Shown piece by piece: positions 1-64,000 of a stretch of 64,000 nt of DNA (positions are counted from its first letter, which is position 1; each line of letters starts with the position of its first letter). The position numbers were made by a program, and so were the translations under genes. The stretch comes from Blasia pusilla (lineage: Eukaryota): NCBI GenBank assembly GCA_050084515.1, contig CM114271.1, positions 20,894,001-20,958,000 of the forward strand, given 5' to 3'. The notes beneath the pieces are model-generated. The model did no database searches and was not told where the DNA came from. It saw nothing but the letters and a program-made list of their open reading frames with translations.

Positions 1-2255
1 ACATATTTCTACTTTAGACTATACATCCACACTCAACTTAGATGCCTTTTTCTACTTATTGCAATTGAGCTTTACTTCATTCGCATTGTGTTATGGTTCT
101 CTATAATAGTTTCATTTTTCATTTTACTAAGTTTCTGGAATTTTTATATTATTATTTCTTTCCAAATTGTGTGCACATTCAACTATCAACTATGCACCTA
201 CATAATTCCATTTTTGTGAGATTTCCACGTTTTATTTTCCATTCCATTTTATTTCAATTCCGTTTTGCTTTCAATTTATAGTCTCTTCATGTTGTTCTTC
301 AATTCAGCACATTCAATTCTCTTTACTACTAACGAATATGTTTGTTTCTATTATTTCAAGAGATCAAATTTATAATCACGCCGACCAACACACCATGGTC
401 CATTTCATCAAGTTGAATTTAGCACATCTCATAGGCGTTTCACTCACCACATTGATGTTGAGGTATCATTAGAAGATCACCTTCAATCGTCATTAGCAAC
501 TCTACTAGATCCCTACAAGGATTTTGTTCTTGATCTAGATACGGTTGGACTGTAGAAGAAATAGTTGCAACTGCTGGACCATAATTCTAGATAAACGTAA
601 TTAGACACAGCAAACTATATTGAAAAGAAATATGCTAGATCTAGATACTGCTGTACTGTAGAAGTGGCATCTTTCTTTTATTGAGTGATAATGCCTTTTC
701 TTATTGCTGCAGTGTGAACGGGTTCTTCCACCCTCTCATTATATCTGCCACCATAAAAATCTCAAAATTCTCCAATCTATCAATTACACCTACGCCACAA
801 ACCAAAAAGCTCACATCAAACCATTCTACATACGACCAAGATGTCTTCTAAAAACTACTATGTTACAAACTACTTAGGGCGCATACTTATTACTCTTAAA
901 TGACACAAACGTCAACAATAGGAAGATTTTAAAAGAACAAGTGTCAACAATAAAAAATAATTTTTAAAAAAACCCAGGTTTTTCTAACCCTCTTCTCTTT
1001 TAATTACATAGATTTTGATAATTTTGTCTAATAATAACATATGTAATATCACAATTGCCCAAATTTATAATAGCACCTAGAACCCCTTTAGGACGGAATG
1101 AACTCTAACTATGCTACGCTGTCGAGTTCGATGACTAAACATGTCACGAGGGACCCAAACAACCGTGTCTCGATCTTCAATTCTACTGAATTCTCGTCAA
1201 TAAATTTCCATATTTTTTATCGAAAACTTTGGAATTTTCTGCAAAGGCCAACTTTTTTTTTGCAGAAAATTGGAACAAAATCCGTATCTGCCTCGAAAAC
1301 ATTCGTAACTATTCCGCTCTTATACGAAAACCTTTTTCACGCGGAAACCTTTCGCGGATTTCGAAACCGGCCTCCGCCTTGTTCACAGCTGCTGCACCTG
1401 TTTCGACCCTCCTTTCATTTCACATTAAGAAAATCGCCCAAAATCCCAAATCTCTCCAGAAGCTTCACCACCCGCGAGCTCGTTACGGAAAGTGGGGGGA
1501 CGGACGTTGCCGCATCCTCATCCTCGAGATCACGCATGACGACGGACACTTGTTGCGTTCGTACGTTCGATTTGAATTGGGGGGGGGAGGGGTTTGACCG
1601 TGGCTTCAGAATTGAGACGGATCATCGTGAGCGAGTTCCCGAGCGGAGTGAAAGGAATGAACGAATGAATCTTGAGGATCGAGGACGCCGGGAAGGCCGC
1701 GAACTCCCGGGAACAAGAGCTCGTGGGTGAGAAGTGGGATGATTCTTTCTTCGTAGGGGCTCCGCCAGCGGTGTCCGTCGATCGCCATGCGCCGTCGTAG
1801 CCAACGTAGCGCGATTGGCGGATGAGATGCAAATTCCGACGTCTTTCGCGCGAACCGATGTTGATTGCTAGCGATATCACTCTTGGCCGAGTCGCTCAAC
1901 AACTACTGTTCCAACCCCGAAACCGAAGAAGGAACGACCGAAGAAACCACGGAAACGAAAACTAACCATCTCCTCTTTTGCCGTTTCCTGTTTCTCGGCC
2001 TGGATGGATGGCCGTCCGTCCGCCCGCGGAGCTTCCCCATCCTTTTTTCTTTACCCCGTCCCCTGAATTTTCCACATGGTGTGAACTTCAATAAAACATT
2101 TGGTGGAAAACCCATCAGAGATACCAAGGAGGGGGCATAGAGGATTTAGTGTAGAAAAAGGGGACTTCCCCCTAAATGCACCTTGGCATAAGAGGTGGGA
2201 ATCAACCTTCTCGGGTACCCCAACCTGCCTTAAAGCCAGAGGGAAAAATATGGAC

Positions 2256-2401
2256 ATGACTCTGGAAAAAGATTGAGACCCCTATTGCAAGGGAGACGAT
2301 ACTCATGGTAAAATAAAGTGAACTACCTATGACTATGGAAATAAATTGAGACCCCTATCGCAAGGTAGACGATACTCATCGTAAAATAAAATGAACTACC
2401 T
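2256..2401. repeat. Tandem duplication, about 73-bp unit x2
   Basis: ATGAC..TGGAAA..ATTGAGACCCCTAT..GCAAGG..AGACGATACTCAT..GTAAAATAAA..TGAACTACC occurs twice back to back. Confidence 0.85.
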
Positions 2402-5400
2402 CTGTGATTGAGGACGTTTACAACTAATAGCCCACTATTTGTGATGATGAAGGCGTTCAAATTTACGTCCAAGCCTATATAGGGCTAATCTGATGGCAGG
2501 TTGTAGTTTGAGCTCGAAGCCGTTTTTGACCACTCAGACAAACGTACATAAAAGTGGAATGAAAACCCCAGTGTCTTGGTCAATGAAAAAGTTTGGGGTC
2601 CTTGGGGATCACTAATGGACGGCGATTGTTATGGAAAGAAATAATCATGTTTTCTTGCCCATAGATAAGAAAAATTTCCTTGTTCCCATAGGAAAAGGGA
2701 ACATGTCAAAAAAAAGTATTTGCAAATCAATGAGCACTTTCCAATAATAATATAAATTCTTGTGGAAGGGGATCTGTGAAAGAAGATATTCTTTTAGGTG
2801 TGCATATAACTCTGCTGTCGCTTAATAGTGGCCTAAACAGGATGGGCAAGGAGTATATTCCAGAGTTTAGACTACACGTTGGTAATTCAATTAATCAACT
2901 CCCTCCACTTGGGTTCTGCCGTACAGACATTGCATTTGAAAAAAGCCAATCTCAGCATTTGGCTCAACATTCCACTCCATTTCAACATCCTGGGCAATAT
3001 CAAATCACCTTCCTCTCAACATAAGAAAAAGCTTGAAAACATATTTGAACTTTTGATATAAAGGATGCATCTGGTAAAGGACAACTAAGCTTGAACTAAA
3101 CCAGTGAAACCTTAAACTAAGCCTGAGTGCTTCATTACCGATCGAAATCCAAGCCATATCCTTTGTGCCCTGGTCAGCAGATCAGATCTCACTTCATCAC
3201 CAGAAATATGGCAAACTAGAAAGTAATCGTGCGTCCCTAAATTGTAGGATTTAGGATCCTTCACTTCAAGGTAACTGGAAAGCGAGATGGTCAAAGACAA
3301 GATTTCATGCAAAGTCCGAACATGTACATTGTGTTGGTCGAGACTCCAATGAGGATAAAACACTCCAGAAAGGTTGAATAGAGACGAAAATAATTGATTG
3401 AAGGGAATTGTAAAACTCAACAATAAGAGAAATTCTGAAATTTTGAACAAATTACAATTAACTCTTCAGAGCATGCTGCAGAAGATGAATATGGTGAGAC
3501 TTCTCCCACAGCATCTTTAGGTGGAAAGGGGTAAGCAAGACCTAAACACACAACTATAGTAGGGATAGAAGTCAAACTTATAACATGGGTTCATGAAGAC
3601 TAATCATAATGGGCAGAATAACAGTGGCATGGATGGCAAAGAATATACTAGTACAGTCCTTACCATCCACGCCAACTAAATCCAGGCAGTGGCAGACAGT
3701 TGAGCAGACAAAATTCTGTCAAACAAACAGAAGGGACTGAAAGAATCTGGACGAAGAGCATCTTATGGTCAATCTGGCTTTCGATGGCATTTAGTCTTTA
3801 GGATGTTGCACTTGATAAGATGCTCCTGGCACTTCACAGCCACTAGCGTGCACACATTAAGTCACTAACCTGCAGGGACGGTGCAAAGAAACAACTTGCA
3901 CGACGTTCTCAACATATGGAAAAGACTTCATCCATGTCTACAAAATACTGAACACCTGCTCCAAACTAGCACACTTGCAGAACATTTTGAGTTCTCATCC
4001 AGATACCTTTTCTCCAAGATCAGAAGATAGTATCCACTGCTGTTGCTAAAACAGATACAGAAGATGCATTGCTAGGCACGCCGACAAAGAGGATAGGATA
4101 ATTGGAGGGCTAGTGACATGAGTATACGGCAATTATATTCCCAAGATATGTTGCTACAAAGTTTGCAGAAGTGCATGTAAACACGACATCATGAGAGCTA
4201 AATTGCACACTAATTTGAACCCCAGACACGAGAACAAATTCAATACAGGCACAAGAAGTTGCATTTGAGTTTTGGTTGAGCTAAGAGTCCATAAAATTGT
4301 GTGGAGGTCATCCAAGAGCAATTTTACATGGTTCATGAAGTGGCACAAATGCAAGAATGGAGGGTAAAACCTCCCGTAAAAATAGGTACTATAAAGACTT
4401 GGTCATGTTGTGATGTCTTGTCAGAGAATAAGGGGAAATCAAAGATCTGTATGTCCTAGACGACGACGACATACCCACACCATCTCCATATTTTCTTAGT
4501 TAAGCATTGAGCATATATAATTACCCTCGGCATGCTTCGTTTCTGTTTCAACTTCTTAGGTGCGCACATTAAGCCTACAGGTGAATTTTAGTTCCATACC
4601 TAAGAATATAGTTCTGAGGTTGTCACAGGGAGTCAAGATAGCATCATGGGTTAAATCGAGGACGCATGGGAATACAGGTAAAAACAGCTCTTTCCAAAAA
4701 AAACAGGGTGACAAGGAAGACTCTAGTTCAGTCTGGACAGCCTGAGTACCTTTTCCAGAAATAATCAGCGACAAAAATGCACAATATTAATATGTTGCCA
4801 GCAAGCAGTTGAAATGTTGCACTCCAGGCAGTTGGCCACCTGATGTATGTGTTAGAAAGACCAAACATGATTTTAGAAACATACGGAGAGAAAATCGCAA
4901 AAGAACTCCAAACTTGGGCCAGACATGGCATCCACAATCCTCAACCTCAGCCCGTAAATGGATGAAACTACTGCATGTTTATAAAGATGGCATGGCACTA
5001 CTTCTGACAAATAGTCTGCCATGGAATATGCTCATCCAGAAGAAAGGCATATATATCTCTTAGCCCAAACAGATGTTGACCAGAACTGATGGAGCAAACG
5101 TATCAGGTTGCACTTGAGATGGATATAGGAACTACAACCACGTTCGGTACCATGAAGAAGACCTGCTCGCCAACTAATTCCTCATTCACCTACAGTGTAA
5201 GTCCCTGGAGTTGACCAAATTCTTATGTTGGGGTAAGTACTTAATGTCAATCCAGAACCATCCACTATATGATACTTGCTGACCTTTGAAGTCACCAAAC
5301 TTTTCAGGCTGAAATAAATAAATTTCTGATTATCACCATATCTCTGATGGACCAAACTTCAAAACATAATTCTCTGCAAGGCATGGGTACATGCACGGTT

Positions 5401-6068
5401 GAGAGCATTGTGTATCGTGGGGACCTCCACTACAGAAACAGTAGCTCACTGGCTTTACAATGCAGGAGTGTAACTGTTGAGTGACAAATGCTGGAACTAC
5501 AAGAATTCGTTCAGTAGCAATAGAGTACACCTCTGTGCTAAGGAATGCCACTTAATTCGTCTGGATAGCGTATTCTAAAAATGGCGTTTCTCTTAATGTG
5601 TATCGATGCATCACGTGTTGAAAGCACATAAAAAATGGATCTGCAGGGGCTGTGAAGAATTAATGGTGACACAAAATGCAGCCCTACCAAAGTCTTCAAT
5701 GGACGCTATCTAGTCAACAGAAGCCATAAGTGAGGCTTCTCAACAACTCCAGTTTAGTCAGTAGACCTGACAATTCTGGAGGGCACACTCATTTTCTTTA
5801 CCTGCTTTACGCCATAAATCATGACTTCATCCTCCTCTTCTTCTAGACCGCACATTCCGTCCACAATATGGACAGATGCCTCAAAATTACAAGTGAAAGT
5901 TTCTACGTTTAGTCTTGTAACTGCTATAACATGAGAACTAGTCCAAACGAATGTTTCTCTGAACCTTGAAAGGAACAAGAAATCGTGATCAAAACCCTAA
6001 AAGGGTTATGGCAGACATATCAACCAATGCTCATATTTTGTGACAAGCAAAAACTCTTACAGAAAAGG

Positions 6069-6869
6069 TCACACAATACTTGGTGCATCACTTGACCAAT
6101 TACAGGAAGCTCGTTGCCACCGAGTCCGAATGCAGTCCACAAGGGGTGCATGCTGAGCGGGCTCCTCTTTGGGAGTTTCACCTTCTGTCATACGTGTGCT
6201 GTCTTGTGCAGCTGTCTTATATTCCTCAACTAAAACTGTGTCCGGAGTCCACTTTGGTGGCACTGTCACCCGGAGTTTTGTCAACTTTGGTCTTTGATGG
6301 ATCACATTACCCACAGTTGCCACTGTTTTAGCAATTCCATTGAAGTGGTACAGCTCAAAATGTCTTTTTCCAAGATTGACATCAGTGTCTTTAAGGCCAC
6401 CTTTACTTTTGTCCACTTGGCAGAGAGCTTGCCACAAGTCATTCCAAACGATGATATCACTGCTGCAAAGATTGTTAAATAGATCATTAGGCATATCAAC
6501 GTTGAGATCACTAAGTACCTGATGGAGGGCTTCCAAACTGATGAAACCCCCTCCACCACTTTGGTCTTGTGCATCAAAAGCCTGGCGAATGCAAGTCTCT
6601 CGGTCTTCAATGTCACTTTCATCTTGAACTGTAGGAGTGAAAGCAAACAGCACTGTATAATGAGATTCACTGCCCACAACCCAAATTGGCCACCTTGGTC
6701 GCTTTAGGTGCTGCCCCACTTTGCATAAGTTGAGGGACTCGAGAAGGGTAAGAAATCCCACTTCCACACTTGTGGGTATTCCTTTCAGGCACATACCTCC
6801 TCCTAAGTCCATGCTCCCATCAAAAACATTGGGTACAGCCTGTCCACATAACAACAGGTTCACAATTTC
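6069..6869 (-). CDS. MINDY-3-type deubiquitinase, last exon (catalytic His, EF-hand-like loop)
   Basis: EIVNLLLCGQAVPNVFDG, WVVGSESHYTVLF (catalytic His), AFDAQDQSGGGGFIS (EF-hand-like), CIRTRW, then TGA. The seven exons sum to 1953 nt = 650 aa plus stop. Confidence 0.93.
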   Translation of the reverse strand, partial: EIVNLLLCGQAVPNVFDGSMDLGGGMCLKGIPTSVEVGFLTLLESLNLCKVGQHLKRPRWPIWVVGSESHYTVLFAFTPTVQDESDIEDRETCIRQAFDAQDQSGGGGFISLEALHQVLSDLNVDMPNDLFNNLCSSDIIVWNDLWQALCQVDKSKGGLKDTDVNLGKRHFELYHFNGIAKTVATVGNVIHQRPKLTKLRVTVPPKWTPDTVLVEEYKTAAQDSTRMTEGETPKEEPAQHAPLVDCIRTRWQRASCNWSSDAPSIV

Positions 6870-8668
6870 CTGCACAAGATATTATGCACAAAAGGGAACA
6901 TGTAAAGAAGTGCAGACGGTGCCTCTATGCAAGAGCAGTCATGCACCAGATCTCCAAATTAATACATCTTAGAACAGGTGCCAAACAAGAGGCGAATGAT
7001 TTGCAAAAAACTTATTGTGAAACAACTCTTTGCAGCAAAGCTTTCTCGAAATACCAGGTGAGCTAACAGATTTGTTGCAACAAAGTAAAAGCAGATAGAT
7101 AGAGTGGCAGGCTTGAAGCATTACTTGATCTAAGATATTGAAACTGATGGTTTACAGAATTAGAATGTTGCATATTACCCTGCAATTAGGTCAGAGGTAT
7201 AAAACTAAAATTAAACACCTCAATAGCAGCTAAAATTAAGCTCACTTAGTTGAATGACAACCAGCTTTCATGAGAGGACGGGAATGCTGCACCAATCCCC
7301 GGAAAGTTTGATAACCAAGTGAATATTTTGAGAACCAAAACAGAAGGCCACTCTTGACACCAACAAATGGCTTCCAAAATTATTGTGCCAACACTTGTTG
7401 GGTGGCTGCAATTCAGGTAAATCTGACAAATCTGCCAGATGCACTCAATCGGTTACACATACATGCCTTCACATGTATGGGTGTAAAGAGCAACCAGAGT
7501 AACCAGAGGCTAGGGGAACAGCAAGCAATGGGAGCAAGCAAGTGCAGAAACCATACAGCAATGACGAGGTTTTTCCCTCAGAGGGCAGACTTGGAACCAT
7601 TTCTTGTCGCGATCAAGTATAGCATAGCACTCCACTTAATTGACCTGGACCACCAAAAGTAGGCCATTAGACTTGGTAAGCCAAGTTGTTGTACAGCCCC
7701 ATTGTACCCTTGACTGGCTCACTATCTATTGCTCCACCGTAATCAGAGAGCTCTTAACACATTCTAAAGCAACATTGGAAGCCTTTTGAACAAAATAACC
7801 AATTTGAACTTGAAATGAAGCACAAAACTACATTATCAAGTGGGGATGAATCTACAGCGGCCTGGGCTTTACAGGAAACTAGTGCAACATTTTGCACAGT
7901 TGAAAACTACTCATCAGTCTTTGCATGTAGCAGGAGGAAGCAGACGGATATGGTGGAATGGGGGACACTGAACTCTTTCATAAGTGTCTGTCCTTGCCTT
8001 GAACCCATAGATCCTGTGTCCTGGTTGGAGGGTACGAGGTTGAACAGGCAAACTGTACTCATGAAATAGTACCTGTCATAGCCTTGCCACCGTTGACTGT
8101 ACACCCTGGTCGGACAGTGCTAGAGATTGGGATGGGTGCGGCAGGGAGAAGTGGAGAAAGTATACGAGTATGAAGACTTTCTCATTAACCATACAGACAA
8201 AAACAGAATGCCTGCATGTTTACCAGGTATCAACCAAGAAACTATTAAAAACCAACCCCTTACATCATTGGGATCTGGAATCGAATTTACTGACCATTGC
8301 AGCAGCAATGGGCACTGAATTCGGCCACTGAACATCATGAACTGCTCCCATACAACCTCTTGAAAAGTATTAATATCTACTTTAGTCATGCCCTAAGACT
8401 AGTCAGTTGGATAATAACTTAGTTGGTGAGAGACCGTCTTATGAAGTAGTGCCTGTCATAGCCTTGCGACCACAGACCGCGCACCTTGGTTGGATGGTGC
8501 TTGAGACTGGGATGGGTATATGAAACATGTGAAGAAGGTACCATATGAGAGGAGGGAGCCACTCTCATATAATGTGAGTGCTGACAATACAGAGTGTTGC
8601 TGCAGAGCTTCCAAGTGTCAACCAGAGAGCTCTTTACAACACTATCTGCTTCACCTGATTCGGATCCC

Positions 8669-8671
<3 letters not shown>

Positions 8672-8706
<35 letters not shown>
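8672..8706. repeat. (AC)n microsatellite
   Basis: Perfect AC run next to the 3' end of the intronic LINE. Confidence 0.95.
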
Positions 8707-8709
<3 letters not shown>

Positions 8710-8720
8710 TGAAAGAGAAG

Positions 8721-11600
8721 ATTTATTTGTCCACGGGAACCCCACAGGGCCATGGGACTTAGCTTTGCAAAAAATTTACAGCAGGTTGAAAAGAAAGTAC
8801 CAGCAACAGCAAGGGCCTAAGAGGTCCTTTGTGCCAGGTGATTTTCCCTAGTCTTCACACACAAATGTAGAAACATAGCTATCTGAACCTGATGGTGTTT
8901 GATGAAAATTTCAGATCTGCCTCAAACACCACATTTTTTTGTGGAATATGCCACAGTTCCATCTTTTCGCAGATGGATCACAGCATGTGTAAGCACCTCA
9001 GTCCTACATTAATTTTGCTGTGACTCACGTTCATTCTCCATTGGTTGTTGGGTTTGAGCTGTACCCCAAGGTAGATGTACTCATCCACAATCTCTGTAGC
9101 CTCCCTTCTCAGTCTCTGCCCAACAGTGAAATTGAATGACCTTTGTGCAGTTGGGAGCTGGGATCCAAAGGTGATTATCATAGTTTTCATAAGGTTGACT
9201 TCCATGCCTGATTTGTTGCAGAAGCTTGAGAGTGCATCCAGATAGCGTTGGAGCCCATGTGCTTTTCTAGACATCAGAGCAATATCATCCCCATACAACA
9301 ACAATGGAATGAGGCAGCATGCTAGTTTTCGTGGATCTCCATTCACTTTGGAGAGCCCTTCCTCCAATTCGTCAATGTAGAGCCCCAGTAGTGTCGTGAG
9401 AGGGGGCATCCTTGTTTGTGGACAATTTCAGATCTGCCCTTCTTAGAGGAAAAACCTTTGCTAACACCTTAGCATGTAACACTTTGATTGTTGTGAGCTG
9501 CTGTCAAACCCCAACTCTACGAGTCGTTTCTAAGAAGCGCCCTTGGTACTGGCAATATATTTGCATTTCTTCATGCATACCAGCCGTTTCTATGTGTCAC
9601 ACAACACTCAAATGTGTGGAGATTTTGGGTATACTCGCAACCATTGATTGACTTCCCTGCGGGCCACTTTGCAATCCTTGTCAAACCAAGGTTGATAGAA
9701 GAATGTGGAAGTGGAACGGATGTGTTCGCCTCCAAACAGTGGGAGAGGTAAGACATTTCTGCAGCATTGATGTAGGATGCTGCTGAACTCTGTCATGGTC
9801 ACTGTCTGTGGGTACTCTGGAAGAGCCTTGTTGATTATAATGATGAGTTCCACTTTCTTTCCTTGGAGTAAAGTGTATCGGAATTTGATAGGCAGAGTTA
9901 TCTTATGTTGTGTCTCTAGACTGGTTTTGGACACACAGAAGTCTAAGTAGATAGGTTCAAGTTAAGATTCCAAAACGGGTGTGTTAGTCACATTGGTAAC
10001 CAGATGTGTGAGTTGATGAACTTCCCCGATCAGGTAGTCTACTGCGGATGTTGATGTTTCTTTATTAGTGTCAGAGTATCCAGTGGATGTGCTACCTACT
10101 GAATGTGGCCACATAGCTATGCCATTTGCGAGTGCCAAACAACGTGTCCATCAGAGTTGTAGAAGTCTCTCTCCATTAGCTATTCTATTGGTGTCCGCCG
10201 ACATGCGTTGCAGGTGTGGGAAGAATCCTTCCTCAAGAGACCAATCCACTGATTGAGCTTCAATCCCTTCCCTGTCGTTGGTGTTTGACATGTAAATTGG
10301 AGCTTGAATCCTGGTCGTTCTCCTGTTGAACTCTCCAACAAGGAGGATGTTGCATGTATTCATGTGGTGCTCAATAGATGTAGAGAGCACCTCATTTGGG
10401 AATTCTCTTTAGAGCACAGTAGGACTGAAAAAACAAACTTCATTGAGGAGATACTTTGGTAAACCCACTTCTTTGGTGACCCTGATCCAAAAGAAAAGTT
10501 CTTCATCAACGTGGGCTGTGGAGACAAAGGGTTGTAACCATGGTGCTACCAAGCACGCCAGACCCTCATTTCCTTTGTTGTTGGTGTTCATGAGTTGGTT
10601 GCAGATAGCTAGGACTTGGAGCTTGCCCTTAGTGGGAATTCCATTGCAATCCTGCTCGTGTTTCAAAAGAAAGATCATGTCCAGGTCTGTGCCCAGATAT
10701 GTGATACCAGAATGGTCCATCACAGTATTGAAAAACTGCATGAATGGATGGGTTGGTATGATCCTTCCCATCCACAAATCCCTATGGAGAGGCTTGTTGC
10801 CTCTCCCACAAGGTCCTAATTGCTGATTCTATTGTTGGAATCCGAGTTTTCACTCATTGCTGATCCCATTTGTTGTGGTACTGCTGCATTGGTGTGTTTC
10901 CTAGTTACAGGTGTTATTGCCTTTCCTTCACGGAGCTCACTCCAAAGACCCTTACTGTGGACAGTAAAAGCCTTCTCTGTTTAATCAGAAGCTCTGCTCT
11001 TTGCTCAGTCGTCAAGTCTGGTGAGATACGGATTGTTGAGACTTCAGAGCTGCTTTACTTCTGAGGACAGCAAATCTTGTCTCCATCGCTTGACCCATTG
11101 AGAGGGATCACATTCTACCAATATTGGAGCTGGTCAATCAACTGTACCTTTCCCAAGTCTGATCCTTTGGAAGGTGATTGCCGGTGTGACGCTTAGAGTT
11201 GTGAAGACCTTCTCTTGTGACACCAAATTGCAATCCTACTCTTTGGTGAAATTCAATCCCATGATGACTAGATTGAGCCCTGTCCTGGAGTTTTATGACT
11301 CTATCTGCTTCCCCTTTGGCAACCCCTTTGGCTACCTGTGTTGCTACCTCAATGATTTGTGTTGCAGCAGTGTGTTTGCCAACTACTTTCTGTCCAGGTT
11401 CTACTTGAATTTGTTGAAGTGGTCGCTACTAGTCGGTACTCTTAGATGACCTTCCCTATCTGAGTGTTATCTTCTTTGAGGGAAGCAGCTAAGGCCATCT
11501 TCAGTTGCAGGTTTCCAGCCCTCAATTGGCCAAATCCATGGTTGTCTTTTGAGCGGTTGATTTGAGGAGATTTAATTCCTTGCTGGACATTCATCTACCT
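8721..11600 (-). mobile_element. Degenerate non-LTR retrotransposon (LINE; APE endonuclease + RT) in MINDY intron 6
   Basis: APE motifs GNEGLACLV, ILLVGEFNRRT (GDFN), NGERLLQL and SAVDYLIG at about 10020-10780; RT motif PLLLYGDDIAL (YADD) and EYIYLGV at 8978-9409; many stops and deletions; 5' limit approximate. Confidence 0.8.
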
Positions 11601-12799
11601 TGCTCTTCGGATGCTTCTTCTGATATCTCGTCATGGTATTCCAGGTCAGCATCTGGTAGGCATGAAAACTTTCCCATTTTGCTTCGAACTCAGAGAAACA
11701 GTTTGCAATGAATGCTACTTCCAAGTAAGGTGTACCCCCAGTTGATCGTGTGATTGCAGCTTGTAAACTTTTGTTGTTGCACTACCTGATTCTTTTCCGG
11801 ACAAAGTGGCAAGAGTTTGATATGATCAGTCTAGGTGATCCACTTGATCTCACTGATCTCCCACTGTTCCTGCTCTTCTTCTGTCTGGTGGAGAGATCCT
11901 TGACACTGATCGTGTCTTGGACCTCATCTATCAAGTTTTCCAGCGTTGGTTGCTCTTTCGCCATCATGACTCAAAGGCTCTGGCTGAGAATCCATTGGGC
12001 TTGTCCTCGCAAATATCCTGAAGGTGTTGGAGGAATGTGATCAGATTTTTAATAGCATGAATCTCCATTGGGACCTCCCCAAACTAAACCAGTAGAATGT
12101 CATGGGGAGTGGCTCTCCTAATACTCAGACTCTGTTGCATGAACAGTTTCTGGGGGATCTCTAGACCTTGGGGCCATGCATTATGCATTGGGTGGCTGCG
12201 ATCACGAGAGCTTTGAAGAGATTGAGTTTTCGAAGAATATGCCAGAGTTCCATTCTTCTGCAGTTAGACTGCAACATGTGTAAACAAACCCCTCAATCCT
12301 GCAATTATCTTGTTGCGACTTCCATTAGTTCTCCATTGGTTTGTTGGGTTTGAGCTGTAACCCCAGGTATATGTACTCACTACACAAAAATGCTGACTCA
12401 TCCTCCCAGTAGTCGAATTTTTGGGAGAGATTTGAAAGAGAGAGGAGGAGAGGCTAGAGCTTGAAAATCGTCTCAATAATCCCTGGTTTTGAATGAATCT
12501 GCCTATACTATGGTTAGGCAGTATCGCCAGAATGAAAAAACCAGAGAATTAACAAATGAAATGATTTCTTATCCATGGGAGTCCAAAGAAGGACCGTAGG
12601 ACTTTGTTTTGCAACATTTGCGAGAATTAATCAGTGTGAATCCAAAGAAAGAGGTTCCCTTTGCCTGGTGGTGTTCCCTGTCCTTCACACACCTAAATTT
12701 GGCTATCTGAACTTGATTCTTACTAGTCATGAAGTCAGCAACCACGAGGGAAGTACCTTGGAAGAGATCTCGGAACTAGAGTCTGATAGATCATAACGA

Positions 12800-13433
12800 G
12801 GTTCTCACCAAACGGGGTTCCAACTAGACAAGTGAGCTTTAACTGATTTGCTGATTGTACAAGCTGAAATCATGGGGGTTAGCAGAATCTAGTTCTGAGA
12901 TTGTACCAGAAGATACGTCTGGTGATCTTCCTTTTCAACAGGTTATGGGTCCACCCCAAACCTTTCTTCTTAGTTACTTCAGGGGTGTAGAGAAATTGAA
13001 TGGAGGACACTATAACGAATGGTCCAGAACCATGATGGGCATTCAAATGCTGAATGGGTTGTGGGCTTCTGTAGAGATGAAACCTCACAACTTGGACGAG
13101 CTTGTGTTGAATTTAGCTTCAAGACAGCAAAATCAGCTGGCAGTTGTCTGAATAGGACAGACCTTGAACTACTCTATGAGGGAGTGGGTGGATGGTATAG
13201 CAAATGCTTGGGAGATCTGGTCCAGGTTGAAGAGTTTGAAGGAGTCAGCTCTGAATTTGCCCATGCAAAGGTGGAAGACCTTGAGTTCAAGAAGGATGGC
13301 TGACACAGATAAAATTACCTTAACAGCAGAAACATTTGTTAAAAACTCTCGTCCTTTAGTGACTGGTTTCAGAGCATTTGGCATTCTCTACGGAATGGCA
13401 AGCCAGAAGTACAAATCTTTTTTGTCAATTTGA
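12800..13433 (+). mobile_element. Ty1/Copia remnant (LTR end, PBS, gag start) in MINDY intron 6
   Basis: CA|GGTTATGGGTCC primer-binding-site-like motif at about 12940, followed by Copia gag-like VEKLNGGHYNEWSRTM...LW and NAWEIWSRLK; boundaries approximate. Confidence 0.6.
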
Positions 13434-13578
13434 CTTTCCAATACTTCCACATATAGGTGGTGATCTCAACTTTCATATCTGTTCACCCACTTATAAGCAT
13501 AACACAGGAACAGCATTGATTGTGTGTTGACATCACCAACCTGTTGTCATGATATCAGAGAAGGTAGAGCATACATAC

Positions 13579-13650
13579 CTGTGATGCATGACCAAAAGGT
13601 GGGGTGACCAGGGGTTGTTCTGGATCATCTCGATCGAATTGAATCGCATC
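13579..13650 (-). CDS. MINDY-3-type deubiquitinase, exon 6
   Basis: AG/GT-bounded 72-nt exon DAIQFDRDDPEQPLVTPPFGHASQ (conserved GHASQ). Confidence 0.9.
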
Positions 13651-13884
13651 CTGCATATACCGACATTGAATCAGTGAGTGAGAACAAAATGAAAATAGAA
13701 CGAAATATTTGCAACTGTGCAGCAAAGAAACATGTGAAAAACCAAGGACTTCAATTTATCTAAAGGACCTTACAGACAATTCGGGTTGGTAGTAATCAGT
13801 CTACAAGGAGTTTTAGAATTGAAAATCTCATATTCATCCTAACCATCAAGAAACTCAATAAAATCCAAGTCTAAGAGTGTGTAC

Positions 13885-14070
13885 CAGGCCTCGTGATAAT
13901 AAGACTGAAAATAGCAGTAGTAATGCTCCCATGCGACTTCTAAAAGCTGGCAGCAAAATCTGAAGCTGGTAGTGAAGGCTGGAAATCGATGTCACTGTAC
14001 ACACTTTGACAAGCCTATGAAACTCTTTCACAGAGTCAAGAGCTATGCCGTCCAACGCTTTTGCCACAAT
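13885..14070 (-). CDS. MINDY-3-type deubiquitinase, exon 5
   Basis: AG/GT-bounded 186-nt exon ending GALLLLFSVLLSRGL, a conserved MINDY-3/4 motif. Confidence 0.88.
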
Positions 14071-15175
14071 CTGCACATTGACCAACATAAACATCAACCT
14101 CTTTGTCGAGGAAAAGTTATTCTACAAATACTCAAGGGGTGTGAAATGCTGGACCTTCCACCAACAAAGCATATGAGCATTGTTCACTCTCCTTATTGAT
14201 CCATGCTTCCCTACAAGGCCATAGTTAGCAAAGGGTATTTTTTGTACGCCCACCACCAGTCTGGGCATAAACTCAGTGACCATACAGAAAGTAAATGATG
14301 TACCACAAAGAAATCAGAGTGGATTCCATTACTCAGATATAATTTTCCTCTGAAAATCGGAGGGGCATACATAGAATGGCTGATAGACTCCAATGAGCCT
14401 CCTATTTACTTCAAGTAAAAACTGATGGAAAATCAGATCCTCAATGAATGACAAAAGGAAACATATCGTCATCTAAAGGCATCTAACCATCATTCACATG
14501 GAAAACACTTCCACACTAGATTCCACAATTAAACGAGATGAGAGAGTACGGGTGGTCTAAATGTGTCCCACTGATTGGCTCCATATAATCAACCTTCCAG
14601 AATTCCCCATTTTCTCAACATCTATACATCAGAGTTGTAGCCCAAGTGAGTACAACCAACAAGAACGATTGTGCCAAACTGACTTCTAGGCACAACTCAT
14701 GATAGCTCAGCTGGAAATACTCATTGCTTGATGAACCTGGTAGGTTCAACATTACACTGTTATATGACCCACAGATGTAGACGGACCGGATCATGTCCAT
14801 TGGATCAAAAAGATAGAGGTGGTACTTCTACTGTGAACCCAGCTAAGCCCATTAGCATGCTGACAATTGAACCATATGTCCCCATATGAAACTAGGTCTC
14901 CATTCCAGTTAAATCGGGCAGAGGTTTGGGGAACCACTTGGGATAGACTTTTGAGAAACATGGCTTAAACAAAGATGAGAATGGACCCAGAGAGAAGAAT
15001 GAAGGAGGATTCGAATTCTTTTTTTCAATCATATTTTCACCATCAGTTCAACCATCCAACAGATCTCTAGTGAGATTCCTTATCTCCTTATGCACAAAAA
15101 CACCAAAGAGAGGATCTAGGAACAGCAGGTTTAGAACACCAAACTGAAAGAGAAAAAGGAAAATGTTGGGCAAAC

Positions 15176-15302
15176 CTCATCCTCATCATCCTCTTTGGAA
15201 ATCTCTTCTACACCAAAGCCTGGAATATCAAGGACAACCAATTCCGCTTTCTGCTTTCCACCAGCTCTCCACAAGGTCTCTCCCATAGCCCGCACCAATG
15301 CC
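15176..15302 (-). CDS. MINDY-3-type deubiquitinase, exon 4
   Basis: AG/GT-bounded 127-nt exon ALVRAMGETLWRAGG...EDDEDE; phase consistent. Confidence 0.85.
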
Positions 15303-15879
15303 CTGACATAGCAAACCACACTCACTTCTTAGGACAAGCAAGTGCCAAGATCCTGTTAATCTCTTTCAGTAAAGTAACTGTGGAATACTAACTATTCTCC
15401 TTACATCGATATGAGACTCTGAAATTCTAAGAGAGTGAAAATCCCCACTCTCTAATTGTAGATACAAAGATGTCTGCCGAAGTTGCAATTCAGGAACAGG
15501 GATAGCAGGTTTCATTTGAAAGGATATGAAAAAAGAAAGTAAAGAATTCTGTTCTCCAGACAAATGTCAACATATTACATAAAGGATTTAGTGGCATGTA
15601 GGTTCACAATAAAAAAGGGTCTTACTGAAAACCCAACAAACCCAATCAACAATGTAGCAAGTTAAAAATGACTCATCCATCAGACCAAGGTTTCTTATTC
15701 CTTAATTCTTCATCTTTATCAAGCCTCAGATGATGTACAAGATCCTCATCCAAATGATTGAAACTCTTTAACATGTCCTCCAAATTGTCTGCCAAATATC
15801 AAACCATCGGCCATATTCACATATGCGATGTGAACCCTGATAGTGAATCCAAGCAAGACAAAATGTGGAATCAAGTCAC

Positions 15880-16052
15880 CTTGTCCTTTGACTATCGGAG
15901 TAGACTAGTCGGGGATCGATTGCTTCACTGCGAGGACTAATCACAGATTTTCCAGAATTGCTCGACTGAGACACAGCCATGTCTTTATTCCCGAAAAGTT
16001 GTGCATCAGCCTCATTTTCCGGAACAAATAGGAGATACTTCAGCACTAGTGC
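15880..16052 (-). CDS. MINDY-3-type deubiquitinase, exon 3
   Basis: AG/GT-bounded 173-nt exon ALVLKYLLFVPE...SQRT; phase consistent with neighbouring exons. Confidence 0.85.
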
Positions 16053-16886
16053 CTGCCCAGCGAATGAACATATCAGCATTTTCCTTCCAAATCCAGGCAT
16101 ACAATAAGACAGTCTGCGTTGTCAACAACAGTGCCAACTCAACCGATTTAAGTTGGAGTCATGCTTTACAAGTGATGAGGACCACAAATCTTGGTGTTCC
16201 CAGGTCAGAATGCTAGAACACTCAAGCATGACTAAGATTATTATTCCATGGAAGAGCATAGCCCATTCTCATACAGTTGATTGGTAGACCTTATGAGCCT
16301 GACCAGGATCTGGTGCAAATATTTTGAAGGTTTGCACTGTTGCACAGCGCTGATCCCAGTAGGGCACATAAGGTGCAACAGTAAGCCGAGTCCTACAGCT
16401 CTGCTGAACCAGGCGTAATCTAGACAACTCTAATGTACACTGGGGAGTTCCCAAAATCACCCAGTAACTGTGGAGAAACCAAACCCATAGGTTTGTCCGT
16501 TTTAACCAGACATGCATTTAATGAACAACTTACAATGATGTTTCCTCATTCAATAAACATAGGCATTGTAGTCCTAACTATAGACCTATTAATTTAGCTA
16601 TTACGTTTCCCAATTGCTTGTGCACATGCATTTTAAATGTAGTTGAACCTCAAATCTAAAAGATTATGTAGAGCGGAACCACAACAATATTGCTGCAAAC
16701 CCCATCACTACACGATCAACTTTGTTCACTTCCCTTTAAGACGTTACGAAAATCTCTGCCTACAATGAAATTGGAATTCGAAGAACATAAGACAGCAGAG
16801 AAAAGAGGTCGAAAGCTAGAGTAACTTGAGACCACACAGCTCCCTCAGGTATAGTGGAACGCCCGAGTTAGGCCAAGAGGAAAGAC

Positions 16887-16965
16887 CTGTATGGGTGCAA
16901 GTACCCCACAGGGTCCACCTTCCCGCTGTACCAGTCCTAGACATGTTTCCGGATCGGGACTGAAT
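16887..16965 (-). CDS. MINDY-3-type deubiquitinase, exon 2 (catalytic Cys)
   Basis: AG/GT-bounded 79-nt exon encoding FSPDPETCLGLVQREGGPCGVLAPIQ, the GGPC catalytic motif of the MINDY-3/4 family. Confidence 0.9.
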
Positions 16966-17837
16966 CTGCAGACAGGAAAAGTGATCGCAATTACATGAGT
17001 ACCAACTCAACCTATACCATGGTTGACCGTTCCACCCATGTTTCTGACAATAGTACCAAGTAAATGACTACTGGTCACCGACCTGCTCTGAAGCTGAGAC
17101 ATCGGAAACCAACTACATTGACAAGTCACAAACGACTTGGCCTCATATTAGCCTTCCAAGCCCCCTCTGGAAGCTGGTAAATGGCTACATGATCAATACA
17201 TAGCCCTCTTATGCAAGTGAAGCTCCTTCATTTCATGGAAACGGTAAAATCGAGGCACTCAATAATGCCCGTAAGGCACTCGCCTAACATCGTGAATCCT
17301 TATCTGAACGCCAGGTCTAGTGCGTGAAACTCGTCTTAAAGCATATGCAAACAGCCACTCCATGCACTATTTACTACCCAATTCAACTCATGTAAAATTC
17401 GAATGGGATTAGCGTGGAAGGAGGAGCTCGCATAAACCCATGAACGTTTGGCAAAAATAAAATCTGCGGGAAAAAGCTGTTAGCCAGTTGCAGCCCTCAG
17501 ACCGGAACAGACACCGAACCGGGCACCACGATTTTGGAAAATGAAAAGACGTTCAACGAAGCCCGGAATTGTCCAGAAATTCAAATCCGGACGTCATGAA
17601 GAAGTTAAACTGTGCCCTTTCGACAACAACCAGAAGATCCGCGAGAAAGATGAATGTTTCAAAACTCAGAGTCGAAATTTGTGTAGTCCTCGCCATGTAC
17701 GAAATTGCAAGTCCTGAAATCTTCAATCCGAGAGTGATAGAGAGTAGACATCTGCCCAACCAGTAAACCCGCAGATCGCCAAAAACTCAGCGCCCTCGAG
17801 GGACACGACAGATTGGAGGGAGGCCGGGACTATGCAC

Positions 17838-18352
17838 CTGAAACCTTGATTACACCACTGTGCGAGAACATCCTTTGACATGTTCGTCCCAAACACAATC
17901 GTGTGCAACTGCTCCGCCAAACGATATGGCAGCTGTTGTCGTTCATCTTCGACCCTTCGCTTTCCTCTCACACTCTTCTCTCCCAGTTCTCTTACGCTCG
18001 CTTCCGGAAGGGGCCCCTGCAACCTGTCGTGGACAGGTGCTACACTTTTGCTGGGACTGCGAAGATCATTGATACGCTCAGTCGGAGACGATGACGAAAC
18101 CGAGGGATCGGTGACGCCCGCCAAACCACTTCGGGCCATAGACCTCGTCCACCTCTGCTCTGCTGCCGCAGCAAGAATCTCCCTCTGCAACCGCCGATCT
18201 TTCGCTTCGGCGGTTTCCGTAGGCAAAGAAGGAGTGGCCGGAGGAGAAGAGAGCGTGGCATTGTCCCTGGGCTTACTGCGCTTCGCGTCCGGCACAGGTT
18301 GCAAGCTCATCCGAAACGCCCTCTGCAGCTCCTCATCATCATGCTCACCCAT
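17838..18352 (-). CDS. MINDY-3/FAM188-type deubiquitinase, coding exon 1 (UIM-like motif)
   Basis: ATG at 18352 (MGEHDDEELQRAFRMSLQ, UIM-like); ends QWCNQGF-AG|GT donor at 17838/17837; phase matches exon 2. Confidence 0.85.
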
Positions 18353-21300
18353 CCAGATCTGCTCTTCACTCCCTCGATCAGCCTCCACCTCGTCACTACT
18401 CACTTCCCACTTGTCGATTCTCAGTCACCTCAGCCTCCGTCCGCTTTACTCCACCTCCTTATTATCCTCGAATTCCACCTCACCAATTAGTCCTCCTGTA
18501 CATTTCCAACCTCCCTCCCCTCCCATCCCATCCCATCCCACATTTCATCCTCCTCCCACTCCTGCTGCCTCCCTCACCGCTTCCTCCTCTCCCCCGCACC
18601 CAGAGTACTTTTACCCCTCACTGCCTTCCTTTCCTGATTACAGCGTCCCCCTCCGAGTCTCCGCACCGAAAATCTACACCCGCACGGCTGTGCCCGATCC
18701 TCTGTCATTCACGGATTGAGCGCTCTTCGCTCCTTGCTACCATTGACTATCGGATCATCAGGCGCCCCGTCGAATCCTGCACACCCTAACAAGTTCCTCG
18801 TACCTTCCCCTCATCGCGGAGCACAGAACCTCGCCACTCGTACATAAGTAAATACAGAAGACATGTACGTCGACTCTCCGCTACCTCCGTCCCTCGCTAG
18901 CGGCTGTGCCTACTTTCGACGCCCAGTACCTCTGTTCCTCGCTGGCGGTCGCCTACTTGGGCACCTAGCTAACTAGCTAACTAGCTAGCTCTTCATCGAA
19001 CCTTTCGCCACTCCAGGCCTTCAGCTGCGAGCGGATGAGTGAAAGAGCGGAGCCTTGCTGCCTTTGAGAGAGTCTCCGATAGTCTCAAAGGACCCGCCGG
19101 TGCGTGCGTGCGCGCGCGCGAGCGAGCGAGGGCGGGCGTGTGGACCCGGGCTCTCGCTTGCGGGAGGAGGAGGCAGGCACGCGGCGTCAGTCGATCGCGA
19201 GCAGAACATCCAGAGGAGGACGTCGTCTGGCTGCCTCCAAGCACGGCAGCACGGCGACGCGTGCGCGACCGATACAACTGTGCTGCTAACTGTGGGGAAG
19301 TGGGTCCGAGGGTCCGCCTGGAACGGTCTGCTGGTCTCCGGTCCGGGCATGGCCTATCGGGCGTGATGGTGTCCGTCGGTCTGTCCGTCCGGCCGTATGC
19401 CAGCGGCATCCATCCCGCGTCCGTCCATCCGTCACCCGCCCGGACTGGTCACTGGAGAGCGCAGGTACCATTTGAGTCGGGTTAGGACCGAAGGTCTCAG
19501 GTCGTTAGGAGGTCGTGATAGAACTTTGGTAAAGAAACGGGTTCATTTTTCCAACGGATAACCCAACAACAACACAAATCGGTTACTCTTATGCCTATAG
19601 ACAAGGAGGATGTGAATGACTTGAGGCCAAGCTCATCTTCACAGTACGTCGAGAATTCTATGTTTGTGCATCGCTCTGTTGCGACCTCTCATTTCTATAA
19701 CGAGGAAGTTTGTATCGGAAACGGAAACGGACATTCGTTTCCGTATCGAAAACAAAAACGGACAAGAAACGATGAGGTTTGATCACAACCCCAGCGTGCC
19801 TGAATCACCCAACAAGCGGAAGTGTGTACAACTCTGTAAAAACATCATGTGAGTACTCACTACATCGTCTTGTATGCTCGTTATCTGTGTAATTTGTCAT
19901 TGCTTCATGTGGTCGATCCAATGTTGTTCTAATTGAACTTTGTGAAATTATCTCGCGGGTATCGCTCATGTCATTGCAAACAATGATATCCATTCCCTAC
20001 CCACATAAATTCACTTGTAGTATGCAATGCTATTTGAGTAGACATAACAACATTTACTCCATTTTGGTTTTACTCCTCAAATATTGCAATTACAAATCTG
20101 CACTTTTTGCAAAGTAGAAACATCGGCAAGCTCATTTCCAATGAGTTTTTCATTTATGCCACACTTGTTGTAATGCTGCAATATAGCTTGTGTTTACATG
20201 GCCACACATATTCTCAGTCTTGCAATTTTTACCAGCGATATCATTAAAGCGTGGCTTTCTAACGGCAACTATGTTTCTCTTCAGAGCTTGTTTACGTTAA
20301 TAAAAAAGTCATATCTTCCCTAAGCTAAGTACCATCTTTATGTAAAATGTGTAGGAGCTTTCTCATTCCATGTTTCACAATATTTTTGCATATTTCTATC
20401 CCCGACCGCCCATGTGCACGTGTTTGTTTCAGTTCAGATTTTTACCATGGACTTTATTTTGTCTTCAATTCATGTCAAAAATATTTACACTGTTTTCAAC
20501 ATTGGCAACTTCTGTTTCCATTTTGCAAGAAAGCAGTAAGGCAGCAAACCGCAGTACAAGTTCATATCGCACGCCACCGCCAATTAATTTTGTAAACTCA
20601 AGATGTCAAAGAAGTTGTTCTCCCTACCTCGAGGAGATCCCATTGCCAAGCATGGGTGACCCAGTCTACCGCAGTGACATTTTTCTCATTAGCCTATTTG
20701 ATGCAGCAATGATAAACATAGACATCGTCCAGGACAAGCTAGATGAGAGTGAACCTCATGTCGACATCCTTGGCATGGTAATGCGACCAGTAGTTGGAGA
20801 CGATAGCTCTAACACTAAAAGAATCGTGAAATTGCAACGCCAAGTTAGGGCAATACTTGTTAAGTCATAAGGTTTGTTGCAACATTGCAAAGAAAAATAT
20901 ATATAGCGGCGACACTGAACTTCTTAACATGATTATGGAACTTCAGACCTTGTACAAAGACAAGTAACTTTAATGAAGTTCATATACATATATGTTGGCT
21001 CCTTACCCTGTCTTGCTATTTTCTGCAAACCTCCATTTATGTCTGTTGTTTTTATTACTCGGGTGTACTTTGTACTTTGTACAAATACCTGCAGTCACAC
21101 AACATTTGTACTCAATTTTGATGAACCATTTTGATAATATATTATTCCCTTACTGTGTCTACAAAGTTGCCATCAATGACAATATACTATTGATTCAGTC
21201 GCGCACTCTGCTTTCCAGATATTCATGTTGCTATGCTTTGCTCATTTTACTTCATTTTGCCTTCCCACGGTGTATACTAGTTCTCTTTGTTCTTGTGTAT

Positions 21301-22226
21301 AGCATCATTGATCCATAATATTTTACATGCACCACTAGTACTTACTACGTCCACCTATCCAAGAGTTACTTCGTCTGTTGTAGATAGTAGTGAATTTTTT
21401 TTACATAAAATGATTCTGACACACTTCTTGGTTCCCAATATTGTTGTGAAATCCTATTCACTTCAAACACTACTTCCCGTTCTCCAATAACTTGGCTACT
21501 TTATCATTACGCAATTATGTTCATGAATATTAAGTCCATAACACATAACCTTCAATTCTGTTTACTTGGATTCACCTTTCTGCTATGATTATGAACCTTT
21601 TACTTACCGACATTCCACCAACACAACAATGTCTTAATTGCTTTGTTCATCATGGCCCACTATCAAATTTTTGACCACATATAATTCAAAGGATGCTACG
21701 CCAACAACAATGGGTCAGATGGCCGTTCGCCCGATTCATATTAACAAGTAACAGTCACCAACACAAATCGATATATTTGGTTATTAGCATTCCTCACATT
21801 CATTCGCCACTCATAAAATACATGATAACTCTTGGCACCTCTACAACGTTTCCAAATTTAACTACAACTCACTAGTGGCACTTCTTTATTGGCTTAGGCA
21901 TTATATTGCTCTTAACCTCAACTACCTATTACATGTCCTCGTCATGATAAATAAATTATACACGTGTGTATTTCCTAGCGACTTGCTCTGCTTGCATATG
22001 TCAACGTTGGTGGTAAACATGGGCCGCATTCTTGTTGTTCTTCTAACATTGGGGTGTTCTCTAGTTTCCGTAAAACTTCCACAAAAATTGTTTGTAATAT
22101 TGGAGTTTGGATTGGATCCACATAAGCTATCTAATATTGAGTGAGATGAGAGAAGGTAACAAATTGAGAAATGAACTCTTGAGCCTTGCACTAGTACTGC
22201 CTCTTTGCCTCCTCACAGACTTGATA

Positions 22227-22270
22227 CTAGTTAGGACCCGTGAGGAACTGTGCGATGCACGGTTCTCTAA
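22227..22270 (-). mobile_element. Helitron-like 3' terminus
   Basis: Minus strand reads GAGAACCGTGCATCGCACAGTTCCTC (hairpin)...CTAACTAG|T, matching the hairpin-plus-CTAG end of Helitrons. Confidence 0.55.
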
Positions 22271-25200
22271 TTATACATATATATACACGCCCGGTAAGTA
22301 AAAAAAGTGCCACATGTCATAAATTCCTAAACTCAACAACACTAAACAACACGTGTCTAACTTTGAAGTTGTCGCCATGTCATAAACACTCCTCAAATTA
22401 TAGTATAGATTGGTTACATTATTGAGAATTATCCACGAGTTGTTTCCGTTTGACCATCCAAGCAATTGTTTTGCACTCTATGGAACCCCCAAAATAATAT
22501 CAATTTTTTCACCTCAACTTTAAAAGATGAAAGATTGCAAAGACAGAAAGGATCCGTTCATTTTATCAAAAAGGAATGGTGTCAGCGCATCAAACAAGCA
22601 TCCCAACTTCTGAATATAAAGATAGATCCCATACACCATAAGTAATTATGGTAGGGTTATAAAGTGTGGTAAAATAGGCATTCACTCAAATTAAAGTCAA
22701 GTTGGAGAAATTAGATACTTGTAATATTATAATTTTTATTTGATTATAAGGTTTGGTAAACTTGACTTTGATGCACATACTACAATTTATATCAATAAGT
22801 TTCATTTGTGTTGGTTATGTGGATCAGGATTTTATGTATTTGATTGAATTGCTCACAAGTTTGTATGCAAAATCTATGGTAGAATATGAATTTTTTGTTA
22901 AAAGAAATTGCGATGAATGGAAGAAGAAAAAGTTGTGCGCATAAACATCGTTGTCCACGTCAACACAACAAACATTATTGACCTTTTTGACATAAGTGTA
23001 AATCCGTACACATATAGAAATACACTCACACAAGTATATCAAGACATACAAAAAATATCAAAGTAAGAATATTATACACATCTAACTTTATTTTTGAATT
23101 TACATATCGTCATTAAGTTATATCCATCCTTTGCCATAAGGGAATCTAGACTATAATATCCAAGCTCCTACCAAACCCTAGAAGGTAGAGTATTCCCTAA
23201 ATAGGCTCAATATACTAAAGATGACTCTTGAAAGTTATCTCGTCATCTTTGATCCCTTAGGAAGAGCCAAAAAATACCTCCCCCAAAATTTAGTCAAAAT
23301 TGATAATCGACATATATATATATATAAAAGTTACCTAATGATTATCGACTCGATCAACATGTCGCATTTACTTGAGTGGGTAGAGAGGGAGAGTGTCTCC
23401 CCTTTAGATGCTTCTAAGGTTCTCCGGGGGAACCCCACTTTCCCTATTGTCCCCCTTTGGCTCCTTAATTTTGGCCCTCAACCCAAATATAGTTTGCCAC
23501 CCGCAGATCGTTGTTTGACTAGTTATCCATCAAGATGGCTTAGCGGAGGCTTCTTGCAGCTTATGCAACTCTTGGCTCCCCAAAGGCATCTTGAAGCTTG
23601 GAAGTGCAATTCATGCGTCTCATGGCTAGCGCCCATCTTGACTCATCGTTTGGCATCTTATGGTTGTTTTTCCGCCCTTTGCGTTTCATGACTAGTCTCA
23701 TAGTGTCTACACAATCTTGACTACTCATGTGTTTGTCGCTTCTTGCCCTTGATTTGACGCTTGGCTCCAAGTTCTCAAACCTTGATTGCTTTGCCTTTGT
23801 CCCTACAAGTAGTTATGCCCTTGCCTCACCTAAGGTCAATCACAAGATACATACGCGTCTCACCTAGCATTAGTCCCACAGCCGGTTTTGCCACCCTTCC
23901 AAGTCTTGCAATTAGCTATTCTAGGCTTTGACTTTGGTGGTTCACACCAAGGTCTTTCCTCCTTGGACCCATAATCATGATTATCTTTTCAAGTTTCCGC
24001 CAGCGTGAATGCAATAGACTTAGCTATTTGCGACGCAATGCCTACTATGAATAGGCCCTGTGCATCCATTCGATATTTGAGGAAGACCTCCTACTTTGCC
24101 TTAGATTGGATAAAAGGTCTATAAGGAGGAGCTCCTCATCCTTCTTATCCTTGTCCTCACCCTCACTGTAGGAGGCATCATCTAAATGGTTGTCTCCTCC
24201 AATAAGCCAATCTAATAAGAGATATTGATCTAGGTCAATCTATGCTTTTACGAGCACCCGTCACCACTCCTACCCCATCGGGATGTGGTATGTCATGCTA
24301 CACCATGAACGAAAAGTAGAGAAAGTATCTCTATTGAAAATAAAAAATGGAAGACACTACATGTCATTGAGTACTAGAGTTTCAAGAATGCTCAATAGAT
24401 GGTAAGACATCCTGATCAATGAAGATCTCCTATCAAGTCTTTCGGCCTCGTAGCACATCATCCGCAATCTCACAAGTTGAGAACTGCCCATACCTAGTAA
24501 ACTGTACAAGGTACCCACATAGTGGATTAAGTCTTCTTAATTTCAAACTAACCATACCTACATGATAAGGGTTCTACAAGGTAAGAAATACTTAAAAAGA
24601 CATGTCAAAATATCTCCTCTCCTCCTCGACTAAAGTACAGAGTCCCCGTTGGCGTTGGAGGCAAATTACATGCCTCCACTAACCATTGTCCGTTTAATCA
24701 CTCTCTCTATAGGTCTCCTATTGGTACCCAATCCTTCTGTAAGATAGAAACCGATGATGCGTTGTTGTAGTTTGTGTATGTTGGTGTAGCCATCACCCAT
24801 GCCTTCCACTCCTCATTTGACTCTTGATCCCCTCGCACTGTCTTGCGAGCCCGTTGTTTTTTACGATGACGACGATGCAAATTGAACATACTAGTCAATT
24901 TTTGCATGCAATCCAAAAAAAATAAAAGTTTATTCTTGAAACATAGCCATAATGATGTTCCATATGACTTGACCATAGGTAAGTGGTTATTCCACCCATA
25001 CATCACACGCATTCATGCATTACTTGCATACCTATAGCACGATTAGGCGAAGATCTTCGCATTTGATGTCGATCTATAATCACAAGCACTCAATAAAATG
25101 CTCCTTGACCTCTTGAATCAAATTTTCCCTCACTCCATGTATGGAGACGTTATTTCCTTTTTGTTCATAGTTGACCCTACTTCTGTAGCAATCGCCTTTG

Positions 25201-25656
25201 CATCTTGTACTATCCTACATGGTGGTGGACTTGGAGTTGGTCATAGATTGGCTCCCTATATGTAGAAGAGGCATACCATTGCCTCCTCTACGTGCGCTAA
25301 TTTTTCCTACTACTCATGACACTCCACTATGTGGACCGCTTGTTGTTAGTCGTGCCATAATTCATGAACCAAACTGCTCCGAATTCACTAATGTGAAGAT
25401 GTAGCACTCAACAAGACTAAGTAACATCCCACGGACATGGAGATAACATCCACGATGACAACCCATTTGTTGGTCTTCTTGAATCACCTCAAAACGCTCC
25501 CCCCTACCCAGGTCATCTACTCCGATGCCAGAATAGGAAACAAAAATTAAGGGCTTCATAGCATCTAAGAGGAAGAAGACTAAATGCCTTATTGGAAAAA
25601 TCCTAAGGTGAAAAGTGAAAATTATCAAAAGAAGATGCTTTAATTTCTAACCTTTT

Positions 25657-26830
25657 ATGATATGTATGGGTAGGTGGGTGTGTAGCACAGAGATACGTCT
25701 TGAGGAGTGTGGTCATATGGAAGTGGATCCACTTCCATCACCAGAGATAGCTATGGTTGTCATATGCTTAGAGAGGGTCTTTCCACCTTCATCCATGACC
25801 AAACAATGTCATTGGCTTATCCATTTGGCCAAAGAGGTTGGCAAAGCCAATCCTCTGCATCGTAGATTGATGTGGAGCATTTTATATGCAAATTTAATGT
25901 CTTGATAAAACTAGAGTGAGTGGAGGGTAATATGGTAGAGGGTAACAAGTTAGGTGAGGTCATGTTTTACACATCTGAGTTATCAGTTGCCTTTATATTG
26001 CCACATAAATGGTACAAATATTTGGGTTGATGGATGATGAGGACATTGAAAATGACGATGGGGAGAGAGCATACGAGGCCTATATAAGGCTATATTTTAC
26101 TAACATATGCTGCTCCATACCACACATGTTTGTTCTTATGAACAACTTAGGCATGATAGACTGGTTAGGTTGGTATGACCAAGAGAGGGAAGCATGTCCC
26201 ACAATAGCAACATAAGTGTGAATTCCCCAATTCAAAACCTACATGATTGCTACTCTTCAACAACATTGTGTAAGACAAGGTACGTCAAAGTACTTGCTTT
26301 GGATCTTGACATTGCGGAGAGAGTCACCAAAACTCTTCTCGACACTTGGTCATTTAGGCAATTACAAGGGGATGGTCAAAATTTTTGGATTAGGGCATTG
26401 GATGAGGGATGCACATGAACTCACAACAAGAGAGTATGTGGTACTTTTGAGCAAGCAAGAGTCGTTGGCATTAAGTCATGATACAAAAATTATTAGAGAT
26501 GACCTTCCATGTTTTGAAACGTTGGAGTAGGTAACTGAGTTGAACTTTTGAACCTTTCGAGTGCTAGCCTTGTAGTGCCGATGGCATTAGATACTCCTTT
26601 GGCGGCCCCCATCATCATGGATGATTGTGGCATCTCTAGGATGGAAGCATGATTTCACCAATGATACGATAGAAAGAGCAAATAACCCTTTCGTATTTTC
26701 CTCAAAAGTGGAGCAATGTTTATATATTAATCATATGTCCCTTCACTTGTGGAAGCATATCGTTATATACATCCATAGGAGTATGCATACTTTGCAAAAA
26801 GTAGATAGTGTGCATCGCAAGTGATAGAAA
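25657..26830 (+). mobile_element. CACTA/En-Spm transposase pseudogene fragment (DUF4218/DUF4216-like)
   Basis: LERVFPPSSMTKQCHWLIHLAKEV...PLHRRLMW and NNPFVFSSKVEQCLYI resemble TnpD motifs LEKIFPPSFF..HLxIHL..GPV..RWM and EPFILASQAxQVFYV; heavily decayed. Confidence 0.7.
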
Positions 26831-28817
26831 TTGCATTCACATTATAAATTTTTATTACAATACAATGGATAATTTATCTCTACAATTCACTAAGTCCCTA
26901 ACCTATCACATTCATACCACACTCAATGTTTTTGGTCTCATTTATGAGTTTGTAAAATTTCCTCCATTGGTATGTTTCCTCAGAGGTTGATTGTATCATC
27001 AACAATAGATCTCCTAGGCATCTTATGCATAGTTGAACATGATACTCCTCGAAGGTTTGAGGTTCTTTTGTATCGAGTAAGTAATCCCTTATTTTGGACT
27101 TTTCGTGGGTTGCTAGGCTTGAAGTCTTCCCATTGTATAGTCACTATTAAGCGCAACCCAATATTTGTAGCTTGAGGTGTCCTTTGATGTTTTAGGAGGT
27201 ACTACGACTGAAATTTTGACATCATTTGTTGCATGAACGGTTGAGTACACACCTCTCGTCAAAGAAACCAAAGAAAATAGAATTTCTAGTACCTCACTGC
27301 ACGTGTGACTGACCACATCATCGTTAGACACAATCGTGCCCCCCTCTTGAGTTTGAGCTCGAGTCTTTGAGGTACTCCCCATCTCCCTTGTCACCAAACA
27401 TTATCATTATCAAAAAATGAGGAGCTTATCCATCCTAGAGTACCTTTTATAAGGAATAGAAGAGGACTTCCCATTTACACAATTAGGATGATTGCGAGTT
27501 TCTTGCAACTCCAATGCAAGTCCTCATAGTCACAAATTGTAAATCCCAAAAGCCACTATTTGCAATCAATTTGTGATTCTGATTCGCAAAGGTGTTTGCA
27601 AGTCCATTTCAAGCCTCGTTTGAGTCATCACGGTCATAATAGTAGAACAATTGTACGAACTCAAAAACCAATGATAACTCACAAAGTTGCATCAAGATAC
27701 AATAGAGTCGCTTGAAGTAGACTCCTAAAGTGGCAGTCCCAATCCATCCATCCTCCGCTCTTGGAAATATGAACTCGCAATGGAGTTGCCTTGATACCTC
27801 CATCCCTAGTAGTGTAGATAAATGAATGTGAAAGGGTATACCACATGCAGACCATTCTTAACATCTACTCGTAAAATTATCCACTCCCGTTGAATATCAA
27901 GAGATCTAAAATCCATCAAATCTTTTGAAATCATCTCAAATTGTCTAGGGTGATCACTTGAAATTGATAGAAATAAGAGTGATTGGAAGCCTCATGGTAT
28001 TGGCTCCAAAGAACCTAACGTAAAGTGATCGGAGAAATCCATCCATCCTCCTTGATCAAAGCCAAGAGTCTCCCCCGCTCCCAACACATGGGCCGCTACT
28101 ATTGGAATCTCCCCTTGAGCTAGGTGAGAGGCAACCTAGAGAAAATCGGATAAGCCTCTAGTGGAATCCTATGGGTGGAAGAAATCTCTAAAGTGTTTAC
28201 ACAAGGCATGCTTCTTGAACAAGAAGCAAGTGGTGAAGATCATCTAAGTGTTCATTCAAAGAGGGACAGGTTTAGGAAAACAACCATAAGAAGAATGGAA
28301 GTAACACATGAAAGGTGGGAACTCAACCAATATGTGAGTACAAGCAACTCTCTTCCCGTCCATCTTAACGGTCCATTCTTATTGTTCATACCACTAACTT
28401 ATTTCCTTAGAAACTCTTAGGGCATGTCCCCGTGGAAACGTCCTGCGGGTCCTAGCCCTAACTTTGACTACAGTTCCGAGCCATTTCAGCCAGTGGTCAA
28501 GCAAGATCTTCCTGTGTCGGTTACGAAACCGGTTTTAGGGGACGTCTGTGAAGAACTAATACAGGCTATAGCGATCCAAGGATCGTCCTCAGAATTTCTG
28601 CACCATGATTTTTGCAGCGTGGACAGACCGGTGACCGGTCTTTAGTCGGTGAAATTTCAATCGTCAATCCCCAAGATGTGGGACCTCACGACCTGAAAGT
28701 TGCGCCATGGGGACCTGCCCTTAGACCCAAACCCATAACAAGTTAAAGAGATGCGGATGGGAGGGTAATCCAAATGTAACAAGTTACTCTCGCCTCCCAT
28801 TCACTCCCCATAAAAAA

Positions 28818-28850
28818 CTAACGGGTGCCCGTGCAATGCACAAGTGGAAC
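28818..28850 (-). mobile_element. Degenerate Helitron-like 3' terminus
   Basis: Minus strand ...GTGCATTGCACGGGCACCCGTTAG|T: hairpin followed by TTAG rather than CTAG. Confidence 0.4.
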
Positions 28851-29667
28851 ACCTCCATTTAACTATTCTTGCTAACTCTTACCTCTTCTTGTTAGTTCTA
28901 TTAAATCGGGCACGTGTCGTAAGGGAAGAGGCTAAAATACATGCGTGTATCACGAGTTTTGAAACCTGCAATATAGATTCACGGGCGTGGACAGGTTGAC
29001 CCTTTTGTCGAGTTGACACGCCCTAGAAGCCGTGTTGGCTGTCCCCGTTGATCTGCGTAACTGGACGCGCCGCCGGAGTCGCATGTCCGGGTCTCCGTTC
29101 ACCCGAACGACAAAACAATCGTCCATCCGCCCTCTCTTTCTTTGATCCGCTCCCGATGGAGCAGCAGTCGTTTCCAGGCGTTCCATGTGTAATGCGATGT
29201 GACTGACAGAAGGGGATGGGGTCCTCCGAATTGGACACACGATTGTGAACGATGCAACGTCGAACGAATAAGGGCGAGGGACTGGATTCCCACAGGAAAG
29301 AGCGGAAATTTGCGGATGAGCGAAATTGTGCGCGGAGGACGGAAGGTCGATCAATCGATCGATCCATCATCAATGCTTGGGGAGGACTGAATCTTTGAGG
29401 AGAGGGTGATTGTAAGGATGGGTGGAGGAAGATGACGAAGAAGGCGGGGCAGGCGACGGGAGGTAGGTGTGAAATGGAATCGATGAGGAGGTGGATCGGG
29501 AGTGAGAAGTAGGGAGGGAGCGAAGGAGGGAGGGCGTGTTGGTGTTTATCGGTTCCTAGGACATTTTTGGTGGTATCATGGACGGGTTTCGTCGGTGATC
29601 TGAGGATTAGAAGATGGCAGTGATGGACCCGGTAGCAGAGGATCACTTGCACTATTGAGAAACTGCT

Positions 29668-29678
29668 ATGGAGGAGAG
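29668..29678 (+). CDS. Trihelix transcription factor, predicted 11-nt first coding exon
   Basis: ATG GAG GAG AG|GTAATT; splices in frame to the acceptor at 36092, giving MEER-DGRVYKK; in-frame stop upstream. Intermediate exons cannot be excluded. Confidence 0.6.
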
Positions 29679-31880
29679 GTAATTTTCTGTTGTTCTTCGG
29701 AGCGAGAACTTCTGCTGGCTACTACGTGTGTGCGGGCGGGCGTGCGAAGGGAGTATTACAGTGGCTGTGGCAATAATATTAGGTTGTATATGACTAGGCG
29801 TATTTGTGGTCCGGGCGTTGTTGGTCGGATTCGTCGAATCACATGTAGCTGGTCTCTTTGGTAGCTAGAGGTTGGAGATGTATATTAGTTTCAGGGACTT
29901 CTTGTCCCTGAGATTCTACTCTGCCAGTGTGTCCGATGGATTGTGTATGTCCGTGGTTTTGTCAGCTGCTATGATAAACTTACTTCAGTTCTACTTCTTA
30001 GTCTATACTTTCGAGAGCAAATGTAACTTCACAGTTAGCGAAATTACGGGTGAATAAGATATGTGCATCGCGTCAGAAAGCCTACGATCAGCAGAGCCTT
30101 TGCAGAAGTTTCACAATGATGTCAATCTATGCCCATCAGCCAGAAAGTGAATATAGTGCAGTCACGAACCTCCCCTCGATGCTGGCTTGTATGTTAGTAA
30201 CTTTGGTCTCTGACATCTTTAAAGTTCTAGAGTGTGAACTCATGTTTTCTATTGGCAGAGTGTCGCCAATTGCAGGGGCCATCGTCCCTGTCGAGAAGGC
30301 TTTTTTGGAATCGTCTATGAGGTACTATCCGTGAGAGAGAAAGAGGGTATGGGTAAGACTTACTCCTTTGTCATCTCAATCTAGTCGCTTAAACCCAATG
30401 CACGGGCTAGGAGCTTGTGTCTGGAAAAAGGCAAGGTAAGCTCTCAATGGAGAGCTTGGATAAGAAGTACTCTACTAGACTCTATCACAGTCCAAGCTTG
30501 CGCTTTGATGAAGATTCTGATATTCAGTTTTCTGGATAATGGTTCTGAGCTAGTTGCATTCAGCCATGCCCAATGTAAAATCCTGTGGAAGGAATTCCGT
30601 CTTGCCTGCTTAAATAATATATTTCTGCAAGTTAACTCTTGAACGAGTTTGTAGAACATAGCAAGTGGACCCACCTGCATTGATTGATCAGTAATAAGAT
30701 CATACATTTTCTGGTAAATCTTTATGGCAGAAGGAGACTGTACTCGTGAAGTAGTCAGTCCTAGCCTCAGGAATGTAGGGTGCGCACCCTGGTTGGAGGG
30801 TGCTTGCCATTAGGATGAAGAAGCACATAAAGTACCACATGTGAGGAGTAAGATTGTCAAGTAGTATGATTCTCGTGATATTCCATGGTAGAGTTGAGCA
30901 GGCAGGTTTCAGCCGCAAGGTGTCACACAATACCAACAACCTTACCAAAAAGATTGTCACTGAGAGCATCATCTTTGGGTTTAGAATTTACTCACTAGGA
31001 TGGCCGGACAGCTATTTTGACGTGTTAGGTAGTGTTGTAGTATAGTGTTACACTATCTACTGAAGAAATCTTCCAAGGTAGCAAGTAATCAAGGGAAGTC
31101 TCACCCCATCAGGACACCGAATTTTGATTGTATCCCCATCTTGGTCTTTTCGGGCTTAAAGTCACCCCTGTCCTGAATTGACCTTCAGCTGGTTACCAAG
31201 TAAATCCCCTGGAGGTACATCCCAATGTTAGTCTGATGCGGGTGTGCATTTCTGGCTGGTGTCTTCATGCAAGATTTGCTGCACTGCCACAAAAATGGTC
31301 TGCACTTGCTGCTGCAGTTCAGCTCCTTTTGTGTGCTATTTTGCCCTCTTGATCTCCTTGATGTTCTCTGAACTGTGCTATCATTATTTTGCTCGCTGCA
31401 TCAGTCTGTTTTGATTCTAGGCACTTTAAGTAGAAACTTAGCATAGTAATGAGAAGTCGTTGGTAAAGCTTACTTCAAGGTGTGTAGTTTTAATGGCCTG
31501 TATCCTACAATGTATTAGTTTGATCTCAGAGCTAGTCCAGACAAGACATACATGTGGTTGGCATTGCAGTTTGTGAAGGTTTACATTATTGACTTCCTAT
31601 CCCATTGAAGCTTGTAACTAAGAATATAGTGTTAGATAAATGCATTTTAGATAAAGATTCCAGTCTTATGAAATTTCTGTTAAGAGGGTCATCTGACACT
31701 GCTACTTTTAGTGACTCCACACTTGGTCACTTGGCTAAAGTGTTGCTGTACTCCAGGAGGCTGCTTTGTCTCTAGCCAACATCTGGACTAGTAGATTGTC
31801 TGGGGCTTAGATGAGATTTGTCTATGGAGTTTCCACAAAGTTCAATAGCAGGTTATGAACTTTGTGGCATTAATGACCAG

Positions 31881-32900
31881 ATTAATTGTCCACGGAGGCC
31901 CCAGGGGGCCATTGGACTTAGTTTTGCAAGTTTTACTGTAGTTGACAAGAAAGGAAGAGAAAAATCATAAGTGAGGGGCTAAGAGGTCCTTTGTGCATGG
32001 TGATACCTCTAGCTTTAAAACCGTTCAATAATCTAGCAATCTGGACCTGGTCCTGTCTAGCCATGAACTTGGACACCTTGAGTGCAGAGTCTTGGAAGAG
32101 ATCGGGAAATTCAGCTCTTATGTGATCCTGGAAAGTGCAGTGGAAACGTGAATGTTGTGCATTATCAATGAGGCCGGAGTTGCAATGCCAACACAAGCTG
32201 TCCTTTTTTTCCTTCTTTGAGAATTTCCCTTTCTCAATCTCAAGGTTAGTTGAACGACATCTGAATCTAGCTATATGCATGACGGCACTTGGTGGGAATA
32301 GGGACAGGAATGTAAGAGGTATGCTTCTTGGATCTCCCAGTATCTATGAAGGTGCAGTAGTGTTTCATCCTTTCAGCATTTTTTTGAGATTTATTGCCCC
32401 TGCTTGCCCTCAGCTTCTGGTGCCGACCCATTTGATAGAGACACATAATTGCTGTGTAGTTGTTCCCACCAAGGTTAGTGCTTGGTGGTAGGTCGTGGAT
32501 TGAAACGGCCCATTTCGGGAGCCATTTGCTGCAGTCAAAGTATCAGTTGTTCGCCTGAGCAACCACATTATTCCTAGAAGCTTCCAAAGCTCTTGAAGAA
32601 AGACAATTTGGGTTGTCTTAACTGATATCTTGAAGGTGTTGGAGGAATGTGATCACATACTTTACAGTCAATTGGTACCTCACCAAACTCAGCCAGGAGC
32701 AAGTCATAGGGAGTTATCCTAAAGCCCAAGCTCTGTCGCATGACGAGCTTTTGAGGGACCTCTAGTTCCTTTGGCCATTCATTCAAGCTGGGGCCCTATA
32801 CTTCAGAGCCATGAAGCATGGATGGGATGGCCATGGCTTTGAAGCGATGAAGTTTTTGTGGTACATGCCACAGTTCCATCGTTTTGCAACATGGAGCTTA
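31881..32900 (-). mobile_element. 5'-truncated LINE fragment (C-terminal zinc-knuckle region + 3' UTR) in the trihelix intron
   Basis: HIARFRCRSTNLEIEKG...LCWHC...NAQHSRFHC; 3' end shares about 130 bp of similarity with the LINE end at 8721-8850. Confidence 0.75.
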
Positions 32901-32909
32901 TAAAGCTTT

Positions 32910-34310
32910 TGAACTAGCTGTTTCCACAAAGTTCTTCTCATCTTTCTACAGGTTATGGGCCTTCTTTCTCATCTTTCTACAGGTTATGGGCCTCCATGGG
33001 AGTACTAATGGTTTTCATATTGGACTGTTAGATGGCTCTTGTTGGCGAGACTGGAAAGATGGTGCTCAGAATGTGCTAGCTTGTAGGCAGCTCTGAGATG
33101 CAGTGACTGATCCAGCAATCTCTGCTCCAACTCCTTCGTCCAATTCTACTTCTGAAACTGCTATGGAAGCATCTACACCTGTGTCTATGTCTACCAGCGC
33201 ATAACATAGCAACAGACCCTTCAACAGAAAGAGAGATTAAAAAATCAGGCTCATTATCTGATTCGTTTGCATTTCCAAGGAGAATCTCAGGCCCCGACTT
33301 GGGGCATATGAGTTAGGAACATATGTAGCTGAATGGCTGTTTCGCATTCCTCTGAGGAGTATATCAAGGAGGCTGGGTAGCCATAGAAGGAAAAGAGCCA
33401 TGGCTTGCCCTGGCATTGCCTTTATTGTGGACCAGTTATGAAAATACATGTCCAACCATTCTATTGGACATAGGCAAGCTGCTATGCATTGACTGTGGTA
33501 TATGAAGGGAATGTCTGATATGGGCATTGTTTGCGATGCTTTCACTGTTCAAGGTTATGCAGATGCAAGCTTTGCTTCATCGTAAGATGATAAAAGATGC
33601 ATTTCAGGATTTACTCTTATGATGGTAGGTCTTGCGGTACACTGGACCTCAAAGAAGCACACAGTTACTGCACAGTCAACTACAGAAGTGGAGTATATTC
33701 CTCTCAGTGAGGTTACCAAAGAAATACTCTGGATTCAACACCTACTTACTGATGTTGGTTTTCCAGAACAATCTCCAATAATTCTTTACAAAGATAACCA
33801 AGCTGCTATCCAACTCTCTTGACTAATTTCTTCTCCAACTGCGAGATCGAATATTTTGAACTGAACGTTTCTTCGAACATTCTCATCAACAACACATCTG
33901 TCTACAAGAATGTCGCTACTTGGTCCAGGCTGCTGATGTTCTCACCAAACACCTCCCCATGGACAAACTTTATTCTTTGCTGCAAATATTAGGATGTGGG
34001 AGATGTAGCTGAGTGGGAGGTATGTCCCTTTAGAGTAGCTAGCTGTATGCTTTATCCTTTTCAGCTAGACCATTCCAACTCAGTGCGAGTGTCAGAGGCA
34101 TCCATTTTAAACAAAGGTTCCAGGCTCACGAAATGTCTGTAAAGGCAACCATCTGACCCTGCTACTCTTAGTGACTTCCCGCTTGGTGGCTTGGCTAAAG
34201 TGGTACTGCATTCCAGTAGGCTCTCTAGTCTCTAGCGAACATCCAGACTACTATAGAGTCTGGGGCTCAGATGAGATTCGTCTACAAAGTTTCCACAAAG
34301 TTCCTAAGCA
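32910..34310 (+). mobile_element. Internally deleted Ty1/Copia remnant (PBS, RNase H, PPT, 3' LTR) in the trihelix intron
   Basis: CA|GGTTATGGGCC at 32950 (duplicated in tandem); GYADASFA..DDKRCISG, VHWTSKKHTVTAQSTTEVEYI, DNQAAI; PPT GAGTGGGAGG at 34011-34020; segment 34130-34310 repeats 31670-31850. Confidence 0.8.
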
Positions 34311-36091
34311 GCTCTGATACCACATCATTCATCTCTCTCATCTTGCAACATATATACTTACCAGGAAGACAAACTTGAAAGCCAGCCAGTGGTAGGTCAG
34401 GTCCATGAACAACTCCACTGGTTTGTGTGTAGACATGTTTTTGCTTCGACAGTTTTGGCTAGCCAAGTCCTCTGAGCAACATCTTTTTCATGTATTGAAG
34501 AAGGGACTGATGTCACTGCTTAGAGAACTTAGCAATGATGCCATTCCTGAACCACATTGGTATCATTCCACTCATGTTGCTTCTTAGTTGGACAGTGTAA
34601 CACCAGAGGGTGGGACTATTTTCACTAGACAATGCATACTAATTTAGTGTTTACTTACATATTAGTGAAACTCTTACCCCACAGCTGGAAAGATTAAAAT
34701 GATGAAAGACGATCTCCTCCACATTATGGCATACTCAGGAGAGTTGGATCTAGAAATAAGTAACTCAATTGGAGTTATGTTAAAGGATTTACCTTACAGG
34801 TTCCTGTTTTTTTGCTACTGAGCAAAATAATTAAATGTCCTGGCTTGTTGAAATTCTGAGCAGGATGTGGTTTGTGGAGGAGATATTGGTTTGTTGAGAT
34901 GACAGCATTTCTGCACCTTACACTGCCTGAGGTGGTTTTAAATTGGTTGTCTTGAGCTATTTGCTATCTTCTTAATGTGGCTCTTTTTGCAAATAATAGC
35001 GACTTCCTGGTTGTTACAATGGCTTGATGGCAATGCTTCAGTAGTCCTCGTCTCCCGTTTTGTGACTGCATGGAACTCCTTGGCTCTGCTAGAATTTCTC
35101 TCCAGTTCTGGTTTCATTTTTCAGATTTGCCCTTGGAAGGGTTGCAGTTTTATCTGTTTCTTCCATTAACCGTACAATGGAACGTCTGAGCAGAAGTTCA
35201 TATTCCTTCTTTCACCTTGTCTGTCTTCTTTTAGATAGAAGGAAGGCAAGCTGTATTTCTGCCTTCATTTGCAGGGTAGCTCTACAACGTGCGTGCCTTA
35301 TGGAATATGCAATATGATGGACAACGGTTGTCATGGCTGTCTGTAAGGCATTGTTTGCAGTTAGGGTCACGTTGGCTTCACAGGAATTTGAGACGTGTTT
35401 AAGGAAATCTAAAAGTGAGTTAAATCTAGGACCCTTAACTTGCAAATTTGAACTGACTTAACATGGTAGTCATTGGAGCTTATCAAGTAATTTACAAGTT
35501 TACCATAGCACGATGATGCTTGTTGCATTTCATTGGATTTAGTAATACTGATTCATCCATTTTTGCTTTGCTAGCTGAGAATCTCCACAGCTATAGTGGC
35601 CTAATTAAGCAGTCAGTGAACTTTGCCTCATTGGGTAAACTATGGCCCACTCTCACCTTAGAGTAAGTGTTTGGAGATCCAACTTTTAGGAGTAATTTCC
35701 AAATAACATCTGGATAGCTACAGTCTAGGCAGAAATTATGGGACATGTATTATTTTTAGGGTTGTGCACACTTATTTTCTCTCTAAAGCTGCAGAGTGCT
35801 TGGACAAGCATAATTCCAGCAGCTCCTGAATGTAGTCCGTCTGTCGATCCTTCTGTGGTCCAGTGACATCTGCCCTTGGATGTGAATGATAAGACACCAT
35901 TGCAAGGTTTCTCCACACACCCAGAGAGATGTGAATCGTAATGTTGTCTTTAGTTGATCTTTCTGTTTCTTGAATGGACAATGAATGTCTGATGAATCTA
36001 TTGTGTATTTTGAATGTAAAAGAGTTGAGCCTGTAATGAGCAAGATTAACATAGAGCCAAACTCTTCTTGTTGTTTTCTTCATGTGTGCAG

Positions 36092-36498
36092 AGATGGTCG
36101 AGTATACAAGAAGACAAATTGGTCAGTTACTGAATGTTTGGTTCTTCAAGCTGCAAAACGTGAAGAAAATGATAAACATGACAAGCAGCGTGGTGCGAAA
36201 GAAAAATGGCTTGCAATTGAGGAATATTGTTGGGAGCATTCTGTGCATCGTAGTGGGCAGCAGTGCAAGGACCGCTGGTACAGAATGGCATTAGAGTTCA
36301 AGAAGGTGTATGAGTATCAAAGAGCGATTCCTACTGGGAAGCCATCGTACTGGCAACTTTCTGGTTCAGAGAGGAAAGAGGCCCGGCATCCTATAGTTTT
36401 TCATCAAGAAATTTATGATGCAATGGTGGATTGGTATTTGAATAGCAAGCCAGGCAATGTGGTGATTGACACTTCTGTTCCATCTCCGGCAGATGAAG
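36092..36498 (+). CDS. Trihelix (Myb/SANT-like) transcription factor, ASR3/SH4-clade-like, DNA-binding exon
   Basis: KKTNWSVTECLVLQAAK...KWLAIEEYCWEHSVHRSGQQCKDRWYRMALEFKKVYEYQ...SYWQLSGSERKEARHP; AG/GT bounded. Confidence 0.9.
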
Positions 36499-37702
36499 GT
36501 CCATTCTCCTTACTTACATATCTGAATCTCCCTTCCTGGGTTACGGTTAATCTTGTTGAACAATTCAGTCATTGTGTTTTGTGGGTTACAATTGGATTTA
36601 ACTCTTTCGAATCAACCTCGTGGGATAGACAGTTTGAATTCTGAAGTTTGCCTTAAATATCCCAGTAAGTGTGGTTCACCTTAGTAGAGAAGGTAATAGG
36701 ATAGTTTCAAAGATCACCTGCAGACCCTCATACAAGGCAAGCCATTTTGGGAACTGTCTCCCATGCTGGCAGAAACTGGCCTGAACTTCCATCCTTTCAC
36801 CTACTGTTAGATATCAAATGTTAATATACTACTCACCCTCCCCTCACTGACTTCGTGATTCCCTCAAAGCTGTATCTGGTTTTTTCGTTCTCCTTCATAT
36901 CCTTCACAGCATATAGGGTACGGACTCTGAAAGATGCACTCTTTTGCAAGTGAAGGAAAGGGATGTTCAAATTTTATGCTGTGGGAAAGGGAGCTGACTG
37001 AGCTCCTGGTTTGACAAACTGTAAGTGTGAGAGTTAAATTTGTATGATCTTTGAATTTTAAGTTATCTGGATAGAGTTGTGATGACGTGACTGCTCTACT
37101 GGAATGGAATATCTCTCTGAGATGCTCTGACATTCTAAGGATAGTGTCCATTGCCATTTGGATTCTCATGGCTATGTATGTAGCCTAGCCATGACTTGTG
37201 AGCCTTTCATCGGTCTCCTCTAACAGATGGTCATTAGTCATCCCAGCTTACTGTTTGGTATCCCTTTGAGGGTTAGTGGGATTGGATGGATGCTGCTTTC
37301 ACATGTCATGCATCAAGCATCCATGGTTCCATAACTGTCAATAGTTGGGATGCTTATGGTCACAAATTGTTATCAATGCTGTGTTAGATTGGTTATTTGT
37401 TTGGAATATTTGCACCTCTATCTTGAATTGCAGAGCTCTCAACTTATAGTTTCTATGGGTAAAGAAGGGCAGTACAGTGTTGAAATGGGTGTTTGTCTGT
37501 ATGTCTGGGGGATAGATCCTTATTTGCGCGGTTGTGAAAAGATGAACTCTTTGTCCCTCACAATCTGAGGGTAGGTGTACTGCAATGGTTCTATGGCTTT
37601 TTGACACAGCTGAGAATCATACATTTTATCTTGGCAGTCCAGAATCTCCACTGGTAAAGCTTTTCCGACTCTCAGGATGTAGTTTTGGCTCATTTATTCC
37701 AG

Positions 37703-38094
37703 GGAATCATGATGCAAGCAATGGAGACTGTTCAGGAACAGATGAAGGAGAAAGTGATGATCAGAGTGGACACAGTATCGGGAGGAGTAAGAGGAGGAAG
37801 ACAATAGTGAGGGCTGCAGAGAGCTTGGCTGGCATGGTGGAACGCAGTGGACTAGCCACTCAGAAAGCCCTTTTGGAGTGTGAGGATCGTAAGGATCGAC
37901 GACTTGAAAAGCAATTAGAGGTCAACGAGCGCTTGGCAGTCCGACAACTGGAGGCCAATGAGAGGTTAGCTGTGAAGCAGATAGAAGCCAATGAGCGCAT
38001 TGCATCCGGTTATATTCAGGCCATTATCAGTCTTGCAGATGCCCTCCGAGCTTTCGCGGCTCCCAAGAGTGCAGAGCCTCGGATGAGTGATTAG
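37703..38094 (+). CDS. Trihelix transcription factor, last exon (NLS-like RSKRRK, coiled coil)
   Basis: Acceptor at 37702/37703 in phase with the 36498 donor; repeated QLE(V/A)NERLA coiled-coil units; TAG at 38094. Confidence 0.85.
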
Positions 38095-40935
38095 TTCTCG
38101 CAAGGTTGCGGTCTGTCAATATAGTGCCAAATTATCATCTCATGAGACTAAATCCCGACCCTTGAATTGTAGCTGAAATGGGATATCCACAACGGTGGAG
38201 GGATCCCCAGGTAGTCCCTTTAACAGCGATATGAGTCTAAGTTCACGAGGGGTCGTTTACATTGGTTCTGCCAAAATATGTTGTGCTAACCATTGCTGAA
38301 AGAAGCAGGTTGGAGATAAGATGGTGAGCACAATTACAATTTTTTAAAGAGACATTATTCATCAATCCATGTTCCTACATTTCCTGGAGTCTGATTCTTG
38401 TGGCATGGAAACTATCCTTTAATGCTGTCATGTGGGCGCCATTATGTTTTTTCTTTCATATTTCCTTTGCATGTGTGTTCCACACATGTTTGATAATGCA
38501 CTCCACCCCCTCAAGGGGCTGCACTCTGGTTTGTTATCTCCTTTTCTTCCTCTGAATCTGGATTAGCAATCGTCCATTACTAGTATTTATCTGGAAGGAC
38601 CACATAAATACAAGTAAATCAGTACTTCCATCATTAGTCTATTCTCTTTTCAAGGGTATGGCTTGGCGCTTCTTCTGCAATGAACCAGTGGCCTTTCGTG
38701 TGTAACATTGATCTAAAGATGTTCCGTGCCTGATAGCTGCAATATTTGATTCAAATAGGCTTCACCTTAAGTTCTGAATTCCCAAGGTTCACCCCACCAC
38801 ATGCTATCAAGGCATCGAGAAAATAAATCATGAATTCATTTCACAAGGAGACTCATGACAAAATGTATTGGTTGAAAATGTGTATTCATTTAGCTGGAAG
38901 ATTGATGAAAAGAGTACATGGGATAAAACGTGTAAAGGTGATCGCGTTTCCGAAATCATTGAGGGAAAAATATTTACGTCATATGTTGACTACGCATCTA
39001 GGGTTCATAGATTTCACAACAAATTTGAAGCAAAGCATGGAATATTAAAAGGGAAATTTGAGGTACTAATGTACGGGGTAGGGGTCTTGTGCCTTTTCCA
39101 AACTAGGGAGCCATTTGAGGTAGATGTGACCTTCATTGCCTCCGTCGTCGTCAAGGATATAAGTGCTAGGGTAGGATGCGGGCTTATCCCTAAAGTTAGG
39201 TTCTCTCCTCAACCATGAGTCGCTTAATTTGGGCTACATGATGCGTGATCAAGGCGTAGGCACAACAATATTGCTATGGAGCACTTGATTGTGAGCTGCG
39301 ACGGGGGATGGAAGATTATGTCATGGTACCAGAGCGGTGGGGTCATCGCAACAAGTGCCATATGATGATATGGATGCAGAGAGGAGCCATGATGGCCCAC
39401 ATGCACTTGCAAGAGTGAGGTGTGTTCTTGCTCTATGGAAGTGGATTTAGTTGTTCAACATTAGAGAGAGATATGGAGTGTGAGTGCATGCATTGATTTC
39501 ATATTTTATCAGAGATGTATCTTTTTGGTACATAATTGTTGGTATGTATGGACTCCATGATCAATCATGATATCTTGTTTTATGAGTGTATGGGTGGTGA
39601 CGATGATGTATGTTATCTAGGGATGTGTATCCGTTTGAAAACTTAACCATCCATCATGCAACAAATTTTTTGAGATGTAGTAGAGCGCCTTCGTGAGTAG
39701 TGGAGGAGAGGCTGAGTAGGTCGAAGATGACCTGCTCAGGCCTCGGGAAACCCGAGAGAGCAGGTTTTCCCTTCGTTTCGGCTCATTTGGAGCCATATTG
39801 AGGAACTTAATATTCTAGGTAAGTACCATTTTGAGTATATGATCGACTTTCTATTTTTGGTAAGTGACCCTTGACCTCCTACATTAGGTCAAGAGCCAAG
39901 GAGGTGACTTCGGAGAATAGGTTACCATGGAGAGAGCTTGGGAGCTTGGGAGAGGGGTATACTTCAAGGAGAGAGGGCTTGAGAGCTCATTCTCTCTTTG
40001 TTGAACCTCCTGGCATGAGGCGGCGGAGCTATGGTCCCTTGCCTTATGAGTGTAACCCAAGCCTCTCATTAGGAGAGTGGGTTTGGTTTGACATGAGAGA
40101 GAGTGCACACCTTTGAGAGCTATGGTGTGAGATGGTGTAGAAAGAGGTTGGATCTTACTTTACAAAGAGAGAATGAGAGAGTGAGAGAGCGAGAGAGCTT
40201 CATGGGGGAGCTCGCTGGTCACTCGTTGTTTTTGCAGGTTGGGGACGGTGTTCCCTGTTGAGCGGCTCATGGGAGTGCTTACCAGAGCAAGGGCTGCTTT
40301 GATTGTTCTTTGCATTTGCCGATTTTTCGTATGGAAGAATGGCACGCGGAAGTGTTGCCCAATTTATGATAGGGATTGATTATGGGGGCAGGTTGCCCCA
40401 TGCCGGTGCTTTCGGGAGCACCATGTAGCTTTCTGATTTGTATTTTTATAGGTTTTACATTTTCTTTGGGAGAAATCAGCGCGGAAGCGTTGCCGAATTT
40501 GGTGTAGGAGAAAGAGATATTGGGATTTACAACAATCCCCATCAATTTTTACTGGAATGTCCAATTCCAAATATTTTTTAACGCCGTTGTAGGTCGTGAA
40601 GCTGTGCATGTTGTACAACAAATGGTGCGCAATTTGAAGTGCGAGTAAAAAGTTATGCTCAATCTTGCAAAACTGCCATTTTTAGGTAAATTTTAGGGTT
40701 AAATTGTTCAAACCCTAAACCAGCTGCCACGCCGGCGGCGGCCGTCGCCGTCATAGTCACCGTCACCGGTCAACCCTCACCAGTGATGTTCAATTGTCAT
40801 TGTCAACAGTCAACCGTCACCGTCAACGGTCGTCGTCACCATCAACGGTTAATCATCACCATCAACGGTCCACCGTCCACCGTCGGCCGTTGCTGTTGCC
40901 CAACGTTGCTAAGAGCCGCATTGGGCCGTTTTCCA

Positions 40936-41658
40936 TGTCACATCTGAGTAGCGGATAGGCTGAGATCTATCGTGAATAGTGCATAGGAGCCAGCAGACTA
41001 TCTTGAGTGTAACTTTGTCCCACAGTGTCAAATGAGGTTGAGGATAGGTCCATTGTATCAGGAACATTGTTTTTGATAACTTTCATGTTGAGGTCTTTTA
41101 CAGCCGGATGACTTGTTGACCAGGTCACCCGCCCCTGGTAACCTGTGCGCGCAGGGTACCAAGGGGAGGGCTATTTTTAGGGGTAGAGCCTTTTGGCTCT
41201 TCCCAACCCTATATAAGAGAGGAAGGTGGCTTTCCAAAACTATCTTTCTCATGTTGGGCCGTTGGAGCACCTCCCTTGTATGTGTGTGAGATAGGACTAG
41301 GGTGCTAGCGTTTGGATTCCTTGATAGCACAAGGTGGACGAGGCTCGATATGTCGATGTAGATTGAGGAGTGGAGTTTTAGGCCGAGTGTGCCGTTTTTA
41401 CTACTCTTTATTTTTACATGAGAAAGATGTCAGGGGGCTGGTGGGAATTCGTTGTTTGCAGGTAGGCAAGCGAGTTGCCTTGGTTGGGAGCCCGTGGAGA
41501 CGTTGGTTGGCGTCGTAGTTGTTGTGTGATCTCCATATATATGTATGAGTTGATTTTTGTACATGTGTGGATCGACCCGTGTGTGGGGTAGATCGGTGTT
41601 GTGTGGTGTATATGTGACCAACGATGTAGGTTGTGTAGCGATATGTATGCGCACGACA
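40936..41658 (+). mobile_element. Solo LTR (723 bp) with 4-bp TSD TCCA
   Basis: TGTCAC...GCACGACA flanked by TCCA on both sides; internal TATATAAG at about 41210; last ~40 bp resemble the right end of element B. Confidence 0.7.
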
Positions 41659-44600
41659 TCCACCCTTTGGTTGTCATTGCCGCCATTACGAAGTGGAGGG
41701 TCTTCCACGACCATCGTTGATTCTCTGACTTGCGCTGCCACCACGTACTTTGGTTTGGCCGCCACAGTCATCGCAGTTTCGTCATGAACCAGTGATGGTA
41801 GATGACCTCGGTTATGGTGTTTGAGTTTTGATTTCATGTTGCTATGTTGTGATTGGTAGCCGCTCGACAACGATCGAGTACTGTGCCGTGATGCCCGTAG
41901 CGCCCGTGGGGTCGAGATTTTCAGTTGCTGAGGCGCGACATCGACATGTGTTTAGGTTATCCATTCTGATCTTTTACCCTGCACACGTTAGAAATTTTGG
42001 GATTTGGGTAGTTTATTTGGGGATATTGGGTTGTGTGGATGCTGAGAGCATCATTTATATATGTGGTTTAGGGGACATAGACCTATGTGGGATGTTCGGA
42101 GTTGAGGGTAGGTTATCGATGAGATGATAGCCTGGTCGATTTGCCGCACCACGCCGCTTGTTGCGGCACGCTACACATCTCGGGGAGGGAGAGTGTAGAT
42201 CGAGTGCCGCATGTTTGGGATGAGTGATTGAGGATTACTCATGAGGTTGAGAGTGATCGTGTGAAAGGAGCACAAGGGCCATCACGGCTTCCTTTCAGAA
42301 TTTTGAGAGGCAAGGTAGTGGACATGAGAGTAGCTCTGGAGGGTTTACTAAGAGTGGTGCGAGGTTTCGAGGGTCTCCACGTGAGAAACCACCTCGATCT
42401 CCTTCTGTGTCGTCTTCAGACGAGGGGGAGCGTGTAGAGGAGTGTGTTAATTAGTGATCCACCATACACATTGAGTGGTCCTACCAGTTGGGCGTACGAG
42501 ATGGATGACCGGGGTAGAGGACCACGTAGGTTTTCGGGTGCTGTAGGCACCATGGAGCTACACGACTTCATTGCGGATTTTAGGAGTTGGTGTGACTCAC
42601 AACGGGCTAGGGACTCTAGAGAGTTCAACCCGTTTACAACATGGAACGGTATGTTCCAGCATTTAGAGGGCGTACCCATGGACGATTACCATGAGTTCTC
42701 CCAGAGAGATGCCCAGGAGATTGAGGCATGGCGACTCTACTATGACTCACACTATGTGTCATGGACAAAGCCATTCCCAGATGAGGAGGAGGAGTCAGGA
42801 GAGGCTACTTCCTCTTCCACTAGTGATGTTTTAGAAGGGGTCACTTGCACTGGAGCAGTTGCACTATCTAGTTGGGTTCGTCCCAGGTTCAACCTCATGG
42901 TTGAGATCTTTGCTGAGTTGAGGGCAAGCTACCAGGAGATTACGGACGGAGAGAGGCGCCCCGGTGAGAGTTTGAGTGAGGCTTACACTCGCTTGCGTCG
43001 GTTGATCAAAGTCACTCACGGGGTGACAGAGGCTCAGGCTATCCAGTCATGGTACACGATGCTGGACCGGACCCTGAGGACACGGGTGCGGGAGGGGGTG
43101 CTTCTTATGAACACCTCCCCAACGTTGAGAGGTGTTTTTAGGACCGCCGAGAATATTGAGCGCAACATGGCGGAGGAGAGCGTAGCCACCATGGGTTCTC
43201 GGGCGAGAACGATCCACGATTATCCGCACTACCTGCGGCAAAGAACGTGACTCGAGATAGGTCGACTGTGGCACCATGAGCTCAGGGAGGATACCGGGAG
43301 GCCGTGCCATAGAGACCTGCGCCTTCATATGCGGCTCAACAGAGCCGCCTACTATAACTTGTTGGTCACGTGGTGGAGCCCATCATCAGCGTGATTGCAC
43401 TCGTCAGGATCACAGACGTGTGCCTCAGCATTGAGGAGGAGATGGTGTTGCACCAGGAGGTTATCAATGGGACTATTGTGAGAGGTATGGTCATACACGC
43501 GCCATGTGTTTCATTTTACATCCTGAGTTAAGTCCGGACTAAGGGCTAGAGAGGGCACCAAAGCGAGTAGCCGGTCCAGGTGGGCCTAAAGATTGTGCAC
43601 CAGGTGGTCTCGTTGAGGGACAAGGAGATAGAGTTGCTCGACAGGGTGGTGGAGTTGCCCGTGGAGGAGGTAGAGTCCCACCACCTAGACGCGTCGAGGG
43701 AGATGCCGGGCGTAAGGCTATGATGGCTGGTCAGATACATCAGCTACAGGAACAGATTGCCGCTATGGCATTGAGATTACCTGATTTCGGATCCGTGGCA
43801 TCGACATCATATGGAGCAGCCAGAGATATGGAGGATCCTAGTTGAATATGCGGGGTTGCCTAGATGGAGGAAGCCGCAGTTGTGACGCGTGGAGCAGCCG
43901 GAGAGTTGGATCCACAACGAGGGGAAGCCAGGAAACAGACTAGGCTTCCTCAATCTTTCACGTTGTCCGAGGCGATAAGGACCCCATGGATGGGTCATGA
44001 TCAGAGTTCCTAGAGAGTTGGTGATGTTATTGGTGTGCACGCATAGAGGGCAATGGGAGAAACGAATGCGACGACTCTTATTGTTGATGCTCAAGAGGGG
44101 TATGTGTCGAGCACGTTGTTGGGGGTGGCCACCGTTGTGTACCGCACTCCTTTATTTTCTGCTTCTGATGTTATGACGTTGGGGTGTACGCCCGCCGAGG
44201 CTTTTCGACTAGCCGCTGCACTATGTGAGCATAGAGTTCCAGTTCCTGCATCACGTTCAAAGGTGATTGCAGAGGAGGTGATGGACCTGCCCTTGGAGCG
44301 GATGCTCGGGCCGTCCACGTCAGATTCATGGCAGGCTGCGCTAGGATGGGGGAGATGCCCGCTAGACCCGCGATAGAGCGTGCCATGGATTCTCCTGGTA
44401 TTGTGTTGCTGGATAACCAAGGAGCGGTCTTCTAGTTAGTGAGTCCCGTAGGTAGAGCTTTTAGTCCGCATCGCGTTTTGTTGGATTCAGGAGCGCAACC
44501 CTTGATGTTGGGGAAAGCGTCATTCAGAGGATTGGGCTTGACGAGAGCCAATATGGAGCGTTGTCCATTCCGGATACATACATCCTTGGGTGGAGCGAGT

Positions 44601-45043
44601 ACCACATAGTATATCACCCGATAGGAGGTCGTGGTGAGGATTCGCGCGGGAGATCCTACAGATGAGTCCGTGGTGCGAGCCAAGGCGATAGTGAGTGATG
44701 TAGAGTCCTACGACGTCTTGGTTGGTGGAGCAGTGTTATACCCGATGGGGTTTGCCCTGGATTAGTGGGAGCAATCAGCGTCCTACACACCAAGATGGCA
44801 CTCAGGTGATGGGCGCCTAAGCTCATTACCCGTTCGATTCACAGATGCAATGATGGAGCAACGGCCAGGAGAGATGGCTACCTTAGCAGCATTTAGCAGT
44901 GCCATCACTTGACCTAGTGATTTGATTGAGGGACATGTCCATGCAGAGGATACTCCCGTTCCTGAAATTTCTATGGAGAGGAGTGTTATGGTAGCCGCAT
45001 CATTCTGTGGGGAGAGGTGCCGCTCTGGGGCTCTTGCACTCCT

Positions 45044-45890
45044 ACGTGATGATGTTGCTAGGCGCGTCTCACTACGACATGTGGCGCAATTACGCCTACG
45101 TTTTCCCGACTTATTGTTTGCGTCCGCGGTACAGGGGTACAAGAGTTCCCTACCGAGGGATATTTCGTTGCTGGGGGCGCAGAACTTAGAGCGGGTAGGG
45201 ACCATTGATTTGGTCATTGCCGGTTGGCCATGTCACGGCCAATTGAGTGCTCGACGAGGCAGCGGGTTGGATGACACTCGGTCCAAGTTGTTTTGGGAGA
45301 TGTTGAGGATCTTACGACACTTGCAGGAGCACCTGTCTCATTCTCCAACCTACATTCTGGGGAAATGTGCCGATCTTAGGAGACTCTAGGTCACGGGTGG
45401 TGACAAGTGCTCATCAGGTGCGTGCCTAGATCGGCCCTGCAGTGTTCTTGGATGCGGCGAGTGTAGGTTCTAGAGCCCATCGCCCGCGTCTATGGTGGAG
45501 CAACTTGGTGCCCCATGCGGTGTTACGGAGGGCGTATGCGAGAGTGGAGCGCCCCTCCCATTTGGTAGTGGATTCCATTATGGATCTAGGTCGTCGATCA
45601 TAGGCAGTGAGGCAAGATGATCGACCACCGTTGACTGTGGTCAACAAGGTAGACAGGTCGCAGGAAGCCTTGCCCATGTTTGTGAGTTTACCCGCTTCCT
45701 ATGCATACAAGGAGGCCGGTCGTGGCTTGGTTTGGGATGACCAGGTTCAGTGGTTGGTGGAGCCCAACGCCGACGAGAGAGAGCAAGAAATGGGATTTCC
45801 CACAAGAGTGATGGCAGTACCGTCAGTGTCAGAGGCATCACTACGCCATGTCTTGGGTCAGGCAATGGACGTGAAGTGCTTGACATGGAT
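45044..45890 (+). pseudogene. C5 cytosine methyltransferase (DNMT3-like) domain of element A, motif I deleted
   Basis: DLVIAGWPCHG (IV), frameshifted YILENVP (VI), RAHRPRLWWSNL (VIII), EREQEMGFP (IX), RHVLGQAMD (X). Confidence 0.88.
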
Positions 45891-48800
45891 CCTCCGCTTG
45901 GGAGTGGCTGAGCAATGCCATATGATATCGCGGCAGATCATAGTGGTTGCGTTGGTGAGCCCCATGCCTACCGGGACGGTGGAGGTGGCTGGGGGCGAGA
46001 CCCGAGGAGATCTACACACCAAGGGAGATTGGGAGAGATACCCTTGGACTTCTTGGGATGTTTTGCAGGCACGCCAGGAGATGATAGCCAGAACATCGAG
46101 CGTGGTTTAGGGCACTGCACATGGAGGAGATCAAAGTTTGCAGTTGGCTGCAGGAGAGCGGCCGAGTGTTGTTGTTCGAGACAAGGTTGCACCATAGCAA
46201 CCAAAGATAACCGCACCGGAGAGTCCTACCGTAGTCACGATGGAGACTTGGGAGCCAGATATGGGTCCTAAGTTGACAGGAGGAGAGTGGCGCCGGATAC
46301 GTCAATTCCTCAGGAGTTATAGGAGCTGCTTTGCGTTTAGCATGGAGGATTTGGATATGCTGAAGGGACCGGGGATCCGCATTGAGTTGTCGAGTGATAC
46401 GCCGATCTTCCAACAACCCTACAGGTACAGTGACATGGAGAGGGCTCTGATTCAGAGTAAGAGCCAAGACTTGGTCGGAGCAGGACTAGAGGAGATGTTG
46501 CATGGGAAGTATGCATCTGCCACTGTCATGCCTGCCAAGAAGGATATGCATGGCAACTGGACGGATAGGCGGATGTGTGGGGATTATCGACCTATCAATC
46601 GTCAGACGAAGTCTGCTAGGTATGCCATGCCCACTCCTGAGGAGATCTTTGATCACACAAAGGTCTTTAGTTCATTGGATTTGCAAGCCGGATACCATCA
46701 GCTGCCTATGAGATTGGAGGACAGGCATAAGACAACGTTTTGGGGCATCGATCCTCACGGGAAGGATTGTTTGTATTAGTGGCGGTTCTTACCATTTGGT
46801 TTAAAGAATGCCCCGGATGAGTTTCACAGGGTCATGGATAGGATCTTGGCCGGTCTAGATTTTTCTAGGTGTTATATTGATGATATTGTAGTCTTTAGCG
46901 CGACGGTTGAGGAGCATGAGCGACATCTAGAGGAGGTGTTTCGACGATTCAATTACATGGGCTGAAGCTACATCCAGGCAAGTGGAAGTTCTTCTACGAC
47001 CAGATTGAGTACTTGGGTCATATGATATACCCAGGGGGCCTTGGTGTTCAACAGACGAAGGTAGAGGCTATCTCACGCATTCCACGCCCTACAGATGTGA
47101 GCCTTGTTCGTGCATTCATGGGATTGGCGAACTTCTATCGGCGATACGTTAAGGGATTCAGTTCGATGGCGAAGCCGCTTACCTTGCTGACCAAGGTGGA
47201 TCATGAGTGGCACTGGGAGGATGAGCAAAAGCAAGCATTTCAGTTGCTTAAGGAGAAGTTGACGTCCGCGCCCATCTTGAGGAGACCGATCAGGGGGCGT
47301 CCTTTCCAATTGCACACAGATTGGAGCATGTTGGGGCTTGGAGCGGTGCTCATCCAACATGATGATGAGGGTAGAGAGTTTGTGGTGGCTTACGCTAGCC
47401 GCTCTAACAATGCTGCAGAGGCGAAGTACAACTCGTATGAGGGTGAGTGCTTGGTTGCGATGTGGGATGTCGTGCATTTCAGGTGTTACTTATTCGACAA
47501 CCCCTTTACCATCATCACATTGTTGAAGGAGTATGATTTTCAGGTGGTACATAGACCCGAGACGTTCAACCAGGATGCAGATGGGTTGAGTTGTAACCCA
47601 TGCGCGAGTCAGCGAGATGCGTCTGGAGCTCAATGGCATGGAGAGAGTGATGAGGAGTCAGTGCCAGGATGTCATGCGTCAGCCTATTTAGGCATGTTGG
47701 CTATGGAGAGCCAGAGTGTGGAGACTTCGATGGCAAGGTCTAGTGGAGAGTCCTTGGATCCCGAGGGAGTGAGGAGACGACGGGTGGTCGAGATATTCAT
47801 GATGATGGAGTAGTCTTGGAGTACCTTCGTATTGGAAGCGTTGCGAGCACCGTGGATGCTAGAGAGCAAGATCGGATCCTATAGCAGGCCATATGGTTGT
47901 CATGACCATACGTATTATGTCGTAGAGTATAGTGTGCTAGTAGATGCAGTACCTTATGTAGGGCCATAGTGTCTAGGTAGAGATGCGGTTTCATACATAG
48001 GGTTGGGGGTTACTCTATTGAGGGTTTGGCTCGGTTGTATGTGATTCTATACGTGTTTTATGACAGTAGGTCTTTCACAAATTTCACTTAAAAAATTAAC
48101 GTTGATTGATGGTAGCTTTGATCGTGGTTCAGTAGGATCTGGTTTGGGCTGTTTGTGTACTCAACCGTGGATGTTCGTGGTTTTTGGCCTATATTCGAGG
48201 TGGGAATGTGGTACATGGTTGGTTGGGAAAGAAGCGCCTTGCTAAGAGCTTTCCAACGCGCTTTAGATTGCCGGATTTTGTCAAGGGAGTTAGAAGTTAT
48301 CAAGGATTGAAGATTCTGGTTCGTGTTCGACGGTTCTCTGATGTGGAGAGCTTGGAGTGTGGAAGCTCTGTTGAAGTTCATCCAGATCGGGTGAGAGATT
48401 CTTGTTGCTACCTGTTTTGTGATCTCATGTGAAGCTTTTTGCTTGAGTGTGTGGAGCATTGTGGATTTCGGTGTGCATGAATATGGGCGGAGCGCTCTCG
48501 GATTTGCGATTCTAGAGGTGTATGGACAACAAGTTTGTCTAATTTTTAGCTCAGAGTACAAGGCTCGGTTGTAGTTGATATTTCGTGGAGAGATAGCTAT
48601 GGTGGCCAATTGAATTCTGGTTGAAACAAATTCAATTTTGGTTGAGGATTTTTGGAGTAATTGCTGATCGAAATTTTGCAGACTAGCTCAAGGTCTATGG
48701 TGGACAACAGATCGGAGGGGCTGGTCCGTTGGTGACTCATCCGTTGTTGGAGACACCTATCCCGTTGGGGGCGCCCTGGTTGGGCCTCTCTCCATAATGA

Positions 48801-51800
48801 AGCATGGCGAAGCGTGGCAAACGGGGCATGTCTCGAGCATTTCTCGGCGTTTTGAGGCTTTGAGGCAACTCGTGGTAGCTCGGGGCGAGTGGGCGTGAGA
48901 GGTGGAGTAAGGAGCAAGCAAGAAAGCTTGCTTGCTTGGGCGTGAGGCAGTTTTTGCAGGATTTGTGAGTTGAGTGTTGCATAACTGGTCACCCATCTTT
49001 GGGCTATTCTGCGTGGAGGACGCTTAACTGTTGAGTTTTTAACTATGCCAGTGTACACAGTGGTGTAGCTCATTTGGTGCTATTCGGAGATGTGTTAGGC
49101 GCTTTATGCATCTTGGGTTTTTGGTTGCTGGACCTCTAGCGCATGGTACGGTGTAGCCTCTCCATGCAAGTGATATTTTCAGGTGCTAAGAGTGCAACTA
49201 GCACGTCATCGACCAGCGACGGAGTAGCTATTGCGTTAAATTGTGTGGTGGGTTCTGTGGATTCAGGAGGCGCCACGTTTGGTGGATTATGTTACCTTGA
49301 TTTCCATTTGCGATTGGAGGGTTCTTGTTGGACTTCCTGTGTTTGGATCCCCTCCATCATTGCTTCTTGCTTGCGCGCCCATTGTTAGGGTTGACGCTGA
49401 TTTCGAGATTAGTTTTACTCCTGTGTCCTACCGGTAGTGAGGCTCGAGTGATGACCAGTAGACCGTGGGAGGCTTCTTGTGGTGATGACAGGTTAGGTTA
49501 CCTACACCCATAGCTAGTAGAGATAGAATAGTATAGCGAAATTGACGTCAGTTGGTTGCTTAGTGGTGGTGATTTGGTGGTGGTGCGGCATCGGCGTTGG
49601 TCATCACAGAGAAGTCTGGTGGTCTGGTTGGGGACCGTGGTGCGGACACTGGTGGTTTTACACGGAGTGGATTGAGGTATCGACTACCTTTTCCACTTCC
49701 GACGGTTGATGAAGAGGAGGACGGGGGTGTTCCAAACACTCTGTCTTCTACGTTGTTATCGAGTTTTGCAGCTCCATTCATTGAGTTGGAGGACTTTATT
49801 TGATACGTGGTGTGATATGCAGATGTTGCGGAACGCCACATTGTTTACACCTTCTTGGCTTGGAAGGGGTTGTTTCAGCACTTGGAGGGACCGCCCATGG
49901 ATGATTACCATGAGTTTAGGAGGGACCATGCTGCTAAGATTGAGGCGTGGAGACAATATTGGTCTCCAGGCTATGTGTCTATCATCGATGGTGGTAGTGG
50001 TAGTAGAGCTCTTACTGTGTCAGCCAGCATGATATTGAGTGGTGCGAGTACAAGCCAGAGTGGGATTACCAGTGGAGGTACCCATGGAGGTACTAGTGGA
50101 GGTACTAGTGGCCCACCATCATTCAGCCCGATTGCAGAATTCTTCAAGAGGTTGAGGAAGAACTATCAGGGAGTGAAGATAGAGAAATTGAGGAGTCTTC
50201 AGGAATTTGAGCGAAAGACTGGTGAGAGTCTTCATGAGGCATACACTCGTATGTGATGCTTGATTTCACTTACCCAGGGTGTGACTGAGGCTTAGGCAGT
50301 CCAGTTTTGATATGGGATCTTGGACAGAGAGTTGCACCACAGGGTACGTGATGGTACTGTTATGAGTGATGATTCATCCACATTGGTCCATGTGTTTGCT
50401 CTATCTGAGAAGATTAAGCTTAACATGGTGGAGGAGAGAGTGGTGAAATCCGGATTCAGTAGGGATACAACTACTACTTCTCGTGTTGAGCAGTCCATCT
50501 CACAGTCTCGTAGTAGTGGTGGTGGTAGTAGTAGTGGGAGTCGTGGGGGGTACTCATGACCTCAGTCAGGTCCTAGAGGGACACTTGCGCAGAGACCATT
50601 TCCTTCATTTACTGCCCCGTAGCAAGGACAATCATGTTGGACATGTGGAGGTGATCATGTCAGGAGGTTTTATCCCCAAGAGGATGGGAGACGGACTTTG
50701 GAGGATGAGCCTCAGTCGGCCCCAACTCAGTGTGATCATTGCGGGAGACCAGGTCATCCTCGAGAGCGTTGCTTTGATCTTCATCCTGAGTTGAGATCAG
50801 GCCGCGGACCGTGGTGGAGTAGCTCCAAGAGGCCGAGGTGGTAGGGGTGGTAGAGGTGGACCAGCGGTTGGAGAGCCTACAATGGCTATCCCTACCACTA
50901 CAACAGAGTCAACTATGGCTGCCAGGATTGAGCAGTTGGAGGTGACGTTGGCTACTATGGCTGGTATCCAGCATAGAGCAGGTTTGGGAGCAGGGGCTTC
51001 TACCTCTTATGGAGGGGATGATCTCTCTTATATTGCGAGTGCAACACAGGTTGAGGCATCAGCTGCAGTTACGAGAGGAGCCACGTGGTGCTACTGTGGA
51101 GTTGGACCCACAGAGGGGTGAGGCTGGGAGGCAGGCTAGGCTTCCCCAGTCATTCTTGTTGTCTGAGGTGCTTAGGACTCCATCCATGGTTCCCTCGACC
51201 TATTGAACCTATTGAGCCTCCCAAAGGAAGATTAGTGATTCCCAAAGAGAGAAAGAGGCATCTACATTGTGTGTAGTAGACATGGATGTGCAGTATTGCG
51301 GATGGCAACTTCAGTGTTGGGATCCCCATTGTTTTCAGCCACTAAGTTGATGGCCTTAGGAGTTGACTTAGCTCCTGTATTTCAGCTAGCACTCACGTTG
51401 TGTGAACGTGGGAGTGTTGCTGGTACACGTGCTGAGGTGGATGAGGGTGTTGTGATGGAGCGACCCTCTATATCAGGTGTAGCATTGAGTACCAGTGCTA
51501 CTTGGCAAGCAGCAGCCGCGAAGATTGATGCATTACCAGCCCGGCCAGCCATTGATCGTGAGAGGCTTACACTTGGTGTATGTATGTTGGACAACCGCAG
51601 TGGGATATTCCGATTGGTGAGTCCTACAGGACAGGTATATAGACGAGATAGAGTCTTGTTAGACTCTGGTGCCCAACCTTTGATGTTGGGAAAGGTGGCA
51701 AGTATTGGTTTGGGTATTCGGAGGTCAGAGCTTGAGCCTTGCCCATTCTAGATTCAAACATCACTTGGAGGAGCCAATGATAGGTCTCAATTCATGACAC

Positions 51801-52382
51801 GGGAGAAGTTGTCTGTAGAGTTGAGACCAGATCATGCGACTAATAGCTCCCAGTTGGGAGTACATGCAGTGGTCACATCAACTGAGTCGTATGATATACT
51901 AGTTGGAGGAGTAGTATTGTACCCGATGGGTTTTCAGATGGACTACTGGATTGAGACAACGTCTTATAGACCTGGTTGGCAGTCCGGGGATGGACGTTCC
52001 TATGAGATTTATTTATGGGGCTCGACTAGGAGGGTCTTCCCCAACAGTGTTAGCATCTGTGGCTGGTTTTAGTGGAGTAGTCACTTGGCCAGGAGACTTT
52101 TTGGAGGGTAATCTTTTTGCTATGGATTCTCCTGTGCATAAGGAGGTAGAGGAGGTCCCTAGTTTTGCAGCAGTGGCATCCTCATCGTTGGATGTGCCAC
52201 TTTGGAGTTCACGCGGTGCATTACGGCAGGAGGCTGATCGCCTAGTGCAGGAGGCTTGGTGTGAGGCTTTTATACCTCACGAGGAAGAGGAGGCCCCACG
52301 GCGGACTCCTACTTCTGGTCCAGTTGGGTTATCCGGATCCCCTTTGGATACTACACTCATTGTATGGCAGTATCCGCCAGAG

Positions 52383-53325
52383 GGCATTTGTGTGTTAGAT
52401 CTCTTTGGTGGGTTTAGCATTGGTTTGGCTGAAGTGTTGCAAGCCGGTATTCCTATGCGGAGATACGTGTATGTGGAGCGAGATGAGACGACCCAGAGAG
52501 TCTCATCCCGACATATTGGTCAGTTGATGCGGAGATATCCTAAGTTGTTGCGGCCATCAACTATTCGTGGGTACCAGCGTGCTTTGCCGTCACACATTGC
52601 ATTGTTGGGGGCGCAGGAGCTTGAGAGGGTTGGTCCTGTGGATTTGGTGATTGCTAGATGGCCATGTCAGGGTCATACACGTGCTGGTCGTGGTGAGGGA
52701 TTACACAACCCTAGGTCTCGATTGTTTTGGGAGATGTTACGGGTGTTACGACATCTTCAGGTTCATCAAGCACGTGCTCCAGCTTACATTCTGGAGAATG
52801 TTCCATTGTTGGATGACACTCGGATCCAGATGATGGCGAGTGTTCATGAGGTGTGGTCTTGGATTGGACCAGCGGTGTTGTTGGATGCAGCGCGAGTTGG
52901 CTCGCGTGCACATCATCCACGCTTGTGGTGGACAAACTTGTTGCCTAGGGAGGTTCTACGTCAAGCATATGATGCAGTGCAGCGGGATCCTTGCCTTGCA
53001 GCGGATAGTATCTTGGATACTTGGCAACTTTCTCAAGTGGTGAGGGTTATTGATCGGTCACCCATGGCAGTGGTGAATCGTGTGGGCCAGCCTAGGATGG
53101 CACTACCCACATTTGTGAGTTTTCCCTCGTCACATGCCTACAGGAAAGGTGGTCCCGGTCTTGTATGGGATTCTCATGTGCGACAGTTGGTGGATCCTAA
53201 CGCTGATGAGAGAGAGAGAGCGTGTGATGGGATTTGCTACTGGTGTGATAGCGGTTGCTTCCATTTCAGAGGCTTCACGACGTCATGTGTTGGGTCAGGC
53301 CATGGACCTGAATTGTTTGACCTAG
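52383..53325 (+). pseudogene. C5 cytosine methyltransferase (DNMT3-like) domain of element B
   Basis: Motifs in canonical order: VLDLFGG (I), YVERD (II), DLVIARWPCQG (IV, catalytic Cys), YILENVP (VI), RAHHPRLWWTNL (VIII), ERERVMGF (IX, after a frameshift in a GA run), RRHVLGQAMD (X). Confidence 0.93.
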
Positions 53326-56300
53326 ATTATGAGTCTTGGTATGGCCGAGCAGTGTCGACTTCCGACTATGTCGATGGGTCTTCCACCCCTTGTGATGAGC
53401 TCGATGGCTATCGGGACGGTAGAGACATCGGCTGGGGGCAAGGAGAATAGTATTTTGCATCCTTGGAGTAAATGGGATGTAATGGCTAGGCATGTGGAGT
53501 TGGTTGCTCATGCTGGTGGAGAAGTTTTTTGCTCAGATGATGGTGTAGCTAAGGGTGTACCATCTTGTGAGGGGGTTGCATAGCAGCCAATGGTGTCATC
53601 CTCTCCCTCTAGTGTGCGAGTGGAGGAGACTTGGGAGCCATTACTTGGGCCCAAGCTTACGGGAGGTGAGAAACGACGCTTGACACAATTCCTACGTGCT
53701 TATAGGAGTTGTTTTGCCTTTAGCATGAAGAAGTTGGGTGCTTTGGTTGGACCCGGTATACGGATTGATTTGGCTAGTGATTCGCCAATCTTCCGTCGTC
53801 CCTACCGATATAGTGATATGGAGAGGGACCTGATTCAGAGTAGGACGTTGGACCTTTTGGAGGCTAGATTAGTGGAGTTGTCGCATGGAGAGTATGCATC
53901 AGCCACTGTCATGCTTGCTAAAAAGGATATGCATGGCAACTACACGGATATGCGGATGTGTGGAGATTAGCATCCTATCAATCGATAGACCAAGGCCAAT
54001 AGGTATGCCATGCCTACACCTGAGGAGATCTTTGATGTGGTGGGATAGGCAAAGATTTTCAGTACTTTGGATCTTTGGGCAGGATACCATCAGTTGACGA
54101 TTCGAGAGATTGACAAGGCCAAGACAACATTTTGGGGTGTCAACTCTCATGGCAAGGATTGTTTGTACCAGTGGAAATTATTACTCTTAGGGTTGAAGAA
54201 TGCACCTGCCGAGTTTCAGAGAGTGATGGACAGGATCCTAGCATGGTTGGATTTTGATCGGTGTTACATTGATGATATCTTGGTGTTCAGTAACACGGTG
54301 GAGGAGCATCAGATACATTTGGAGATTGTGTTTGAGCCGTTGAAAGCTCGTGGTCTACGTTTGCATCTAGGAAAGTGTAAGTTCTTCCATGAGGATGTTG
54401 AGTACTTGGGTCATAGGATCTATCCAGGTGGTTTGGAAGTTCAGCAAGCAAAGGTGGAGGCTATTGCACTTATTCCTCGTCCGATAGATGTGAGTAGAGT
54501 TCGCGCATTCATGGGATTGGCGAACTACTATCGGAGGTATGTGAAGGGATTTAGTGCTATGGAAAAGCCTTTTTACCAATTGTTGAAATCAGATCAGGAG
54601 TGGCATTGGGGAGATGATCAAGAGAGAGCTTCTGTGGAGCTGAAGGCCCAGTTGGTGGCGGCGCCTATCTTAAGGAGACCTATCAGAGGGCGCCCATTTC
54701 AGTTACATATTGATTAGAGTAGGTTGGGACTTGGAGCGGTGTTGACACAACATGATGATGAGCACATGGAATTTGTGGTGGCCTATGCTAGTCGTTCGAA
54801 TAAAGCAGCGGAGTCTCGCTATAGTTCATATGAGGGAGAGTGCTTGGCAAGAGTAGTGTGGGCTGTGGCACACTTTAGGTGTTACTTGTTTGGCACACAC
54901 TTTATCCTTGTTATTGATCACCAGCCGCTCAAGTGGTTGATGGAGTCTGACAAGCTTACATGGAAGCTTGCATGGTGGGCTCTTCTCTTACAGGAGTATG
55001 ACTTCCAGGTGGTACATAGACCTGGAGTTGCCAACCTTGATGCTGATGGGTTGAGTAGGAACCCATGTACTAGCCAAGAGGATGCAACTGGGGCTAGATG
55101 GCATGGCGAGGTTGATGAGGAGACGGTGCCAGGTTGGCATGCATCTGCCTTTTTATGTTGGTTAGGGGTGGACTCTAGTATGGAGGACCACATGACATCT
55201 TACTCTAGTCAGAGGGTAGATGGCCAGTCTTCAGATCCTAAGGTTGGAGATGGTGGTACGGATCAACGTGATATTCATGATGATGCGTTGGTGTTGGAGT
55301 TCTACGGACTAGTAGGGTGCCACGCATAGTGAGTGCCAAGGAGCAAGACCGTGTTCTTCAACGTGCTAAGAGGTATCCATTGGAGGGAACACATATTCTC
55401 CGTATGTGGGAGGATGGTAGAGTACGAGTAGTGCCGCATTTGGCTCAGAGAGAGCGCATTGTGCGACATGCCCATGAGGAGTTGGGAAATTTTGGGGTAA
55501 AGTGTACGTATAGCTTACTCCTTGGTCACTATTGGTGGCGTGGCATGCATACTCAGGTGCAGCAGTTGGTGTCATGTTGTTTGGTTTGTGACCGGGTGAG
55601 GGCATCATTCAATGCCCCTATACCACAGTTACATCCCTTTCCTATTATGGGGTTGGGTTACCGTTGGAGTGTGGACTTTGTGGACCGTTACCGTTGATTG
55701 TACGATATCATTGATATGTGTTGGTGATGGTGGAGCACTTCTCCAAGTGGATTGAGTTGGGGGCATTACCTGACAAGGCAAGTGAGGGAAGGGCATATGT
55801 ATTTCTTGATAGAGTGCTTAGTCATTTTGGTGCACCACCTGAGATGTTGACCGATGAGGGTATAGAGTTTCAGGGTGAGTTTCAGTTCTTGTGTGACAAG
55901 GTGTTGATTGGTCATCGGACCACGTCTCGAGATCATCCAGAGGCGGATGGTTTGGCTGAGCGTGTGGTTCAGACGGTGAAGAGGGCATTGTGCAAGTATG
56001 GCCTAAAGAAGGGGCATCTTGGAGACTGGGATATTCAGTTGCCATGGTTATCCATGGGGTATAGGTTCAGTTGTCATGGTTAGCCATGGGATATAGGTTT
56101 AGTCGCCAAGCATCCTTGGCTTCCTTCTCACCTTATTTTCTGTTATACGGCCGAGATCCAAACTTGCAAGCAGCAATTTGTTAGGAGTCCTATAAGGTGG
56201 TGAACCTTGAAGACCCAAAGATGTGGATGAGAGTGTGTTTTCAGCGGGCAGAGCTCTTTCGGAGAGTTATGCCAACAGCCTTTGAGAATCTTGCCATTGC

Positions 56301-56599
56301 TCAACACAGGGATACGTTGCGGTATGCAACCATTCAGGGTGGAGGTTATTGACCATCGATTTGTAGGTTCCATGTGGGGGACTATATCTATTTGCAGCAT
56401 ATTGCACTCACAACGTTGGATGTGATGGCAAGCCGCACTATTTTACGAGTACGCGAGGTGTTAGCTTCTGGAGTTCTCATGTTGGAGGGTCGTGATGGAG
56501 TTGTTTGGAAGAACCATGTGCGTAATTGTGCGCGATGTCATCTTCCAAATGTGGATGGTATTGTTGACCCAAGCTTAACCATGATACGTGCTAGTTTGA

Positions 56600-56740
56600 G
56601 GTGTATGTTGTGTGGGTCTGCTAGTAACACAACTCGTATGTTGGTGTGTGATTGGTGTTCTAGGGGTTGGCACATGATGTGTTTGACTCCACGTATGGAT
56701 GTTGTTCCTACTGGAAGGGGGATTTTTCCTCGATGTTCTT
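56600..56740 (+). other. PHD finger at the integrase C-terminus of element B
   Basis: CMLC...MLVCDWCSRGWHMMCLTP..VPTG..F PRC: C4HC3 pattern with one Cys decayed to F. Confidence 0.85.
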
Positions 56741-57805
56741 AGGAGGGGTAGATGACTTGATCTTTGCATGATATGGATTACAGATGTGCGACTAACGATG
56801 GGGCAACCTAGCACCCAACCTTCTGATTCGTGCACCCACGAAGGTGTATGGCATGTAGTAGATGTATAGGGCTACCTGGGAGTTAGAGGGACCTAACCGC
56901 CAGTAAGGGGGGGGCGAGTTGTGGTACACTTATGTTTGTGGATGCTCTCGTCTATGTTATGTATGTAGGTGAGTATGGTATGTCAACGATGTATGTTGTA
57001 TGACGATGTGGATTCGCCCGAAAGCTATCATGACCATACGGATTATGTCGTAGAGTATGGTGTGCTAGTAGAGGCCATACCTTATGTAGGGCCGTAGTCT
57101 CTAGGTAGAGATGCGGTTTCATACATAGGATTGGGGGTTATTCCGTTGAGGGTGACTTTTCCAGTAGGGCCCACTCTTAGGTTGGAGCATATAGTGTGGA
57201 GTGCACTCAAAGAACTGTTAGTTCTTTGAGTTGAGCCTGTTGCGTTGGGAGTTAGCCTTGGTAGTGAGTAGAGCTCTTGGCTATGGTGGTTCCCGCAAGC
57301 TTTGACCTAGATTCTCCCATCGTGGAGTGGGTTTGGCTTGATTGTAGGTGATTCTATACGTATTTTATGACAATAGATCTTTCATGGATTTCGAGTTGTG
57401 GTACACTTGTGTTTACGAATGCTCTCGTCTATGTTATGTATGTAGGTGAGTATGGTATGTCAGCGATGTATGTTGTATGACGATGTGGATTCGCACGACA
57501 CGGTTTGTTGGGAGGGGACACATGTTTTGAGGGTTTGGGAGGATGGTAGAGTACGCGTAGTGCTGCATCCTTCGCAAAGAACATGACTAGTGCAACATAC
57601 CCATGAGTAGTTGGATCACTTTGGGATGAAGCAGACGTATAACTTGCTCCAGATTCAGTATTGGTGGTGAGGCATGCAGACAGACGTTCAGCTAGTTTGT
57701 TGCTAGGTGCATGGTGTGTGATCGGGTCAGAGACTCCACAGTTGCATCCATAACGGATCATGAGCTTAGGGTATAGATGGAGTTTGGATTTTGCTGGACC
57801 TTTGC

Positions 57806-58826
57806 TGTCGCGACCCTCATAACCAAACAACACCAAATACGCGCCAAGCGAAACATCAAAACTCAAAGGAACTCACGCCGCGAGATTTGCGCTTTGGAGA
57901 GGCGTTTGGAAGAGTCTCTTGGAAAAGCCTAAGAGACGAAACGTGGGACAGAGTTGTGCGTTTCATGTGTTAGTGGTCACAACCAGGAAACCTAGACCAA
58001 ACGCGAGCCGAGACTTGAGATGAGTTGAGTCTTGAGGTTGGTTGCCAAAGAGGTGAGAACCAGTTTGGAACACGACTAGCGTTTGGGAGAATCTGTCTGT
58101 GTTTAGGACCATAACGTTGAGCTCCAAGATGCGTTTGGGACAAGTAAGGGCGCGTTGGAAAGCTGATCTCAAGATGCTTCCAACGCATCAAAGATAGTAG
58201 CAAACGCATAAGTACAGGCTGAGATATTGGCCGAAAACGATTCAAAGAGCAATCGGGTTGAGGGCCAATTGGAGAGGCCAGGTGTCTTTCCTAAATGGGA
58301 GGCCCCGGAGATCCCCAGAAGTACTAGTAAGGGGAGTACCTTCTCTGAGATGTCTCGGGAAACAAACCCCACTTTGGGCGCCAACGGCGTTTTAGAGGCA
58401 CGGATGAAACGGGAGTTTGCGCGAAACCCAAACCCAAACCTGATCCAAGGGAGTGGACTTTGTACGCCACACTTGGATTCCAATCCGAGATTCACTTTGT
58501 GCGAGTCTTGGTGAGGAACTCATTGGATGTTCATCGGACAGTTGGAACCGCTAGGCGCGAAATGCCGTTTCAGGTTCCTGAACCGACCAGAAAGTCTGTC
58601 CCAAGTCTTTCGAGACTTGCCCGTGTTGGAAACCGCGAAACTAGGAAGGATGAGCTTGAAGAGAGAGTCCGAGACGAGAACTCGGAAAGTAATCCCGCTG
58701 ATTGATCCAAGACCCGACTAACCAAAGTGCGTGTTTGGATGCAGATCAGCGTTGAGAGCGTGACCTACTGAACGCACGCTTCCGCAACAAACAAGATTAA
58801 CGTTCAAGGAGAGTAGGCGCACGAAA
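57806..58826 (-). mobile_element. Solo LTR (1021 bp) of another family inserted in the integrase of A, 5-bp TSD TTTGC
   Basis: TTTGC|TGTCGCGACCC...GCGCACGAAA|TTTGC; removing it restores GPLPLTKRHSRYVLVMVEHFSKW. Orientation inferred from the minus-strand end GGGTCGCGACA. Confidence 0.85.
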
Positions 58827-59040
58827 TTTGCCTTTGACAAAGCGTCACAGTCGTTATGTGTTGGTGATGGTCGAGCACTTCTCGAAGTGGATCGAGTTGG
58901 TTGCATTGCCTGACAAAGTGATTGAGGGAATAGCATATGCCTTCCTAGACCGAGTGTTGAGTCATTTCCGCGCACCGGCAGAGGTTTTGACAGACTAGGG
59001 TACCAAGTTTCGTTATGAGTTCCGGGCCAAAATATCTCTT

Positions 59041-62000
59041 ATCGCCCCCCTTGCTGGTGGTTAGGTCCCTCTAACTCTAGATAGCCATCTATCCCTACCT
59101 ACCACGTCCCACTCCCTCAACTGTCCCCACTGCAAGCCATACTTGCGCAATCCTCTCTTCATCGTCTGTACCACTCTCTCCGCGAACCCATCCGCCTCAG
59201 GATGATCTCTGGATGTGGTGTGGTGATCTATCAACGCGTGATCACACAAGGCCTAAAACTCTCCCCTAAACTCAATACCCTGGTCAGTCCACACCTCCGC
59301 CGGTGCACCAAAGTGACTAAGCACACGATCTAGAAACACATAAGCTGTTCCCTTGCTCGCCTTGTCTGGTAGTGCCACCAACTCTATTCACTTGGAGAAA
59401 TGCTCCACCATGACCAACACGTACCTATGATGACGCCCTGTCAATGGCAAAGGTCCCGCAAAGTCTAAACTTCACCGATAACCTAAACCCATAATAGGCA
59501 ACGGATGTAACTGCGGAGTGGGAGCATTGAAGGATGCTTACACTCTGTCACATACCATACATCGGGCCACAAATTGCTGTATCCCAGTATGCATGCCGCA
59601 CCACCAATACTGAACATGGAGTAAGCTGTAAGTACGCTTTATTCCAAAATGTCCCAACTCCTCATGGGCATGTCGCACTACACGTGCTTCTGGGAAGGAT
59701 GAGGTACCACTTATATCCTACCATCTCCCCATACCCACAAAATGTGAGTCCCCTCCCACCTGAACCTCCTGGCTCTCTGTAGGATCCAATCCCGCTCCCT
59801 AGCACTCACTGTACTTGCTATGGCGCCAATGCGCAAGAACTCCACAATCTCCACGTCGTCATGGATATCATGACCACCCATCGCCTCCTCACTATCCTCC
59901 GGATCCAAAGACTCATCATCCAACCTCACTAGTGGAGTCATCACCTGTGGTTGACCTGCCATAATCAACCAACAAAGATAGGCAGATGCATTCCAACCGG
60001 GCACCATCTCCTCATCACTCTCTCCGTGCCATCGAGCTCCGGTGTCGTCTCTCTGACTCGGATATGGGTTACGACTCAGCCCATCCGCATCCTGGTTTAG
60101 CCAACCTGGCCTATGAACCACCTCAAACTCATACTCCTGTAGTAATAGAGCCCACCTGGCAAGCTTTCCCGTAAGCTTGTCGGACTCCATCAACCACCTC
60201 AATGGCTAATGATCAATGATAAGCGTGAAAGGGTTGCCGAATAAATAGCACTTGAAATGTGCCACGGCCCACACTTCAGCCAAGAACTCTCCCTTGTAGG
60301 AGCTCTACTTCACCTCTGCAATGTTGTTCGATCTGCTCGCGTAAGCCACAACGAACTCCCTCTCCTCATCCCCCGAGTAAGCACCGCTCCTAGACCCAAC
60401 ATGCTCCAATCCGTATGTAATCGAATGGGCGACCCCTAACGGTCTCTGTAAAATGGGTGAGGACGTCAACTGTCCTTGAGCTCTGAAATGCTCGCTCCTG
60501 ATCATCTCCCCACAACCAAACCTGATCAAGTCTCGTCAACAAGGTCAAAGACTTTGCGATCGCACTAAAACCCTTGACATACCATCGATAGAAGTTTTCC
60601 AGTCCAAGAAATGCTTAGACTCGACTCACATCTGTAGGACATGGAATCTCCGCAATAGCCTCTACCTTTGTCTGCTGAACGCCTAACCCACTCGGATATA
60701 TGGTGTGTCCCAAGTACTCAATCTGCTCCTGAAAGAATTTGCACTTGCCATGATGTAACTTCAGTCCATGAAACTGCAATCGCCAAAACACCTCCTCCAA
60801 GTGTCGCTCATGCTCCTCAACCCTGGAACTGAAGATAAGAATATCATCTATGTAACATCGTACAAAATCTAAGCCAGCCAAAATCCTATCCATCACTCTT
60901 TGAAACTCTGCAGGCGCGTTCTTCAACCCAAATGGTAAGAACCGCCACTAATACAAGCAATCTCTCCCAAACCGATCTATCCCCCAGAATGCTGTCTTCT
61001 CCCTGGCCTCCAACCTGATAGGAAGCTGATGATAGCCAGCACGGAGATCTAAAGTCTTGAAGATCTTTGCATGCCCTACCGCATCAAAGATCTCCTCAGA
61101 GAGTAGGCATGGCGATCGATCGACCTCGCCAAATGGTCGGTTGATAGGACGGTAATCTCCACACATCCGCCTATCCGTCCAATTGCCATACATATCCTTC
61201 TTCGCCAGCATGACTGTGGCAGATGCATACTCCGCATGTGATAACTCCACAAGTCTTGACTCCTGCTCTGAATCAAGGCCCGCTCCATATCAGAATACGT
61301 GTAGGATCGACAAAAGATCGGCGTATCACTAGCCAACTCAATCCGTATCCCGGGACCCTTCAACGTATCCAAGTCTCTCATACTGAAGGCAAAACAACTG
61401 ACATGCCCTCTGAGAAACCTATGAACTCACCGTCGCTCTCCTCCTATCAACTTGAGACCTATCACAGGCTCCCAAGTCTCCATCATGATCTCACTCGGAG
61501 AGGACGCAACCTCCGGCTTTGGTTGCTATGTAGCAACCCTAGCCACCTCCGCAACAGCCACTCCACTATGACCTCCTACACCATGCTCCACATCCGAAAA
61601 ATGAACATGTGCTTCTCTAGCCGCCTTCGCACTCTCTGCTCAAACGACGTCCCAGGAAGTCCATGGGTGCCTATCTCTCCTCGCTCTTGCCCAGCCAATG
61701 CTTGTAGAGACCTTGTAGGCAGTGGTCCAACTCGTGGACGTGACGGCATGGATGACACTCGCATCCGTCTCTACTCAGCCATACCTAGGCTGACTATCCA
61801 TGTGAGATAGTTGAGGTCCTTCGCCTGCCCCAACACGTGTCTCCGTGATGCCTCAGTCATCCGTGGCACCGCCGTAGAACCGATAGTGAACCCCATGGCG
61901 CGCTCACGCTCATATGCTGTAGGCTCCTCCAATGCGCCGGTCACCTCATCCCAAATCATGTGTGGCCCTCCGTGACGAAAAGCATGGGATGCTGGGAAGC

Positions 62001-64000
62001 TCACCAACGTAGGTAAGGCTGCCCTCAACTCCCCCACCCTATTGGTCATGGCCAACGTTGGTCTATCATCCCGTGTCACCACCTACGATCGACGCCCTGA
62101 GCCCAAAATAGCATCCATTGTGAGATGTGGTGCTCTCTGGACTCCATCGTATGCTCGACTGAGTACCTCTGATGGTATCAGGTTTGTCCACCACAATCGT
62201 GGATGATGAGCACGTGATCCAACTCTCGCCGCATCTAATAACACAGTAGGTCCCAACTAGGACCTCATCTGATACACATTCGTCATTACACGTGCACGAG
62301 TGTCTCCCAACAATGACACGTTCTCCAAGATGTAGGTTGGAGAACATGTCTGACTCTCCTGCAAGTGTTGTACTACTCGTAGCATCTCCCAAAACATCCA
62401 TGAACTCGGATCCTGCAATCCAAATCCTCAGTCAGCTGATGAATGACCCTGACATAGCCATCCAGCAATCACCAAATGAATGGTGCCAACTCTATCCAGA
62501 TCCTGCGCCCCCACCAAAGAGATGTCGGCGGGTAGTGTATGCTGATATCCCCGTACTGCAGATACCGGAAACAACTCAGGGTACCTCTGGACCAATCGCG
62601 CCACGTGACGTAATGATACTCGCCACGCGGTCTCATCTCTCTCCACATAAAGGTACTGATGCACCCTTATGCCCGCCTGCAATACTGCAGCCAATCCGGT
62701 GCGAATCCCTCCGAAGAGATCTAACACCCTAACACCCTTCTCTGGGCACTGCCACACAACGGGTGTGGTGTCCAGTGGGGTCAACGTCTCCACTCCAAGA
62801 GCCCGATCGCCACGTGACTCTCGCTGCTCCGGGATAAAAACATGACTCCACGCCTACCTCACGAGGTCGTCGGCACTCCTCTGTAGCTCTCGAGTCGTAC
62901 CCCACAATGGTGAAGAGGTCTCGCCAACATGGGAAGAGACACCCGCCATGGCTTGTCTCTCCGTGGGACTATCCGCCAGGGACATCCTCCGCATGTGCGT
63001 TCCCCTCCAACAACTCTCCTGGTCCGCTAACACTACCTGTGAAATCCGCCAACGTGGTCATTGACTCGCCTCGTGATCGACCACCTCGTCCCGCAAACTG
63101 CACGGGTAACTGACTCATCTAGCCGATAAGCAACGGTCTCCTCCCACAAGTCTAGGATGAATCCTAGAGGATATAACACTATACTCCCCACCAACACATC
63201 GTACGACTCAGCTGGTGTCGTAATCGCACGTGTGTGCACCATAGCACTATCCGTCGCATGCTCTGGCTGGACTCTCACAACTTTCTCCTGTCGAGTCATA
63301 TACTGCATGGGTGACACGCCCCCAATTGAGTTCCGTATCAGGAAGGGACAAGGCTCAATATCGGCCTTCCGTAACCCCAAGGCTAAACACGCCGCCTTCC
63401 CTAACATCAAGGGTTGCGCTCCCGAATCAAGTAGGACGCGCTGCAGGTGGTATATTGTCCTCGTTGGATTAACCAAGTGAAATACTCCAGCTCGGTTATC
63501 CAGTAACACTACTCCAAATGTCACCACTGCTCACTCTATGGCCGGTCAAGCTAGCATATCTACCAACTTGGCCGCCGCCGCATGCCATGACTATGTGGGG
63601 AACGTCCCGAGCACCGGCTCTGAGGGCAAGTCCACCACATCCTCAACTACCTCTGAACAAGAAGCAATCATCTCTCCACGCTCACACAACGTGGCGGCCA
63701 GCCGGAACACCTCAATTGGTCGCCAACTCTATGGCGGAAAATAGTGGAGTCTGACTCACTCTGGTGGCCACCTCCAACACTATGGTCGACACTGACTCCA
63801 CTCGAGCCGGCGTAGGAGTTGTCACTCCAACTCCTCGTGACGTCGACGTAGGTGCTTGAGCTGTAGGCACCGCTGGTTGTCGAGGCACCATCGATGGTGT
63901 GTGTAGTGCCTCGGACAATGTGAATGACTGTGGAACCCTGGCGTGCCGCCCATCCGTCCTCTCTGGTGGGTCAATCTCAACTCCACCTCTCGGTGCCTCT
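59041..64000 (-). mobile_element. Ty3/Gypsy element C (degenerate PR-DNMT-RT-RH-IN), continues beyond the window
   Basis: VLLDSGAQP (63033-63527 ORF), DNMT 62740-61790, RT CGDYRPIN/YIDD, RNase H, IN AERVVQTMK; PPT AAGGGGGGCGA at about 59042-59052; no 3' LTR. Confidence 0.92.
61790..62740 (-). pseudogene. C5 cytosine methyltransferase (DNMT3-like) domain of element C
   Basis: VRVLDLFGGIRTG (I), YVERD (II), IAGWLCQG (IV, P>L), YILENV (VI), RAHHPRLWWTNL (VIII), ERERAMGF (IX), RRHVLGQA (X). Confidence 0.9.

Follow-up and report, generated by a model that had tools for sequence, protein, structure and literature searches.

The closest described element is KnitGypsy-Dnmt3 of Klebsormidium nitens (de Mendoza et al. 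2018, Nat Commun 9:1341, PMC5890265). According to the accessible text, its methyltransferase (DNMT) domain is under purifying selection (Ka/Ks between copies <0.2), methylation of the element's own cDNA was proposed, and the domain produced no methylation in yeast, a result that the authors call inconclusive. The elements in the window (the whole 64,000-nucleotide stretch of DNA that was analysed) resemble it as described there, being LTR gypsy elements whose Pol ORF includes an unrearranged DNMT of the Dnmt3 type with conserved key residues. Moreover, one of them, element B, shares the DIRS-like repeats of KnitGypsy-Dnmt3, arranged A, coding region, B, A, B (legends of Figs 1e and 4c). The host lineage differs, and the comparison is with the paper's description rather than with K. 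nitens sequence; protein searches with the window elements gave no K. nitens name among the matches.

SymbioDIRS-Dnmt3 of Symbiodinium, as presented in the same paper (PMC5890265), also combines a Dnmt3-type DNMT in Pol with split direct repeats and purifying selection, and likewise occurs in two alternative domain orders. It is, however, a DIRS element with a tyrosine recombinase, whereas the window elements carry a zinc-finger and DDE integrase (PF17921, PF00665). An accessory PHD finger, proposed to guide insertion, is known from the Chlamydomonas gypsy element Gypsy-7a_cRei (Craig et al. 2022, PMC9940879), for which the accessible part of the paper lists no DNMT; there the PHD finger precedes the integrase, whereas here it follows it. 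The 96-genome table of de Mendoza et al. includes Physcomitrella and Klebsormidium but neither Marchantia nor Sphagnum, and 'PHD' is absent from the accessible text (PMC5890265). Literature searches for gypsy-DNMT elements in bryophytes and chlorophytes led to that paper and later citations only (subscription journals and theses being outside the scope) and, within this scope, to no report of liverwort, Sphagnum or chlorophyte relatives, of elements that combine a DNMT with a PHD finger, or of a DNMT in two alternative positions.

We read the three copies in the window (A, B and C) as decayed members of three old subfamilies of one green-plant lineage, in which the DNMT is ancestral, was kept by selection and is a putative de novo methyltransferase (probability about 0.8).

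Nested elements and their DNMT domains

Between 42.4 and 64 kb, three Ty3/gypsy LTR retrotransposon copies form a nest; they are 67-77% identical to one another at the nucleotide level (Table 1). Element B lies within A, a point missed in the initial annotation; RNA reads of A-like relatives bridge 47898 to 57507, that is, across B. A joint from 57800 to 58827, found in 38-68 reads per run, marks a further insertion in the integrase of A. In B, Pfam places RVT_1, RT_RNaseH(_2), Integrase_H2C2 and rve in Ty3/gypsy Pol order, and tblastn gives the same order of protease, RT, RNase H and integrase in A and C. The Pol of the lineage runs from a protease through a Dnmt3-like C5 cytosine methyltransferase to RT, RNase H, an integrase and a PHD finger.

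Table 1. Positions of the three elements, their domains, DNMT motifs and repeats in the window
Feature	Position	Strand	Remarks
Element A, 5' part	42438-47898	+	cut at 47898 by B insertion
A gag	about 42516-43729	+	
A protease	44325-45002	+	tblastn to Marchantia polyproteins P0056/P0058
A DNMT	45033-46071	+	tblastn to P0056/P0058
A GWPCHG	45222-45239	+	
A SRAHRPRLWW (motif VIII)	45469-45498	+	
A MGFPT (motif X)	from 45790	+	
A RT-RNaseH	46249-47890	+	tblastn to P0056/P0058; Pfam RT_RNaseH_2
Element A, 3' part	57507-59025	+	tblastn with B integrase, X at stops
A integrase zinc domain	57512-57795	+	tblastn with B integrase
Insertion between A integrase zinc domain and core	57801-58826		1026 bp; RNA joint
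A integrase core	58855-59025	+	tblastn with B integrase
Element B, whole copy	47899-57506	+	9608 bp, nested in A
B repeat A1	47900-48085	+	followed by leader
B gag	from 49762	+	
B protease	51290-52009	+	tblastn to P0056/P0058
B DNMT	52341-53526	+	PF00145, tblastn (match 51993-53526)
B LDLFGGFSIG (motif I)	52395-52424	+	
B RWPCQG	52656-52673	+	
B LENV	52791-52802	+	
B SRAHHPRLWW	from 52902	+	
B MGFAT	from 53227	+	frame break 53212-53222 just upstream
B RT-RNaseH	53632-55302	+	tblastn, Pfam
B integrase	55284-56083	+	
B PHD finger	56353-56742	+	in ORF
B repeat B1	56915-57021	+	
B repeat A2	57028-57392	+	
B repeat B2	57392-57498	+	
Element C	59079-64000	-	5' side off window end; cut in integrase core at 59079
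C protease	63710-63123	-	tblastn to P0056/P0058
C DNMT	62991-61672	-	tblastn to P0056/P0058
C LDLFGGIRTG (motif I)	62724-62695	-	
C GWLCQG	62463-62446	-	
C LENV	62328-62317	-	
C SRAHHPRLWW	from 62217	-	
C MGFTI	from 61896	-	
C RT-RNaseH	61474-59738	-	tblastn
C integrase	59845-59079	-	tblastn with B integrase

It had been proposed from the sequence that three diverged copies each hold a DNMT between protease and RT, and tblastn places all three domains accordingly. The catalytic Cys motifs were quoted exactly, and motifs VIII (SRAHxPRLWW) and X (MGF) are found in A, B and C. Only B and C have an intact ENV motif, although it had been claimed for all three; that of A is interrupted by a frameshift at about 45360, and a frame-aware alignment reads it in neither frame. 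PF00145 scores above its cut-off (22 bits) in the ORFs of A (28.7 bits) and B (28.3 bits) and gave no match at E up to 0.01 in the two pieces of C, which tblastn puts in frame. The motif order I, IV, VI, VIII, X in B and C indicates that the DNMT, inside the Pol ORF, is not rearranged.

The three copies are all dead and carry stops and frameshifts. The DNMT codons contain two in-frame stops in A, one in B and three in C, and A has one frame change besides its stops. About 100 family residues, motif I among them, are missing from the DNMT of A (guide positions 813-911; window 45002-45033), and C has Leu in WLCQG at a site that is Pro in at least 90% of 26 relatives. Of the copies in the window, B alone shows the full motif set as sequence, and none has it in one open frame. 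The damage is private to these copies, as stop positions differ between them and RNA reads of A-like relatives continue at 45010 and 45046 into the stretch missing from A.

Terminal repeats and RNA reads

The two copies of the direct repeat of B (A1 and A2) are 86-91% identical, and an extra short repeat lies on either side of the 3' copy. The resulting layout, A, coding region, B, A, B, was seen in B and in all four related loci examined (113-121 bp and 91-94% identical in L048, L029 and L064; shorter in L076), and in the relatives copies of a repeat some 340 bp long are spaced about 8.7 kb apart. The ends of B are thus split direct repeats rather than plain LTRs. The LTR of the related metagenome family had no match in the window, and a search for flanking repeats of A found none.

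In three RNA runs, tied to the window by a coded species label only, 6580-7210 reads per run fell on 19.9 kb at a likeness of at least 88%. Most are 90-95% alike, so that their source is related copies. First mates over A and B are 20-170 deep on the minus strand versus 0-9 on the plus strand, and the bias is reversed over C. Given the usual stranded library, the family is transcribed in sense over all three elements; the reads could be read-through or silenced-locus transcripts.

Relatives and age of the DNMT domain

A profile search of PDB sequences gave DNMT3A (2.6e-16), plant DRM (7.9e-10) and M.HhaI (2.1e-6). An AlphaFold2 model of the stop-free relative L022 (366 aa, pLDDT 89.2) matched DNMT3A/3B/3C in Foldseek (E 2.3e-18, TM 0.80-0.82 on target), and the family has the Dnmt3 motifs FxGxG (I), PC (IV), ENV (VI), RxR (VIII) and GF (X). 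Methylation of RNA instead of DNA, be it the element transcript or host RNA, was raised by de Mendoza et al. for LINE-borne DNMTs (2018, PMC5890265). For the present enzyme this is quite unlikely, the nearest sequences and folds being the DNA enzymes DNMT3A/B/C, with no DNMT2-type RNA methyltransferase among the listed matches of the PDB sequence or Foldseek search.

Selection may also have preserved the domain for scaffolding or for binding DNA or chromatin, like mammalian DNMT3L, since purifying selection alone does not tell binding from catalysis and no gypsy-borne DNMT is known to be active, KnitGypsy-Dnmt3 having given no methylation in the yeast assay (accessible text of PMC5890265). We hold such a non-catalytic role to be unlikely: across an alignment of 26 relatives as distant as 33% identity, no change is seen at the catalytic Cys, at the Glu-Asn of ENV or at one Gly of motif I, and hardly any at the Pro of PC or the Arg of motif VIII. 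DNMT3L has lost such catalytic motifs. The domain would then serve the element as an active enzyme.

The window elements have their closest named relatives in Marchantia, Calypogeia, Sphagnum and Riccia. In public protein sets, at E up to 1e-30, this DNMT accounts for at least 231 representative clusters (50% identity), with RT fusion in 62 of the best 150 of these; a protein atlas gave generic DNA methylase clusters only. Among the related metagenome loci, a stop-free DNMT stretch occurs in only 2 of 80, and no living element was seen as DNA. Chromoviruses carry a chromatin reader, the chromodomain, at the C-terminal end of the integrase, whereas the window elements have a PHD finger and an added enzyme domain. 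A targeting role of the chromodomain is mentioned in the accessible part of 10.64898/2026.05.21.726589.

Capture of DNMTs by retrotransposons is recurrent across eukaryotes (accessible parts of PMC5890265 and 10.64898/2026.05.21.726589), and A, B, C or the subfamilies might each have taken a host DNMT at a favoured site. The data already contradict such independent captures, which are extremely improbable. The domain has the same neighbours and a near-constant spacing to RT: of the 39 sources that have both, 27 show 410-411 nt between the DNMT-end and RT-start markers, and 35 fall within 402-531 nt. Furthermore, the DNMT and RT-RNaseH trees agree. The congruence check proposed in the initial annotation showed 9 of 13 strong DNMT splits recurring in the RT-RNaseH tree and 10 of 12 in reverse; in both, B is sister to the metagenome family and A and C are sisters. 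All named streptophyte members have the order protease-DNMT-RT, all named chlorophyte members RT-RNaseH-DNMT-integrase, and the two orders form one split in both trees (45 rows; support 99 and 100). To judge from the trees, the DNMT diverged together with RT-RNaseH. The same domain order in A, B and C and the agreement of the trees bear out the earlier suggestion that the DNMT held its position between protease and RT before the subfamilies split.

Selection and possible function of the DNMT

In Nei-Gojobori comparisons of window pairs, omega was about 0.13-0.15 for the DNMT and 0.11-0.14 for RT, values that are rough between A, B and C as synonymous sites are saturated (DNMT pN 0.23-0.27, pS 0.68-0.73). 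Codon alignments were built from protein matches, which may lower dN, and RT was handled likewise. Read in frame, the DNMT has a pN/pS of 0.33-0.37, versus 0.83-1.83 one or two bases out of frame.

For internal branches, metagenome loci stood in for genome-wide copies, and a least-squares fit without ancestral sequences was made over B and 23 metagenome relatives (24 tips). Loci with odd DNMT-RT spacing (L006, L032, L055, L056), with a very long RT row (L042) or with two discordant trees (L076) were left out of trees and fits, as were L070, L016, L048 and L080, near-identical to L069, L014, L045 and L079, respectively. This fit replaced one over all 29 tips, in which terminal and internal DNMT omega were about equal (0.35/0.33), because the latter mixed in long deep tips with saturated dS. 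DNMT omega fell from 0.69 (terminal branches) through 0.37 (internal branches) to 0.17 (the long branch from B to the family), compared with 0.46, 0.31 and 0.14 for RT-RNaseH and, in the same branch order, 0.48/0.63, 0.57/0.73 and 0.74/1.44 for shifted-frame DNMT controls. The terminal value does not differ from the controls, and on short internal branches the DNMT interval (0.25-0.56), though lower, overlaps theirs (0.34-0.79 and 0.43-1.06). Terminal branches look neutral, while the deep branch is strongly constrained. The window and deep-branch values are in line with the Ka/Ks given for KnitGypsy-Dnmt3 (accessible text of PMC5890265); terminal branches are not, as expected for dead copies. 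A value of 1 was rejected as the neutral expectation for NG86, since young pairs read in shifted frames as controls gave 0.45-0.84. Within the young family, the DNMT has no frame-specific signal (0.52-0.53 in frame versus 0.48-0.64 shifted), so that its constraint may have been weaker recently, whereas RT-RNaseH keeps one (0.34-0.36 versus 0.57-0.84).

The flanking repeats of B are 86-94% identical and stops occupy about 0.7-1% of codons. Post-insertion decay, the annotation's other possible refutation, amounts to a few percent per site per copy, too small to explain a divergence that is saturated at synonymous sites. That the DNMT was passive cargo, unused, with the differences between A, B and C arising by decay after insertion, would fit the death of all three copies and the neutral look of terminal branches in the related family. 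Still, this reading is already contradicted and very improbable, given that decay is so limited, that the pN/pS contrast is frame-specific, that deep-branch omega is near that of RT-RNaseH, and that the catalytic residues are invariant in the 26 relatives. The omega and tree results support the earlier claim of purifying selection on the DNMT while the elements were active. Judging from substitution patterns, this selection was about as strong as on RT-RNaseH while the lineages replicated and ended at insertion, after which stops, frameshifts and, in A, a deletion accumulated.

Under our favoured reading of an ancestral, selected methyltransferase, the DNMT would be made as part of Pol and act as a de novo cytosine-5 DNA methyltransferase, its target being either the DNA that the element has reverse-transcribed or the site of its new insertion. 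Guiding integration, or the enzyme, to a histone mark may be the role of the PHD finger. The element would gain by passing as host-like DNA or by tempering its own activity.

A wider proposition, for which we see even chances, is an ancient green plant and algal clade that kept a single Dnmt3-like capture past the chlorophyte-streptophyte split, mostly together with a PHD finger as histone reader and with split direct repeats, with one move within Pol and, in the host of this window, with relatives of all three subfamilies still transcribed in sense. If true, a land plant would carry, in addition to its own enzyme, a de novo methyltransferase encoded by a retrotransposon. Hosts silence transposons mainly by cytosine methylation, and a selected transposon-borne methyltransferase therefore turns the usual picture round. 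Such a case has already been published for Klebsormidium and Symbiodinium (PMC5890265). The present data add that elements of this kind, with equally odd repeats, occur as several old subfamilies with transcribed relatives in a land-plant-type genome. As bryophytes are experimentally tractable, the role of the enzyme for the element could be addressed in them.

Nested elements and their DNMT domains

The transposon nest extends from about 42.4 kb to the end of the window. Stop-to-stop open reading frames combined with Pfam reveal Ty3/gypsy polyprotein pieces twice on the plus strand (elements A and B) and once on the minus strand (element C), with nucleotide identities of 67–77% among the three. 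The domain order of B is DNA_methylase (PF00145), RVT_1, RT_RNaseH, Integrase_H2C2, rve and PHD finger. The first 40 kb of the window, which is eukaryotic, contain a gene for a MINDY-3/4 deubiquitinase as well as a Myb/SANT-like ORF, and a non-LTR-type reverse transcriptase (RT) fragment between the MINDY-3/4 exons probably sits in an intron.

The Pol of A is split, its RNase H and integrase being located on either side of B, which is flanked by copies of a direct repeat. Moreover, the joint 47898 to 57507 is present in RNA reads of A-like relatives (11–13 reads in each of three runs). Taken together, these observations indicate that B is a whole element inserted in A, between RNase H and integrase. 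The insertion of B is younger than that of A.

Coordinates of features in the window and of repeats in related metagenome loci
Feature	Position	Strand	Remark
MINDY-3/4 deubiquitinase exons	6072-6881, 17726-18424	-
Non-LTR-type RT fragment	8981-9427	-	between MINDY-3/4 exons
Myb/SANT (trihelix-like) ORF	35985-36641	+	host part of window
Element A RNase H	ends 47890	+
Element B, whole element	47899-57506	+	9608 bp, inside A
Direct repeat of B	47900-48085, 57028-57392		flanking copies
PHD finger	56353-56742	+	PF00628, 5.8e-7; after B's integrase
107-bp repeat	56915-57021, 57392-57498		directly before and after second copy of B's direct repeat
Element A integrase	resumes 57512	+	same strand as A's RNase H
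Second insertion in A	57801-58826		1026 bp; splits A's integrase; RNA joint in 38–68 reads per run
Element C end	59079	-	within C's integrase core
A-internal-B-A-B repeats	L048 10238-10805; L029 5071-5640; L064 7606-8179		metagenome loci

The initial annotation had claimed that a DNA methyltransferase (DNMT) domain is retained at the same position in all three elements, with its catalytic Cys, ENV and motifs VIII–X. Elements A, B and C were put in frame by tblastn to two intact relatives from Marchantia, P0056 (gag-protease-DNMT) and P0058, which places the DNMT between protease and RT in each. The Cys motifs read as claimed (WPCHG in A, WPCQG in B, WLCQG in C), and all three contain motif VIII (SRAHxPRLWW) as well as the motif X MGF. 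Retention of ENV holds for B and C; in A, a frameshift lies inside it. Furthermore, A lacks about 100 DNMT residues, motif I among them, C carries Leu in place of the Pro of the PC motif, the reading frame of B is broken just ahead of motif X, and all three contain in-frame stops. Every copy in the window is dead, though the DNMT is kept in place.

A family profile searched against PDB sequences ranks DNMT3A, 3C and 3B on top (2.6e-16), followed by plant DRM (7.9e-10) and M.HhaI (2.1e-6). A structure model of the stop-free relative L022 (pLDDT 89.2) superposes on DNMT3A/B/C with a Foldseek E value of 2.3e-18 and a TM score of 0.80–0.82 on target. Across 26 relatives, with identities as low as 33%, there is no variation in the catalytic Cys, in the Glu-Asn of ENV or in one motif I Gly.

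The PHD finger is also present in most of the distant relatives, and the nearest solved structures to that of B are the PHD fingers of KDM5, DPF and KAT6A. In the metagenome relatives, the terminal repeat is about 340 bp long and its copies are spaced about 8.7 kb apart, with a short second repeat on both sides of the 3' repeat in all four loci holding that repeat. The terminal repeats of B and its relatives are split direct repeats like those of PAT- and DIRS-type elements, yet the enzyme encoded here is a DDE integrase and not a tyrosine recombinase. The A-internal-B-A-B layout is that of the Symbiodinium element SymbioDIRS-Dnmt3 and, according to the legend of Fig. 4c, of the Klebsormidium nitens element KnitGypsy-Dnmt3 (de Mendoza et al. 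2018, PMC5890265).

Selection and decay

Pairs of window copies were compared using the Nei-Gojobori method; synonymous differences are saturated. For the DNMT, omega is about 0.13–0.15 (pN 0.23–0.27, pS 0.68–0.73), for RT 0.11–0.14 (pN 0.14–0.17, pS 0.62–0.63), and for RNase H about 0.16 in one pair, dS being undefined in the other two. The protease has a pN of 0.28–0.33, and constraint is weakest in the protease-DNMT linker (pN/pS 0.66–0.72). As a control, identical alignments were read in frames shifted by one and by two bases. DNMT pN/pS is 0.33–0.37 in frame versus 0.83–1.83 in shifted frames, indicating that the signal comes from the protein frame and not from base composition.

Decay after insertion is insufficient to explain this divergence. 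The flanking repeats of B are 86–94% identical, corresponding to about 3–5% per site per copy, and stops occupy 0.7–1.0% of aligned codons in A, B and C, a rate similar to that in family copies with a mean terminal dS of 0.07. By comparison, A, B and C differ at 23–33% of all sites, with saturated synonymous sites.

Pairwise dN and dS were also fitted by non-negative least squares on a tree of B and 23 metagenome relatives; no ancestral sequences were used.

Omega by branch class, with values from the two shifted-frame controls
Branches	DNMT	DNMT shifted	RT-RNaseH	RT-RNaseH shifted
Terminal	0.69 (95% bootstrap 0.59-0.81)	0.48, 0.63	0.46	0.45, 0.72
Internal	0.37 (0.27-0.51)	0.57, 0.73	0.31	0.59, 0.69
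Deep (B to family)	0.17 (0.12-0.25)	0.74, 1.44	0.14	1.37, 1.48

The shifted frames set the neutral value of this estimator at about 0.5–0.7 on young branches, not 1, and terminal branches are therefore neutral. On internal branches, omega lies below the control values, but the intervals overlap. Constraint on the deep branch is strong, and equally so for DNMT and RT-RNaseH. These results support the earlier proposal that the DNMT predates the split of the subfamilies and was kept by selection in live elements; catalysis itself is a prediction from the conserved residues. One observation speaks against equal constraint: in two pairs of the young family (L004-L012 and L037-L005), the DNMT is without a frame-specific signal while RT-RNaseH retains one. 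Recent selection on the DNMT may be weaker, or this may be an effect of the two sampled pairs alone.

In A, B, C and the close metagenome family (L003-L068), G exceeds C on the coding strand (GC skew +0.20 to +0.26), and T exceeds A. GC skew is −0.02 and +0.11 in the distant relatives L079 and L059, respectively, and −0.01 in the host part of the window. The 35-row codon alignments of DNMT and RT-RNaseH show unrelated copies sharing the position of in-frame stops, for instance TAG at one DNMT codon of A, of C and of 10 loci; nearly all such stops are TAG or TGA. Differences between DNA contigs of sequencing run X1 and the window fall mostly at window A or T (A>G 287, T>C 238 versus G>A 152, C>T 135). 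Both patterns fit C-to-T decay of methylated copies.

Expression was assessed in three stranded RNA-seq runs that share their coded species label with the best DNA run. They place 6580–7210 reads per run on 19.9 kb of elements. In run X22, 22 reads match at ≥99%, 1281 at 95–99%, 4528 at 90–95% and 1021 below 90%, indicating that they derive mainly from related copies. The strong strand bias reverses with element orientation, the pattern expected of sense transcripts. Reads of A-like relatives run on into the stretch missing from A, so that this deletion is private to A.

Relatives, trees and domain order

The closest named proteins are from Marchantia polymorpha (many, 60–69% identical to B), Calypogeia fissa, several Sphagnum species and Riccia, which makes a bryophyte the most likely host. 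Scanning metagenome contigs yielded 80 loci with DNMT, nearly all decayed, with a stop-free DNMT stretch in only two. Counting A, B and C, 39 sources have both DNMT and RT-RNaseH; the distance between DNMT and RT markers is 410–411 nt in 27 of these and 402–531 nt in 35.

The DNMT and RT-RNaseH trees (35 rows) are largely congruent: 9 of 13 strong DNMT splits recur identically in the RT-RNaseH tree; conversely, 10 of 12 strong RT-RNaseH splits recur in the DNMT tree. B is the sister of the metagenome family in both, and A and C are sisters with supports of 69 and 95. Conflicts concern L076/L027 and the row L042, which is badly aligned. In the DNMT tree, L076 clusters with L027 (support 100), but in the RT-RNaseH tree it joins L012/L068; the element may be recombinant, or its contig chimeric.

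Searching with the DNMT region of P0072, an intact relative of 2358 aa, retrieved polyproteins of Haematococcus, Monoraphidium, Chlamydomonas eustigma and Closterium, and about 100 unnamed ones. HMMER over 1.84 billion representatives gave 231 matches at E up to 1e-30, with RT in the same protein in 62 of the best 150. Among 103 proteins with both domains, the DNMT precedes RT in 21, a group including bryophytes and Closterium, and follows RT-RNaseH in 82, including all named chlorophytes. In trees of 45 rows, one split separates the two orders, with support 99 for the DNMT and 100 for RT-RNaseH. In these unrooted trees, limited to element-borne domains, the split would fit one DNMT capture and one relocation within Pol. 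P0149, a 1974-aa gypsy-DNMT-PHD polyprotein from a bin labelled 'Minisyncoccia bacterium', is the sister of a Monoraphidium protein in both trees and is probably from a mis-binned algal contig.

Relation to known elements

The retention of the DNMT is real and its reading as a selected part of the element right, but the phenomenon has already been described. Gypsy elements of K. nitens carry Dnmt3 in Pol, with Ka/Ks below 0.2 and DIRS-like repeats; a yeast activity assay was inconclusive, and cDNA methylation was proposed (de Mendoza et al. 2018, PMC5890265). Two later works, PMC12344493 and the preprint 10.64898/2026.05.21.726589, treat the presence of DNMT3 in retrotransposons of streptophytes as established, and one of them uses the name 'Gypsy-DNMT3'. 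The genome table of de Mendoza et al. (2018) lists Physcomitrella, with Marchantia and Sphagnum absent, and our literature search found no description of such elements in bryophytes or chlorophytes. What merits follow-up is the occurrence in bryophytes, the PHD finger, the wide spread through green plants and algae, and the apparently single change in domain position.

Follow-up and report, generated by a model that had tools for sequence, protein, structure and literature searches.

Nested retroelements in the Blasia pusilla window

The analyzed window, a 64,000-nucleotide stretch of Blasia pusilla DNA (GCA_050084515.1, CM114271.1:20894001-20958000), contains three copies of a retroelement that carries a DNA methyltransferase (DNMT), here named elements A, B and C. 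Element B is nested in the older copy A, the sequence of which picks up again without loss on the far side of B. When the end motifs of B were used to look for the termini of the other two elements, matches were obtained only at B's own ends. Features are listed below, with domains abbreviated as PR (protease), RT (reverse transcriptase), RH (RNase H) and IN (integrase).

42501-47897, + strand: left part of element A, covering gag through RNase H; the copy is older, has diverged from B (72-78% nucleotide identity) and is interrupted by it
47894-47897, no strand: left target-site duplication TGGT; right copy CGGT at 57501-57504, 3/4 bases matching
47898-57500, + strand: element B, the whole DNMT-carrying Gypsy-type retroelement (9603 bp); both ends located
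49762-50802, + strand: gag region; tblastn to Marchantia proteins P0001/P0002, 56-57% identity; 7 in-frame stops
51290-52009, + strand: aspartic protease region; tblastn to Marchantia proteins, 56-68% identity; 1 stop
52383-53325, + strand: DNMT3-like C5 cytosine methyltransferase, motifs I-X in canonical order; from Pfam, profile and fold; one frame change near 53222
53581-53589, + strand: conserved in-frame stop in read-through-type context, TAG CAG CCA; divides ORF1 (gag-PR-DNMT) from ORF2 (RT-RH-IN-PHD)
53632-55302, + strand: reverse transcriptase and RNase H; Pfam RVT_1 2.2e-24, RT_RNaseH 2e-27; 4 stops
55425-56077, + strand: integrase, comprising a zinc-binding H2C2 domain and a DDE (rve) core that lie in two frames; Pfam Integrase_H2C2 2.3e-13, rve 6.4e-8
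56602-56742, + strand: C-terminal PHD finger of the integrase region; Pfam PHD 5.8e-7
57501-59025, + strand: right part of element A (integrase), truncated within the integrase core
59103-63993, - strand: element C, third copy, running off the window end; truncated within the integrase core

The limits proposed for element B in the original prediction were exact, with TGTCATGACC as the first bases at 47898 and GCACGACA as the last at 57500. Between them lie gag (CCHC), a DSG protease, an unpermuted C5 methyltransferase, RT, RNase H, a DDE integrase and a C-terminal PHD finger. The order PR-RT-RH-IN together with a DDE integrase, here represented by Pfam RVT_1, RT_RNaseH, Integrase_H2C2 and rve in sequence, defines Ty3/Gypsy elements and agrees with the predicted Gypsy assignment. 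Short motifs mark the individual domains, comprising a gag zinc knuckle (CDHCGRPGHPRERC, 50731-50772), the protease motif LLDSGA (51656-51673), read straight from the translation, and YIDD in the RT (54265-54276). Pfam gave no match on the gag fragments tested and assigned no family to the protease ORF of element B; in the protease of relatives, Asp_protease_2 matched weakly, under its curated cut-off. For the PHD finger, the best solved relative was the ATXR5 PHD domain (7.9e-9), and the nearest solved domains were those of ATXR5, DPF2/3, KDM5 and BAZ2A, which read unmodified H3K4. This finger was present in window copy B and in 16 of 27 relatives scanned.

Element B is a dead, decayed copy: over its 11 homologous segments, it has 19 stops in frame and shifts frame 8 times. 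Elements A and C are dead as well. The DNMT of element A (45033-46071) reads WPCHG but has lost ENV, now ILGKC, and that of element C (61672-62910) contains stops and WLCQG, in which the catalytic proline is lost.

The ends of element B are built from two repeats, A and B, and a polypurine run:

47898-48085, + strand: terminal repeat A1; matches A2 at 91% identity over 126 nt and at 86% over 64 nt
56902-56914, + strand: polypurine run AGTAAGGGGGGGG, immediately 5' of B1
56915-57021, + strand: repeat B1; 94% identical to B2 over 107 nt
57026-57392, + strand: repeat A2, copy of A1, from repeat comparison
57392-57500, + strand: repeat B2, the 3' terminus, from repeat comparison

Two identical LTRs are not present; repeat A stands alone at the 5' end and B-A-B at the 3' end, so that the termini are direct repeats of the split type and not canonical LTRs. 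Repeat A2 has ~175 nt more than A1, and the B1/A2 junction joins the 3' end and the 5' end of the element head to tail. Among six metagenome loci checked for repeats, two (L026 and L065) have the same A1...B1-A2-B2 arrangement as element B, with an equivalent polypurine run ahead of B1, three have none and L011 has other repeats. Using the same end definition as for element B, perfect 4-bp target duplications flank L026 (TCTC/TCTC) and L065 (AATC/AATC). Family end sequences read TG(T/A)TCATGACC ... GCAC(G/A)ACA, that is, TG...CA ends. By eye, no TGG-type primer-binding site was seen after A1 in three elements. The A1...B1-A2-B2 layout with its internal junction of both termini is shared with DIRS/PAT/Ngaro-type elements. 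Those elements, however, rely on a tyrosine recombinase and insert without duplicating the target, whereas the present family encodes a DDE integrase and shows both TG...CA ends and duplications of 4 bp; by Pfam, neither copy B nor the intact relative L053 contains a tyrosine recombinase, and rve and Integrase_H2C2 were found instead. The combination of split-repeat termini with a DDE integrase poses a separate replication puzzle.

A methyltransferase domain related to DNMT3

The original prediction had placed a full, unpermuted set of C5 methyltransferase motifs at 52383-53325, between protease and RT. Both the set and its position were recovered, with LLDSGA upstream, RVT_1 downstream and motifs I-X in canonical order, as read from the translation of element B:

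52395-52412, + strand: motif I, LDLFGG
52464-52484, + strand: motif II, YVYVERD
52659-52673, + strand: motif IV, WPCQG
52788-52802, + strand: motif VI, ILENV
52905-52931, + strand: motif VIII, RAHHPRLWW
53218-53235, + strand: motif IX, ERVMGF, readable only past one frame change near 53222
53278-53301, + strand: motif X, RRHVLGQA

Copy B thus retains motifs I, IV (PC), VI (ENV), VIII (RxR), IX and X in order, the last two past the frame change. Pfam bore out the C5 methyltransferase call: on the ORF at 51915-53450, PF00145 scored 28.3 bits, above its curated cut-off of 22 (E 1.6e-6), in an alignment covering just profile positions 62-117 of 324, and in intact L053 it scored 51.1 bits.

The predicted DNMT3 likeness also held. 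Used as a single sequence, the domain of element B had DNMT3A as its best PDB match (E 6e-7). A profile of 41 relatives ranked DNMT3A first among PDB entries (E 8e-28), followed by DNMT3B/C (~1e-25), DRM (3e-15), M.HhaI (7e-9) and DNMT2 (2e-3); no chain of DNMT1 reached E<=0.01. The DNMT3A alignment comprised three collinear stretches corresponding to motifs I-II, IV-VIII and IX-X. In the profile search, the first non-transposon matches were DNMT3 proteins of ants (E 2e-19 and 3e-16). An AlphaFold model of the relative P0192, 78% identical to B, had a pLDDT of 92, and all 32 Foldseek matches listed for it (ranks 1-46) were DNMT3A/B/C, with target-normalized TM values of 0.80-0.85 against DNMT3 chains consisting of the catalytic domain only. 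By sequence profile and predicted fold, the methyltransferase is therefore nearest to DNMT3A/B/C. A homodimer prediction with two copies of P0192 residues 40-368 scored 0.00 and carries no weight either way. Pfam found neither PWWP nor ADD in the ORFs of copy B or its relatives.

The Gypsy-DNMT3 family and its in-frame stop

The DNMT domain is carried at the same place by all three window copies, and the layout PR-DNMT-RT-RH-IN is common to these copies and L053. An exhaustive DNMT search returned 1867 matches at E<=1e-3, of which 138 passed the stricter E<=1e-30, and 84 of 290 candidate metagenome stretches encode a DNMT. Named relatives come from four bryophyte genera (Marchantia, Riccia, Calypogeia and Sphagnum) and from Closterium. 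Open frames of at least 500 aa are absent from all three window copies and from 75 of 80 metagenome loci. In intact L053, ORF1 encodes PR and DNMT and ORF2 encodes RT-RH-IN-PHD; PR is joined to DNMT in one open frame in L053 and P0025, and Marchantia P0004 and P0011 join DNMT with RVT and RNase H. Marchantia polymorpha is a genetically tractable model with many gene models of the Gypsy-DNMT3 family, and the function of the domain is thus directly testable there.

The catalytic motifs FGG, PC, ENV and RxR as well as motifs IX and X are retained in family members. Pairwise dN/dS among the window copies was 0.13-0.20 for DNMT and 0.10-0.14 for RT, rough values given a saturated dS of 1.4-2.5. For the metagenome, 26 DNMT segments were examined and 21 with stops dropped, leaving five stop-free copies that provided three usable pairs, with DNMT dN/dS of 0.12-0.22. 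The domain is a family trait that has been under purifying selection, and not a one-off capture.

Three RNA-seq runs with the same species label as the window constitute the expression evidence. Each yielded 1014-1163 reads at a depth of up to 77, covering the DNMT region, with the first mate nearly always on the minus strand, that is, from sense transcripts. The reads were 95-99% alike to B, and just 4-12 per run reached >=99%; being not identical to B, they come from sibling copies. Loose read ends occurred at 57028 and 57500. The Gypsy-DNMT3 family is abundant and transcribed, with its closest relatives in liverworts and mosses. CpG observed/expected ratios were 0.57-0.74 in the elements and 0.52 in flanking DNA, not lower in the elements and uninformative on self-methylation.

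Between DNMT and RT, all 38 copies found share an in-frame stop at one position, which intact L053 also has. In element A it reads TAG CAA CCA at 46195, and in element C TAG CAA CCA at 61526-61528. The codon after the stop is CAA or CAG in 36 of the 38 copies, the stop itself is TAA, not TAG, in 13, and most metagenome copies continue with CAA CCC, not a strict YYA. Strict TAG-CAR-YYA occurs in all three window copies, L031, L070, L071 and L053. UAG-CAR-YYA is a type of programmed stop-codon read-through motif known from plant viruses. In the tblastn alignment, Marchantia P0001 has its C-terminal end at 53580, an ORF end at the stop position. The Closterium-type proteins P0058 and P0342 have DNMT and RT in one open frame, and the stop is thus not universal. 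Because it separates gag-PR-DNMT from RT-RH-IN-PHD, the DNMT is probably made at the level of Gag, with the leaky stop downstream of it. The original prediction had assigned the domain to the pol region; it does lie between protease and RT, but the conserved in-frame UAG groups it with gag-PR, apart from RT-RH-IN. Such a leaky-stop layout predicts that the methyltransferase is made with Gag and not with RT or integrase, limiting what the enzyme can be for.

Possible roles and relation to known systems

DNMT-carrying retrotransposons are parasites that encode the enzyme class that normally silences them. As correctly noted in the original prediction, de Mendoza et al. 2018 (Nat Commun 9:1341; PMC5890265) describe them, in the article text, from dinoflagellates and the charophyte Klebsormidium nitens. 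In that text, KnitGypsy-Dnmt3 has an unrearranged Dnmt3-type domain inside a Gypsy-type coding region; its repeat structure is equated with that of a DIRS retrotransposon, and its domain composition is called Gypsy. The sole published activity test, of the K. nitens domain in yeast, detected no methylation and was called inconclusive by its authors because human DNMT3B failed too (PMC5890265). Marchantia, Physcomitrella and Sphagnum are not mentioned in the main text of this article, and an opinion paper states that DNMT-carrying transposons are absent from land plants (PMC6338049). Full-text searches yielded no land-plant description of Gypsy-DNMT3; the supplements of PMC5890265 and of a 2025 MBE survey (PMC12344493) may list bryophyte copies, in which case the finding would be less new. 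The kind of element is already published as KnitGypsy-Dnmt3, so that our data extend its host range and do not define a new class. Known in plants from a single charophyte alga, such elements are abundant, diverse and transcribed in liverworts and mosses, which brings the question of their function into land plants.

We regard it as fairly probable that element B is a dead member of Gypsy-DNMT3, a Ty3/Gypsy-type family of streptophytes in which a DNMT3-derived catalytic domain is a selected coding part. In the proposed mechanism, the UAG-CAR-YYA context, judged from its sequence, would permit occasional read-through, with Gag-PR-DNMT as the abundant and Gag-PR-DNMT-RT-RH-IN-PHD as the rare product. 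The protease would then free the DNMT inside or beside the particle. As a predicted active de novo C5 methyltransferase, the DNMT could mark the element's own cDNA or new insertion, and the copy would be already methylated on entering chromatin, for self-limitation or camouflage. The PHD finger of the integrase may steer insertion to silent, H3K4-unmethylated chromatin, for example, other transposons. Particle packaging and cDNA methylation, both already suggested in the original prediction, are inferences. A more far-reaching version appears improbable to us. In this version, the family is alive in bryophytes, the Gag-level DNMT is active de novo and places 5mC on cDNA and, in trans, on host DNA, and DIRS-like end regeneration through the B/A junction precedes PHD-guided DDE integration. 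If true, the family would be an unrecognized contributor to liverwort and moss methylomes, and its replication a true hybrid.

Alternatively, the domain might act on the host, either by methylating host DNA in trans or by titrating DNMT3/DRM partners as a DNMT3L-type regulator or decoy, thereby blunting or redirecting silencing. Its position upstream of the leaky stop predicts high expression, the K. nitens domain showed no activity in yeast and the 2018 authors discuss effects on the host methylome (PMC5890265). A pure scaffold, however, needs none of the PC, ENV, RxR and FGG motifs, which are kept across family members under purifying selection, and we consider a host-directed role rather unlikely. 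Methylation of RNA (genomic RNA or primer tRNA) in the manner of DNMT2 seems more doubtful still, given that DNMT2/tRNA methyltransferases matched far more weakly than DNMT3A (E 2e-3 versus 8e-28) and that the fold matches listed were all DNA-bound DNMT3 enzymes. This is despite a motif set common to DNMT2, the lack of DNA activity seen for the K. nitens domain in yeast and the same idea having been raised by the 2018 authors for another retrotransposon DNMT (PMC5890265).

Capture of a host DNMT3 fragment as a single event, which the original prediction had named as the finding that would speak against it, or an assembly or nesting artefact would fit a region that is a nest of broken transposons, with 19 stops in B. 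Either is hardly credible and already contradicted: three copies with saturated synonymous divergence and DNMT dN/dS of 0.13-0.20 carry the domain at the same place, and it is present in many relatives. Single open frames join PR to DNMT (L053, P0025) or DNMT to RT (P0058, P0342), and the domain is encoded by the 84 metagenome stretches and by named homologs in four bryophyte genera. A family-borne, DNMT3-derived enzyme, selected as part of the element, remains our preferred reading.

Among cellular enzymes, animal DNMT3A/3B/3C and plant DNMT3 provide the best sequence and fold match and share motif order I-X, catalytic PC, ENV and RxR. Identity to DNMT3A is just 20-23% in the fold alignment, and the element domain differs from cellular DNMT3 in its longer motif VIII-IX stretch, in lacking PWWP and ADD by Pfam and in being embedded in a retroelement. 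Plant DRM is related in its catalytic fold (the profile matches the structure of tobacco DRM at E 3e-15) but is circularly permuted, and its motif I-IV part alone aligns, whereas the element domain is collinear with DNMT3A.

Compared by published description, KnitGypsy-Dnmt3 resembles element B in having a Dnmt3 domain in Gypsy order and DIRS-like repeats, and the DNMT is under purifying selection in both, with Ka/Ks < 0.2 in KnitGypsy-Dnmt3 and 0.13-0.20 in the window copies (PMC5890265). The hosts differ, our named relatives being from liverworts, mosses and a zygnematophyte; K. nitens proteins did not appear by name among the homology-search and cluster matches. The UAG between DNMT and RT, the 4-bp duplications and the PHD finger are not described in the passages of PMC5890265 on KnitGypsy-Dnmt3, in which 'PHD' and 'protease' have no matches.

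Gene models from the green algae Scenedesmus, Chromochloris, Haematococcus and Cymbomonas show a rearranged layout, RT-RH-DNMT-IN-PHD. These elements share a homologous DNMT (33-40% identity), a DDE integrase and a C-terminal PHD finger with the B. pusilla element but carry the DNMT after RNase H, whereas it precedes RT in B. pusilla. All 27 RT-before-DNMT sequences fell on one side of a DNMT-tree branch with SH-aLRT 90; the tree came from a quick LG+G4 search, with SH-aLRT as its sole support measure. It used 64 of 353 domain matches (all named, all DNMT-before-RT and 22 random RT-before-DNMT); with two ant DNMT3 sequences, spanning half of the columns, as its only outgroup, it cannot tell the origin of the domain. 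Chromoviruses likewise have a chromatin-reader module C-terminal to the integrase, which is a chromodomain there and a PHD finger here.

Domain architecture and copies in the window

The original prediction placed a Gypsy-type retroelement with its own DNA methyltransferase (DNMT) at 47898-57500, and these boundaries were exact, with the end sequences TGTCATGACC and GCACGACA located at 47898 and 57500, respectively. ORF scanning and Pfam searches of this 9,603-bp element, termed copy B, resolved a coding span at 49.7-56.8 kb on the plus strand that begins with a gag-like region; five of the 11 scanned ORFs lacked any Pfam family. Using tblastn with Marchantia proteins, we located three copies in the window.

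Domains of copy B (in order) and copies in the window
51656-51673, plus strand: LLDSGA motif of the aspartic protease ORF, seen in translation, no Pfam match
51915-53450, plus strand: DNMT ORF, 511-aa open frame, PF00145 (C-5 cytosine methylase)
plus strand: RVT_1 (Pfam E = 2.2e-24)
plus strand: RT_RNaseH (Pfam E = 2e-27)
plus strand: Integrase_H2C2 (Pfam E = 2.3e-13)
plus strand: rve (Pfam E = 6.4e-8)
plus strand: PHD finger at the integrase end (Pfam E = 5.8e-7)
42501-47897 and 57501-59025, plus strand: copy A
47898-57500, plus strand: copy B, inserted into copy A
63993 down to 59103, minus strand: copy C, running past the window end and truncated in the integrase core

The DNMT ORF matched PF00145 above the cut-off (28.3 versus 22 bits, E = 1.6e-6), with only profile positions 62-117 aligned. 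Catalytic motifs are conserved as a full C5-methyltransferase set whose order is canonical: I, II, IV (WPCQG), VI (ILENV) and VIII share one frame, while IX (ERVMGF) and X (RRHVLGQA) lie beyond one frame change near 53222. Motif coordinates and domain order agree on an unpermuted methyltransferase between protease and reverse transcriptase (RT), as predicted. The closest solved relatives of the PHD finger are the PHD domains of ATXR5, DPF2/3, KDM5 and BAZ2A. Copy B itself is dead, carrying 19 stops and eight frame changes (11 homologous segments).

Copy A resumes across the copy B insertion without loss of sequence. Its DNMT has lost ENV (now ILGKC), and that of copy C contains stops and WLCQG. 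The DNMT occupies the same position in all three copies and is a family trait, not an acquisition by one copy. It has evolved under purifying selection, dN/dS between window copies being 0.13-0.20 in the DNMT, compared with 0.10-0.14 in RT/RNase H; saturation of synonymous sites (dS 1.4-2.5) makes these values rough.

Copies A (58819-59025, plus) and C (59103-59672, minus) face each other ~80 bp apart, each breaking off within the integrase core at almost identical residues; this inverted juxtaposition could have arisen by rearrangement involving two copies, or be a join made in assembly. All three elements carry a marked excess of G over C on their sense strand (GC skew between +0.17 and +0.30 across A and B within 40001-58000; -0.07 to -0.24 over the opposite-strand C within 58001-64000). 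Elsewhere in the window, an unrelated RT fragment (8978-9427, minus; RVT_1, 2.9e-8) marks another retroelement remnant upstream, and a MINDY-3/4 deubiquitinase domain (6069-6881, minus; 1.3e-33) and a Myb/SANT-like DNA-binding domain ORF (35985-36644, plus; 1e-8) are likely host gene pieces.

DNMT3 affinity and relatives

Searched alone against solved structures, the 280-aa domain matched DNMT3A best (E = 6e-7), followed by DRM (1.5e-3), with bacterial enzymes and DNMT2 above 0.01. A profile built from 41 relatives gave 8e-28 for DNMT3A, values near 1e-25 for DNMT3B/3C, 3e-15 for tobacco DRM, 7e-9 for M.HhaI and 2e-3 for DNMT2; no DNMT1 chain was found at E ≤ 0.01. DNMT3A aligned to this profile in three collinear stretches (I-II, IV-VIII and IX-X), and the domain is therefore unpermuted, unlike the permuted DRM. 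For P0192, an intact relative sharing 78% identity with copy B, AlphaFold gave a model with a mean pLDDT of 92.2. Among the Foldseek matches to the PDB listed for it (32 rows, ranks 1-46), all were DNMT3A, 3B or 3C, with a top E near 1e-19 and target-normalised TM scores of 0.80-0.85 for catalytic-domain-only chains and lower for longer ones. Profile ranking, collinearity and fold thus bear out a DNMT3-like domain that is not in DRM order; the feature is real and was read correctly. When long proteins were searched with a profile, the highest-ranking matches from outside transposons were two ant DNMT3 proteins (2e-19 and 3e-16). Whereas cellular DNMT3 enzymes have PWWP and ADD domains, Pfam detected neither beside the catalytic domain in copy B or the relatives' ORFs.

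A word-indexed search of longer proteins returned 37 matches, the best (74% identical) from Marchantia polymorpha, Calypogeia fissa and Sphagnum and weaker ones from the green algae Chromochloris and Haematococcus. Proteins of near length gave 150 matches, the 120 listed including Marchantia paleacea, Riccia sorocarpa, Sphagnum troendelagicum and S. tenellum. Exhaustive searching of 1.84 billion representatives yielded 1,867 matches at E ≤ 1e-3, of which 564 reached 1e-10 and 138 reached 1e-30, and many lie inside proteins of 1,000-3,000 aa; clusters of relatives include Closterium and Scenedesmus. Pfam scans and a BLAST-based count revealed two layouts among stored proteins with both domains: DNMT before RT (n = 12) and RT-RH before DNMT (n = 79), the latter usually followed by integrase and PHD finger. 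Some green-algal RT-RH-DNMT-IN-PHD polyproteins carry extra domains: a G-patch between DNMT and integrase (P0035 and P0117) and a PTM/DIR17-like Tudor domain after the PHD finger (P0067).

For phylogeny, we computed a quick maximum-likelihood tree (LG+G4, SH-aLRT support only) from 64 selected rows, with the two ant DNMT3 rows as outgroup; the domain's origin lies beyond its reach. Window copies B and C fell into a 17-row clade (support 100) with Marchantia, Calypogeia, Sphagnum and further rows, outside a subclade of the seven Marchantia rows (100); this placement suggests a bryophyte source for the window. The sister clade stands at ~46% identity, Closterium and further rows form a separate clade, and all 27 RT-before-DNMT rows lie on one side of a branch (support 90).

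Related metagenome loci (L001-L080) are mostly decayed, 75 of 80 having no ORF of at least 500 aa. Many changes in their DNMT segments appear to be of the Arg-to-Trp/Cys/His or stop type, as expected from methylated-CpG deamination.

The stop between DNMT and RT, and transcription

The motif X frame ends at TAG, followed by CAG CCA in copy B and CAA CCA in copies A and C, and in all three ORF2 starts after this stop in the same frame. In the intact metagenome locus L053, ORF1 (1,369 aa, protease and DNMT) and ORF2 (1,047 aa, RT-RH-IN-PHD) share a frame and are divided by TAG CAG TTA. A conserved ORF2 N-terminal motif, sought in all 80 metagenome loci and on either strand of the window, recovered 38 copies. 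All 38 have a stop at this position (TAG in 25, TAA in 13), and CAA or CAG follows in 36. The Marchantia protein P0001 ends where copy B has its last codon before the stop. UAG-CAR-YYA is the classic leaky-stop context of tobamoviruses, and copies A, B, C and L053 carry TAG CAR YYA, for which read-through is predicted. The conserved position, the CAR codon, the P0001 terminus and this context suggest a gag-PR-DNMT / leaky UAG / RT-RH-IN-PHD layout. Closterium-type relatives have no stop between DNMT and RT.

Three RNA-seq runs, sharing their species label with the best-matching DNA run, were mapped on 47500-57900. Each placed 1,014-1,163 reads, nearly all 95-99% alike to copy B and only 4-12 per run reaching 99%, at depths up to 77 (1-40 over DNMT bins). 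First mates were almost always on the minus strand, which denotes sense RNA in most stranded libraries. The reads differ consistently from copy B and lack 32 nt at 56068-56101, the site of a frame change in B (30-49 reads per run); they therefore derive from transcribed sibling copies, not B. Other reads join 55231 to 56270, in two of three runs with nine other letters between, which suggests a transcribed, internally deleted derivative without most of the integrase. DNA-run depth over copy B was extreme, fitting a highly repeated family.

Proposed function, termini and known elements

We propose that read-through of the leaky UAG between DNMT and RT would yield the full polyprotein, that the protease may release the DNMT, that this enzyme could methylate cDNA of the element itself or its freshly inserted copy, and that the PHD finger may guide where the element integrates. 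For this lineage a single activity test has been published, with the Klebsormidium nitens domain in yeast; it gave no methylation, and its authors judged it inconclusive since human DNMT3B failed as well. CG methylation was obtained with dinoflagellate DIRS-Dnmt3 domains (de Mendoza et al. 2018, PMC5890265). That the domain acts on the host in trans, or serves as a decoy, is an unlikely alternative to methylation of the element's own DNA, and methylation of RNA is more improbable still. A one-off capture or artefact has next to no probability and is effectively excluded by a DNMT at the same place in three copies with saturated dS.

DNMT-carrying Gypsy elements are already published (de Mendoza et al. 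2018, PMC5890265), in the paper named by the original prediction, and a 2026 preprint refers to 'streptophytes (Gypsy-DNMT3)' (10.64898/2026.05.21.726589). One opinion paper (PMC6338049) holds that land plants lack such transposons. Full-text literature searches yielded no bryophyte description, nor did the accessible text of PMC8616336, PMC6453930, PMC10952607, PMC11982613, PMC12513842 and PMC9985172; a mention is possible in most subscription journals and supplements, which lie outside this scope. The kind of element is known; within the literature covered, its host range and anatomical detail are new.

Terminal features of copy B
47898-48085, plus strand: repeat A1, 5' end
before B1, plus strand: polypurine run, 3' region
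56915-57021, plus strand: repeat B1, 3' region
57026-57392, plus strand: repeat A2, 3' region
57392-57500, plus strand: repeat B2, 3' end
57021-57028: B1|A2 junction (L026, ~10494-10499; L065, ~11900-11904)

Six metagenome loci were examined for this repeat plan: two (L026 and L065) share it, three have no repeats and one has other repeats. Elements end in TG...CA and are flanked by target duplications (TCTC, AATC; TGGT/CGGT in the window). The B1|A2 junction consists of the element's 3' end, 2 nt and the 5' end, is palindromic in L026 (GACAATTGTC) and looks like a circle junction kept within the element. It coexists with a DDE integrase and target duplications. The published K. nitens element KnitGypsy-Dnmt3 has DIRS-type repeats with Gypsy domains (de Mendoza et al. 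2018, Fig. 4c legend, PMC5890265), a plan matched by copy B, L026 and L065, and the present family combines DIRS-like repeats with clear hallmarks of a DDE integrase.

Follow-up and report, generated by a model that had tools for sequence, protein, structure and literature searches.

Retroelements of the DIRS, PAT and Ngaro type, which depend on a tyrosine recombinase, have repeats in the order A-coding-B-A-B, as described in the passages on these elements in PMC7192593 and in a figure legend of PMC5890265. A methyltransferase is also found in some DIRS elements, such as SymbioDIRS-Dnmt3, which is described in a part of PMC5890265. The stretch of Blasia pusilla DNA that is analysed here, called the window and 64,000 nucleotides long, contains a decayed Ty3/Gypsy-type retroelement (element B) in which the repeat blocks follow the same order, X1...Y1-X2-Y2, where X corresponds to A and Y to B. 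The first-pass annotation of this DNA had named A1-ORFs-B1-A2-B2 as the PAT/Ngaro-type layout, in agreement with the passages of the two papers that deal with it. Element B differs from PAT, Ngaro and DIRS elements in having a DDE integrase, a Gypsy-type RT/RNase H and TG...CA ends with a target-site duplication (TSD). In addition, the equivalent of B1-A2 in element B is formed by an LTR end and an LTR start, and the relatives of B carry that LTR whole. B resembles PAT/Ngaro elements in its geometry alone.

By content, the closest described element is KnitGypsy-Dnmt3 from Klebsormidium nitens, as presented in a section of de Mendoza et al. 2018 (PMC5890265). B shares with this element and with Ty3/Gypsy elements (Metaviridae) the domain order, the TG...CA ends, a short TSD, a G-rich PPT and a DNMT3-type methyltransferase in pol, to the extent that these are described there. 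It differs from them in the lack of a matched LTR pair, in the extra 109 nt between the PPT and the 3' LTR, in the PHD finger after the integrase and in the host, which appears to be a bryophyte and not a charophyte.

A third system to be considered is the 2-LTR circle. In plants, LTR-LTR junctions with small indels are recognised as the sign that the ends of extrachromosomal LTR-retrotransposon DNA have been joined (passages of PMC9324142), and in HIV the transcripts that cross 2-LTR junctions put U5 directly upstream of the 3' U3 (section on such transcripts in PMC11680205). B resembles the circles portrayed in these parts of the two papers, with a U5 end that meets a U3 start, few extra bases between them and a palindromic core, and in B too a U5-like sequence stands directly upstream of the 3' U3, as in the HIV transcripts of the latter section. 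Unlike in a circle, the junction of B is fossilised in a copy that has integrated into a chromosome, the first LTR retains no more than its U5-like part, and the 5' LTR shows the reciprocal loss. A limited full-text literature contained no paper on split direct repeats in an element with a DDE integrase, which is weak evidence. The term "split direct repeats" is met, in the portions of the papers at hand, in general TE studies or in studies on tyrosine-recombinase and other non-integrase elements. The papers found there on LTR-LTR junctions and eccDNA are plant mobilome papers.

On balance, and with confidence somewhat better than even, we regard B as a one-off aberrant product of reverse transcription, made from a template that carried an LTR-LTR junction, in an otherwise ordinary element of the Ty3/Gypsy type.

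Element B and its neighbours

Three related retroelements, A, B and C, occupy 41-64 kb of the window (Table 1), and their coding DNA is 66-78% identical to one another at the nucleotide level. C is cut on its 3' side 16 nt past its PPT, where it is fused to A. B is the only copy of its family that has both ends inside the 64-kb window. BLAST of the X, l and Y blocks against the window gave no match outside B, and no B-like coding DNA is present anywhere in window positions 1-41000. The largest ORF of B (51915-53450) has named homologues from Calypogeia fissa, Sphagnum spp., Marchantia polymorpha and Riccia, and identity reaches as high as 72-76% with homologues other than these named ones. In a prokaryotic contig collection, a 19-nt block that is conserved between B and C had 0 exact matches, and a protein-guided scan with the DNMT ORF led to 21 candidate stretches, none of which was confirmed.

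Table 1. Coordinates in the window of element B, its parts and the related elements around it
Feature	Position	Strand	Remarks
Element A		+	B nested cleanly inside; 3' end beyond window
Element B	47898-57500	+	decayed Ty3/Gypsy-type
Element C	59029..64000	-	5' end beyond window; joined to A's integrase core at 59028/59029
Fragment E, decayed LTR-like unit	22932..23598	-	TATA block and Y-like end in common with A's unit
LTR-like unit, 5' side of A	41175..41658	+	TATA-containing block 41175-41338; Y-like block 41547-41658
TSD, left copy TGGT, in host element A	47894..47897	+	
Truncated 5' LTR of B	47898..48085	+	X1 47898-48065 (179-nt deletion) and l1 48066-48085; without Y
Junction J3	48086..48095	+	LTR homology stops; ACTT and AAAAAA next
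Decayed internal coding region of B	49642..56742	+	Pfam; tblastx to A
gag-like	49642-50397	+	
DNMT3-like (C-5 DNA methylase)	51915-53450	+	upstream of RT
RT	54049-54717	+	RVT_1 E=2e-24
RNase H	54718-55329	+	RT_RNaseH E=2e-27
Integrase zinc domain and core	55284-56083	+	Integrase_H2C2 E=2e-13 (55284-55697); rve E=6e-8 (55715-56083)
PHD finger	56353-56742	+	downstream of integrase
Pre-PPT block and PPT	56849..56914	+	PPT AAGGGGGGGG at 56905-56914
Y1	56915..57023	+	extra copy of the LTR's last 109 nt, straight after PPT (junction J1)
GC spacer, head-to-tail LTR-LTR junction J4	57024..57025	+	
Complete 3' LTR of B	57026..57500	+	X2 57026-57372, l2 57373-57392, Y2 57392-57500
12-bp hairpin in X2	57205..57231	+	inverted self-match; within stretch missing from X1
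TSD, right copy CGGT	57501..57504	+	
Solo LTR-like unit, related family, in A	57806..58826	+	1021 bp; starts TGTCGCGACC, ends GCGCACGAAA

Pfam models place the pol domains of B in the order RT - RNase H - DDE integrase, which is that of Gypsy elements, and the DDE integrase that the earlier annotation had recognised is matched by the Integrase_H2C2 and rve models. No tyrosine recombinase (Phage_integrase) was found in the 39 scanned ORFs among the 73 that overlap B (at least 55 aa), the other 34 being mostly minus-strand ORFs or ORFs that overlap scanned ones. The best PDB matches of the methylase ORF are structures of DNMT3A and DNMT3B, and element A likewise carries a methylase domain. The DNMT3-like domain of B has FGG, PCQ and ENV, which we take to be conserved residues of the catalytic motifs. 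A Gypsy element with a DNMT3-like domain and a PHD finger, apparently in bryophytes, is relevant to the interplay between transposon and host methylation. The reading frames of B are broken many times, so this copy is dead. A foreign insert in the leader of B (48086-49641; 1555 nt vs 670 nt in A) was considered and rejected, as the leader has no repeat or Pfam match; against the solo LTR-like unit it shows a single 31-nt inverted match, which is not colinear.

Repeat blocks and their divergence

The X...Y-X-Y repeats of the first-pass annotation exist, with every block at the position given for it or at most 5 nt away, and the similarities are far above chance. In BLAST of the blocks against the window, X1 (47900-48025) and X2 (57028-57153) are 91.3% identical over 126 nt (E=2e-47), the remaining part of X1 with the block that follows it (48022-48085) is 85.9% identical to 57329-57392 over 64 nt (E=3e-16), and Y1 (56915-57021) is 94.4% identical to Y2 (57392-57498) over 107 nt (E=2e-43). 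Global alignment of X1 and l1 with X2 and l2 gives 167 matches in 188 positions and 21 mismatches, 16 of them transitions, and it has exactly 179 gap columns, in line with the internal deletion of 179 bp that had been proposed for X1. The edges of this deletion share a 4-nt overlap, GGGT (microhomology). Both Y copies are present as proposed, but each is 109 nt long and not 104, since it begins 5 nt earlier, with CGAGT (56915 and 57392); their global alignment has 102 matches in 109 positions and seven mismatches. The repetition of about 20 bp behind X is also real, l1 (48066-48085) and l2 (57373-57392) agreeing at 15 of 20 positions and differing by transitions at the other five. The end of the X+l repeat and the start of the Y repeat fall on one nucleotide, a C that belongs to both. 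Between Y1 and X2 lies the 2-bp spacer GC, and the PPT abuts Y, its G8 run (56907-56914) adjoining Y1, both as had been described. Besides the X, l and Y pairs, no further repeats were found inside B.

On the reading favoured here, the split repeats amount to one whole LTR and a second LTR that is severed at one point, and the internal region occupies the gap. A 5' LTR without Y is followed by the internal region up to the PPT, by Y1 with GC and by a complete LTR, and the 5' LTR lacks exactly the 109 nt that are found in excess, as Y1, before the 3' LTR. B does not have two matching direct LTRs, its 5' LTR consisting of X and l only, with the 179-nt deletion and no Y.

Divergence does not differ between the X/X and Y/Y pairs (Fisher p=0.22), which indicates that both repeat pairs are of about the same age and that the duplications date from the insertion. 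This result bears on a rearrangement after insertion, in which B would have started with normal LTRs, or with tandem LTRs on the 3' side, and would later have lost the 5' Y together with the PBS, as well as the inner X-l. B is an old and decayed copy, with 6-11% divergence between its repeats and many broken frames, the deletion with 4-nt microhomology shows that its 5' LTR has already lost sequence, and a large deletion junction joins C and A at 59028/59029. Even so, rearrangement is an unlikely origin of the layout. One breakpoint would have to be common to two independent deletions, a coincidence with a chance of about 1% by a rough estimate (within about 1 nt, in an LTR of about 500 nt), deletion alone does not reach a junction of Y end and X start in a normal integrated copy, and the equal divergence of Y1/Y2 and X1/X2 places the duplication of Y at insertion. 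The divergence also argues against an artefact of assembly, such as a mis-join or a spurious duplication of reads from repeats. Related repeats are nested in this region, a setting in which assemblers err, but divergence between the copies is 6-11% and consists mostly of transitions, with no identical duplicated stretches and no N, and the flanks of the insertion in A match, so that an artefact is hardly credible here.

Limits of the insertion and extent of the LTR

The first-pass annotation took the start of X and the end of Y as the integrated ends, with a TSD. The ends TGTCATG...CACGACA are confirmed, while the TSD proves imperfect, TGGT on the left and CGGT on the right agreeing at three of four positions with one transition. 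The termini of the 3' LTR of B itself read T(G>A)TCATG...CACGACA. B has TG...CA termini and a TSD that falls in the range of 4-6 bp. The left half of A ends CCATATGGT, and the related element C carries a single GGTT at that place. When compared at the insertion, A reads CCA-TAT-GGT / B / C-GGTT and C reads CCA-GGA-GGTT, so A does not lose bases and has 4 nt in surplus. This surplus, left when the halves of A are laid on C, indicates that B was inserted in one piece, from the start of X1 to the end of Y2. Among the flank pairs tested, only the left flank of X1 and the right flank of Y2 correspond. Three other units were rejected on mismatched flanks, namely a solo LTR of its own made up of X2-l2-Y2 (AAGC vs CGGT), a mini-element Y1...Y2 (CGAGT vs CGGTT) and an element X1...X2 (ATGGT vs ATAGA).

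Relatives in the window show which unit is the LTR. The solo LTR-like unit in A has a perfect 5-bp TSD, TTTGC (57801-57805 and 58827-58831), and at its site the flanks of A overlap by 5 nt in C coordinates (59447-59451). At its start, 8 of 10 positions are identical to the start of X, and its end agrees with that of Y. The LTR-like unit on the 5' side of A has a Y-like block that can be aligned over the full length of Y (score 53 vs a shuffle maximum of 35) and has GCGCACGACA as its end. The unit precedes the first gag homology with B in tblastx by 670 nt. Its position by itself suggests that it is A's own 5' LTR, the 3' end of A being beyond the window. Fragment E is homologous to this unit of A (score 68 vs a shuffle maximum of 36), and its upstream block is homologous to the solo unit (score 76 vs a shuffle maximum of 41). 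Past the Y-like end, similarity between A and E is no longer colinear and is limited to a single short match whose offset differs, and no second X-like copy is found behind the Y-like block at the 5' side of A. Since the relatives have contiguous units that start like X and end like Y, the integrase-defined LTR of B corresponds to X2-l2-Y2, and by this comparison the true LTR of B is judged to be X + l + Y, of 475 bp (57026-57500), with the ends TGTCATG...CACGACA.

The canonical LTR could instead be Y-GC-X, and B a permuted 2-LTR circle that retained l2, as a copy of the primer site, at its junction and was opened at Y|X, inside one LTR. A single aberrant junction, l2|Y2, would then be enough, as PPT|Y1 and X|l look canonical, and this unit would also have TG...CA ends, because Y starts TGTGG and X ends ATGACA. 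That arrangement is nevertheless improbable: the agreement of B's termini with the TSD-proven unit at 57806-58826 and with the ends of A and E would have to be a coincidence, and a cut of the integrase type would have been made at an internal site that resembles an LTR-LTR junction by chance.

The PPT of B abuts Y1 and not the start of the 3' LTR. The pre-PPT block of B is 88% identical to 59045-59086 of C (minus strand), where coding DNA has about 72% identity, and the 16 nt of C past its PPT start with CGA, which is Y-like, and not with TG, which is X-like. This is compatible with PPT|Y as a family trait, and past the CGA that it shares, the cut end of C is uninformative. The layout could then be heritable, X...Y-X-Y being normal for a bryophyte lineage of DNMT3-carrying Gypsy elements and remade in each cycle: RT would build a Y-GC-X repeat that is preceded by the PPT and followed by a primer site, and the DDE integrase would open a circle or concatemer at the palindromic Y|X site. 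Such a scheme accounts for the contact of the PPT with Y1 in B and for the PPT of C, which too precedes CGA and not TG, for the 20 nt that follow both X copies at identical position, and for the equal divergence of X/X and Y/Y, as if both were remade every cycle. Retroviral integrases can cleave palindromic junctions of this kind, according to passages of PMC1905944, PMC1180852 and PMC11680205. We still hold heritability to be very improbable. The start of X and the end of Y are the true termini of contiguous LTRs in the relatives, and the Y-like block ahead of A's leader, with no second X-like copy after it, is not predicted by the scheme. The junction l2|Y2 would need a copy of the primer site to be kept at each circularisation, the block l does not start with TGG, and by reasoning the standard rules of reverse transcription, applied to the RNA of B, fail to give its ends.

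The 20 nt after X had been likened to a copied primer-binding site (PBS), a reading that is not supported in view of the same lack of TGG at the start of l, the continuity of l2 with Y2 and the motif comparisons behind the LTRs of A and E. The sequences after Y in A and in E share one 16-nt match, at different offsets, and 4 of 500 shuffles gave one as good. The sequence after Y in A was equalled by 387 of 500 shuffles against the start of X and by 219 of 1000 against the joined X1 end, l1 and leader of B; for E, the latter comparison was equalled by 182 of 1000. Against the leader of B, the counts are 331 of 500 for A and 274 of 500 for E. The sequence after Y in E was equalled against the X2 end with l2 by 28 of 1000 and 36 of 500 shuffles, and the sequence downstream in E was equalled against its own Y-like block, B, the Y-like block of A and the sequence after Y in A by 140, 191, 464 and 83 of 500 shuffles, respectively. 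These comparisons are not significant, none being convincing once multiple testing is considered, and the 7- to 9-mers common to A's leader and B are not colinear. The sequence of junction J3 has no significant similarity to Y or to the leaders of A and E. Behind X1-l1 there is no primer site of the TGG type; the closest TGG motif is 22 nt downstream (a candidate only), and the window contains no tRNA genes as candidate primers.

The head-to-tail junction and a proposed route to it

The first-pass annotation offered either a non-standard pathway or an aberrant copy. The second is favoured, and the first is opposed by the contiguous LTRs of the relatives, by the LTR-LTR junction and by the lack of a U5/PBS that could be replicated. 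The end of Y1, GC and the start of X2 follow one another at 57017-57035, with the same termini that were used for integration, and when the less mutated end of Y2 and start of X1 are put in their place the junction becomes the palindrome GACA-GC-TGTC. By analogy with extrachromosomal DNA, Y1-GC-X2 reads as a head-to-tail junction of the 2-LTR-circle type. Because a junction of LTR end and LTR start is not makeable by deletion from a normal copy, a circle or concatemer is expected in the ancestry of B.

The nucleotide shared by the end of X+l and the start of Y points to a single mechanism acting at a special point, which is most simply the end of an RNA. X ends in an AT-rich, TATA-like stretch 26-40 nt upstream of this l|Y point, at which transcription would start and the poly(A) site would also lie. 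Y is probably the U5 of B's LTR, and the A6 run four nt after l1 is possibly the remnant of a copied poly(A). In both B and C the PPT has CGA(G) at its end, and the first four nt of Y are CGAG, so that microhomology is available for mis-landing. The division of the LTR into U3, R and U5, the origin of the template from a circle and the succession of template switches are inferences, whereas the repeats, junction sequences, insertion limits, domain content and termini of the relatives were observed directly.

In the route that we favour for a one-off product, an ordinary cDNA would have been circularised (2-LTR circle) or concatemerised by end ligation, and the circle, or a tandem-LTR copy, would have been transcribed. 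The RNA would have had its 5' end at l|Y, and reverse transcription from the primer site would have yielded a strong-stop DNA of Y-GC-X-l-Y. Because R homology was slight or absent, this DNA would have landed on the CGAG beside the PPT and not on the 3' R, which would form PPT|Y1. The uncopied U3-R tail would have been gained last, by a switch to the 3' end of the RNA that would give X1-l1 and then the A-run. The product would have integrase-competent termini, and the DDE integrase would have inserted it into A with a 4-bp duplication. As its sequence reads, B is without U5/PBS beside the 5' LTR and thus would be unable to replicate again. Several rare steps count against this route (circle formation, circle transcription and two non-homologous switches), and so do the single mismatch in the TSD and the fact that B taken alone reads neatly as PPT|Y-X|l, with a 20-nt block of PBS length after both X copies. 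Routes through splice sites, autointegration or a single deletion were also considered by reasoning and rejected, as none of them yields all junctions.

If B is a one-off product, it is a rare chromosomal fossil of an LTR-LTR junction, which suggests that junction-bearing DNA or RNA, usually deemed a dead end, can re-enter reverse transcription and integration in a plant, and it would also record the positions of template switches. If the layout were family-wide, it would represent a new replication scheme for integrase-bearing retrotransposons, and a heritable layout would be the DDE-integrase counterpart of PAT/Ngaro, with natural integration from a circle junction. For annotation, B is a warning that a Gypsy element can come to show a block order resembling that of tyrosine-recombinase elements.

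The inverted self-match within X2 forms a hairpin with a predicted energy of -16.4 kcal/mol (z=-3.4), and 0 of 200 shuffles were equally stable. The hairpin lies just downstream of a CATATAG motif.

Methyltransferase domain and PHD finger

The DNMT3-like cytosine methyltransferase domain is encoded inside the pol region of two Gypsy elements, B, a decayed Ty3/Gypsy-type retrotransposon on the plus strand, and A, the related plus-strand element in which B is nested, and DNA homologous to this region is also present in C, a related minus-strand element that extends beyond the window end. The ORF of B contains recognisable FGG, PCQ and ENV residues, which we take to be conserved methyltransferase motifs, and the named homologues of the domain come from liverworts and mosses. 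The only Gypsy element with DNMT3 found by the literature search was KnitGypsy-Dnmt3, from the charophyte Klebsormidium (PMC5890265), and the search found no bryophyte case.

Downstream of the integrase core, B encodes a PHD finger, and about 820 nt of this region of B are missing from C. At this position, downstream of the integrase core, chromoviruses carry a chromodomain.

Features of the window, with strand, score and location (E, E-value; TSD, target-site duplication)
Feature	Position	Strand	Score	Remarks
DNMT3-like cytosine methyltransferase domain, B	51915-53450			inside pol region
DNMT3-like cytosine methyltransferase domain, A	44913-45389			inside pol region
DNA homologous to methyltransferase region of B and A, C	62137-62780
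PHD finger, B	56353-56742		E=6e-7	downstream of integrase core
Perfect hairpin, 12 bp, B	57205-57231		z=-3.4	inside LTR, in stretch missing from 5' LTR
1021-bp solo LTR-like unit, from a related family	57806-58826			in integrase region of A; perfect 5-bp TSD, TTTGC
Deletion junction	59028/59029			integrase core of A (+) joined to C (-)
MINDY-3/4 deubiquitinase exon-like ORF	6069-6881	-	E=1e-33
Reverse-transcriptase fragment of another retroelement	8978-9427	-
ORF with Myb/SANT-like domain	35985-36644	+

LTR hairpin and leader of B

The hairpin in the LTR of B has a CATATAG motif just upstream of it and could represent a structure of the R region or one close to the promoter. The leader of B (48086-49641), which runs from the 5' LTR to the first gag homology, has 1555 nt, and that of A has 670 nt. 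No homologue, repeat or Pfam domain was detected in the leader of B.

Junctions and strand composition of A, B and C

At the deletion junction, C breaks off 16 nt past its polypurine tract, and both the 3' LTR of C and the remainder of A are missing. The solo LTR-like unit in A is related to a minus-strand fragment at 23389-23598.

In A and B (40000-58000, plus strand), the coding strand is rich in G and T, and composition is strongly asymmetric between the strands, with GC skew from +0.14 to +0.30 and mostly negative AT skew. The GC skew reverses over C (58000-64000), which lies on the opposite strand. This asymmetry could reflect the composition of the family, or else editing or decay that acted on one strand.

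At 40745-40880, just upstream of the 5' LTR-like unit of A, is a series of short, imperfect GTCACCGTCAACGG-type repeats.
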